Below, one piece after another: positions 1 to 64,000 of a stretch of DNA of 64,000 nucleotides. Numbering within the stretch: position 1 is the first letter of the stretch; every line of letters begins with the position of its first letter. The notes beneath the pieces were generated by a model. That model was given only the letters and a program-made list of their open reading frames with translations. It was not told the origin of the DNA and searched no databases. Source of the stretch: Asterias rubens (Eukaryota); NCBI RefSeq assembly GCF_902459465.1, contig NC_047083.1, positions 1,488,001 to 1,552,000 on the forward strand. Reading direction: 5' to 3'. The position numbers and the translations under genes are program-made.

Positions 1-1616
1 CGATGTGACCTATGTTTACATTCAAACCGCCCTCTGTTGACAAAACACTGTATACGTCATGTATCGCCGGGCAAAACTACGCGTAGCAGTCATGGTAAGA
101 TTGCATACACTTTCTAGCTGGCTGCCAAAACACGGTGTGTGCGCGAATCGTGTTATGGTTTTCGAGTGACGTCAGAGGTCACTATGTCAATAGAACTGTT
201 TGTATCCGTCGTTTTTTTCTTCTTTAAATACTAACAATTGTTAAATACACTTCATAAACAAACAGATAAAATACAAAACACCTTTAGTATTTGCGTGAAT
301 TCATTGTTCCTGTCTTTTGTCTAAGCGCAATCAAAAATAAATAAATAAAAGACGATTGATGTAATATCACATATATATACTTTGGCGCGCCATACAGCAA
401 AGGTTAATTAATGGGGAATTCCCTTTCCTCTCCATTGCACCAAGGTCGGCAGATTGTAAACATTTATTTTACCTTTTTCCGGTTGTGGATTGATTTGCTT
501 TGTCAAAGAAGGCCAGAGCTGGACATGAGTTTGTTTTAACGAAATAGTAAACTCATGCACCACATTATAATATTTCACTTTCATTAATGCATGTCTTTTG
601 TGTCCTGTACTTTGTAAATTGGCAACAACACAATAAGCCATTATACACATGACACTAGGTTTTGGTCAATTTGTCTGTACACCCAAACCAAACAATGCAC
701 TCCTGCTGTGTCCACCAAACCTCAAAAGAGCTAATTGGGTTTCCATGGTAATAGTCGATTAACTTGCACGACCCAGTATTCACCGTTGTTAATGTATTTT
801 TGGCAAAACAACTAGGCAGCATTGAAACGGGTGACTGAACATAATGTAGCACATTATATTAATTTCATGCATGAAAGTACATCGAGCCCCAAAAAAGTTA
901 ATCCTTACCAAGCCTGATACTTCACGGAGGCAATGAAGGCGCTTGCCCCCTGGTCAAATTGCCTTGGTGCCCTTAAAATACTACAAAGAAAATTTCAAAT
1001 TTCCTCATAGGGTACCATTTAACCAAGAAGAAAATGCCTTGGTGCCCTTGCCCTTTCAAAAACGAAGCATGCAGGTCTGACTATGTCAACATTGTATCAT
1101 TCTTCTCCCGAAGACGAGCTGTTCGAAACATCGAGACCAAAACGGCTCTTTTCTAAGCCAACACTCACCCTAAGAGATTTACACATGGTTGTACCCGCAA
1201 GTTTACTATTTATTTATCGTTTCTTCTTATTAAATCATTGATATGACGGTTGATTTATTGTGACTGATATGTCGAAAGGACGAGGGGGAAAGTAACGAGT
1301 TTAAAACGAGTTACTCGTCCTAAATTGAGATAGGATTAATCCTAACGTTTCGTGAAATCTTCTGCAGTTTTTGTTTTCACTTTCATAACTGCTAATTCTG
1401 TTGTGTATGTTGTATTTTCTTTTGACTTTGTGAAAAATTTGTGTCCTAGTCCGAATATGAACCCACTGGCGAATAGTTCGCTTGATATTATAAATAAATC
1501 AACATTGTGTGACGTCACACAAAATACTCATTATGTATGCTATATCACCGAAGTGACGGATGAATGTATGTGAGTAATGATGTTTCAAACGACGCATTGA
1601 GAAAGAAATGACCCAC

Positions 1617-1815
1617 CGTTTCTTTTCTTTCGCCGACGACCAACCGACAGATACCTCTCCATTAAAGGTTGATCCCTCTGCTCCTGTCCTTTGTCATTGC
1701 CACTCTTCCACTGTTCCACTATGTCATTTGTCACATCCACAGTTGAAATTGAAGCACAGCACACCACTACCATTGTCAGCGGTAGGGTGATGAGACAAAA
1801 TAAAACCACTTTCAT
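1617..1815 (-). CDS. Orphan first coding exon (gene Z): signal peptide + propeptide + polybasic cleavage site; remainder of gene not found in window
   Basis: Strong acceptor ttctttctctttttgcag (exon starts 1872), ATG at 1815, MKVVLFCLITLPLTMVVVCCASIST...YLSVGRRRKKRN, then phase-1 donor G|GTGGGT at 1617. Same layout as exon 1 of gene C. Confidence 0.6.
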
Positions 1816-1941
1816 GTCTTTGAGTAGGCCTGTTCAGAGCTAGATTTATGCAACCGTAATCTGGCTGATATCCTGCAAAAAGAGAAAGAACAATATTATT
1901 TGAGTTGCATGAGATGTTGCAAAACTTGTGTGACACGTTAC

Positions 1942-2283
1942 TTAAAGGGTAGGGATACTTTTTGAAGGACACAAAACACAATGTCCAAAGATTTACATTA
2001 AACACACACAGTTTGAAGATAATTAAGGTAGAAAGCTTCCCTTAAAATACCTTGCTGAGGTGCTGCAGTTTTTGAGAAATGAGTAAAAGAAGTCACGAAA
2101 ATAGTTCATGACATTCATGACATTGTTTTACTAATTTTCTCAAAAACTACAGCACCTCAGCAAGTAATATTTTAAGGGAAGCTATCTACATTATATTCAA
2201 ACGGTGTAAGTTTAATACAAATCTGTGGAAATTGTGTTTTGTGTTACAAAAAGTACCCATCTCCCTAAAAACGGGTCTTTACA
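1942..2283 (+). mobile_element. MITE family 2 copy
   Basis: ttaaagggtagggatactttttgaaggacac ... aaaaagtacccatctccc. Confidence 0.8.
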
Positions 2284-2591
2284 AAGTCCTCTTTTTTTTT
2301 GGGGGGGGGGGGTGTTTAAATTATTTATTAGATTTTTATTTAAATCGTTGTTGTACCTGTTGTTAACACATGAATCGAACTGCCACTTAGCAACAGGGCT
2401 GGTCAAGTGGTAAGACATCTGCTCCGGCAATGCAAAGGTCGTGGGTTCGAATTCCACCGAGTGACTTGTCTGTGGGATTTCCACAGAACTCGGGAAAGTT
2501 ACACAGTGGACATTGTTTAAATAATGTTACTTTTTGTTTTGAATAAATGCTAAATAATAAACTACCAAACGAAGGTGTATTATTGGGGAAT

Positions 2592-2592
2592 G

Positions 2593-2623
<31 letters not shown>

Positions 2624-2970
2624 AGTGTTATACTTGTTCAGATAGATGTAACAACACTATGACCCTGAACTTATGTTTCCAAAACTCTACGTAAAAATCT
2701 TAGTTGCAATCAAATAGTAACTATGTTACATGGTATAGCCTATAACTGGGCAAACTTGTGGAACTGCATCACAAAACCGTACACCCCCGTCACCCCCACA
2801 CCACGCCCCCCCCCCCAAAAAAACAAAACAAAAAAAAACCAAACAAAACCCAAACCCCCCCCCAAAAAAAACAAAAACAAAACAAAAACGAAGGCATACC
2901 AGTTAAAAACAATCATTGCCAAATGTTTTGTTGTTGCTGGCCTACGCCCCCACCCCCCCCCCCCCCCCGA
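2592..2970. repeat. Homopolymer-rich tract (30-G run, several C and A runs)
   Basis: G run 2592-2621; C runs near 2806, 2856 and 2949-2968. Confidence 0.9.
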
Positions 2971-4941
2971 TTATTCCATATGTCGATTTTAAGACTTTAT
3001 TTAATCAAACCATTTTGGTCATAGGCCTATTTTGCCTCTTTTTGGAAAGCCTATCGTATAATCGTCCATTCCTCTAGTGTTGTATTCAAAGAGGGGCACG
3101 CCACTGTTATTAGAAATTGTATTTGCTACTAAAACTATATCCATTTACACAAAGGTCAAAAACACTATAACAGTCGCAATTGCATTTTCACCCCACGTTT
3201 TTGTACATATAGCTCTATTTAGACTTGAATTCAAGTCTGAAACTGCGGTTTATTTCTCTGCATCAGCCACGCAGAATTCCCCCGCAGATTTGCTATCACC
3301 CCCACACGCACGCTCTAACTCGCAATCGTTGGCCAATGACGACGGAGGTTAATTTGCAAGCCGTGTCCGAAATGGCGACTAAGGCTACAGCTACGGCTAG
3401 ATCGCCCGCGTCTGCCTATTCTTCAACACTGGTAGACGCGCTGATCTAGACGTAGCTGTAGCCGAAGTCGTCGTTTCGGACACGGCCTTTGAACCAAGTC
3501 TAAGGACTACACGACATGGCGACAACGGTTGAGGTAGTACTGAGCTAGCTACAATGGAATATGCGTGTGTACATTCACAGTCATGCGGGTATACATTCAT
3601 GTTCATTTTGATAAACACCCGTTTGAAAATGAAAACCATTTCCGTAGCAGTTATATCCGTGGTATTTATATCTAACTAACGTGTCTGTGTCAATGATGAA
3701 TACAACACTGTTGAGTTTCAGTCGAATACAAGTTTTTTTTACAGAGAGTTAAAACTTATACCACTGAGGGAGCAAATTCATTTAAATTATAATAAATTCA
3801 AAAACACGTACCCTTATCGTATTGAAACTCATGTCGAGACTCGTCTTTTTATCGTGCATTTCGTTGAGATCAATGTTCAGTGCGGCTGCGGGAATTCCCC
3901 TTACATGTAATTCCGCCTAAAATGACCTAGCCTGTGACCGCACACAAAAGAGCCACCAAGCGTCGACTTTGGCGTGCACAGTTTTTTTTTAAACACATGT
4001 CATGACACGGCGAAACGTGCGGAAACAAGGGTGGGTTTCCCCGTTATTTTCTCCCGACTCCGATGACGGATTGAGCCTTAATTTTCACAGGTTTGTTATT
4101 TTATATATAAGTCGTGATACACGAAGTGTGGGCCTTGGACAATACTGTTTACCGAAAGTGTCCAATGGTTTTAATAATAATTGTATGACTATAAATATTA
4201 AAAAGAAAGAAATGCAGAGTGAAAAACAAAATCGGGTTGTATGAGGGCGCTATAACCACTGATAATATTATTATACATTATCATAAATTAATATACATTT
4301 TACATGTTATTAATGAGCAAGGGAGGCGCCCACGTAAATGACACTAAATGATTACTTATAGATACTGCTTTTATGTTGATTATTATATCGTTTGTTATTA
4401 TTAACATTATATTTCGGAGCGCGGCAACTTATAATAATACCCAATGTTAGCCAGGGCATCCCAGGTCTTGTAAAATGACCAAGTTTATTTGATATAGTTT
4501 GTTTTCAGTAAAGCAAGATCCAATTTGTTCATATTGGTTTAAAGGGAAAATCAATTATTAAAGGAACGACATACTTTCTGTTGCAAATGGCTGAGTCACT
4601 AACAAAGGCCCACCATATGTTTTTTTAATACAAAGGTTTTGTCCTAATTTTTACATATAATTCTGACCAATATTTTATAACGAACAAGTGTTTTTGGCCT
4701 TTCCTGTTTTCTACCTGAACGCTGAGCCTATAATACCCTGACTACAGGAAAAAAAAGAAGAAAAAAAAAAAAAAAAACACATTTACAGATAATCATTACA
4801 TGGTGTTACAGAAAACCTTTCTTTATCGTATTTCCAACATGCAAAGTTTCATCATACTTATATTATACATCAGCCAAAGAACAAGGCATATCAAAATGCA
4901 AAACTTTTTTTTTCTGTTGGGGGGGGGGATTTCTAGAAGCC

Positions 4942-7900
4942 TCATTCGTATTGATCTGGAACAAACTTCGACATCTGAAGAAAGCTCTATAAAAGAAAAA
5001 AAACAGACAAACCTCAAATTATTTTTCAGTTTCTATTTGTGAGTAGTAATTTTATAATTTATTTGTGGGCGAAATAATATACTGAACTCACATGAGCAGA
5101 AGTTGCCATTTTTTGCGTCATCTCCAATAACTTGAAGAAGTCTGGCCTGTCGGAGGGTTCTGGTGACCAGCAACTCTTCATCAAATCGTACCTTTAATTA
5201 AACAATCATAAAAATATGGTTTTTAAAACAGTGCTAAACATTCTTAACCATTAAAGGCAATATACACGTTTGTACATATCGTCAAGAACCAGTATTCTCA
5301 CCCAGTGTTGTGTATGCAACAAATTATTTTGAGGAATAACTAAGATAATTTCTCATTCTCATTGGGATGATATGTCACTCTGAAGCACTTTCCAAAATAT
5401 GAGAAAGTATACTAAATAATATGGAAAGATCCCGCCATCGCCGTTCGGGTCAATTATTCTGAGCCAAGGAGTTTTTAGAGTGAACGAAACTTACAGTTTA
5501 TCACTGCAATGAGATGGTTTTGGTAGGCGGAGCCCATCCTGTACAGCTCTGATGACGTTATTGACGTCCATTCCCGGGTAGGGATGTGAACCTGTCACAA
5601 CAATTGGGGGAGGGGGAGAAAAAAAGAAATATCTTAGCAAATTGCGCAGAATTTTGCTTTTTATAGTATTATTTTCTTTGTTTTCTTCGGTTGCTTGCCT
5701 GTAGTTGTGCTTGTCCCTTGTCTTTCGGTTTTGATGTGTAGTAAACAAGGGTCCCGATTTAGTGGGCCTGTGTGCCTGTTCGGGGTTTCCCTTTTGCACC
5801 AATGTAATTTTTTATGTTTTTGTGGAAGGTAATAACATAAAATAAAAATAAAATAATTGTATATACTTTTAAAAACTGTATTAAAGATCAATGGCTGTTC
5901 TGAAGCACCGTCAATTCTATACTGACCCCCAAAAGGTGCCTGGGTTGGATTTCACAAAGAGTTAAGACTGGTATTATCTCAAGTTAGGACGAGTTTACTC
6001 TTCCTAACTTAGGACTAGCCTTAAGTTTTAAACATCTCCTAGGACTATGTCCTAAGTTAACCCTTTGTAAAATCGACCCCTGAGGAGACATTGATAGCAC
6101 ATTTCTAACGTAGTGACGATAGTGGGGTCGATCTCACTGGGAGTGTCCTTTGGACCGACGTTGGCTGTGTGAGACTGCAACTGTTTGGAAGTTGATAATT
6201 GTTGACTCAGTCTATCTAAACACAACACTGAGCCGTAACCCCTTGGATCTTATGGACTCATAAATTAGAGTAAACTTTGACCTTTCGGTAACTTACCCAG
6301 GGTGAATATTTCCCACAGTAATACTCCATAGGACCATACGTCTGACATTGTTGTATACTTGTTCTCTACGATGGACTCGATGGCCATCCAACGGATCGGG
6401 ACATCACCCTGGCATGGATGGGGAATGTCAAAGAATAACACATTGTTAGCTTTAACCAATGGGAGACTTACGGTCCTTTATGCGGCTCGGAGCGTGCGCA
6501 CACATGCCCAGTTTTAGGGAGGTTTGGCCGCGCGTTATCTGAGCAAGAACGTGAACGTCAAAACAATTTGCTGTAAAAATCTCACGTTGTAAGCATACGT
6601 AAAATTACCTTTTCTCACGATAGGTACGTATGTGCAGACATCATACGTGAGCATGAAATAAGCCCAAAGTGATGACGTCGCCTAGAAATGACACATTTTT
6701 TTTCACGTTCAAATTGCTCGCGTACTATACTGACGAGAACTGTGAAAAAGAACCGTCCACAAGTCTCACACTGCACAGAGGTCGTTTGTGCATCTGAGCA
6801 TGCGCCTCTCTTAATATTTATGCATGACGTCATAATTCTTACCCAAAATGAGGCTATGGGCGCACGTCCCCCATCACTTGCAGTGGCTGCGCCCATCGCC
6901 TCGTTTTGAATTTGCATTGTGACGTACATCATGCATACATATTAAGCGAGGCGTATAGAGTGGTCTGGGTCGGTACTTATTGCGGTCGAAACAACCTAGA
7001 CTATTTTGGGGTCTTTTGTATAATTCAGACACAATATTTTTTTCGAGGATGGACATTTTTTTCCAACATTTATTCGGTCATCTGTACTTAATCTTTAGAC
7101 GTTTACTCACATTTGAGGACATTTCATATAGGTTCTCGAAAAGAACGTCTCGTGAAAATCCGAAATCTGACAATTTGCAAGTCAGATCCTCAGTCAGTAG
7201 GATGTTACGTGTCGCTAAATCCCTGTGGATAATCTAAAGGAAGACGAACAAAAAATGTTATATAATTGCGGTAACACAATGTGTGTATATACTTGCCAGG
7301 TAGAGTTCGTTCTTACAGAACTGTCTTGCTTTATTCTACTACCGCGGAGTAGATGTTCGGATGTTCGGGAGACTTCTCAGTTCTGAAAAGAACTGTCCTG
7401 CCTTTTAACTACTACCCGGGCGGATCGAAGGAACAGAAAATCCGCTGGGACTACTATTTTAGCGTATAGGATCGTGATTAACCGTACTACCGCGGAGTCA
7501 GTTCTTGAATTGGTCTCAACGTTTCGACGTGCTCTAGTCATCGTCAGGAGAAATGTTTACCCAATTCTGACAAAGCAGATGGAGTTTCCTAAAAAATGTG
7601 TGACTTTGTAGAAAATAATTTTGTTTGCAAAATAATCAGGCCCCATGCTTGCAAGTTTGTAACTTCCTGTCAAAGCTCATACTATTGTAACTGGCAATGC
7701 GACGTTCCATTCAAGAGAAATACAAACTGTTTTTTTTTTAAACATACCAGAAAACTGGTCTGGTCCCCTCACTTTGTTTATGCTCAAAACGTGAAACTAG
7801 GAATGCGACCAAAAGTCCCCGACTCACCTGCATGGACGATAGATACTCCATGCCACTAGCTATCTGATGAGCAAACTTCAGAATGAGGTCAGAGGTCAAA

Positions 7901-10900
7901 TCACAGGGCGAGGAAGCAGACCAGGACTTTCTCTTATCTCGTAAAAAACTCTGAAGGTTTCCTTTGGATGCGAACTCGAAGATCAAGCAGAAAGGCTCTT
8001 TGAGATTAAGCGATAAAGATTATGAAAAGAATGTTACACAACACCCGGAGCCAACGACTTTACGTTTCACCCGAAGGACGAAGCATCGTGGTTTTAACAG
8101 TATGGCTTAAAGACACATGTTTCACCACTGGGACTCGAACCCACACTCTGCTAGTCAGGGGTGGATTTCACAGAACTTAGGACTAGCCCTAGGCAATGCT
8201 AAGAGATAGGACCAGTCTTAAGTTAGGATGAGTTACTGGTCCTAACTTAGGACTGGTCCTATCTCTTAGCATTGCCCAGGACTAGTCCTAAGTTAGGACT
8301 ACCTTTGTGAAATCCACCCCAGAATACCAGAGCTTGAGACAAGTGCGCTTGACCGCTCGGCCACGACATGATGTAAGCACTAAATGGGTTCCCCTCTCAC
8401 CCTGTGCAAAGATCTGCATTATAATACACCTGGATGAAGGGAAGCAACTTATGGTTAGGTCTGATGGACGAGCGCACAAACATATGAGATTCGAGCCCAC
8501 CTTTCAATGACTATTGCTTTAAGAACTTGAGACTTATGTCAGAGACGACTTAACCACAATCTGATAAAATACAAATTACCTTTATCCGTACAGCAACCCA
8601 GCAACTCTATGATGTGTGGGTGCTGTTCAAGCGTCTTACACACATCCAGTTCCTTCATGAAACCTGACACGTCATTAGATGACACCGAAGCTGTGGAAGC
8701 AGTTTGTAAATTCTATATTAGAATGATACTGTTGATTTCAAGAAGAAAGATGATAAGAATTGGGATCTTATCAACTTCTTCTGATAGCGCCCTCCTTTGA
8801 ATCATAAAATGACAAGTGTTGAGTATTGAGTTTTGAGAGTGTATTGAGCCCTACCTTTAAGCATCTTCACAGCTACAGTGTGTTTCTTGCCATCTTCTAA
8901 GATGCCATCTGCAATCGCCATGTACACCACACCAAACGACCCCTCGCCAAGAACATTCAGCATCTTGATTCGCTCCCGGGGAAAGTTGTCCCTAAACGTC
9001 TTGGGTTGGTTGAGAATGTCCAGTGACACCGAACATTTCTTCGACAGCCTCTAAAATCGGTAAAAAATAAAGAGACTCAAACTTGTGATCGAGTTTTCAG
9101 ATCGCTACGACTACCTCACATTTCCACAACAATTTGCTCCAGGACTATACTTAAGACGAGCAAGGTTTTAAACTTTAAGACTATACCTACCGTTGCTTTC
9201 AGAGTAAGTCATTTTAAAGGAGCTCTAGATTAAAGGAACACGTTGCCTTGGATCGGTCGAGTTGGTCGTTGAAAAGCGATTGGAACCGTTTTTTATGGAA
9301 TCCATATGATTAGAAAGATATTTTAAAAGTAGAATATAATGATCCACACAAGTATCACTCGAAACTGCGTGGTTTTCCTTTTACCTCGTCGACATATACA
9401 CGGTCGGCCATTTATGGGAGTCAATTGTTAGTTCCCAAAGTAAAAGGAAAACCACACAATTTCGAGGCAAATGTGTGTGGATGATTGTATTCTACTTTTT
9501 AAACATCTTTCTAACCATATGCATTTTATAACAAACGGTTACAAACGCTTTTCAAAGACCAACTCGACCGATCCAAGGCAAGGTGTTCCTTTAAACACAA
9601 TGTTTATCAACAAGTTGTACAAGTTACTCCCCACTAAATACCATGCAAAGCTTGAAACATCACTCAGACTGCTCAAGTGTATTTTGTGTGTCGATGAGTG
9701 AGACCGGGATTTGAAAAATGGAAAATGTTTTTTGTAATTTGTTTTGACTGGCTGGCAGTTTTTGTTTACGCGGAAAGTATCAAAAATGGGAAGCGTAGTA
9801 GTAATCTGACAAATATTGAGACTAGATTAAGCTATTAACATAACCCGATATCTCCAAAAGAGAATCCCTACCTTTTTTGATATGACGCTTAGACGACTCA
9901 GATCTGTGACGTCACGGGCAGGGCTCCATTTGAATTTGATGGTCTTGCATGCACCGTATACAGCGAATGCGCAAATTAAGAAAACGGCCAGGGCTAGTAT
10001 TGCCGCCACAGAGAGTAGTATCAAAATACCTGTAAAGGTTAACATGAGTTGAAAAACCAATAGGAGACTTTCCAACACTAGGTGGCAGCAGACATACCGG
10101 GTAAATTTCCATTGTTTACGTAGTTCTGAACATGCGCATAATTCTGAGAACAATGGATTTACCCGGTAAGTCTGCTGCCCTCTATCGTCCCAGAAAGTCT
10201 CCCATTGAAAGAAAGTGCAGTCGAACCTCTGAATTTGGCATTGTGGTGAAAGTGCTTTACCAACAGAAATATATTTGGCTAGTGCGGGATTCGAACCTCC
10301 AAGATTTTAGGTTTGAGATTATGGCCTGGGATGGTGCAAAGTCCCACTTTTCTGTTATAAACAACCCTACCCAATAAGCCACTTCGGAGTTCCAGCTGCG
10401 CATGTCTGTTACTGCTGACAACGCATGTTGTCTATCTCCAATAACCTTTTGACAACACCAGCGGGTATTGTCAAAAGGTTGCGTGAGATAGACGAAACCC
10501 GTAGTCAGCAGTAACATACATGCGCCACTGACATTCCGAAGTGGCTTGTTGCCATTACACCCGCTGACTAATGAGCAGTGCTGGGGATGTGTCCTTGTTT
10601 GGGTACGAGGTTGTTTAGTGTGTCAGAGAGGAGAGATTTTGGAAAGTTGTTGGTTTGACAACAATCGATTGAAACTAAATAGTTATTGACAACATGTCTG
10701 GTGGTGTAGATGCTTTTCTATAACGTATTCGATGTTTTGGATAACTACCAAGATTTTCACCCTCGTTCAGAATATGGCAGCGCGCCATGTCGTGCCCGCC
10801 GATTACGAAAAAAACAAATGGGAACAAGGTTGAACAGTCCTACACTCACTCCTTTCTACGGCAACAGTGACTGTTAACTTCTGGTACGTTTTGTTGTCAG

Positions 10901-13900
10901 GGTACAATACGCTGCACACCAGTCGTTTCCCATTGTAATTAGCCTGTGCCCTGAGTGTGATTCTGCTCACTCCGTTCCAACCCCCGTCATGCTCAGATTG
11001 TGATTCTGTAATTAAGAACATTACATTGTATCTCCACCATGCAAAGTTTCAAATTCTACTCAGAATGTACATGTGTTACTGCAAACCTTTCTCTATCGTA
11101 TTACCACTGTGCAAAGTTTCAAATTCTACTTATGTACATGTGTTACTGCAAACTTTACTTTATCGTATTGCCACCATGCAAAGTTTGAAATCCGTGTTCG
11201 TGGTGTTACTGCAAACCTTACCATATCGTATTACCACTATGCAAAGTTTCAAATCCATGTACGTGGTGTTAGTGCAAACCTTACTATATCGTATGTCCAC
11301 CGTGCAGTTTCAAATCCTACTCATGTACATGGTGTTACTGCAAACCTTACTAGATTGTATCTCCCCCATGCAAAGTTTCAAATCCTACTCATGTACATGG
11401 TGTTACTGCAAACCTTACTAGATTGTATCTCCCCCATGCAAAGTTTCAAATCCTACTCATGTACATGGTGTTACTGCAAACCTTACTAGATTGTATATCC
11501 CCCATGCAAAGTTTCAAATCCTACTCATGTACATGGTGTTACTGCAAACCTTACTAGATTGTATCTCCCCCATGCAAAGTTTCAAATCCTACTCATGTAC
11601 ATGGTGTTACTGCAAACCTTACTAGATTGTATCTCCCCCATGCAAAGTTTCAAATCCTACTCATGTACATGGTGTTACTGCAAACCTTACTATATCGTAT
11701 GTCCACCATGCAAAATTTCAAATCCTACTTATGTACATGCGGTGTTGCCGCAAACCTTATGTTAATCATATTTCCACCATCCAAAATTTCAAATCCTACT
11801 TACCCTGTGTTGAATCTGGAATGTCAATCACGTCGCCATCTTTGGAGGTTATGGCCCATCGGAACCCGTAAGCCTGACTCGACGACAGAGACTGGCAGGT
11901 GAAACTGTAGACCCCCCATAAGACAATTGTCATGCCACAAGTTGTACCCCTGCAGGCACCAGACTCTGTCGTCATGAAAACGGTTTCAGGCGGATCTAGT
12001 AAAAAGTGAAACAAATTATAAATATTTCAGCTTGTCTACACTGACGCGTGCCTAAAAGTTCTTTCACATGAGAGTAATTTAGCAAAGGTCCCTTGCTAAA
12101 TTGTAGCATGGTTGTAAGATTTTGCAAATGTACCTCGTGTGAAAGGACAACAACTTAGCCTACACTGTCCAAGTGCTCTGCAAAATCCCGCTAAACATTG
12201 CTACATTTTACAACCATGCTAAATTGAAGCAAGGGACCCCAGTTAAATTGATGCCGTGTGAATAGCACTTAAGTGACTCAAAAACGTACCAGACAGTTGT
12301 CAGTTCTCAGCATTAATGACTTAAAATAATGAGTATTTTGTGTCGAGTTGTGTGTACAGATGAAGGTTTAGGGCTTTTTCAAAGCGGTGAGTTCCTTTTG
12401 GGCCAAGCCTTACAGGCTCCGTTCAGCCACGTACACCTAAAGAAACGGCACATTTTCAAGATAACCGACGGAAAGGCTCATCATTTTTCTTTCAGTTTTA
12501 TTTGGAGGACGCAAGTCTTTGCCGAATGATGATGATGATCAAAATAAAATAGCATGCACTGACAATTGAGAGTGACTTATTTTTGCTACTACTGATTGAG
12601 AAAAAACAACTGGAGGGTTCAAACTTACAGTTGATGTTCAAAGTGAGGTTGGCACTACCGAGGTGACTGCCAATGAATGATAACAGTCTACACTCAAGCA
12701 CTGATCCAGATTGATTTCGAGTTGGAATCAGATCAAGGGAAACTGTTTCACTATCTCTGTCGAGAGAGTAAAAAAAAAAAAACAGTGAAATGCAAAGATG
12801 AAGAATTCAAGATTACAAAAATACATTTCTTTCCATACTCTCATAAAAGAATAACGACAGTTATTACGGACTAAAAGCAACACATATCTTTAAGTAACAC
12901 TTTATAATACATATAAATGAATAGAGTATACTCTATACGGGGCCGTTTTGGTAAGCATGAGATTGTAAAAAACAGCCAGACAGACAAGAAAACAAGACAA
13001 CCAGACAGACAGACAAACAGACAAAAGGACAGATGAACATAAGACATGACACAGCGAGTTCGTAATAAAAGCGACAAAATGTTCAAGCTGAAAATAAATA
13101 AGACAAGTACTGAATAGATGGATGTGGTTCAATTACATAGGATGGGAAGCTAAGATACATAATGGGAGATAATGTTACAAACAAGCCATGAGTTTTTTTC
13201 TACCAACTTTGAGGCTCCTCATCCTGGCCACAGATGTATATGCTATTTTCACCACGTGATTGACAAAATGTTGTTTGTTTGTGTGTTAAGATGGTCTTCC
13301 CATCAAGGGAACTCGTGAAACTCCTATCACATACAAAATTTGGGCTCAATCGGTCATCGAAGTTGCAAGAAAATAATGAGAAAAAAAAGCCATTGTCGGA
13401 CAAATCTGTGTGCTTGCAGATGCCTAAATAAAAGACTTCAGGTCCGAATATTTTAGTGAGAGATTCCATTTTTCTCAAACACTACATCTACTTAAATAAG
13501 ACATCTAGCTGAAATAAGACCGGCCAAGCCCCACCACCAAATTCCCGGGGGTAAATTTTCAACATGGCACTCACTGAGAATCTGGCTGGTTCGATGATTG
13601 TATTTCCCCATCAATGTACAAAATCTTTGAACCGGTACACCCCTCGCTGCTACAAAAGAACCGCACAGGTAGACCCTCTTCCAACACCGAAGTGTTCATC
13701 GTCAACTGCAACTCACTGCATGGGTCTGAGTTAAATTAAAGAGAACACACACATAGAAAATAGTACTTTTAGTCAATGAATAATTGTCAAAAGGACAAGT
13801 TGATTTCTTTCCATCCGAAAACTCATTTATCATACGGAATTGACCTGGGCCCATTTATACAGAGCTGCGTCAGCAGAAATATTGCTCAACAGTTGTCTGA

Positions 13901-16393
13901 AATTGGTTGGTAATTTTGTTTTTATCAAGGAAGAAATTGCATTCTATAAGCAAATTTTTGTGCTTAGCAGCTCTATGAAACTGGACCCAGGATACAAGTC
14001 ACAAGTTGTAAACATGACATGTCATTTGTGCTCTATGTTTGTCAAATTGTTCTAATGGGGTGCCAGTTATAGTCCGGCCATTCAACCTTAAATTATTAAT
14101 TAAGTTTGTGTAATAATACGAAAGCATAATTTCAGCTGAAGTTTCAACTTCCATCTTTTTGTGTGTGTGGGTGGGTGTTATAATGTTTGTAAAACTTTGG
14201 TTAAAACTAGCTAGTATGAAGTTAGCAAATCTTGCTGGAAATCTGTTGTTTGCAATGCCGTGTTATATAGACCTTCCTCATATAAAAAATCGAGGTTGGA
14301 TTATGATAGAAAGAAAAAAAACTAAGCAGAACCACAACAGATGTACTTCCTTGAACAGATTTTTGGAAAACAGGAATTGTTCATTTTCGATTGCTTTGTT
14401 TTTCATGTTGACTTTGCTCCTCGAATGAATCTCAATTTGTCGATTTAAAAAATATAGTCATATTTGACTGATAGTACTAGAACTCAAAAAATAGTTAATG
14501 GCCTGACGTTTCGACCCAAGCAAAGTCTTTCTCGAGGGCAAAAGTACTAGAACTCTTTACAAAAAATACTTCATTAAAAATAAAATTGACACGTTACATC
14601 TCTCAATAAACTTATTAGTTACAAAATAAAAAAGCAAAAAAGCAAAAAAAATACCTGTGAGATTCGGCCTTTGTCCATGGGATTGCTGAACAATGAGTCC
14701 TGAAAAGAAAAAGAAAAAAAAGGGGTTTCTGTCGTCATAATTGAAGGGTCTGATTTCTTTTTTGTAGGACAAAAACACAATGTCTACCGATTCACATTAG
14801 ACTGACACGGTTTGAAGATAATGATGGTAGAAAGCTTCCCTTAAAATCACTTTCTGAGGTGCTGTAGTTTTTGAGAAATGAGTAAAACAAGTCACGAAAA
14901 CTATTTTAGTCTGAAAACGTATTTTAGTGACATTGTTTACTCATTTCTCAAAAACTACATCTACCAGCAAGTAATATATTTTAGAGGAGCCTTCTAACAT
15001 CATTATCTTCAAACTGTGTGAGTTTAATGTACATCTGAGGACATTGTGTTTTATGTTACAAAAATTACCCATATCCTTTTTATAAGACTTGTTAGACAAA
15101 ATTAATCCACGTGGTTGTACAATTATGTACATGGAAAAAACACCTCCCGCTTTAGTTCTCCATATCATGATGGTATGACATTGCTCTAGAATTGCAAGGG
15201 TCGTGGGTTCGAATCCCATCCGAGTAACATGCCTGTGATATTTTTTTCACAGGACTCGGGAAAGTACTGAGTATACAGTGCTAACACACATCGGTGTATG
15301 GGTAAAAACCAAAATTAATATTCTTTATCCCCGATACAAATTTAACATATATCATATCATCTACGTACATCCACATGCTAACTGTGATAATGGGGTCATT
15401 ACCCACTTTAAGATTTTTCAAATGGTGGTAGGCTTTAAACACAGGTTAATTTACTGGTTTTATTGACGAAAATATACATTGGCACAACAAATGACAAGCA
15501 TCGGAGAGCTGATGATAGTTATACAACTTTACAACTTTCAAAAAAACGACTCACTATGAAGTAACGTAGTTTTTGAAAAGAGATATTTTCTCACTAAACT
15601 TTTTGAATTTGAGAAAGACTTCAGGCCTTTCTCAGACATCTGAAGGCACTGACAATTTTGTAACAAGGGTGTTTTTTTTCTTTCATTATTTTCTTGCAAC
15701 TTCGATGACCAATTGAGCTACAATGTTCACAGGTTTGTTATGTTACGCATATGTTGAGATACACCAAGTAAGAAGACTGGTCTTTGACAGTTAGCAACAG
15801 TGTCCAGTGCCATGTACTGTAACGTACACGTAGTCCTGAACAAAGGCCTAAATGCAAAGGAAAAACCAGCTCTGACTAAGATGGGAATTTGTTTTTACTA
15901 GACTTTAAAGGCAGTGGGCACTATTGGTAATTGTCAAAGACTAGCCTTCACAGTTGGTGTATCTCATATGCATAAAATAACCAACCTGTGAAAATTTGAG
16001 CTCAATCGATTATTGAAGTTGCGAGATAATAATGAAAGAAAAAACACCCTTGTCACACGAAGTTGTGTGTTTACATGGTTGATTTCGAGACCTCCTCAAG
16101 TTCTAAATCTGAGGTCTCGAAATCAAATTCGTGGAAAATTACTTCTTTCTCGAAAACTATGGCACTTCAGAGGGAGCCGTTTCTCACAATGTTTTATACC
16201 ATCAACTTCTCCCCATTACTCGTCACCAAGGAAGTATTTATGCCAATAATTATTTTGAGTAATTACCAATAGTGCCCACTGCCCTTTTGTGGACATCAAG
16301 TACAACAACGGACATTAAACACACCCACATGTATAGTTTCTACTCACCTATTGAAACCGCCAAAACGAGAAACAGTTTTCCGTGATTGGTCAT
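4942..16393 (-). CDS. Gene B: 2-Ig receptor tyrosine kinase (FGFR/RET-related kinase domain), about 594 aa
   Basis: Exons 16393-16348, 13725-13575, 12756-12629, 11995-11804, 11005-10850, 10029-9872 (TM), 9050-8855, 8690-8580, 7997-7828, 7233-7111, 6408-6297, 5591-5495, 5191-5092, 4986-4942. All GT-AG, phases compatible, total 1785 nt. Motifs [36 protein letters not shown]. The signal-peptide exon is the least certain. Confidence 0.9.
7514..7551 (-). ncRNA. Minimal type-I hammerhead-ribozyme-like motif (Penelope/retrozyme type)
   Basis: Minus strand TCTC-CTGACGA-T-GAC-tagagcac-GTC-GAAAC-GTT-GAGA: core boxes, stem II GAC/GTC, stem I TCTC/GAGA, palindromic ACGT at helix III. Confidence 0.55.
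8158..8320. mobile_element. TIR element with internal ttaggact/gtcctaa repeats (relatives at about 5940-6082, 21185-21333, 28540-28720, 35920-36160, 60440-60560)
   Basis: ggggtggatttcac ... gtgaaatccacccc; inserted inside a tRNA-like SINE. Confidence 0.8.
9230..9594 (+). mobile_element. TTAA-flanked MITE family 3
   Basis: ttaaaggaacacgttgccttggatcggtcgagttgg ... ccaactcgaccgatccaaggcaaggtgttcctttaa; long TIRs. Confidence 0.9.
10058..10207 (+). mobile_element. About 150-bp TIR MITE (copies 29968-30116, 46324-46472)
   Basis: caataggagactttccaacactaggtggcagcagac ... gtctgctgccctctatcgtcccagaaagtctcccattg; the 10058 and 46324 copies are nearly identical. Confidence 0.85.
11026..11800 (+). repeat. 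Minisatellite, about 11 copies of a 68-bp unit, filling an intron of gene B
   Basis: Unit ttgtatctcccccatgcaaagtttcaaatcctactcatgtacatggtgttactgcaaaccttactaga; period 68 (caaaccttac at 11341 and 11409); central copies near-identical. Confidence 0.95.
15175..15345 (+). mobile_element. tRNA-derived SINE (copies about 2385-2500, 51660-51790; tails at 22140-22305)
   Basis: B-box ggttcgaatccc followed by a conserved body gagtaacatgcctgtga..gggaaagtactgagtatacagtgctaacacacatcggtgtatgggtaaaaa; no complete cloverleaf. Confidence 0.8.
15490..15810 (-). mobile_element. MITE family 1 partial copy
   Basis: Reverse-orientation body ending in agaagactggtctttgacagttagcaacagtgtccagtgc. Confidence 0.75.
15905..16288 (+). 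mobile_element. MITE family 1 copy
   Basis: ttaaaggcagtgggcactattggtaattgtcaaagac ... ccaatagtgcccactgccc. Confidence 0.9.
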
Positions 16394-16762
16394 CTTACCT
16401 CCGGAGTCAAACTGTTTGAAATGGTCTTTTTACGCAGTTGTTGTAATAAGTTGTACCGTTGAATTTACGTCGTTTGTTATTTTTTGTATCAAAAACCATG
16501 TTGGAAAAACAAATACAGCTAAAAAGAAACTTTGTTTCATTTTCTGTTGATAATTAATACAGAAAGAGAGAAGAAAGTAAAACAGCACTCGAGGAAGTGA
16601 GGGAAAATATTAAATTAGAAGTGAAATTATAAACTTGACTTGCATCGAAAGTGGTGGATCAAATTTTCGCGAGGTCGAGTTTCTTTGGTCGAAAAAAGCC
16701 TCGGTGAGGAAGGTTTTTGTTTGGTTTCATTTATTCTGGTTGTACAGTCAGGGACACTGGCT

Positions 16763-17050
16763 TTAAAGGCAGTGGACACTTTTGGTAATTATTCGAAATA
16801 ATTCTTAGCATAAAAACCTACTAGGTAATGAGTAATAGAGAGCTGTTGAGGGTATAGGACACTGAAAAACGGCTACCTCTGAAGTAATGAAGTTTTCGAG
16901 AAAGAAGTAATTTTTTTTACTAATTATTTTTAATTTGGTTTCGAGACCATTTTCACTATATCTATTTTTTTGGGCTCTCCAATTTTTCTGTAATAGACCA
17001 ACTGTGAAGGCTAGTCTTTGACAATTACCAATAGTGTCATGGGTCTTTAA
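16763..17050 (-). mobile_element. MITE family 1 copy with internal deletion
   Basis: ttaaaggcagtggacact at 16763 and gctagtctttgacaattaccaatagtgtc...tttaa at the other end. Confidence 0.8.
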
Positions 17051-17372
17051 ACTAGTCCACTGAAACAAAGGCACATGTATTTGTTGATGTTTTCATCGTT
17101 TTAATTTCCTTGAGTAAACAAAATGAATCTCGCTAAGTCCAGATATTACAAGAAATATGTTTTATGTTCAATTAAGAGAAACTTCAATCAATCAATAATA
17201 CATGTATTTCCACATTCATATCACATGGAGGCATCATCCTAAAAGCCGAGGCTTGTGGCGGATGTGCCCGTTACAAGATTACAGAACAAAACAGGATAAC
17301 AGCACTAAATAGACGAATAAATAAAAAATACTAACTGCTACGCTAGCTAACTACGTAGAGGTTTAACCATGG

Positions 17373-17750
17373 TTAAAGGCAGTGGACACTTGGTAATTGT
17401 CAAAGACCAGTCTTCACAGTTGGTGTATCTCAACATATGCATAAAATAACAAAGCTGTGAAAATGTCAATAGGTCGTCGAAGTTGCGAGATCATAATGAA
17501 AGAAAAAACACCCTTGTCACACGAAGTTGTGTGCGTTTAGATGGTTGATCTCGAGACCTCAAGTTCTAAATCTGAGGTCTCGAAATCAAATTCGTGGAAA
17601 ATTACCTCTTTCTTGATAACTACTCCACTTCAGAGGGAGCCGTTTCTAACAATGCTTAATACTATCAACTTCTCCCCATTACTCATTACCAAGTACGTTT
17701 TTATGCTAGTAATTATTTTGAGTAATTACCAACGGTGTCCACTGCCTTAA
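17373..17750 (+). mobile_element. MITE family 1 copy
   Basis: ttaaaggcagtggacact ... ggtgtccactgccttaa. Confidence 0.9.
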
Positions 17751-18393
17751 CCATGGTTAAACAATGTATATATTATTACTCTGAAGCAGAACATGTATGC
17801 GAAGTAAACAAAGGGACAGCAATTATACAAACAATACATATTAGAAAACATAGACGAGTAGGTAAGGTAAGTATTAAGTAATATAACGGCTAGGCCAAAT
17901 ACCAGTATTAAAAAAGCAAATCGATCAATTATGTTGGGAATTTAGTACAAATGCTTTTAGTCGGTATTTAACCGAGTAAAAAGGTCAAAGAAAAAAAAGT
18001 TCAAGGGTAACGGTTATTTTGATAACAAAGTATTGTGAGATGCTCGTTATAATACAGTTCCTTCGGGTCCTTCCGACCTCAGTTTCTGTGACTGAGTTGA
18101 ATGTACAAAAACAAAGTGGCTACAAGACGATCATTATTTCAGTAATTATTTGGCAAGAATTCGAGACGACGATAAGGGGAAGGGAAAAAACACAAAACAA
18201 TTGTTTTTGTAAAATAATATGCAACATTCGCAGTAGTACAATAAGTTGATCAGATTGCTTGCATTTAAAAACAGTTTGGAACAACCAAAACCAGTTGTTG
18301 CATGTTTAAAAAGGCTTACTATGACTTCAATTCAGATGGAAATACTTTCTCAGAAAAAATGGTTATGGTATGAACTTCATAATAAAAAAGGCT

Positions 18394-18772
18394 TTAAAGA
18401 TACTGGACACTATTGGTAATTGTCAAAGACCAGTCTTCTCCCTTGGTGTATCTCAACATATGCATAAAATAACAAACCGGTGAACATTTTGAGCTCAATT
18501 GGTCATTGAAGTTGCGAGATAATAATGAAAGAAAAAATACCCTTGTCACACGAATTTGGTATTCAGTGTGCTTTCAGATGCCGATTTCGAGACCCAAAAT
18601 TGTAAATTTGAGGTCTCGAAATCGAATTCGTGGAAATTTACTTCTTTCTCGAAAACTACGTTACTTCAGAGGGAGCCGTTTCTCACGATGTTTTATACTA
18701 TCAATATCTCCCATTACTCCTTACCAAGTCTAATTATTTTGAGTAATTACCAATACTGTCCACTTCCTTTAA
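18394..18772 (+). mobile_element. MITE family 1 copy
   Basis: ttaaagatactggacactattgg ... ccaatactgtccacttcctttaa. Confidence 0.9.
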
Positions 18773-19261
18773 GACTAAAACTAAACAACGAAGTTTGGTA
18801 CGGAGGATTTGAGGAAATCAATGAATATTTGGTTTGCGGTATTACATCATGCGTGTATCTACTTGCCAGGTAGAGTTTGTTCTCTAATAGAGAATTGTCT
18901 TTCTTTATTCTACTAGTTTGTTACCCTACCAATTCTGTAGATGCTTTACATTGCTTTATACATGTTGAAATCATAAAGAGCTTTTGTTTTTCAGTCAAGT
19001 GTGTAAAGTTAGTTGTAAGCTTATCTTACTATAAACAGGTAATATTGTTTATTTATTTTAATTTTCCTTAAACAAATTGTCTTAAAGCCATTATACACTT
19101 TCGGAACAGAAAAAAAAAAGTTCACAAATTTACAAGTACCTTACAGGGTTTACGAAGTGTCCAAAAGGTATTAATTGTCATAAAGGATGTCAATGTGACA
19201 TGAACTTGTACTGTTTTGGATAATAGTCAACAAATTGTCAACAAATTATCTGTGTTTAATC

Positions 19262-20130
19262 TCACACCGTGGCACTTGAATGTCCATTTTCTTCCTTTTT
19301 CTTCTCAATCTCATAAACCTGGACACGCTTATCGCTATACAAAGTCACACCATTCAACCCGAAGAAGCATAAACCTTGCAGATCTTGGAAGCCAGTCTCG
19401 AATGTATGAAGCTTTTCAAATACCTCGACATCGTATGCGAGTATTTGAACACCGTTCACCACGTAGAGTTGGTGGTTGTGCATTACGATTTCACCCAGCC
19501 CTGTTTCTTGAGCAGGAGAAATTGTTATGCAATCTCGGATTTTCAACATGTTGAGACAACCAGGAGTTCTTTTAAAGGTGTACTTATTTATGGTGTCTTT
19601 TCCGTTCACGACAAAGAGATGTTTCCAACCGTATGCCGCGATATTTTGCAGCTCTTTATCGATATCTAATGTGTACTCTGCGCGGGTTTTGTTGTGTATT
19701 TCATACATCAGCAATCTTTTACCATCGAGTTCGCCCACAAAGATAGCACCAGCGCCATCAACGGTGACCTTTGGGGAGGTGAACTTAGTCAACTCGACCG
19801 GCTCTCCGTAATTGCCAGAGTTCATGTCAACATATAGCAAACTTGTTTTGACTTTTTTGTCAGTTGTTTTTAAAACCACTATTAAAGTTTCGCTTTGAGG
19901 GTGTAAGACTATGTTCGTCACATTTCCTGAAAACTTGTCTTTCGTGAAGATTTCTGGTCTAGCTTCCTGTTTGTTTGGGTAGCGGACGACTGCTTTCGAT
20001 GTTGCAAGTAAAAGGCCCTGACTATCACTACCAACCACCCCCACAATGTCTCCTGTTTGTTCGGATCCTTGGAATAAACCGCTGTAGTCTTCGAGGCTAC
20101 GTCTTGAAGACCATTGAGTATTTCCCTCAG
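19262..20130 (-). CDS. Terminal intronless exon of gene A encoding a beta-propeller (NHL/6-blade-like)
   Basis: Acceptor ttcatttcatttcttttcag|CTGAGG is in frame with ORF 19262-20044. Blade-like PKVTVDGAGAIFVGELDGKRLLMYE; repeated beta-strand pattern; C-terminal LQGLCFFG..VTLYSDKRVQVYE. Confidence 0.75.
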
Positions 20131-23100
20131 CTGAAAAGAAATGAAATGAAAGTTATGAAAGACGAGCTATAAGGGCCCAATTTCGTAAAGCCTGTAAGCA
20201 CAACAATTTGGATTTAAAACTGGATTACCAACCAAATTTCCATTTGCTGCATATTGCGTGATACTGGTATTCAGCTGTTGTTTGCTTATCCTGAAAGTCA
20301 CGTGGCAATTTGGTTGGTAATCCTGTTTTTATCGAAGGAAGAAATTTCATGTTAATGCTGAGCAAATTTGTGTGCTTACCTAATACCAGGCTGTATGAAA
20401 TTGGGCCAAGGTCAATACAATACAAAAGAAAATATATATAGTGCTCTTTATACAAAGCTGTATCACTGCGCTTTGCATTGACACTCTTGGTAGTTACAGA
20501 AAATAATTGTTAGCATAAAAACTTAATTGGTAACGAGTAATGGAGAGCTGTTGATAGTATTAAGCATTGTAGGAAACGGCTCCCTCTGAAGTAATGTAGT
20601 TTTTGAGAAAGAGGTGATTTCTCACTCGAATATTAAAATACTTCAACTGAAGCCTTTTTATTATGCATCTGAAATTTATATAACAATGGTGTTTTTTCTT
20701 TCATTATTCTCTTGCAAATTCGATGACCAATATTGATGACCAGCCTAAGTTTTCACAGGTTTGTTAATTTATGCATATGTTTGGATACACACTAAGTTGG
20801 AATCTGGTCTTTGACAATTGTCAGAGGTCTCCAGTGCCTTAAACAAGCAGAATAACAGTGTATAGCAAAAGTAAGGGAGACGAAATGAGAAAAAAACAAT
20901 GAGGAAAAGCGGAATAGAATTCTGTTCAAACTTCCTGACAATTTGTGTTTTGAAACCAGAAACGAACACAAGAGGACCGAGTTAAATTACGTATTTTTGT
21001 GAAAATCGCGCTTTGCTTATATTCAACAAAAACTAAAGATTAAGCATTAAAGCTGATACATAAATGGTAAATTGAACAAGGTGTTTCTAAGACGATCGGG
21101 AAGTGAGAGATACGTTTCAAAACGTGTGCTCTGTTTTCTTGAAGACACACAAAGCACACCGATCGACACGTCCGGACTTAACGGTATCTCACTTAAAAAT
21201 AGAGGCAATGCTAAGAGATAGGACTGGTCCTAAGTTAGGACTAGTAACTCATCATAACTTAGGACTGGTCCTATCTCTTAGCATTACCTAGGACTGGTCC
21301 TAAGTTAGGACTACCTTTGTGAAATCCACCCCAGGACCCTTACCTGTGATATCTTCCATTTCTTTTGGGTTAATTTCCATGAAGAGTCCCGTCTTCTCGT
21401 CCGGTGTACCTATTAGGAGAGGGGGTAACACCAACATCGTTTAAAAGGGTAACAACTTAAAAGGTTCATTTTATTCGGTAAAATAACAGACAGTAAACAA
21501 ACCAGGAAGAATTAAAGGAACACGTTGCATTGGATCGGTCGAGTTGGTCTTTGAAAAGCGTTTGTAACCATTGGCTATAAAATGCACATGGTTGGAAACA
21601 TGTTTTAAAAGTAGAATACAGTAATCCACACAATATTATGCCTCGAAATTGCGTGGTTTTCCTCTTACCTCATCGATTAACACGGTCGGTCATTTATGGG
21701 AGTCAAAATTTACTCCCATAAATGGCCGACAGTTTTAGTTCGCAAAGCAAAAGGAAAACCACGCAATTTTAAGGCAAATTTGTGTGGATCATTGTATTCT
21801 ACTTCTAAAACATCTTTCCAACCATATGCATAACAAACGGTTACAAATGTTTTTTATACTGCCAACTTGTCCAATCCAAGTGCCCCTTTAAAGCTTTTTT
21901 TAATTAAAACAAATCGACAAAACCAGAATCTATGTTTACCTGTGGGTTGGTTTCTCAGTAGTTCATGTCCTTTGTACTTGACGATGCGTCGTTGAGGTAG
22001 AAACACTCTGCACACGAAGTATGCTAATGCTATAAAGCATACCAACAAGATGACCGCTAGAATGATGAAAATTGTGGTTGTACTGGTCGACTTGGATTCT
22101 GGCTGCTGAGCTATAAATGACATGGGCCCAATTTCAAACAAAAGTTTGCTTTATAATAAATGTTAAATTTTCATCGGGGATAAAGAATATATATATATAT
22201 TTTTTTACCCATACACCGATGTGTGTTAGCACTGTTTTTTTCTTTTTCTTTACATGACTCGGGAACCTACTGAGTACACAGTGCTAACACACATCGGGTG
22301 TTTGGGTAAAAAAAAAAAAAAATTAAAAATTTGCTTAGCCTAAAATTTCTTCCTTGATAAAAACAGGATTACCAACCAAATTCTAATTTGTTGCATGTTG
22401 CTTCTTACTGGTTTTCAGCTGTTGTTTGCTTGTCGTGAAAATCACGTGGAAATTTGGTTGGTAATCATGTTTTTATCAAGGGTGAAATTTCAAGCTAAGC
22501 ACATTTTGTGCTTGGCAGCGCTTTGAAATTCGGTCATGGTATGAACAGAAACATTTCACAGTGATTTCCGGTTAATTCACAATTAAAAAATGTAGTCGCG
22601 GCCAAAGGCCGAATAAAAACTTTTTGTACATGAACACATTAAAAACGTTAAATACGAAAACAAGATTGGAACATAACAGAGAATGCAATACGAGGTCATA
22701 AGGAAATCAAAATTAAAATTAAGAGAAGACAACAACACCTCCATAGACCTTTTCGCAAATACCATTGCGCAAGCGCCAACTATTGAATGAGGTGCATGCT
22801 GGTCTAGCTAGCGACCAACTTGGTAGCTAGCTAGACCAGCATGCACCTCATTCCACGTCTATTGTGCGCGTACCGAGTATTTGCGATAAGTTCCATGTGC
22901 GATGACAGTGAAATCAGTCAACGTTTTATATAACTCGCCATTGGCAAACGCTAGGTGGCGCCCTTTATTCTGAGTCACCGTATTTCACTTCAACTCACCT
23001 GTGGCAAAGATTTCAACAGCGGTAGCGGACGACCCGTTGTGGATTGCTACTCCCTTAGCAACGCACTTGAACTCACATTTATCGTCCAACTTCAGATCCA

Positions 23101-24006
23101 AGGCGCCAAAATGCGCCCTTTTCGTCACTCGATAAGTTTTGGAGAATACGTCGTAGGTCGACCGCTGATTGGACGTGAATAATTCCATTGACTGATTACT
23201 ACAACAGCAACCAATGAAAGACCATGTTAAATCAGGGTTCGGGTAAACGTCATCGACCGAACAGTTTAGTATCTGTTGTTTCTTTATATCGACTTCGGAA
23301 ACTGAAGCTTTTGTTGAAGGGTTCCACCATATCACTGGACCGGAACGCAAATCTGAAAATTAAAATTTATTAAAATCGAGTAAAAGACTACTTATAGGCC
23401 TAGGCAGGTTTTTTTATATTATTATTTTTATTGTCAAGAAACCAGTTACCTCACTTGATGTGACTCAACACAAGCACACAATGGCGACCTGTAAACATTT
23501 GTCTATTTTTGGTCATCGAAGTTGCAAAACAATCATTAGAAGAAAAAACACCTTTAATAGTTGCATAGTATTTTGTGCTTTCATGTCTGAGAGTCGGAAC
23601 ACAAGTCTTTACCTTTAACAACAACTGTGACGTCAACTGATTCAATGCTCTCCGCACCTGACCGGATAACTCGGCACCAGTATCGTCCACTGTCGGTCGT
23701 GTCGAGTTGTCCAATGACCAGGCCAAAGCCATGTGAGACCGAGTAGCGGTCACTCTCTGTAAAGTTCTGGCCGGCGCTCGGAGCTGAGTAGCGTAGTACC
23801 AGCGATTCCTTTGCTACCTCCCACGTCTCACCGATAAACCAGTACAGAAGACTCGGTCTCTCGGCCGGTGGGAGACCAACACATGGGATGGGAACATGGC
23901 TGCTGTTCTTAGAAAGTAAGATGTGTTGGTTTTCGGCAGCAGCCACCCTTCCATGGCTTGTTATAGAAAGGAAACACGCGGCCCAGAAAGCAAGTAAAAT
24001 TGCCAT
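19262..24006 (-). CDS. Gene A: type I membrane protein, signal peptide-Ig-Ig-TM-cytoplasmic NHL-like beta-propeller, about 617 aa
   Basis: Exons 24006-23613, 23352-22999, 22110-21940 (TM TIFIILAVILLVCFIALAYFVC), 21409-21344 (66 nt), 20130-19262. All phase-1 GT-AG, total 1854 nt open. Ig motifs IPC..LLYWF..DSGRYWC and LNC..YPNPDLTW..FKC. 5'UTR acceptor at 24032. Confidence 0.85.
20173..20407. mobile_element. gggcccaatttcat-type TIR element (relatives at about 13855-13990, 22125-22545, 24192-24433, 26298-26516, 31030-31160, 31582-31745, 45150-45390, 62466-62656)
   Basis: Ends gggcccaatttc / gaaattgggcc; shared core aaacaggattaccaaccaaat and gcttagcatg. Confidence 0.8.
20480..20842 (-). mobile_element. 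MITE family 1 copy (degenerate)
   Basis: Body matches other copies in reverse; ends ggtctttgacaattgtcagaggtctccagtgccttaa. Confidence 0.75.
21512..21891 (+). mobile_element. MITE family 3 copy (a left-end fragment also at 55091)
   Basis: ttaaaggaacacgttgcattggatcggtcgag ... ccaatccaagtgcccctttaa. Confidence 0.85.
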
Positions 24007-26619
24007 CCTGACTCTCTGATGAACTATACTTGCTGAAGAACAAAAGGGCGGGAACTGTGGAAGTATTACTGCGGAGGAAAAGGGTTATTAAAGATGAGTT
24101 GTTAACTTACTCTTCCCTTTGGTCTTAGTCCAATTAGCCTTTCTAATTGGCATGGTCGGCAATTGACACACAATTATGATTGACAAGAACAGGGCTCAAT
24201 TTCATGGAGCTGCAACGCACACAAATTTACTTAGCATGATTTCTTTGCCTTAATACAAACAAGATTACCAACCACATTTCCACGTGATTTTCAGGACAAG
24301 CAAACAACAACTGAATACCAGTAGCAAGCAATGTGCTACAAACGGAAAATTGGTTGGTAATCCTGTTTTTTATCAAGGGAGAAATTTCATTCTTAGCAAA
24401 ACTCGTGCTTAGCAGCTCTATGAAATTGGGCCCTGTTTGTTGGAAAGTTAGTTGGCGATCGACGGGGCAGCTTGAATTTAAAACATGAAATACTACAGTG
24501 CCTTCATGCACAGTCAGAGTGTCATTGTGGTGTGCTTTTTAATAGTGTAGACCAAACGTTATTATAAATGCTATAGATTCTGTTTTGCACTCTGACGGCT
24601 GCCTGTATTATTTTGTTGTTTGTGACTTTGTTCCGGGTAGGCTACATCCGTGAACTTGCGTGCCCATTACTGTGGTTTTGAATCATTGGTCATGTGCTAA
24701 TGTGTATTTGAAATCTTGCCAATTCATCAAGGATCTGTCGCAAATTGCATATACCACTTCCATGTTCTTTTTTTATTTTTTAATTTTTTTTATTAACATT
24801 GGCCCTTGCCTAGTTTCAAGAATCTTGTATTCACAGGTTGTGAAGATGTGGTGTGTTTAAATTTGTTTTTAGTTGAAACCAAGTTCATAATAATAACGAA
24901 ATACTATTAGTCCCCGATGATACGATGACACGATTGGGATTTCGCACTTCTCTGCTTTGTGATTGGGTCTTGTTTCGAATTTTCCCGATTTTTTAGAAGA
25001 AAGAAATTGCCTATGAGTATGATTGTAGTCTAATAAAAAAATGATAAAATGAAACTGACCCTGCAGAGATTTCGTGAGTGTCGTGTTCAATTCGTGCAAA
25101 CCAACGGACATGACTTTCAGCTCGATGAATCTGTGCTCTAACCCCTAGCCGGCCCTATGGCCTGAACTAAACAGATACAATGACACACCCGCGCATGCGT
25201 CAACACTGTGTACATGTACGTATTGGGAAAAACCTGGGATTTCCCAGATGTGCAATATTTACTTAGTGCTGGTAGGCTGTATGAATTAGCGGCTTACATC
25301 AACGACTACGGCTTCCCGCGTCATCATGCGTTATAGTATAAAGTACTTCCTTATCCACAAACTTAGCAACAGACGTAGCCGTAACTGTATTCGGCAATTC
25401 GGAGCACTTGCATCTTTTCCCTGGAGACCATGTAGAAATATTTTCGATACCATGTGGACATATTTTTAAAAATGGCAAAAACTAAAAGATTGTCCATAAG
25501 AGACTTTGTAAAGATTGGGATCCTGCACAAAGAAAATGTGTACAAAGTCTATACGGGGAAAATGTTCAGTACAGCTTACTGTGACAAAGGGAAAATAACA
25601 ATCCACATGGATACATATTTCAGTCTTCTACAATTGCATACCTCATACCTCATACTCTTATGTGTGCTAGAACGAACTTATATTATAACACACTGTTGTG
25701 ATACATGTTCATGACTGAATTGAACACCGTACTATTTTATTTCTTGCTCCATGTTATGAGTGACTTTCTACGCTTATACTTTCTACGGTTACTACAAATA
25801 CGCAGACAGAAAAAAACTTGTTATTGTGCATTCTGCATAAACGTTCAGATTAAAGAGTTCGGCAACATGACCTTTTGTTGATACAAACACTAGTAACTGA
25901 AAATATCCCTGCAAATTATCATCGAGTCATTATATGAACCTACCTTTAGCACCACGCCTCTTTTTAAATGGTTGCCGTACGCCTACGCCGTAATGTTGCA
26001 CTGCAAACCATGAATAACATGTACTGAACATGTACAATAATAGAAGTACATGTATAGCTGCCTACATTAACTTGCACATGGATATCTGCCTGTGCATAAA
26101 CAGTATACAGATCTACACGTAAACCGGTCGAGGGCGAAAGGTCAAACTTGTGCATGATATTAAATGTCTGTATGGATAGTCAATTTTGTATGAGACGCCT
26201 CATCTGGCAAAAAGTACGGTGACATGTTTTGATAAATGTCACCACTTTAAATAAATATACAGCCTTCTGTCAATTTCTCACTACAGACAAATGACCAGGG
26301 CCCAATTTCATAGAGCTGCTTAGCATGAAATTTTTGCCTCGATAAAAACAGAATTACCAACCAAATTTTCACGTGATTGTCAGGATAAGCAAACGAAAGC
26401 TGAACACCAGTAACAAGCAATATGCAACAACTGAAAATTTGGTTGTTAATCCTGTTTTTATCAAGGAACAAATGTCATGCTAAGCAAATGTTTGTGCTTA
26501 GCAGCTCTATTTGGTCCTGTTCCAGTTAGCAGTGTTGGAATGGAGTTGGGGGTTGTTTCCTTGGCCCTGATGACAATTTTGCTGACTGTCAGTGTCCGTT
26601 GAAAACTTTGGTTTACACA

Positions 26620-26900
26620 GTCTACAAATAAAAGAGGGTTTGTTTTTATACTAATTTTATTGGGGTGTTGCGTATAGGTGTCTGACGGTTGTTTGTGTGT
26701 TTACGTGCTGATGGGGTGTTTGTTTAGGTGCTGATGGGGTGTTTATTTTATGTTAATTTTTTTTTTTTTATGTTGTTTTTATGTTTTTGTTTAACTATTT
26801 AACTGAGTGTTTGTTTATGCTTGTTCAGTTGTTGAGGTGTTGGTTTTTTTGCTTATGTATTGGGGTATTTGTTTGATTGTTTGTTTTCTTTTGTTGGGGG
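26620..26900. repeat. GT-rich low-complexity tract (similar tract at 56220-56360)
   Basis: Repeated ggggtgtttgttt-like words. Confidence 0.7.
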
Positions 26901-27813
26901 AAGTTATGAACTCACACAAAATCTATAAAAAGTCACCTACGTTCTCCGATCGAATTTGAAGATTTCTCCCCTAGTTAAAGTTGAAAAACACAAAACAACA
27001 GTCGGTATATCCTTTGTCTTCCTACAAGAAATATAATTCGAAAATTTTTGGCCTTGGACACACTTGAAGGGTCGTTCAAGAGATTCCAGCATTGGGCCCT
27101 CTGGACTGAAATCATAACAAGAAATGAAAATTTAAAAACTTATTTCTGAAACATACTTTAAAGAAACCTAAGACCTCCTTTTATGTCAGGGTTATAAAAA
27201 GTAACCAACATCCACCCCCGGCTCACCTCCTCGCCATACGGCAAGGTATTGTTTTTCAAGCGTTACCTCCTCCCCAAACGAGACCCGACACCGCGGGTTC
27301 GAACACCTAGAATGCAAACACTGATCACGAGGATGACGACACATGGGTATAGGATGTATCGCTATACTGGTATGAGTTACACTTTAGGTCGGGTTCCTAA
27401 TCGATGCACAACGTGTGACAGTCTTTCATAAAAAGAGTTAATACTTATATTTATAAGACATCTGAATCGTTGTCAAATTTTGACAAAAAGTAACTTCAGT
27501 GTCGCCCTCAAATGGAAAATTTGTAGCTGTGTGGGGCTCACATCCGGCCGGGAATAACATTTTTACCTGGAATGCTGACTTTGAAACTTGGTTTCCGTTG
27601 GATTTGATATTAACGTAACCGAGAGAGTTATGCACAAAGTGACCGAATACGGAGAAAATCCCTAGTGATCAAGATAAGGGTTCTTGAGCAGTGGAGTCAT
27701 TTACTCACCATCAGCAGAAAACCATCATTGGTGCAGCTCGTCTCGGAGTATTGTTCCTCTTAAAGTCGCGACCTCGAAAGCTGATCATCAAGGTTTTACG
27801 ACGCTCTTGAAAA

Positions 27814-30800
27814 ATGAGCGTGACGGAGACGAAAGGCTACCGGGAGGGAGGCTGGGGTTGGCCCGTTGTATTTTCCGTCTTCCTGTCCCAGTTTATACTC
27901 TACGGAAACCTCAAAGCAACCGGTGTTCTCATCACTCATATCCACCAGGATTACAAAACCAGTCTGTGGACGATTGGTCTGATTAATTCACTCTATTATG
28001 CGATGCAGTTTTTACTGTGTAAGTTTTTGGAAAGGTTTGCGGTAACACCATGTTTAATGGCTACACTGTAAAAAAAAAAATAAAAAAAAACCCGTAAAAT
28101 TTAAGGTGCTTACTGGCAAGCTATATGGTGCCAGGTACAGTGCAGTGGAAGTTTTGTAACTTGTGCCTTGAAGGGGTTGTTTGCAAAACTTCCACTGTGA
28201 AATTTACTGCACTTTACCTAGTTGCCAGGTAAAGCACCTTAATTTTTACGTTTTTTTTTTTATTTTTATATATTTTTTTACAGTGATCTATAAATGAGTT
28301 GGGGTGGTTCTGAAAAGAACCGTTGGTTGTATTTGAATATTGTGTATTAATTTTGTTGTGCATGTTTTGTTATTGCTGTCTTAAGCCTTGGAGAAAGAAT
28401 TTTTTTATTTTTTTTAAATTTTCATTTATACCATCGGCCCATTATATTTGGTCGGCAAGTTGTTTGCAACAGCTACTTTTATTTTCTTACTTTTTTTTTT
28501 TAACTACAAATAATTTGTCATTGTGTGTACTTTTTCAGAATGCTTTAATCATTAGGGTGTGGGTCAAGCAGCCGACTCACGAAACGCTAGGATTAATCTC
28601 GGGCTAGGACGAGTAACCCGTCATAATTTAAGATGGGTTCAATGCGTCCTACGTCTATGGATGCAGAACTGAACTTGTCCAAAGATTAAATCTAAAGCTA
28701 GAAAGAGTTTGGTGAAATCGTCGGCTGGGAAAACCTCGTCATATTCTTTTCTCAGACCATTATTCAAAAATAAGAACTGTGCCGCCCAAACACAGTTTAC
28801 CCGTAAAACAATCTGCCTTCCGACCGCGCCCAGTGGATCCAGCAGTACATCGCCACGGAGTGATAAGACGCCACTATAGACGTAGTGACCTCTGACGTCA
28901 CACGAAAACCATAACATGATTCGCGCGCATACCGCCGGGCAAAACCTTTGTGTTTTGGCAGCCAGCTAGAAAGAGTACGCAATCTTACAATGATCGACTA
29001 CGCAACTCGGTGCCCGGCGAAACATGACGTATAATATAGTGTTTTGTCAACAGAGGGCGGTTTGAATGTAAACATAGGTCACATCGTCTATGTTAAGCCC
29101 TTTTCACACTGTATCCCCGTGGAATACATCCCCGGTGATGCCTCGGGTCTTTTTTACCCCATGGTTTACCCCGACGCACTTACTTTCACACTGTATCCCT
29201 ATTTCACGGGGTTCTGGTCGCACGTTCCAAGAACACTTATAGAGGTTTTTTTTGTCAGGAGTAGGGGTGGGTGGCTATTCCCCGGGCAGACAGAGGGCAG
29301 ACCAGGGGTAAAGCAATCACAGTGTGAAAAGGGTGACCGTTATTTCCAGGGGGCAACCCCAGGAGTAGTAATGTGAAAAGGGTTTTATTGTTGTTTTAAA
29401 GAAAGTATTTTTGTTTTATTCAGCACCATTTCCTGTGGCCGTCTCCCATCGGGTCGGTGTCCGTCCAGTCATTGTAACTGGTGGTATCTTGAGTGGTCTT
29501 GGACTCGCCATCGCATCGCAGAGTCACAGTGTCCCCGTCTTAGCTGTTGCCATGGTTGCACTTGCAGGTAAACAAAAATAATATTTAACTCAAAAACTCA
29601 CAAAAAGGCCGTGTCCGAAACGGAGTCTTCGGCTACAGTTACGGCTACTGTAGTTCTCCTTTCCTTTAAAATGGGTAATCTTGACGCTAGGTGGCAGCAT
29701 ATTAACTGATATTTTAATATCATTTATAAGCTGTCACCGACGATCAGAGCATACTGATCGAAACGTCGAGTTAATCCAACGGTTCTTTTCAGAACCACCC
29801 CAACTCATTTAGAGATTGTTATTACATGGTGTTACCGCAAACTCTTCTATATCTTATTTCCACCATGCAAAGTTTCAAATCCTACTTAACAATTTAACTA
29901 TTCACTTCACAGGAATGTTTTTAAGAGCTGGTAGTTAAAGTCTCCATTTTGCTTTAAGACTCTATCTAATGGGAGACTTTTGGGACGCTTGGTGGCAGCA
30001 GACTTACCAGGTAAAATCAATTGTTCTCGGTAATGTGCGTGTGCTCAGAACTACGTAAACAATTGAAATTTACCTGGTAAGTCTGCTGCCACCTAGCGTT
30101 CCAAAGTCTCCCATTGAATGTTATCTTTTCCGAAAGTGTTTGTGTTTGATTTCTTCAACTATTAATCTGGCTCTTTGATTGATCAGGTACGGGTGCAGCG
30201 TGTGTGAAGGAACCACTGTTTTCCCAGATGGCCCTCTACTTTCACGAGAAGTACGCCTTCGTATCATTCCTTGCTAAGATGGGTGCCCCGTTCGGAATGA
30301 TGGTCTACGGTCCAGCAACGCAAGCACTGACTGAATACTACGGTTGGCGTGGAGCTCTGCTCATCCTCGCCGGGCTGAGCTTCAATCTCACGGTATGCGG
30401 TTTGCTCATTTGCCGCTCATCAAGCTCAAGATTCAAACGAGCGCCCTCTGTTGCCCTAAGGATGTCGGATTATCAAGACTTGGACAGGTTAGATGAGGAA
30501 GATAGGAGGCTTTATTATTGCTGCAGTCAGTTAATCTCAACCATGGGATTAGCTGTATTTAAAGACGTACGGTTCATACTTATAACTATGATAAAGCTGT
30601 TCAGCGGATTCGGCTATGCTGGGATTGTCATCTACATGGTTCCGAACGCGTTGTCTCTAGGGCTAGACGCGCACCAGTCCTCCTTCGATACAACAGCGTG
30701 GGGAATTGGCAACCTTCTCGGGCTCTCCTTCGCTACGTTGGTGATGCACACAAAAGTGCTATCCGAATGTTCAGTGATGGGGATTGGGACAAGTCTAGCT

Positions 30801-31394
30801 GTCATTGGATATGTGCTGGATCCTTTTATCGCATCCTTTGTAGGGCAGATGGTCGTGACTGCCATTATAGGGGCCGGGACAGAGAGTCTGTTCCTAGTCT
30901 CCATTATATTAACCCGGTACCTGACTAATGCTGATAACAGAGTGGTCTTTCTTTACACGTGGCAAAACTTCATCACAGGACTGTCTTACCCCGTCTCTGG
31001 ATTTGTATCAGGTGAGATATTCATTCATGCTAAGCACAAACATTTGCTTAGCATGACATTTCATCTTTGTTCAAAGTAGGATTACCAACCAAATTTTCAT
31101 TTTTTGCATATTGCTTGATACTGGTATCCAGCTGCTGAAAGTCACGAGGAAACTTGGTATAATCTAGTGTCTTGAAAAGGCGTATAATTGAAGGCCCGTT
31201 GAAATGATCAAAACACCAACCCAATGAACATTCATAGTTTAAATAACGCATTTTCTCGTTTTACAGGATATCTGTTCGAGATAACTGGAGACTTCAAGGT
31301 TACCTTCTTTGTGTATAGCGGCACAATGCTAGTAACGGGAATTAGTATCATACTGTACTATGTTTACACCAACTATAAGAAGTCAGCCAAATAA
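27814..31394 (+). CDS. MFS transporter, SLC16/monocarboxylate-transporter-like, about 433 aa
   Basis: Exons 27814-28018, 29424-29567, 30187-31011, 31267-31394 (1302 nt, phase-1 introns). N-terminal EGGWGWPVV signature typical of SLC16, many TM helices, YFHEKY and GWRGALLILAG motifs. Confidence 0.9.
28874..29090 (+). mobile_element. Dispersed TIR element; an inverted copy occupies 1-190
   Basis: Ends catagacg / cgtctatg; 28880-29086 is the reverse complement of window positions 1-190. Confidence 0.8.
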
Positions 31395-31900
31395 GCTTGT
31401 CAACAACATGAGGTCACTGTCTTCTCAAAGGTCACTTCCGCATAGAAGTCATCACAGAGAGAATAGGGTCAAGGGTCATAGGAACGAATTCATAAACGTT
31501 CAACTTATTCGAGCTATCCTAAAGGACATGCATTATAATGAGGTCATTACACCATTCAGAATGGTTCACCATTGATCTTGGCCCAATTTCATTGTTGCTG
31601 AAGAAGAAAAAACGCTTAAAATTTATATGAACAGGATACCAGCCACAGATTGTACACATGTCATGGTAGTTTAGTTTCCTAAATGTTTTAAGCATAATGT
31701 TTGTGTGCTTCAGCTACTTTTTAAATGTCATAGAGCTGCTTAAAAGCATTGAGCCATCTTGAATACACCTGTCCTTTCAAGAACATTTTTCCTACCTGGA
31801 GTGGTGTCTTCCACAAGACATCAAATAATTATCGGCTCAATGCACACGCATGCTCAGGGAACCAAGCTTTGCTTCTTAATGGGTCCCTTCACAGGTTCAT

Positions 31901-32070
31901 TAGTCTTGGTGCAAGACGTTTCTCGTTTCCCTTTTCACGCACACCGCGGCCAATTCACCAACAGCGCCCGCACCGACTCAATCCGCACCGACTCACGGTG
32001 CGGGCGCTGTTGGTGAATTGGCCGCGGTGTGCGTGAAAAGGGAAACGAGAAACGTCTTGCACCAAGACTA
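31901..32070. mobile_element. Fold-back element with 75-bp perfect inverted arms and a 9-bp target duplication (Mutator-like MITE)
   Basis: Arms 31901-31975 and 31996-32070 are exact reverse complements; caggttcat directly flanks both sides. Confidence 0.85.
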
Positions 32071-32444
32071 CAGGTTCATAAATGACCATGCTTAATCTTT
32101 ATTTAATTAATCTTATCAAACAACTTTTTATCTCCAAACTTCAAATTTACATTGCCTTTGATTTGAGATTGATTTCGATTTAGTCACTGTGGAAATAAAC
32201 TGAGTGATTGATTGGCTGATAACATTTTTAGTTTGGTCACCGGTGTGGCAGGATATTCTGTGAACTCTATTTTCACTTCAGTCTCGAAACCTAAATCGAA
32301 GAGTTCAATCTAAACTGAATATTTATTCCATAGCGTCAGTGGTTTAGACAGTACTGGTTTGAGAACGAAGGGATACAAACGAATGATTAATAAGGAAACA
32401 AGTTTTATATGTCAGAGTTTGCTTTCATTCATTTCGAATCAAAG

Positions 32445-45600
<13,156 letters not shown>

Positions 45601-46965
45601 GACGCCGTGGCAGAATGAAATATCGACAAAAAGTGGGAACAAACACCCAAACCCTTAAATTGTACAGAGCAAAATTATAAACTGTGTTTTTCTTTGAGGG
45701 GGGGGGGGGATCCACCCCTTAAACGCAGAACAGCAGAAGTGGGAGCAACTCCGCCCTCTATAAGCTAGTTAAACATAATATACGAACGCGTATGGACTGG
45801 ACGGGATATGCACGTTAATAATAAACTCCACAACATTTTTTTTTGTACATCATTGTAATAATATAAAGTGGGAGGGGATCCGCCCCCCTGAATGGCAAAC
45901 TTAGATACAAAAGCAAACGGGAAATCTTACGAGACTAATGCACAAAACAATCATCGTTTTGTGCTAAAATCGTTTTTTTTTTCAGCCAACACCTTTGACG
46001 CAAAATGGCAGTGTAAAATAAATGTTGGTTATTTATGTTTGCCATCGGTATGACCAACTCTGGTCTTCAGTGTTTGACTCAAACTCTTGTATTTCTGACC
46101 AGTTGAGTGTATGGGGTTCGAGTCCCAGTCCTGACACTCGTGTCCTTAAGCAAGACACCTATACTACACCATATAATACTTAATTAATACACTGAAACAT
46201 CATTTAGGAAAAACATGAACACACGAACTGTTGGACTCTGATTATGGTGGTATGCCTAACCCCATGTAAAGCATAATACATGTAGTCAGTTTTACTAACA
46301 GCTGTGCAACCTCAGTCCACTGCAATAGGAGACTTTCCAACGCTAGGCGGCAGCAGACATACCGGGTAAATTTCCATTGTTTACGTAGTTCTGAACATGC
46401 GCATAATTCTGAGAACAATGGATTTACCCGGTAAGTCTGCTGCCCTCTATCGTCCCAGAAAGTCTCCCATTGAATTTAACACCCGATGTTACTGGTTAGA
46501 GCTCGATTTTCATTTAACCTCTGAAGTGAATAATTATAAATTTTCAATGCATTCGACCGAGTTTTTTTCTTCTTCTCGGTATTTTAATGAAAGTGTTTAG
46601 ATATTCAGGAAATAAGATATGCAGAAGTACATTTATGAATATAAAGTTAACAGAGTGTGCATGTTTTTGGGTTGCCTGTTTTTGTTTAACCTAATCTGTA
46701 ATAATATGTGCACTGGATGCAAATTCTCATAAGAATTGTTGTGCAGTGTTCGAATAACAACACAGGGAGAAGTTCATACGTGGTTTAGTTACAGATTGGT
46801 TTCGTGAGCGTACAAACTGCGAGCGTCATGTGCGTCATGTTTAAAAGGCGCGTATATTTTTTAAGTACGTCAATCAAGTCGAACGTACGGTTTTCCTAGC
46901 GCGGACAGACGCGAATGGGCAGTCGCGTACGTAACTGAGCGCACACGCCGAATGTAAAAAAAATG

Positions 46966-47328
46966 TAGTCTGGTTCCCTGACCAAAGATTCTTTGACGTC
47001 TCTTGTTAAAAATCTTAGCCCAGGTATCACCCACGGTTCAAAAAAAAGCATGACGCAACTTGTCAGGGTCGGGGGTCATCTCCAAGGAAACCATGTCTGC
47101 ACGTACTACTAATTGCGATAACGTAACCCTCCTCCCAACGGCCGCCAGACCGGAGGGTTACGAGATTATTTTGATCGTCAATTAATGACAATCTGGTTCA
47201 ACACGTATAATTTCGACAGCTAGTCACCAGATTTTGCCCTATTTTTACCACTTTTAAAAATCATGAAACTTAATCCTCATCTCCGACTAGAGCCTAGTCG
47301 GAGATTTTTGGGTCTGGGAGCCAGACTA
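46966..47328. mobile_element. TIR-bounded element (tagtctgg ends) with an internal hairpin
   Basis: tagtctggttccctgacc ... ggtctgggagccagacta; internal ctccgactag-agc-ctagtcggag. Confidence 0.65.
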
Positions 47329-48204
47329 AAAAAACCGCGGCTATGTAAATTAAAATCGTTCCGTAGTCACGCAACACATCAAACATGTCGGCGCCCAGAG
47401 GGTGGCTTCAAAACGCGGAGCAAGTTAGCGCTCTAGTCAATATATATAGCTCTATGGTCTCGCTTTTGTTCGGATGCATTGGTATGCGAACTGCATTTTC
47501 AACTTATTACGACCCAAAGCACACTACACGCATGTTTCTCTGTCATAACAATGGCAGCACAATAAACATTAATACGCAAAGAATTCAGTTCAACGTTATC
47601 AACGTTCAAAGTGCAGCATACATTATGTGCGTGGGTGCGCCTATGTGGGTTTTTTTAACGAGCAGCGAGCAAATTTCTTTTGAACCCTTTTTAAAGGTAG
47701 AATTGCGCGCCACTTTTTTGTATTAGTTTATAGTCGCCATTTTAACTCCACTGTACCAAGAAATACAATTCAAACTGGTTTTTAATTTATCTGTCGTATT
47801 ATTTGTATATCTGTTTATGATTAATGAATAAAACAAACAAACCACCAGGAACAAAATCCCATTGAACCCAACTGAATTTTATTTATATATTTATTTATTT
47901 CCTTTATTTACCCAGGGTGAGCCATACCAGTAAAAAAACTGGTTTCCATTTGGGCCCTGCGAACAAACTAACATGTTAAAAGTAAACATAAAATCACATG
48001 ATAAAATTACGATATAAAAATTACGTAAAATATTTAAGAATGTTACGGAAAATTTAAAGCAATATTAACAAAAAATTTGAGTAATAAAAAAAAATAATCC
48101 CAACTGAATCCGTTTGAACCCTTTCTTAAAACAATGCATTGAAACCCCATTTAAAAAAAATCAATTGAACATTTTCTGAAAATATTTTTTCAGCTATGGC
48201 ATCT

Positions 48205-48579
48205 TTAAAGCCATTGGACCCTTTCGGTTCAGAAAAAAAAATAAAAGTTCACAGATTTACAAATAACTTACAGGGTTTAGAGAAGGCAATGGTGAAAGAC
48301 TTCTCTTGAAATATTATTCCATGAAATGCTTTACTTTTTGAGAAAACAGCAAAACAATATAAATCGTCGTTAACGAGAATTACGGATTTATTTTAAACAC
48401 ATGCCATGACACGGCGAAACGCGCGGAAACAAGGGTGGGTTTTTCCGTTGTTTTCTCCCGACTCCGATGACCGATTGGAGCCTAAATTTTCACAGGTTTG
48501 TTATTTGATATAGAAGTTGTGGTACACAAAGTGTGGGCCTTGGACAACACTGTTTACCGAAAGGGTCCAATGGCTTTAA
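48205..48579 (+). mobile_element. TTAA-flanked MITE family 4
   Basis: ttaaagccattggaccctttcgg ... ccgaaagggtccaatggctttaa; perfect TIRs. Confidence 0.9.
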
Positions 48580-49233
48580 GGTGGGGAAGTCCCTTTTTGT
48601 TGAAGCGACATCATTGTTTGGTGTGTTGAGCTAATGGTAATACCGCTATTTTGCTTCAAAGTCAAACGTTTCAACCATTACACAGTTTTCAACGTGAGTA
48701 TGATGATAAGTTTAACAGTACTGTTGCCATTTGTACTTATAGGCTTGCTATAGTTAATGATGTATGTATATTTAAAACTACATCGAGAACACTGAGCCAT
48801 CCAAATGTTCGGCGGCCAGTTGGATATTTGATCAGTCCTAGTGCACGCTCATGCTCTATGCTCATACAAAGGCAGTGCACTGGGATGGGCTGATAAAAAA
48901 AAACAGACATGCGTATGCGTGTATACATGCGCATATACCATTCATCTGACCTTATGGCCCCCGGTCGATCGATTCGACTATCAGTATTATTGTGGCTCTT
49001 CTATAAAACAGCCATGAAAGGATGATCTCAAATATATAGATATTACAGTTTTCTAATAGCTGGGGTCCATAGGAAACATACAAAAAATACAACGAATCTT
49101 TTACCTCGCGTTAAAACTTGGTAAAAATGGTTTTTCTCCAGAACGCTCCAAGCCAAATTTCTGAAAAAGGCGGGGTAAAATGAACCATTAAATCATGGCG
49201 CGTGACGTCATCGGTGGCTAAATTATGGAATTA

Positions 49234-49648
49234 TAATAATAATAATAATAATAATAATGAAAACTTATAAAGCGCACAAATCCACAGAAGTGCTCATGGC
49301 GCTAAAATACAAACAATAGCATTAATTAATATACAATAACAACAACACAAATTAAAATGTAAACCTAAGTTGAGAGAAATCTAGAACATGTGGTATAGAA
49401 TACAATAATACAAATGCAATATTTAAGAAAAAACATCCTAAAAGGTAACAAAAATAACAATAATTAAACTATTGAATCAAATTTCTGTTTGAAGAGATGT
49501 GTTTTCAGTTGTTTTTTAAATTGGGTCAAAGAAACGGATGATTTTACTAGTGCAGGCAGTTTGTTCCATAGACGAGGGGCAGCATGTGAAAAAGATCGGT
49601 CTCCCCATGAATGTTTGGAAATGGGCTCAATAAGGAGGCTAGAATTAT
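49234..49648 (-). mobile_element. L2/CR1-group LINE 3' end
   Basis: Minus strand encodes WGDRSFSHAAPRLWNKLP..SLTQFKKQLKTHLF (stop at 49464), the typical L2 ORF2 C-terminus, followed by gcgctttataag and a (TAT)n tail. Confidence 0.85.
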
Positions 49649-50702
49649 AAGGTTTGTTATTTTATGCATATGTTGAGAAACACCAAGTGAGAAGACTGGT
49701 CTTTGACAGTTACCAATAGTGTCCACTGTCTTTAATTAAATATAAATATGTGACTTATGGTTTTCTGTCAAACCTGTACACATTAGATATGTCCATGGAC
49801 ATTGTTTACATAAAATATTGGATAGAAGGTTCAATGTTCAGTGTGCCTACACCCAATCAAGTTTACACCATGATATCCCACTAAAAACTCAACAGCGGGG
49901 TTTTTGAAAAAGGTGAAATTAAATATTCATTTTGAAAAACCAACAACTGAAACTTTGTGATGTTATTTCTCTTCATGTATAACAAATGTTCAAAAATAAA
50001 CCACCTGTTGGCTTTTGCTGATGTGACCAAGACTCAAGATCATCCACTTCCAGATGACTCGCCCGATCGTCGCACACGTGTGCGTGTGTGTTTACCTCTG
50101 TCATGTCTTTGACCCGTCGACCATCGTGATTTTTAGCCGCCGCTCACGTCACAGGGGTATTACGTAATCATTATCATTCACAAGTAGCTTTTGACTCTCG
50201 GCTGAAAAAGCCGCGCGGCCGGGTGCATATTTGACTCAAGTTATTTATTACTAAATGCAAATTTTAAGAGTAAAATGTTTTTTAACCGGTATCTACGATG
50301 TCTATTTTGCCATAAAAAGGTAATACTTGAAATGTTGAGATCATCCTTTATTGGCTGTTTAAAATCCAGTGCAGTAATGGCATGCATAGCTACAAAAAGG
50401 GGCTGAATCGCAATGTTGTTTTGCCTTGGTTGAAAACAAGTTTACTTTCCCATTATCCAATGGTGTTCTAATGACGTTGCGTCGTCAGTGCAGTTGTCCC
50501 ACTAAAGGCACCGGGCACGTTCGGTAATTGTCAAAGACCAGTCTTCTCACTTGTGCGACCCCAGATTATATTTTACTATGAGAGTATAGTAAAACAAAAA
50601 GGAGTGGAAGAGCAAAACAAGACGCTCAGAATGTATGTATTGTTGTATTTTCAGCTTTTAGAGGTGTGCTCCTCCCAGTTCAAAATTCCCATTTCCCGAA
50701 TA

Positions 50703-53700
50703 ATGGCATTTTTGAAAATTTGTCAGTGGTGTGTTCTGGCTATCTCGGTCACGCTCGCCATCACAATGGACGAAGAGCCTCTGACCGTCACATGTCAGAA
50801 CATACGTCATGACAAAATACTCGGCGATCTTGACAGGGGAGAGGGTAGCAAGATGTCTCTTGAGAGTTGCACAATAATTACGCAATCCAGCTACTCGTCA
50901 GACAGCATACACGAGTTGTGTTGTCAACACTGCCATAGTTGTTCTTTGCCTGGAACTGAAGAAGGGCCGTGGAAGGGAAAGACTGTTTCGAGAACCGTGA
51001 AATTGAATTCGACCAAGCTACACGAGCGAAAGAAAAGACAAGGTAACTTATTCAACCACCGGTTCACCTTTATGATCCCTGACATACAGCCACGGGTTTA
51101 CTTTTAATCCCCGGGTTCAGAGTTGACCCGGGTATTATATTTCAATGAGCCTAGTGTGATCTTAAGATGTGTAGCAAACCATAGAGAACCTTCTCTCTGA
51201 TCAAACCTTAATTGCCTTGAGTCATATTGACAGCACAGTAATCATCTCAAGCATACTTTTATTTCAATCAATTTTTCTATCGAAGTATTTTTTTAAATGT
51301 CCAGGTATCACCTGCGTTAACTTAATTATGCTTAAGCAACTAAGTTTCAAAATGTTCTACCATTAAAAGTATTGACATACTTTTTTTTGCACATAAAGGA
51401 TGCTAGCTGCCTGACTGCCTCCCCCTCCATATCAAATGACCCCTCTTGATTGACACCCCTCTAGGACGTGTGGCATCGTCCAGTTTAGGATATCATGCCA
51501 TATGAGCTGACCCGTGGGTACTATGGTTAAGCCAAAGACAATCATTATTTTAATTGTGTCATCAAGTGCTGACAGTGGCCCTCCCTGCTGGGTTTTATGA
51601 CAATTCTTTGTACTTTTGTTTTGTGAAATCGATCCCGATATACACCGATGTGTGTAGCACTGCTCTAGAATTGCAAAGGTCGTGGGTTCGAATCCCACCC
51701 GAGTAATATGCCTGTGATTTTTGTCCACATGACTTGGGAAAGTACTGAGTATACAGTGCTACACACATCGGTGTATGGGTAAAAAAACCTATTTAAAAAA
51801 AATCAATTATTGTTGATCGACAGAAGGTGCTGAGAGACCCTTGCATACATCGGGTACCGAGCGAGTGCTTCAAGCAGGTCGCACGTACCACTTTCCATGT
51901 CCAGTTTTCTCTCCTGGTGACGTCATCAATGACATAGTTTGGTTCAAAGGGAGCAACTGCGACCCCAAAAAGCGACAGAAAATCCTGCAACACTACAACC
52001 CACCCGACGGCACATTGATAACTCCGAGTCCACACTATCAGTTCACTGAGACCAATTATGGCTTGGTCATCGAGTCTGCTAACCTGACTGATTCTGATCG
52101 GTATTGGTGCAAGGCGCACAAGGAACCAATCGGGGAATATGTGGAGGAATTCCTGGATATATTTGTCTTGGGTGAAAAGATTATAAACTTGGAAATTAAA
52201 GCAGACTGTGGCCCTTTTCGAAACCACGGCTTCGGCTTTTGATTCAACTGCAGGCTCCGTTCTCTGGTCTAAGGCCCTAAGCGCGTACGCAAAGCACGCG
52301 TAAATTGTCGAAACAACCGCGGGGCCAAGCTAACCGAATCCAATGTCGAAGGTTCGTCGAAAAGGGTGTGTGTTTATCACCTATGACACTACCGACCCCT
52401 TGCACTGACGTCACACGCGGCTGACGTCACACAATTGTTTTCCAATTTGTATTTCTCCTGGCTTCAGTTAGAGGTGATAGCTTGGTAACGATATGAAAAA
52501 GTGTTCATCGACAAGAAACACATTTCTCATTCAGACATATGGTCATTTATGAGCCTTCGCTCGTCCTCAGCGCCTTGCTTTAACCAAAGGCGTTGGGATG
52601 GGCAAACGTATCATGCACTGTCATTAGTTTAATAATGCACATTCCCATCATGCATCATACTGCACCATATTTCTATGCACTGCATACAATGACGTGCTTC
52701 CTGAACAAGAATATGTGCAAGCTGATTAGCCCATCCCAGCGGTCCTGGATAGACTGGCCGCTGGGGGTGGCTATAATTTTTGACTCGGAAAGGGGTCAAT
52801 TCTCTCCTGCGACTTTTTAATAAAAGAAATTCTAGTGAATTCAATCTTATTTTTTATTCTTTTCCACTCGTCAGGTACAACGTTTCCAATTCACAAATGG
52901 CCAGACACGGACGAGGATATCCAAAGAAAATCCTTAAACTTCGCAGAGGCTAAACTCGTCACGTGTCCAGTGATGTCACAAACTAGTTCAAGGCGAGATG
53001 ACGTCACCGTTTACTGGTCACGCCTAAATACAGAAGACGGCCAAAGTATGGAGATTGTTTTCCCTGATGTCGTCGGAGTTGTGGCAGGTGGAGAGTACCA
53101 TGTAGATGGTGACAATAATCTGGTGGTGGACAATTTCAGCGGAAGGGAAGAAATGTATTGCTGTCATGTGTTTCAAGAAGACACAGCTCCAAGACAAGGC
53201 TGTGTGAGAGTAGTATGGGGAGGTGAGAGTTTGTAACTTCAGGACGCTAGGTGGCAGCAGATTGTATTTTTTTAACCTGACCATGCGCACATTCGTTTTG
53301 AACAAATTGTTTTCTTGCAAAGTATTGTATTTAATTCAAATTCACACTTCTCATCAAACTCGGTCTTTGTCTGTTTCACTTTGGTATTCATTTACCGTGT
53401 GAATGCTTTCGTTGAATTTTTGCAGTTAAAAACTAATAGACTTTTATCGCAGTGCAGCCATCTTGAATTTCTACCAAATGATATCAATCTTACCAAACCG
53501 AGGCTGGAAGAACAAAATAGTCTGGTTTCTATTTGCAAAATTGGTTATTAGCATTCATTATTGTCATTCGAGAATACGAGGAACATGGCCAAGATGGAGA
53601 CAGCATGATAAAGGTCTATTCTGATCTTTGTTCACAGCAACCCAAGAACCAAAATACCCTGTCATCTCGGCCTGTGGTGACATCAAAACTCCAGAAGGCC

Positions 53701-56700
53701 AATGTGACGTCAGACTTGAGTCGTACCAAGATTTCCTTCAACTGGATTGTTTAGTGACAAATGTATACCCTAGGCCTGACGTCAGCTGGTCACTGAAGGA
53801 CTGCATTGGTACAAATGCTACGGGTTTCTCCACCTGCAACGATTGGACGTACGATAATGTCTCAATGACGTACAGTGCAATATCGAAGTTATATTTGCAT
53901 AGCTTACCATTGGGGTCCTTTTCGTGTAATTTCATCTGCACGTCGCTTGGTGGCGCCATTCAAAATGACAGGGAGTCATCTTCTGTTCAAATATCACGTG
54001 AGTGTTGCTTGCTTCGTAATAACACATGTACGCATAGAGTATGTTTGTTTGCTTATTATTATCTTTTCTGTCAAGGGAACTCGTCAAATTCCCACGGAGG
54101 GATATGAATGCCAAGCTTGCAACACAGCCAATCTCTCTCATACAAGTTGTGTTGACGTCTATGGTTATGAATTGCACAAAATCAAGAAATGTGATTCAGT
54201 AGCTACTGACAAACCTTATTTTAGACATTGTGAAATCAGCGGTTAGCTTGGTAGGTATGATTCGAACCCACAACATAGCGATTGCAAGTCCTGCAGTCTA
54301 GACCATGCATTATCTCACTTTGCTTCATTAAATTCTTAAATCAAATCTTTGTTTCATGTATGCACAAACCTATTAAACTATGTGTACAGCAAGATTTATT
54401 AAATCTAATAGAAGTTCGAAATCATTTTAAAAATATTTCCTCTGATGTAATACTTTTTTATTTTCTCAGGTGCCGAAGAAATCGAGTCCAGCTGCAACTT
54501 TGCTCTTCTCTGTATAATGACAAGCATCTTTGTGACTTTGTTGATAATTTTGGTCATCAGATTTTGTTTAGCTTTTCCAAGATGTCAGGGTTTTGTCGTG
54601 AAACACGTCAGTAATATGGGAACTCTTAATTGCCGTGTGGACGACGAAGAGAAGCTGTCACGGAATAAAGATATAAAGCTTGAGACACAAACGGGTAAAC
54701 AGCTCTCTTAAAGACACTGGACACTATTGGATTGTCGAAGACCAGTCTTCTCACTTGGTGTATCTCAACATAATATGCATAAAATAACAAACCTGTGAAA
54801 TTTTGAGCTCAATCGGTCATCGAAGTTGCGAGATAACAATGAAAGAAAAAAACACCTTGTCACACGCACGTGTGTGCTTTAGATGGTTGATTTCGAGACC
54901 TCAAAATTCTAAATCTGAGGTCTCGAAATCAAATTCGTGGAAAATTACTTCTTTCTCGAAAACTACGTCACTTCAGAGGGAGCTGTTTCTCACAATGTTT
55001 TATACTATCAACCTCTCCCCATTACTCGTTACCAAACGAGGTTTCATGCTGATAATTATTTTGAGTAATTACCAATAGTGTCCACTGCCTTTAAAGGCAC
55101 ACGTTGCCTTGGAATAAGCGCTTTGGGCTATAAAAACAGTTTGTTATGAAATAAATATTATTATAGTTATTGAGATTTATTTTACAATCAAACCCCGGTT
55201 GCCAAAATTGTTGACTATTAATAAAACCTGTTGACGAATGTTATCAAAGGTAAATAATTGTTTTAATTAGTTGCTATGTTTTATGTATTTTCATTTTAAG
55301 AATTGACACCTTTGGAAATGTCACCGATGATCGTTCAAGGAAGTGAAGGCGATGCCAATACCAAAGGTAGACTTTTCTTCATTGATATTACAGTCTTTTA
55401 TTTATACACTTTCTGTCACTTTTTGTAAGTTTCGTTTTGAAGAATACAAAATAAAAATGGGCGTTAATAAACATGCTATAATAATATGTAAACCAAGATG
55501 ACGCTCTTGGCGCGAATGTGATTGAAAAAAAGAAAGAAAAAAAAGAGATGCAATGAATTACAAACTAATATAGAAATTTCCGGGTTTGAACTGGTAATAA
55601 TAAAAGTGGCTTCTTATTTGGCATTCAAATCCGTCACCCAGTGACCCCCAAGGCGCTTCAACAATCAGTAGTTACCTCGCAAAGGTGAGTGCACGGGGCT
55701 ACGCTTGACGTACAATACCTCATTTTTACATAGTACGTATTAATGGTTTACGAGATGTTGTGACGCAATATGCAACCAATCAAACCAGGAACACCGAGGC
55801 GAACCACTATAAGTAAACTGCCTTATTTTACGTGCGTTACACAGCAAACGGGACCAATGGCTTTACGTTCCAGCCATGGTCTTAAAGGACTTGAACCCAA
55901 ACACACCATAGCTTGCGTCCGTTGCTCTCATCCGTTCAGTGGGGAGTCTGTTCCAAAATGACGGGCCAAATGTTGAGAGCGATCGGCCTCATCACTAAGA
56001 GTACCTCGTGAATGTGTATAAGAGATGGTCGTTATCAGAGCCAAGTTGCTGGGGAAGGTTCGTAGATACGTTTAAGTCCATGGATACATGAATGTTTTTG
56101 TGTGTAGATATCAAAATGCAAAAGAGAATAACCAAGAAATACCTTTCCTCGTTTCCGTTTTTCAAAACAGAGCCCGTGTGTCTTATTAATAGCCGAACGA
56201 ATCATGACATCAATTTTACAGGTTTGTTTGTTTGTTTGTTTGTTGGGGTGTTTTTGTTGGGGTGTTGATGGTGTTATGATGTTTGTCTGTTTGTTGGGGT
56301 CGGTGCTGGGTGTTTGTTTGCAGTTTTGATTATTTGTTTGTCATGTGTTTATTTGGTTGGGAGTACAGATTGGCCTATAGGCCTATAAATATTCATTAAT
56401 TTTCTGGAAGAAAATCACCACGTCCGCACCAGCATTATGGAATTCATAATGGTGATATTTCGTGACGCTAAGGCCATGTTCTTCCATCTTTTTCAGACAA
56501 CACATACAACTGGGTCTCACTTGGGGAGCTTGTCACCAATCCTGATGACACCAACAATGGATTCCACCACATCCGTGACGTCATACCTGCACCAATCCAA
56601 GTCGGCGGATTGGTTATCATAGACTCCATTAGCATGCATCAGTTTACTTCAGAATATCAATACAAACGTGTGAATTTATTCAAACAATTACCGGGAAAAT

Positions 56701-57434
56701 ATATCTGCGTCACATATTTCACACCAAATAAGCTTATTTTTGGGCTGAAAATGGGTAGACTTCAGATTTTTGATCCTGATAAAACCGAAATAAGCGCCTT
56801 TGCTTCCATACTGCCGGTTGGGGATACTGAAGTTGAGCTTACCGATATCTCGGTGGACTGCCAGGGGTTTGTTTTTGCCGCTGACTCTAAAGGGAAAGCC
56901 ATCTCGGTGTTCGATCCCGACGGAGTGTACATTAACCGAGTAGAGATCAACATCGTACCCATATTCATCTTCGCCCACACCACTGATGAGATGAACAAAG
57001 TTGAACTTTTTGTCAGCTCCGAATCTACCGTTGAGATGTACGGTGTCAGCAGGAAGAGTTTTTATCCTTACCGGGCTACGATGGGAGCCCCCAAATACAT
57101 CGTAGACGACAAAATGGCAAAGGCCGAAAGCTTCCGCTCGGGTGGGATTACCGTACGAGGTGACAACCTCTTCTTGTTGAACAAACTACCCGACGACAAG
57201 AACGTGCAGGTTATACAACGCAAACACGCCGGCGGGGACGAGGAACACAGGTTCATTGTCGCCGTCTCTGATGAGGACGAGGGTGATACAGTGACGTCAC
57301 GTGGCATCAAGATCAAGGGAATTGCTTTCGCCGAGGAAGACGAAAACATTTTTGTTTATTTTGACCATGCTGTTTGTATCTTTAAGAAGACTAACAAGAT
57401 GCTGTCGAGAACAAATGAAACACCTGCAGTTTAA
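50703..57434 (+). CDS. Gene C: type I membrane protein, signal peptide-Cys-rich propeptide-RKKR-Ig-Ig-Ig-TM-cytoplasmic NHL-like beta-propeller, about 874 aa
   Basis: Exons 50703-51042, 51824-52171, 52875-53222, 53638-53997, 54470-54694 (TM), 55301-55366 (66 nt), 56497-57434. All phase-1 GT-AG, total 2625 nt open. Ig motifs FPC..IVWF..DSDRYWC, VTC..VYW..MYCC, LDC..VYPRPDVSW..FIC. Confidence 0.88.
54708..55094 (+). mobile_element. TTAA-flanked MITE family 1 (about 380 bp), full copy
   Basis: ttaa-agacactggacactattgg ... ccaatagtgtccactgcct-ttaa; TIRs with TTAA at both ends. Confidence 0.9.
56497..57434 (+). CDS. Terminal intronless exon of gene C encoding an NHL-repeat beta-propeller
   Basis: Acceptor ttccatctttttcag|AC is in frame with ORF 56610-57434. 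Clear NHL-type blade LTDISVDCQGFVFAADSKGKAISVFDPDGVYINRV; further blades GGITVRGDNLFLLN and IKGIAFAEEDENIFVY. Confidence 0.8.
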
Positions 57435-58042
57435 ATAAAATACTGTCTGCTTAGGTGGGTTTGCAGTAGCACCATGTTAAATCTTCTTTTGGAATGGGTT
57501 TGATCTGAAAAGAACCGGCGGCGGTTGACAACGTTTTGTTCAGTAGGCATTGTGTGCTCTTATAATACGAACGTTTGCTTATTTGTTATTAGATAATTTA
57601 AAATGATAGTTATAATGTACGTTATGTTAATTTTATTTCAACGTAACGTGATCTGTAAATTCTTACATCAGCTGTGTTTTTTTTTTTTTTTTTAGTCATC
57701 TTATTTAGAATCCTATTTAAGTGCCATGCAAACGAAATTGTAAATATTGCACCATGCAAATTACATGTAATTTGTTTGAGGTTTCCGAATTTAAGACTAT
57801 AATAACACCTTTAAGGCCTAACATTTTAGCTAACTTTCAGTGGTGAAGCGATGTAGACTATATTAACCACTAGGGCGGACGTTGTACAATCCATATTTAA
57901 TCCTATTTAAATGTCATGTACAAAGCATTTTGTAAATAATTCTGTGAAAATGTTTAACCGTGCAGTTTACATGTAGTTGAGCTTATAGAATTCGTAAAAC
58001 TATATATCGCTTTGTAGCTTACTTTCCATCTCTTTTCTCTCT

Positions 58043-58404
58043 TTAAAGGGTCTGTGTAACTTTTGTAGGACAAAAAACACAATATCCACAGATTTACACT
58101 AAACTTACACAATTTGAAGATAATGATAGTAGAAAGCTTCCCTGAAAATATTACTTGCTGAGGTGCTGTAGTTTTTGGGAAATGAGTAAAACAATGTCAT
58201 GAAAATAATGTTCGTCTCATGAGACGAAAATTATTTTAATCATTTACAAACGTATTTTCATGATTTTTGTTTACTCATTTCTCAAAAACTACAGCACCTC
58301 GGTAAGCAATATTTGAAGTGAAGCGTTCCACTATCATCATCTTCAAACCCCTGTAAGTTTAATGTAAATCTACGGACATTTTGAAAAAGTACCCGAATCC
58401 TTAA
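58043..58404 (+). mobile_element. TTAA-flanked MITE family 2 (other copies about 1942-2283 and 14760-15075)
   Basis: ttaaagggtctg..tttttgtaggacaaaaaacacaat ... aaaagtacccgaatccttaa; shared core gctgaggtgctgtagtttttgagaaatgag. Confidence 0.85.
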
Positions 58405-58586
58405 AGTAATTTTGGTGAAAAAAAGGTGCTTGATTGAATTTCTTTGGACATAAGTTTTCTTATGTTAGGCTATTAGACTGAAACTAAAAAGATTCTCACG
58501 GGATTGGAACCTGAATCATGTCTAGTGGGTGATGAGTGTTCGATACCGGTGGGACGTGAAACAACACGCAACCTTTATGTCACTTC

Positions 58587-58819
58587 GGGTGCGTTCGATT
58601 AGCTTCCCTGGGTCGACACCATGATGCATTCGGTTGAGCCCCTGACAAGAGCTAATCGAACGATCACACTCGCCCTCTCGTGGTAACGCCTTGCACCTCG
58701 GGTCTCCCCAAGTGACCTACTCCACAAGCAGGGGGCTGACCCGGGTGAGCCCCGTCAAAGCTATTCGAACGCACCGGGGGCAGACCGGGTCGACCCAGGG
58801 AAGCTAAACGAACGCACCC
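58587..58819. mobile_element. TIR-bounded MITE
   Basis: gggtgcgttcgattagcttccctgggtcgac ... gtcgacccagggaagctaaacgaacgcaccc. Confidence 0.8.
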
Positions 58820-59936
58820 TACATGTGCTTCTTGGAACAAATCTCTTGATTATAGATTTTGTTGTGTGTACAATTCTGGCAATGTGTTGTGTTGTTGGTT
58901 GCATCAATGGTTTCATTCAGCATAGAATCACTTCAGATTAAAAAAAATACTGTTGAATTTGTTGGGAGGCTGCAGTGAAACATACCAGAGCTTAATGTCA
59001 AGCAGGAATGTTCATTGTAGCTGCGAGTGCATTGTCATTAGGCTTTATGAAAGATGGTGGACGTGCACTGTTTGGTTTGGGTGGATATGATCAGATTTAC
59101 CCAAACCACAGAGTCATGTCATCACATGTTGTCCGCCATGCCCCAAATTGGCTTAATATTCGGTGTCTATACTACTCGACGAAAGCGCAGCACCACACAC
59201 CATGTCGAAAAGGATAGGTCTTGTAACAAACACATGCAATAGTAAGTATTCTCGTTGTATATTGTTTATGCTCCATATACTTTTCAATTTACTTGTCGAG
59301 CTACAGGAATAACTAAGGCAATAAAAGGGTAGCGACGAGTTCTTAAACTGCCGTTTAAAACAGGCAGGGTCGTGGCTGTGTGATTAAAAGGCCCGGGCCG
59401 GAGGCGAGGGCCTTTATATCACACGGCCACGATGAAGGCCGTAAGTTAGATTGGGTAAAAATTGTGTCTTATATTATAAAAAAGCCTATTATATAGAATT
59501 TATAAAATAAAACTGATTGAAAACGAAACCCGTGAGTGCACGATAATGAAACTGAATTCGACAGTAGCTAAACAGAACCCATGAATACAGTTGGATCAAA
59601 TCAAGGACGGGAAATACATGACTTTGAAAGCGCTTTAACATTAATTTTCATATCATTAATAAATTTTAGCCTTCGAGAAAGACTCTGCTAGGGTCGAAAC
59701 GTCAGGCCATTAACTATTTTTTGCAAAATTAATATTGGTAAGTTAGATAATGGAGACTCTATATTTTCTCGTTTTGAAATAATCCTCCAAGAGGGAACAT
59801 GTGCATAACGGCGTTATTAAAACCGTAGTCTCATCTCAAGCCAGGAATTGTTAGTGTTATGGTACAAAACTTCTCGCTAAGGTGTGAAAAGGAAAGAAAA
59901 CGTATGCCCCCGGAGACAGAGGCGTCTAGATGTTGA

Positions 59937-60138
59937 GGGAGCTATAGCAGGCATACACTGCAGCAGATTTCACGAAACGCGGGGATTAATCCTATAGACC
60001 TTAAGGGAGCTATAGCAGGCATACACTGCAGCAGATTTCACGAAACGCGGGGATTAATCCTATAGACCTTAAGGGAGCTATAGCAGGCATACACTGCAGC
60101 AGATTTCACGAAACGCGGGGATTAATCCTATAGACCTT
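59937..60138 (+). repeat. Perfect tandem triplication of an unrelated 68-bp unit
   Basis: gctatagcaggcatacactgcagcagatttcacgaaacgcggggattaatcctatagacc begins at 59941, 60009 and 60077. Confidence 0.95.
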
Positions 60139-60173
60139 TTCCAGGTGTGGTTATCTTGATTTCACTCCATTCT

Positions 60174-60307
60174 TAGGCCGTGTCCGAAACGGCGACTTCG
60201 GCTACAGCTACGGCTAGATCGCGCGCGTCTGCCTATTCTTCAACACTGGTAGACGCGCTGATCTAGACGTAGCTGTAGCCGAAGTCGTCGTTTCGGACAC
60301 GGCCTTA
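60174..60307. mobile_element. Hairpin MITE (copy at 3359-3488, fragment at about 29606-29650)
   Basis: ggccgtgtccgaaacggcgacttcggctacagctac ... gtagctgtagccgaagtcgtcgtttcggacacggcc; TA-like flanks. Confidence 0.85.
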
Positions 60308-60820
60308 GTCATTGTAACCAAACTGAGGTTGCACGAAATAATAGTCTGGTGCCTGGTTTGCGCAATGAATGTTAACATTCCGTACTGTTATTGGAAACAG
60401 GGAACATGACCAAGATGGTGACGGCGTGATAAAGGTCTATCTTTCGAGTTAGGACGAGTAACCCTTGTTCACTGCGTACGTCTATGGATACGGAAGTTAA
60501 CTCGTCTTAAGTCCTAAGATTAATCTTAAACCAGGAAGAGTTTGGTGAAATCGACGGCTGGGGGGGGGGGGGTTCCCACATCAGATTTAGTCCGAAATTG
60601 CTAAATCTTAAAAAAAAATAATAAAACAATATGAAAGACAAACATTTCGGTTTGAGTTTTACAAAACACATCCTGAACATGCAGAAAATTTGTCGGAAAT
60701 CAGGGTGTATCAATGCTTTCACTTTCTGGGTAATCAAAACAAATGTTTATCTTGAGGTAATGTATATGTTGAAGCACTATCACGTACAGTTTTGACTGTA
60801 TTTTGTGGCGGTCAGTCGAC

Positions 60821-63800
60821 ATGGATCCACGCCCGTATGTAAGGTTCGTCTACTCTGCGCTTCTATGTATTTATTGGACTGGTGAGTGTTCACAAACCTT
60901 TTCCTTTGGGGTAATTATCTTACAGTGGTAATCAATGGCTATCTGCGTTTAAAATGTAAGGATGAACGTGCTTTCTCGTCCTTGTCTCATTGAACTTGTT
61001 ACCTAATCACACGTGTAGTTCATTCCGGCTTAGAGACAATTATTCACACGACTCTACCACTATGCAAAGTTTCAAATCCTATTCATGTATGGTGTTACTG
61101 CAAACCTTAATGGATGGTATCTCCACCATGCAGTTTCAAATCCTACTCATGTACATACCACGAACATACTTGGTTGTATCTCCACCATGCAAATTTTCAA
61201 ATCCACTTAGGTGTAGGCCCACGAAGCTCTACTATTATTGTATCTCCACCATGTATAGTTTCGAATCCTACTCGTGTACATGGTGTTTCTGCAATCATTA
61301 ATAGATTGTATCTCCACCATTAGGTGTAGGCCTACGAAGCTCTACTATTATTGTATCCCCACCATGCAAAGTTTCAAATCCTACTCATGTACATGGTGTT
61401 ACTGCAAACTAGATTGTATCTCCACCATGCCAAGTTTCAAATCCTACTAATGTACATGGTGTTACTGCAAACCTTACTAGATTGTATCTCCACCATGCCA
61501 AGTTTCAAATCCTACTAATGTACATGGTGTTACTGCAATCATTAATAGATTGTATCTCCACCATTAGGTGTAGGCCTACGAAGCTCTACTATTATTGTAT
61601 AGTCCACCATGTAAAGTTTCGAATCCACCCATGCATACACTTTCCGTTGTGACCTGTCACTAATCTTGTGAAAATAACAGTTACTCTTAAACCTCAATAT
61701 TTTCGAGAACTTCGTATATTTTTGACTTCGTTTTGTGTTTTATTTAGAACGGATGAGTTCGCCTTTACCGTATGTTAATGGTCTATCTCTGTCCATCACT
61801 TCTAACACCACAACGTTCATCGAGAACCAATCACCTGCTCTGTTCTTCTGTAACGTTTCGGGTCTCAATAGTTTATTTATCTACAGGTGGTTTATTGGTA
61901 GTACAAAAGTGAGCAACGGTAAGTTAGGATCAGGGCAAAGAAGGGCAATATTATTTGGGGAACTGTGGCTTTGTTTGCTTAGATGATATTAGAAGCGCCA
62001 TTAATAAGGGACTAAAAGGGTAGCGACGAGTTCTTAAACGGCCGTTTAAAACCGGCAGGGTCGTGGCCGTGCGATAAAGGCCAAAGCCGAATGTTTAAGA
62101 ACGAGTCACTACTTTTTCATTCCCATTCAGAAATGCCTTTTTGGTTAAAGTTTCAAAACAACAGTTACACATATAAAAAATATATAAACATCTAAAGCTA
62201 TTGAAAACTACTTTTTCGTTTCTTCAATAATTAATATCTTTAAAATATGTCTTTATTACAGGGAATGTTAGCACACTCGTGTATGCTCCGAAAAGACGAG
62301 ACTTTGATGTTCGAATCGAATGCAGCGTCTCTGGAAGCCAAGATAAATCAAAGAACGCTACGTACGGACCGCTGGAAATAAAATGTAAAACTGGACAAAA
62401 GTTATACAAACTGATATTATTAGAATACACAGAAATATAAAATTGTAGTTAAAACTAAACCAACAGGGCCCTATTTCATAAAGCCTTTAATAAGCACACA
62501 AATTTGCTAAGCACAGAAAAAGTATTGCTTATCAGCAACAGGTTACCAGCCAAAATTACATTCAGTTTACATTGATGTGACTGGTGCCCCCCTCAATTTT
62601 TGCTAAGCAAGGAAATTTGTCAAGCGTTATCTGCTTTTAATTGAAATCAGGGCCCTTTAAATTTCAATTAAAATAATTTTACATATACTTTGTTTGTATT
62701 TCCTTTGCATCTTTATTAAAGATCCTCCGTCTTCCACTCGTATTTGCGCGATGCAAGAAGGCGACTGCGTCGACAGTCCCGCACCGATTCCACCAGGAGA
62801 CTCCTTGACCGTCATTTGCACGGCCCTGGATTCAAATCCTGAAAGTCACGTGGACCTGCAGGTCAAGGGTCAACGAGATGGTTACAAGGTGTTGCACGAC
62901 GGGAACGTAACACTAGTAGAACGTAGTGATCAGACGAAGTATGGGTGGAACACCGAGGCCTCCGTAGAAATACAGCCGGAGTGCGGACCGTGTGTTGTTG
63001 TCGTCGAATGTCACGTGATGTTTCTTGAGAATATCAGCTACAGGGAGGAACAACTTTGCATACATGTTCAACAAAAACAAACAGGTGCACATAAAGAACA
63101 GATTAATTTGTTGGGTCTGTGCTATAAGGTCAATTTGAAAAGATAGATAAAATGTTGAATGCTTTGCTTACAAAATGAATGGTTTTTTTTATCAATAAAT
63201 TAACGCTTTGACAATGTTTTTTTTTATACCTATAAATAAAACACAATGACTGAGACGAATCGAATCATTGCAAGACAACGAAACTGAACGCACTGACAGA
63301 AAAACAAAAACCTTTTGAGTGGACTAGGGGAATTTAAATGAATTTGAATGCGTGTTAGTTAAAGCCATTGGAAATTTTCGGTAAACAGTATTTTCCAAAG
63401 GCACACACTTCGTGTTTCACAACTTATATATAAAATAACAAACCTGTGAAAATTAAGGCTCAATTGGTCATCGGAGTCGGGAGAAAATAACGGGAAAACC
63501 CACCCTTGTTTCCGCACGTTTCGCCGTGTCATGACATGTGTTTACAATAATTCCGTAATTCTCGATATCGAGAATTGATAATTGTTTTAATGTTTTCTCA
63601 AAAAGTAAAGCGTTTCATGGAATAATATTTCAAGAGAAGTCTTTCACCATTACCTTCTGTAATCCCTGTAAGTTATTTGTAAATCTGTTCCGAAAGTGTC
63701 CAATGGCTTTAATTAGAATGAAATCGTTGAAATTGGACGGGGAAATCTATAAATATTATTATTTTTTATATTCTACAGTTTTACCCACTAGAGATCCCAA

Positions 63801-63990
63801 AGAGTCACCAGTTATATCATGGATAACACCAACCATCTCTTCATGTAGTGCACTTGTCGTAGTCTTTGTTGTTGTTTTCTTGTGGTGTATCATTGCAAAG
63901 AGAAGAAGAAGAAGAGATGAACACCGAGTGACGAAACGTCAAACTGTAGACATGAGGCTGTCAACTGACATGATTTCTACCCCACAAAGG
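60821..63990 (+). CDS. Gene E (partial): signal peptide-Ig-Ig-TM receptor, probably a third RTK continuing past the window
   Basis: Exons 60821-60881, 61748-61918, 62262-62384, 62722-63084, 63779-63990 (930 nt, open). TM ALVVVFVVVFLWCII followed by AKRRRRR. The 61-nt signal exon and phase-0 intron after the TM exon match genes B/D, not A/C. Kinase not visible. Confidence 0.8.
61056..61630 (+). repeat. Second, more degenerate array of the same 68-bp minisatellite in intron 1 of gene E
   Basis: Repeated ttgtatctccaccatgcaaagtttcaaatcctactcatgtacatggtgttactgcaa, interleaved with a variant unit containing taggtgtaggcctacgaagctctact. Confidence 0.9.
63359..63712 (-). mobile_element. MITE family 4 copy (partials at about 3940-4174 and 19082-19174)
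   Basis: ttaaagccattgg ... ccgaaagtgtccaatggctttaa; body is the reverse complement of 48205-48579. Confidence 0.85.
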
Positions 63991-64000
63991 GTAATTTACT

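Follow-up and report, generated by a model that had tools for sequence, protein, structure and literature searches.

The question raised by this locus is whether the minus strand of a 64-kb stretch of the Asterias rubens genome (64,000 nucleotides, hereafter the window) encodes, between positions 19262 and 24006, a true membrane receptor in which Ig domains are followed by a transmembrane (TM) segment and a beta-propeller, and whether this gene, gene A, is related to gene C, which has a similar layout in the same window. With a probability of about 0.8, we consider gene A to be a genuine, transcribed and sea-star-conserved receptor of the type Ig-Ig-TM-propeller, with a propeller that is probably of the NHL kind; it is probably a paralogue of gene C and has a putative docking role.

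The rebuilt gene comprises five exons on the minus strand, whose coding parts (394+354+171+66+869 = 1854 nt) form an open frame for a product of 617 aa. Exon 1 (23613-24068) contains a leader (24068-24007), the ATG at 24006, the signal peptide and a V-set Ig domain, with 394 nt being coding. Exon 2 (22999-23352, 354 nt) codes for a second, constant-type Ig-like domain, and exon 3 (21940-22110, 171 nt) for the stalk, the TM helix and a basic juxtamembrane stretch. Exon 4 (21344-21409, 66 nt), whose counterpart in Patiria miniata has 69 nt, provides a predicted cytoplasmic linker, and exon 5 (19262-20130, 869 nt including the stop) provides a further 28 aa of linker, the entire propeller and the C-terminus. 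All introns start with GT, end with AG and are in phase 1, and the terminal TGA at 19264-19262 is the only stop in the frame.

The exon joins of this model are found unchanged in RNA contigs of two sea-star species. In run X1, contig record 5 passes through 24070-23613, 23352-22999 and 22110-21937, continues with 63 letters and ends with 20130-19867; the 63 unplaced letters correspond to the 66-nt exon 4, with 3 letters being ambiguous. Record 16, from run X3 of the sister species, covers 24070 to 19251 with joints identical to those of X1. Since these contigs span junctions 21940/21409 and 21344/20130, both junctions occur in transcripts, which connects the tail exon with the Ig-TM exons. The open spliced frame of 1854 nt, in phase 1 throughout, which an earlier note had read from the letters, is thereby confirmed, and independent transcription of 19262-20130, which would have spoken against it, was not what the RNA contained. 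The contigs break at acceptor 24070/24069 and have further letters beyond it. An upstream alternative coding exon (25060-25111, minus strand), located by tblastn of the N-terminus of P0004 and by sequence reading, has an ATG at 25111, 17 codons plus one base (phase 1) and a GT donor at 25059-25058; it joins to 24068 and puts 38 aa ahead of the signal peptide in isoform X1 of A. amurensis. No tRNA genes were found in the 64-kb window.

From its N-terminus, the protein consists of a signal peptide, the V-set Ig domain, the second Ig-like domain, one TM, a linker and a tail of 288 aa. The public annotation, 'uncharacterized protein' with the V-set domain only, misses half of it. The signal peptide (23935-24006, minus strand; MAILLAFWAACFLSITSHG...), with a putative cleavage site read from the sequence, has the same N-terminus in the orthologues P0001 and P0003. 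The V-set domain (23620-23904, minus strand; residues 35-129) is recognised on exon 1 by Pfam model PF07686 with 31.2 bits versus a cut-off of 26, which places gene A in the immunoglobulin superfamily; P0001 and P0003 also carry PF07686 in precomputed tables, and Cys42, Trp56 and Cys111 of the domain are invariant among the orthologues. The second Ig domain gave weak C2-set and C1-set Pfam hits, the best being C2-set_2 'CD80-like', its profile matches in the PDB were nearly all Ig domains, and it has four conserved cysteines. A hydropathy scan located a single TM helix at about 22075-22004 (residues 262-285), adjoined on its juxtamembrane side by the basic stretch RVFLPQRRIVKYK, and the helix and its flanks are kept in four orthologues. 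Three N-glycosylation sequons, all of them in the ectodomain, are conserved in the four orthologues, and the tail has no such conserved sequon. On sequence features only, namely a hydrophobic N-terminus, one TM and basic residues after it, gene A most likely encodes a type I single-pass membrane protein, with a predicted topology in which the propeller is cytoplasmic.

A linker of about 75 residues separates the TM from the six-bladed propeller (19289-20047, minus strand; tail residues ~28-280; AF2 model m52f88909cafb). When the four orthologues were aligned, AF2 yielded six groups of four strands with a pTM of 0.71 and a pLDDT of 70-87 across residues 30-244, blades 1-5 being confident and blade 6 having low pLDDT; the structure is based on an alignment of only four sequences, and the prediction from a single sequence was uninformative (pLDDT 39). 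Foldseek searches with the model returned propellers only, with a probability of 1.0, and at least 500 PDB matches at E<=0.001, the top ranks being all propellers. The VIA comparison, whose matches were likewise all propellers, gave Z scores of 18.8 with the NHL domain of Mei-P26 and 18.3 with that of Brat, and TM scores in the Atlas were 0.65-0.71 to NHL/SGL/YncE-type propellers, although scores of this kind are no guide to whether a propeller is of the six-bladed NHL or the seven-bladed WD40 type. Fold searches in AFDB clusters and the Atlas retrieved generic propellers and no protein with the same architecture. As modelled, the tail is a beta-propeller, just as the earlier note had read it.

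At the sequence level, a profile of four tails (A1) matched only NHL-class chains in the PDB, with marginal E-values from 1.8e-6 to 1.5e-3 (Pizza6, 1.8e-6; PknD, 7e-4; TRIM71, 8e-4; Thin, 1e-3; also TRIM3), and all these matches pass via one blade, residues 114-148. This is blade 3 (19685-19789, minus strand; xxVTVDGAGAIFVGELDGKRLLMYE), the sole blade with a recognisable NHL repeat motif. It includes the segment PKVTVDGAGAIFVGELDGKRLLMYE at about 19774-19700, which had been aligned by eye with the NHL blade of gene C and does align with it. Pfam found no model, NHL included, at E <= 10 on the gene A tail and no NHL repeat at that level in any of the four orthologous tails, and by Pfam the tail does not belong to the NHL repeat family PF01436. 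Conserved residues of the tail include KYxFKR, LQGLCFFG and YDVExF. The protein ends in A-T-V (19265-19273, minus strand), replaced by E-T-V or V-L-V in the orthologues (alignment A1), with the terminal Val being invariant; we take the x-T-V to be a possible PDZ-binding end.

Gene C (50703-57434, plus strand) encodes an ectodomain of three Ig domains and, in its tail, an NHL propeller that is more canonical than that of gene A. The first Ig domain of gene A matches the first Ig exon of gene C (E 3e-8), and the second one matches the third (53658-53993; tblastn E 1e-8), these exons lying 28-38 kb away. Four cysteines of the membrane-proximal Ig domain are common to both genes (alignment A3). 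The middle Ig domain of gene C has no counterpart in gene A, and the suggestion that the ectodomains of such receptors vary in domain number holds, with two domains in A versus three in C. Comparison of the tails by hhalign gave E-values of 1.2e-4, over 190 collinear columns, to 6e-4, with the C side being a single sequence; the score of 32.4 was reached by none of 120 shuffles (mean 14.6, maximum 27.5). With BLASTP, the A and C tails did not match significantly (E 0.15), the tail of P0001 reached E 0.013, and that of the P. miniata orthologue P0002 reached E 2e-4 in the same register as hhalign. Searched against the PDB, the C tail matched Thin (3.7e-9) and TRIM71 (1e-6). The proposed homology of the two tails is thus borne out by the collinear profile alignment, the shuffles, the P0002 match and the shared TRIM-NHL structures, and gene A joins gene C in an Ig-TM-propeller family by its homologous ectodomain and tail in the same order. 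Because the Ig domains match and the tails are collinear, both matching TRIM-NHL propellers, gene A is likely a diverged paralogue of gene C.

The orthologues of gene A, all of them predicted proteins, are 90% (A. amurensis XP_071809721/20; P0003/P0004), 68% (P0001) and 34% (P. miniata XP_038072515; P0002) identical to it. In P. miniata the gene is divided into the same five coding exons, with phase 1 throughout, and synteny of the neighbouring exons is weak. A word-indexed protein search with the tail by itself gave no match, but its length filter leaves out full-length relatives, and this result does not bear on their absence. A full-length profile search (A2) found two known members and missed P0002, and its result is no measure of a narrow distribution. 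Across the gene, dN/dS was 0.39 (p = 5e-16). It was 0.27 in the first Ig domain, 0.35 in the second and 0.47 in the tail (p = 1e-5 for the tail on its own), and each of these four values is significantly lower than 1. Selection, for which the earlier note had argued, is thereby shown. By these estimates gene A evolves fast and yet is constrained.

Four other readings of the locus were weighed against this one. It is unlikely that the two architectures are convergent, that is, that related Ig ectodomains captured propeller exons independently from soluble NHL genes. This reading would gain from the whole propeller lying on one phase-1 terminal exon in both genes, which is friendly to shuffling, and from the HMMER scores of the A1 HMM, which are higher for canonical NHL proteins (21-22 bits) than for the C tail (12 bits); the former, however, gain from six repeated motif matches. 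Against it, the collinearity of the tails extends over five blades and up to the C-terminus, P0002 and C are similar not only in the NHL motif but also in the blade that follows, with an identical RVEINI at the aligned position, the parts come in one order in both genes, with the TM exon after the Ig part, then one or more short exons and finally the propeller exon, and the genes are about 27 kb apart. Since the HMMER score of the C tail is only 12 bits, we make no claim from the tails on nearest relatives: taken by itself, tail sequence is no proof that, among NHL domains, the A tail is closest to the C tail and vice versa. Somewhat less probable still is a membrane-tethered enzyme, SGL/lactonase-like or another six-bladed hydrolase. 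Language-model and structure look-alikes do include SMP-30/gluconolactonase/LRE families, and Pfam matches SGL weakly to the C tail (E 0.0013), but on the A tail SGL is not significant (best E 0.12, in one of the four orthologues), and sequence matches to solved structures are only to non-enzymatic NHL propellers (TRIM71, Thin, TRIM3 and the PknD sensor).

Gene A might also be drifting to loss in the Asterias lineage, being transcribed, barely constrained and open in frame only as a leftover. Coding differences listed among the RNA contigs were nonsynonymous in 17 of 22 cases and synonymous in 5, which is close to what neutrality would give and may mean that constraint within the Asterias lineage is weak; towards A. 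amurensis, residues differ by about 10% at a nucleotide divergence of about 5%, and a rough dN/dS from contig difference counts is 0.5-0.6. However, the list covers only some of the differences, an excess of nonsynonymous changes among polymorphisms is common, four taxa and all RNA contigs compared have an intact frame, indels are multiples of three, and the dN/dS values given above, that of the tail included, oppose a loss of constraint, which makes such drift very improbable. Hardly credible is the last reading, in which the tail exon serves mainly as a separate soluble propeller and the joined form is minor read-through. It could appeal to the word depth in run X2, 84.6 for the tail contig versus 33.5 for the Ig contig, and to an in-frame GTG/ATG-free ORF of 260 aa, yet the tail ORF lacks an opening ATG close to its 5' end, the X1 and X3 contigs link exons 3, 4 and 5, the X2 tail contig itself has 128 letters past acceptor 20130 that fit exons 4 and 3, and all annotated orthologues are full length.

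If gene A is the receptor preferred here, its function would most likely be that of a recognition receptor docking partners in the cytoplasm via its propeller. The Ig ectodomain may recognise a ligand on another cell or particle. The propeller, tethered to the membrane and apparently free of catalytic signatures, might act as a docking platform that gathers cytoplasmic partners where the ligand is engaged. Such partners would be proteins or, by analogy with TRIM-NHL proteins, perhaps RNA, and the C-terminal x-T-V may in addition bind a PDZ scaffold. Fast evolution under constraint is consistent with a role in recognition, for instance in immunity, in telling self from non-self or between gametes. 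More speculatively, and with rather less confidence than even odds would warrant, there may be a sea-star-specific IgSF receptor family that signals via a tethered NHL propeller and evolves fast for immune, allorecognition or gamete roles. If so, an NHL propeller would take the place of a kinase, ITAM/ITIM, TIR or death domain, a new coupling of receptor to cytoplasm. Soluble NHL proteins act in mRNA regulation or with ubiquitin-pathway partners, and surface recognition might then be linked directly to either.

Among known systems, the TRIM-NHL proteins (Thin/TRIM32, TRIM71/LIN-41, Brat, Mei-P26, TRIM2/3) share with gene A a six-bladed propeller of about 270-290 residues and are the best sequence matches to solved structures for its tail, with VIA Z scores of 18-19. 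RING, B-box and coiled coil are all missing from gene A, whose N-terminal 330 residues hold the signal peptide, both Ig domains, the TM and the linker instead. It also differs from them in that its propeller follows an Ig ectodomain and is held at the membrane, and in that a single blade retains the NHL motif. PknD of Mycobacterium tuberculosis and the teneurins are also single-pass membrane proteins with an NHL-type propeller. Their propellers are extracellular and form the sensor or adhesion part, whereas that of gene A is predicted to be cytoplasmic, with the Ig domains outside. The JAM, nectin and CD80-like families resemble gene A in having a signal peptide, a V plus a constant Ig domain, one TM and a hydrophobic C-terminus that could bind PDZ domains. 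Their cytoplasmic tails are short and unstructured, in contrast to the folded propeller of 250 residues in gene A, and no sequence relationship to these families was found beyond the Ig fold. To our knowledge, a folded cytoplasmic beta-propeller is not among the usual signalling tails of Ig-type receptors, and our literature search found no description of an Ig receptor with one.

Gene C is like gene A in its signal peptide, Ig ectodomain, one TM and predicted cytoplasmic six-bladed NHL-type propeller on a single terminal exon. It differs in its three Ig domains, in its opposite strand, in a tail identity of about 21%, and in a propeller that is clearly TRIM-NHL-like by sequence, while that of A is recognisable through one blade only. 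That a second, so diverged gene retains its exon structure between Asterias and Patiria and is under purifying selection shows that the layout has been maintained and is no one-off accident of prediction or splicing. Gene A adds to gene C a second Ig-TM-propeller member and conservation across sea-star orders, and the two make up a small, testable receptor family for work on echinoderm immunology and cell recognition.

The minus strand of 19000-24300 was read and the proposed model of gene A was rebuilt by script. The coding part of exon 1 (24006-23613, 394 nt), exon 2 (23352-22999, 354 nt), exon 3 (22110-21940, 171 nt), exon 4 (21409-21344, 66 nt) and exon 5 (20130-19262, 869 nt), all on the minus strand, join into a frame of 1854 nt and 617 residues, whose first stop is the TGA at 19264-19262. 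All introns follow the GT-AG rule and all interrupt the frame in phase 1; the coordinates, the 66-nt and 869-nt exons, the 1854-nt frame and the phase given in the earlier note were exact. The introns hold several MITE-like inverted-repeat elements (20216-20329, 21203-21289, 21554-21854, 22191-22507 and 22785-22853, the last with 34-nt arms that are 97% complementary). At these MITE-like stretches, and also at 18700-18890 and at 20419-20800, word depths in the RNA contig sets reached 10^4-10^5, which marks them as high-copy repeats.

RNA contigs of four runs were compared with positions 18700-24400 of the window; in RNA-type runs, the content of the window was about its exonic share. Record 5 of run X1 (1313 nt) covers 24070-23613, 23352-22999 and 22110-21937, followed by 63 unlisted letters and then 20130-19867. 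Since the three letters 21939-21937 are compatible with the intron start as well as with exon 4, the unlisted letters correspond to the 66-nt exon 4. Record 16 of run X3 (1933 nt), from a second organism (organism B) and 4-7% different, extends from 24070 to 19251 with joints identical to those of X1, and the tail contig of run X2 carries 128 extra letters beyond the acceptor at 20130. Together, these joints and extra letters show that the tail exon is spliced to the Ig-TM exons, and both junctions predicted from the sequence, 21940/21409 and 21344/20130, are used in the X1 and X3 contigs. All gene A RNA contigs break at 24070/24069, an AG acceptor, and this is explained by an upstream exon, as in isoform X1 of Asterias amurensis (P0004, 655 aa). 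Gene A has this exon at 25111-25060 (minus strand), with its own ATG, the first 17 residues of P0004 and an adjacent phase-1 GT donor; the 21 residues that follow in P0004 are found at 24068-24007 (minus strand), in the reading frame of the ATG at 24006. The upstream exon may or may not place 38 residues before the signal peptide.

In an exhaustive phmmer search of 1.84 billion cluster representatives with the 288-aa C-terminal tail of gene A, only two clusters were matched. The predicted orthologues are P0001 (623 aa, tail identity 66%, with an uninterrupted CDS on a contig of GCA_014845345.1), P0002 (635 aa, 34%, Patiria miniata XP_038072515.1, 'uncharacterized protein LOC119740996') and P0003 (617 aa, 92%, A. 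amurensis XP_071809721.1, about 90% identical overall), and their layout is identical to that of gene A from end to end. Public annotation leaves the orthologues uncharacterized and recognises the V-set domain alone. The coding sequence of the Patiria gene (locus L002) is split over five exons (379, 381, 222, 69 and 857 nt), all in phase 1, the same exon structure as in gene A. Downstream of it lies a receptor-kinase-type gene with Pkinase/PK_Tyr Pfam matches, which showed weak collinear tblastx similarity to Ig-like exon pieces on the window minus strand at about 10800-16660. This suggests that synteny around gene A is conserved in Patiria, and the latter region possibly holds a syntenic Ig receptor kinase adjoining gene A. 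The P0001 CDS occupies 343-2214 of contig JACSEG010001243.1 (exactly 5001 bases) without introns, and its flanks are collinear with the 5' region of the window (as far as 24174) and, past the stop, with sequence over a distance of up to 2 kb; this contig looks like a cDNA-like or transcript-derived contig, or a processed copy.

Exon 1 matches the Pfam V-set model with 31.2 bits (curated cut-off 26), and exon 2 gave weak C2-set and C1-set matches alone. A profile built from exon 2, its orthologues and the third Ig exon of the neighbouring gene C (plus strand, 50703-57434) matched almost exclusively Ig domains in the PDB (hemolin, VEGFR1, SYG-2, SIRP, MHC class II alpha-2; E 0.002-1), and four cysteines are invariant in this alignment. 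A single hydrophobic span, residues 262-285, is followed by RVFLPQRRIVKYK and is kept in all orthologues. All four orthologues share three N-x-S/T sequons, which all lie outside the tail, in the ectodomain. Span, flank and sequon pattern fit a type I topology with a cytoplasmic tail. The linker preceding the propeller carries a Y-x-x-L motif (about 20074-20085, minus strand, residues 346-349; EDYSGLF, or GDYGILF in P0001), kept in the three closer species and absent in Patiria, which may be an endocytic or phosphotyrosine motif.

The tail modelled poorly from its single sequence (pLDDT 39). With A1, the alignment of four orthologous tails, AlphaFold2 reached a pTM of 0.71 and a pLDDT of 70-87 over residues 30-244, giving an all-beta model whose strands form six groups of four; confidence in the last group is low. 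In Foldseek searches of the PDB and of AFDB clusters, all matches were propellers (probability 1.0). VIA-align Z scores were 18-19 for seven-bladed WD40 propellers and, equal in range, 18.8 and 18.3 for the six-bladed NHL propellers of Mei-P26 and Brat, and the Atlas search gave TM 0.65-0.71 to NHL/SGL/YncE-type propellers. The tail is therefore a propeller, as the earlier note had claimed; since WD40 and NHL folds score alike, these scores do not establish the subfamily. The model and the length (about 43 residues per blade) point to six blades. The A1 profile matched only NHL-class chains among all PDB sequences, namely the designed Pizza6 (1.8e-6), the PknD sensor domain (7e-4), TRIM71 (8e-4), Thin (1e-3) and TRIM3 (0.22), and every match passes through tail residues 114-148, the blade quoted in the earlier note. 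Language-model look-alikes, whose scores are leads only, lean to the NHL and SGL families. Because of these PDB matches, but with no match of the tail to any curated Pfam model, we call it a putative NHL-like propeller.

We considered whether the tail might have a separate transcript, or gene A be a decaying gene. Among the RNA contigs of the four runs on 18700-24400 there was no sign of independent transcription of 19262-20130, which the earlier note had named as one finding that would refute its model. Coding sequences of gene A and P0001 were compared by the Nei-Gojobori method, with a Fisher test for fewer nonsynonymous changes per site. The dN/dS was 0.39 for the whole gene (dS 0.50, dN 0.195; p = 5e-16), 0.27 for Ig1 (p = 3e-7), 0.35 for Ig2 (p = 1e-4) and 0.47 for the tail (p = 1e-5), in agreement with the proposal of a selected gene; against Patiria, synonymous sites are saturated. 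Change is fast at short range, with 64 of 616 aligned residues differing from A. amurensis. In a partial sample, 17 of the 22 listed coding differences among RNA contigs were nonsynonymous, equal to the neutral expectation, and the McDonald-Kreitman contrast was not significant (p = 0.18). Many amino-acid-changing variants of gene A (19262-24006, minus strand) occur among runs labelled as one organism; in the tail alone, X2 has 9 nonsynonymous and 2 synonymous changes. Residue T591 is Ala in all four runs, so that the window allele is the odd one. All seven listed nonsynonymous X3 changes match P0003, and organism B is therefore either A. amurensis or a very close relative.

Independent capture of the propeller in gene A was weighed against common descent with gene C, whose tail is clearly TRIM-NHL-like (Thin 3.7e-9, TRIM71 1e-6). 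Direct BLASTP between the two tails was not significant (E 0.15), and the A1 HMM gave just 12 bits on the gene C tail, less than on canonical NHL proteins, in which six copies of the motif raise the score. In hhalign, 190 columns of A1 and the gene C tail aligned collinearly (A 80-277 to C 40-264; E 1.2e-4); the score was 32.4 in a local rerun and 12.1 with the reversed sequence, and shuffles (n=120) had a mean of 14.6 (SD 2.7, maximum 27.5). BLASTP of the Patiria tail against that of gene C gave E 2e-4; the 85 matched residues extend from the NHL blade into the blade after it, with RVEINI identical at the aligned position. hhalign, HMMER and BLASTP gave the same register, which supports the homology and agrees with the blade line-up first made by eye. 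In tblastn of the window, gene A matched the first (51859-52170, E 3e-8) and third (53658-53993, E 1e-8) Ig exons of gene C and gave no match to the middle one, so that Ig number indeed varies, and all four cysteines are common to the membrane-proximal Ig domains. Given related ectodomains, the same order of parts, collinear tails and a distance of 27 kb, genes A and C are likely whole-gene paralogues, and their two tails may be sisters among all NHL domains. An enzymatic tail was also considered; no catalytic signature was detected in it, and all its relatives by sequence are binding domains.

Between genes A and C sits a transporter gene, a long open exon at 30204-31079 (plus strand) matching the Major Facilitator Superfamily (PF07690, E 1.7e-8). 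Outside both genes, Ig-type exons lie on the plus strand at 33788-34183 (C2-set_2, E 4.7e-5) and at 62694-63146 (an Ig-like cysteine pattern without Pfam match), and further putative IgSF genes are thus present in the window. Two nearly identical ORF starts at 39178-39520 and 42843-43235 (plus strand) indicate a duplicated segment. N runs occupy 36347-36513, 39523-40022 and 40110-40296; one copy of the duplicated ORF runs into a masked stretch, and a short kinase-like peptide lies between N runs.

The analysis demonstrates gene A and its splicing, its conservation, its Ig domains, its single TM and the fold of its propeller. The topology is inferred, and so is a mode of action in which the Ig ectodomain would engage a ligand and partners in the cytoplasm would then dock on the propeller. 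The protein ends in an invariant Val, preceded by x-T in three species and by V-L in Patiria (x-T-V and V-L-V), an end that resembles the PDZ-binding ends of adhesion receptors. Full-text literature searches gave no hit for an Ig receptor that carries a propeller, NHL or other, on its cytoplasmic side; the lack of a hit is not proof. NHL propellers occur in soluble TRIM-NHL proteins and, extracellularly, in PknD and teneurins, and the tails of IgSF receptors with two domains (V+C2) are usually short. Beside gene C, gene A is a second and much more strongly diverged member; it shows that the number of Ig domains in the ectodomain varies and that conservation spans sea-star orders.

Follow-up and report, generated by a model that had tools for sequence, protein, structure and literature searches.

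An immunoglobulin-domain membrane protein of sea stars with a predicted cytosolic NHL-type beta-propeller

The signalling modules known from single-pass immunoglobulin (Ig) receptors are kinases, phosphatases, TIR or death domains and short tyrosine motifs. NHL propellers occur in the cytosol as parts of TRIM ligases, and also in extracellular positions. We analyzed a stretch of 64,000 nucleotides from Asterias rubens (contig NC_047083.1, positions 1,488,001 to 1,552,000; hereafter the window), in which a sequence-only reading had proposed a gene, called gene C below, that joins an Ig receptor to an intracellular NHL propeller and had described this combination as previously uncharacterised. 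The description held: literature and family-library searches returned no such architecture, and the literature search found nothing relevant on proteins combining Ig domains, a transmembrane (TM) helix and NHL, or on receptors with cytoplasmic NHL domains. Members of the family are nevertheless already present in RefSeq for sea stars, with no name, no domain annotation of the tail and no study found. The family is thus unstudied rather than undiscovered, since RefSeq already predicts its architecture in three sea-star genera.

Exon structure and transcripts of gene C

Gene C had been modelled as seven exons which, when joined, leave an open frame of 2625 nt (874 aa and a stop codon). All seven are real, with AG/GT borders, phase 1 and an open frame, but an eighth exon (56171-56221) had been missed. 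The proposed junction 55366/56497 does not match the transcripts, which join differently, with this mini-exon in between. Its borders read cag/AGCCCG...TTACAG/gtttg (slashes mark the exon ends), and the frame was open even without it because its 51 nt are in phase. The revised model comprises 8 exons, 2676 nt and 891 aa (Table 1). A counterpart of the mini-exon (a P-V/L-C-L...T-D segment) occurs in all full-length relatives, namely the A. amurensis, Patiria and Acanthaster proteins, and in Patiria its position holds a separate exon of 48 nt. The symmetric phase-1 exons make gene C a plausible candidate for exon shuffling.

Table 1. Features of the window discussed in the text (positions within the window).
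Feature	Positions	Strand	Content
Gene C exon 1	50703..51042	+	Start codon, GT donor; joined to exon 2 in X5 record 18 and X1 record 1
Gene C exon 2	51824..52171	+	Predicted Ig domain 1 (V/I-set)
Gene C exon 3	52875..53222	+	Predicted Ig domain 2; contigs join it to exons 2 and 4
Gene C exon 4	53638..53997	+	Predicted Ig domain 3 (C-type)
Gene C exon 5	54470..54694	+	Predicted single TM helix and basic juxtamembrane stretch F-P-R-x-x-x-F-x-x-K-H
Gene C exon 6	55301..55366	+	22-aa linker, predicted cytoplasmic, with conserved S-P-M motif
Gene C exon 7 (mini-exon)	56171..56221	+	51 nt, 17 aa (E-P-V-C-L...F-T), phase 1; leads into the propeller
Gene C exon 8	56497..57434	+	Predicted NHL-type six-bladed beta-propeller, 312 aa, stop codon
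Gene A (diverged paralogue of gene C)	19262..24006	-	Leader and V-set Ig exon, second Ig exon, TM exon, 260-aa propeller-like tail exon

Transcript contigs for gene C were taken from runs flagged only 'RNA?'. Among them is X1 record 1, an intron-less contig of 2241 nt that contains exons 1-5, then 117 letters, then the tail exon; the 117 letters equal 66 + 51 and are explained by exon 6 plus the mini-exon. Individual junctions in X5 records 18 and 21, X3 records 12 and 15 and X2 record 7 agree piecewise with this contig. Read depth in X1 fits as well, reaching 9.05 in the bin covering exon 6 (55290-55489) for 9.2 predicted (27.8 x 66/200), and being consistent with the mini-exon in the bin 56090-56289. 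Gene C is a genuine, transcribed starfish gene, all parts of which are spliced into one transcript.

Predicted domains and membrane topology

We propose that the product is a type-I single-pass membrane protein of the Ig superfamily (IgSF). It would start with a leader that is cleaved off and an N-terminal segment with a dibasic (furin-type) site at its end, continue with three extracellular Ig domains, one TM helix and a cytoplasmic linker of ~80 aa formed by the end of exon 5 and the two small exons, and end, in the last large exon, with a diverged six-bladed NHL propeller in the cytosol. We put the probability of this architecture and topology at roughly 0.8. The sequence-only reading had described the same succession (signal peptide, propeptide, three Ig domains, one TM helix, short linker, NHL-type propeller of ~310 aa), and it stands except for the linker exon 56171-56221.

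For domain assignment we also used the syntenic orthologue of gene C in A. amurensis (71-97 % amino acid identity per exon, same flanking kinase genes). Exon 1 encodes a hydrophobic leader, likely a signal peptide, followed by a Cys-rich segment of ~90 aa that is closed by R-K-K-R immediately ahead of the exon border; the proteins of Patiria and Acanthaster carry a dibasic site at the equivalent place, and the long Cys-rich segment is found in Asterias only. Ig domain 1 matches Pfam I-set in the window exon (27 bits, cut-off 23.7) and V-set in the orthologue (34.5 bits, E 2.5e-8). Ig domain 2 shows a Cys...Trp...Cys-Cys pattern and no Pfam match, and Ig domain 3 matches C1-set weakly (E 0.13), its equivalent in an Acanthaster paralogue matching C2-set_3 (E 5.6e-4). 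In the full-length AlphaFold2 model of the orthologue, which is poor (pLDDT 47.6 overall, 55-78 in Ig2-Ig3) and whose use was limited to the TM helix and the Ig folds, the regions of exon 3 and exon 4 are all-beta (pLDDT 60-78 for exon 4). Exon 4 is skipped in A. amurensis isoform X2; it is absent from P0002 and present in P0154.

The N-terminus of the 891-aa product, the predicted leader, is hydrophobic; the only strongly hydrophobic 19-aa windows lie at aa 474-503 (Kyte-Doolittle up to 2.98), and the orthologue's model has a helix at 475-500, matching the predicted TM segment. An acidic stretch precedes this helix and basic residues follow it in every homologue, with a conserved F/L-P-R motif behind it. 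This sole predicted TM helix separates the Ig domains from the propeller; the ectodomain holds 21 Cys and 5 N-x-S/T sequons and the propeller 4 Cys. The propeller most likely faces the cytosol, as judged by the type-I layout, the positive-inside rule and where the Cys and sequons fall.

The tail had been proposed to be an NHL propeller from a single quoted blade, which is genuine and aligns to blades of TRIM3 and Thin. Checks by HMM and fold searches and by a structure model bore out a six-bladed propeller with NHL homology. The tail was modelled with 24 strands, arranged as six blades of four antiparallel strands in a closed ring, at middling confidence (pLDDT 70, pTM 0.73; built on 8 sequences). 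A profile of 8 family tails was compared with PDB sequences, where all significant matches (E 9.5e-9 to 8e-4) were TRIM-NHL proteins, including TRIM3 (9.5e-9), Thin (1.5e-8), TRIM2 (7.5e-8), TRIM71 (6.6e-7) and Brat (7e-4), and where no family outside TRIM-NHL fell below E 0.1. The phmmer matches include multi-NHL proteins from rank 7 on (the 3 checked bear 5-11 NHL repeats), and the language-model neighbours of the tail are NHL clusters. Pfam NHL (PF01436) gave no hmmscan match at E <= 10 on the window tail or its orthologues, and the canonical NHL motif is present in only one blade (blade 3). In fold searches with the tail, WD40 propellers scored just below NHL; searches of AFDB clusters and Swiss-Prot returned generic propellers only (SGL, TRIM2/71, WD40) and no protein combining Ig, TM and propeller. 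When the whole protein was used in a language-model search, the matches were extracellular Ig+propeller proteins (FSTL4, semaphorins), with scores of 0.72-0.77 that fall short of significance. Taken on its model and profile matches, the tail is a diverged six-bladed NHL-type beta-propeller.

Relatives, neighbouring genes and possible roles

An exhaustive HMMER search found full-length relatives in sea stars only (A. amurensis, Patiria and Acanthaster), all annotated "uncharacterized". Their parts are arranged as in gene C, in proteins of 889 aa (A. amurensis), 831 aa (Patiria), and 829 and 637 aa (Acanthaster), and Patiria repeats the exon layout of gene C. The whole architecture is conserved across two orders of sea stars. 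RefSeq members are A. amurensis XP_071809719.1 and isoform X1, Patiria miniata LOC119739402 and LOC119727884, and Acanthaster planci LOC110987703 and LOC110975072; P. miniata is an echinoderm amenable to laboratory work. A word-index search with the tail alone, whose length filter removes full-length relatives, returned one fragment of 261 aa; those with P0003 and P0002 added one Acanthaster protein and A. amurensis isoform X1, the window's own protein not being among the returns. Bacterial and archaeal genomes, considered as a source of contamination or recent transfer, gave 44 matches to the family pattern, no relative and no sign of either. The family appears, from these searches, to be confined to Asteroidea, and this restriction limits the importance of gene C. 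The tail evolves under purifying selection (dN/dS 0.27 and 0.42).

Within the window, tblastn of gene C gave gene A as the sole match; its tail aligns with the family profile in hhalign with a probability of 74.5 % (E 2.7e-5). Tyrosine-kinase genes adjoin family genes in all three loci examined: the Asterias window and A. amurensis both have family genes interleaved with Ig receptor tyrosine kinases, and one family member of Patiria has a kinase gene next to it. We considered whether these form paired receptors that share one ectodomain and differ by a kinase or a propeller tail, and discarded the idea on a comparison covering one kinase Ig exon, as the Ig exon of the upstream kinase is unlike Ig3 of gene C (BLASTP E 4.5).

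The sequence-only reading had proposed a new receptor class that would signal through a propeller scaffold instead of a kinase. In TRIM2, TRIM3 and TRIM32/Thin, the NHL domain serves to bind proteins. By analogy, the ectodomain of gene C might bind a ligand or counter-receptor while the propeller acts as a non-catalytic docking platform that recruits cytosolic partners, a reading we hold tentatively, at somewhat less than even odds. The adjacent receptor tyrosine kinases would be possible partners of the propeller. A stronger version, in which Ig-TM-NHL proteins are obligate partners of the interleaved kinases, the propeller docking the kinase or its substrates upon ligand binding or capturing specific mRNAs at the membrane, seems to us decidedly unlikely; if true, it would give receptors an output module without a known counterpart in vertebrates or insects. 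Sorting the propeller loops by class for conservation and charge, as a lead to a binding face, did not set any class clearly apart (0.43-0.55).

Gene C could instead encode a cell-adhesion molecule, its Ig ectodomain engaging in homophilic or heterophilic adhesion and its propeller anchoring it to the cytoskeleton or to motors, with no relay of a ligand signal. In fold searches the orthologue's ectodomain model matches tandem Ig structures of this kind (RAGE V-C1, CD166/ALCAM, SYG-1), although similarity between Ig folds is generic. The nearest NHL sequences in PDB are those of TRIM3, TRIM2 and Thin, and TRIM2, TRIM3 and TRIM32 use their NHL domains to bind myosin and filament proteins; the gene C propeller is acidic (pI 5.2), which also suits this role. 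On balance we regard it as somewhat unlikely.

The family is restricted to sea stars, has at least 2 diverged paralogues per species and clusters with other Ig receptors (the tyrosine kinases), as might be expected of a fast-evolving immune or self/non-self receptor encoded in a lineage-specific multigene locus, with the propeller as an adaptor module. Strong allelic variation points the same way, the X1 transcript differing at 22 of 186 positions and carrying a 9-nt indel where the tail exon begins, as does the divergence of the 3' half of gene C, which is 80.5 % identical to A. amurensis compared with 93-96 % in the 5' part. However, this excess takes in the introns and is therefore a regional effect rather than selection on binding residues, and the membrane-distal V-set domain (exon 2) is the most conserved part (96.6 % amino acid identity, dN/dS 0.12 against A. 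amurensis), opposite to what a diversifying recognition domain would show. We consider this reading unlikely.

The top structures in fold searches with the tail were the RNA-binding NHL domains of Mei-P26, Brat, NHL-2 and TRIM71, which raises a membrane-tethered RNA regulator whose propeller would bind RNA in the manner of Brat, Lin-41 and Mei-P26, either while at the membrane or once regulated cleavage has freed the tail. Two paralogues, Acanthaster P0151 and Patiria P0004, do have basic tails (pI 8.2-8.9), and P0004 is annotated as a tail-only protein. Against this, gene C and its direct orthologues have acidic tails (pI 5.2-5.5), the predicted top-face loops are not basic (18 D+E, 12 K+R), and there is an Ig exon 2 kb ahead of P0004, whose tail-only status may thus be an annotation gap. 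RNA binding by gene C is accordingly quite improbable in our view.

That the tail is a six-bladed enzyme of the SGL, paraoxonase or PAL type (a lactonase or lyase) and not a binding module is very improbable: its lone Pfam match, to SGL, is weak (E 0.0034) and at 17.4 bits falls short of the curated cut-off of 26.3, the family profile finds TRIM-NHL and no SGL, PON or PAL chain in PDB, and its invariant residues form the structural NHL motif (G-F-x-F-x-x-D...G...S-x-F-D..G) and not a metal-binding set. Finally, an annotation artefact, either an Ig-TM gene fused with a separate propeller gene or a tail exon transcribed alone, is suggested by the 274-aa ORF within the tail exon (56610-57434) and by a Patiria relative annotated with 369 aa and neither Ig domains nor TM helix, but is close to refuted, as this ORF has only a TTG start, as had been noted, with homology to a related species beginning upstream of it at the acceptor 56497, as the intron-less contig runs from exon 1 to the tail exon, and as independent RefSeq models in three genera show the fused architecture.

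Comparison with described systems

In gene C, a conserved, transcribed and constrained fusion equips an Ig receptor with a predicted NHL propeller just inside the membrane, which would add to the ways in which the cell surface is coupled to partners in the cytosol. The closest relatives of its tail are the TRIM-NHL proteins (Mei-P26, Brat, NHL-2, Thin/TRIM32, TRIM2, TRIM3 and TRIM71/Lin-41). Their RING, B-box, coiled coil and filamin domain are absent from gene C, whose N-terminal 560 aa consist of the predicted leader, Ig domains and TM helix; Pfam scans of the gene C exons and of the orthologues found no TRIM domains. Gene C further differs from TRIM-NHL proteins in that the canonical NHL motif is retained in one blade, Pfam NHL is missed and the tail is acidic rather than basic. 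In teneurins and in peptidylglycine alpha-amidating monooxygenase (PAM; PAL domain), the propeller belongs to the extracellular or luminal side, together with the rest of the ectodomain, whereas that of gene C lies across the predicted TM helix from the Ig domains; PAL is moreover a Zn enzyme, and no such site is evident in gene C. With IgSF receptors and adhesion molecules (RAGE, CD166/ALCAM, SYG-1, IL1RAPL1 and the Ig receptor tyrosine kinases), gene C has in common tandem V- and C-type Ig domains, each encoded by its own phase-1 exon, and, as predicted, a leader, a single TM helix and a cytoplasmic effector; in gene C, however, this cytoplasmic part is predicted to be a beta-propeller instead of a kinase, TIR domain, phosphatase, short motif tail or PDZ ligand.

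Exon structure and transcription of gene C

We rebuilt gene C from the window, and the seven exons of the sequence-only reading proved real: all AG acceptors and GT donors were present, every intron was in phase 1, the 2625-nt frame was open, and the first codon of the shorter frame at 56610-57434 was TTG, as had been noted. That model lacked one exon, however. An exhaustive HMMER search using the tail (last large exon) as a query retrieved full-length relatives, all of which carry at the linker-propeller junction a segment of 16-17 amino acids (consensus P-V/L-C-L ... I-x-x-T-D) that is encoded in the window by a 51-nt mini-exon and in Patiria miniata by a separate 48-nt exon at the same position. 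The corrected gene C comprises 8 exons and 2676 nt, encoding 891 aa.

Coordinates of gene C, gene A and the neighbouring kinase genes in the window
Feature	Position	Strand	Details
Gene C exon 1	50703-51042	+	GT donor, phase 1 border
Gene C exon 2	51824-52171	+	AG/GT borders, phase 1
Gene C exon 3	52875-53222	+	AG/GT borders, phase 1
Gene C exon 4	53638-53997	+	AG/GT borders, phase 1
Gene C exon 5 (TM exon)	54470-54694	+	AG/GT borders, phase 1
Gene C exon 6	55301-55366	+	66 nt, AG/GT borders, phase 1
Gene C mini-exon	56171-56221	+	51 nt, cag/AG acceptor, CAG/gt donor, phase 1
Gene C tail exon (propeller)	56497-57434	+	AG acceptor
Gene A leader and V-set Ig exon	24006-about 23610	-	
Gene A second Ig exon	23350-22985	-	
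Gene A TM exon	about 22141-21960	-	
Gene A tail exon	20044-19262	-	260 aa
Receptor-tyrosine-kinase-like gene	33788-45000	+	catalytic-loop HRDLA(S/T)RN 43732, DFG 43792, glycine loop 35740
Receptor-tyrosine-kinase-like gene	5000-12000	-	catalytic-loop HRDLA(S/T)RN 7227, DFG 7167, glycine loop 8948

Contigs from four public runs were aligned to positions 50690-56689; the transcript evidence consists of these assembled contigs rather than reads, with the library type guessed. One contig (record 1 of run X1, flagged 'RNA?'; 2241 nt, depth 27.8) ran collinear with exons 1 to 5, starting at 50735 in exon 1 and with all introns absent, followed by 117 letters and then the tail exon start. Since 117 = 66 + 51, this gap equals exon 6 plus the mini-exon. 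Depth in bin 55290-55489 was 9.05, against 9.2 predicted for exon 6 from 27.8 x 66/200, and the depth of 6.26 in bin 56090-56289 corresponds to about 45 of the 51 mini-exon bases aligned. This layout and the binned depths thus place the TM and propeller exons in one spliced RNA, as proposed, linked through two small exons and not by the direct junction 55366/56497. The same junctions were found piecewise in X5 (records 18 and 21), X3 (records 12 and 15) and X2 (record 7).

In A. amurensis, isoform X2 (P0002, 769 aa) differs from isoform P0154 by the absence of precisely the third Ig exon. This exon is 360 nt long and of phase 1-1, so that skipping preserves the frame; no skipped form was found in the contigs of the runs aligned to the window.

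Introns 5 and 1 contain very high-copy interspersed repeats (regions 54690-55290 and 51490-51890, respectively), where contig depths add up to 1e5 to 6e6 in each of the four runs. Part of the intron 1 repeat (ggttcgaatccc, about 51680-51705) resembles a tRNA, suggesting a SINE of tRNA origin.

Ectodomain, membrane span and tail

The three Ig domains originally read in gene C are reasonably supported. Exon 2 scored above Pfam cut-offs as an I-set/V-set Ig (27 bits for the window exon; for the orthologous domain, V-set at 34.5 bits and E 2.5e-8). Exons 3 and 4 of the window had no significant Pfam match; both have the Cys...Trp...Cys spacing, and the exon 4 counterpart in an Acanthaster paralogue matched C2-set_3 (E 5.6e-4). 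In a full-length orthologue model that was poor overall (pLDDT 47.6), Ig2-Ig3 were all-beta (pLDDT 55-78) and the ectodomain resembled the tandem Ig structures of RAGE V-C1, CD166 and SYG-1 (Foldseek). The N-terminus is hydrophobic and R-K-K-R closes exon 1; in Patiria and Acanthaster, a dibasic site occupies the equivalent position. The putative propeptide of the sequence-only reading is plausible. A long Cys-rich N-terminal segment is specific to Asterias.

Apart from the leader, aa 474-503 form the only strongly hydrophobic stretch (predicted helix 475-500), preceded by acidic residues and followed in every homologue by basic ones (F/L-P-R-x-R/K...K/H). The ectodomain has 21 Cys, against 4 in the propeller, and five N-x-S/T sequons, and Ig domains require an oxidising compartment. 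From these charges, counts and requirement we infer that the tail lies in the cytosol.

Pfam gave for the tail a sub-threshold SGL match alone (E 0.0034) and no NHL match. An AlphaFold2 model built from 8 family sequences (pLDDT 70, pTM 0.73) arranged 24 strands into six four-stranded blades, the N-terminal strand closing blade 6. With Foldseek, the NHL domains of Thin, TRIM2 and TRIM3 ranked top or nearly so, WD40 propellers scoring close. When the family profile was searched against the PDB, every significant E-value (9.5e-9 to 8e-4) belonged to TRIM3, Thin, TRIM2, TRIM71 or Brat, with matches running mainly through the NHL blade quoted in the sequence-only reading, and the language-model neighbours were NHL clusters. 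We conclude that the tail is an NHL-type propeller, as in that reading, with six blades and a diverged sequence.

Compared with its counterpart in a related species (Logan contig, 71% nt identity), the tail exon had a dN/dS of 0.27 (dS 0.88). In the comparison with the syntenic orthologue of A. amurensis, dN/dS was 0.36, 0.12, 0.55 and 0.29 for exons 1-4, 1.0 for the TM exon (70 codons) and 0.42 for the tail. The tail exon is thus coding and under constraint.

Family distribution, divergence and neighbourhood

Among 1.84 billion representatives, only six clusters matched at family level (E <= 1e-28), two of them short contigs, and none were urchin, holothurian or other animal proteins from outside sea stars. 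Among the named members, all annotated 'uncharacterized', A. amurensis has isoforms of 769 and 889 aa, Patiria miniata has proteins of 831 and 369 aa, and Acanthaster planci has one of 829 aa and isoforms of 564-637 aa. The three matches scanned with Pfam from rank 7 on all had 5-11 NHL repeats, and two had bacterial-type domains. Given that no non-sea-star animal protein reached family level in this search, the Ig-TM-propeller family looks like a sea-star innovation, common to the Asterias and Patiria/Acanthaster lineages. The 369-aa 'tail-only', soluble Patiria protein (P0004, LOC119727884) may reflect either a gene model that is incomplete or an isoform from an alternative promoter; its annotated start is preceded by a V-set-like Ig exon some 2 kb upstream (L003:7707-8018; 29% identity to residues 50-161 of family protein P0003, E 4e-15).

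In the alignment with the syntenic locus of A. amurensis, introns included, nucleotide identity was 93-96% over 44-51.2 kb (with exon 1), 85% at 52.8-54.7 kb and 80.5% at 55.1-57.7 kb, the drop spanning 52778-57728. The dS was 0.32 in the tail exon versus 0.07-0.15 in the Ig exons. At the tail exon start, the X1 contig, from the window's own species, differed at 22/186 positions and by a 9-nt insertion, and the A. amurensis protein is three residues longer there. The 3' half of gene C may carry old haplotypes or have undergone gene conversion.

Gene A (24006-19262, minus strand) is a second, very diverged family member, its tail remotely resembling the gene C propeller (74.5% probability, E 2.7e-5, hhalign against the family profile). 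Tyrosine-kinase genes alternate with Ig-propeller genes in the window (kinase, gene A, kinase, gene C), flank the gene C orthologue on both sides in A. amurensis and adjoin one family member in Patiria; the association is conserved. Upstream of the kinase exons on the plus strand there is an Ig C2-set exon (33788-34183); comparing the Ig exon of one window kinase gene with gene C revealed no similarity of ectodomains. A 291-aa open frame (30204-31079, plus strand) matching the Major Facilitator Superfamily (E 1.7e-8) separates gene A from the plus-strand kinase gene, and N runs (36347-36513, 39523-40022 and 40110-40296; 854 bases) fall inside that kinase gene region.

Proposed function and relation to known proteins

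The gene C product would be a type-I IgSF surface protein with a protein-binding propeller as its cytosolic output module. We favour a docking scaffold, at a probability of roughly 0.4, and its main rival is a cytoskeleton-anchoring, purely adhesive role. RNA binding is less favoured, the tail being acidic (pI 5.2) and its predicted top-face loops richer in acidic than basic residues, as is catalysis, the tail matching no enzyme family. A diversifying immune receptor is opposed by the distal V-set domain being the most conserved part of gene C.

We regard the gene C product as a predicted, lineage-restricted IgSF receptor whose cytoplasmic domain is of a new class. RefSeq already holds gene models for related species, without any description. 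The component parts are known; their combination and topology appear new within what was searched, Ig + TM + cytosolic NHL being absent from the searchable literature and Pfam, and the combination from structure-library and language-model neighbours. TRIM-NHL proteins have a tripartite motif, which the gene C protein lacks, ruling out that identity; the predicted topology also speaks against the teneurin/PAM type, since the gene C propeller, unlike theirs, would lie across the membrane from the ectodomain.
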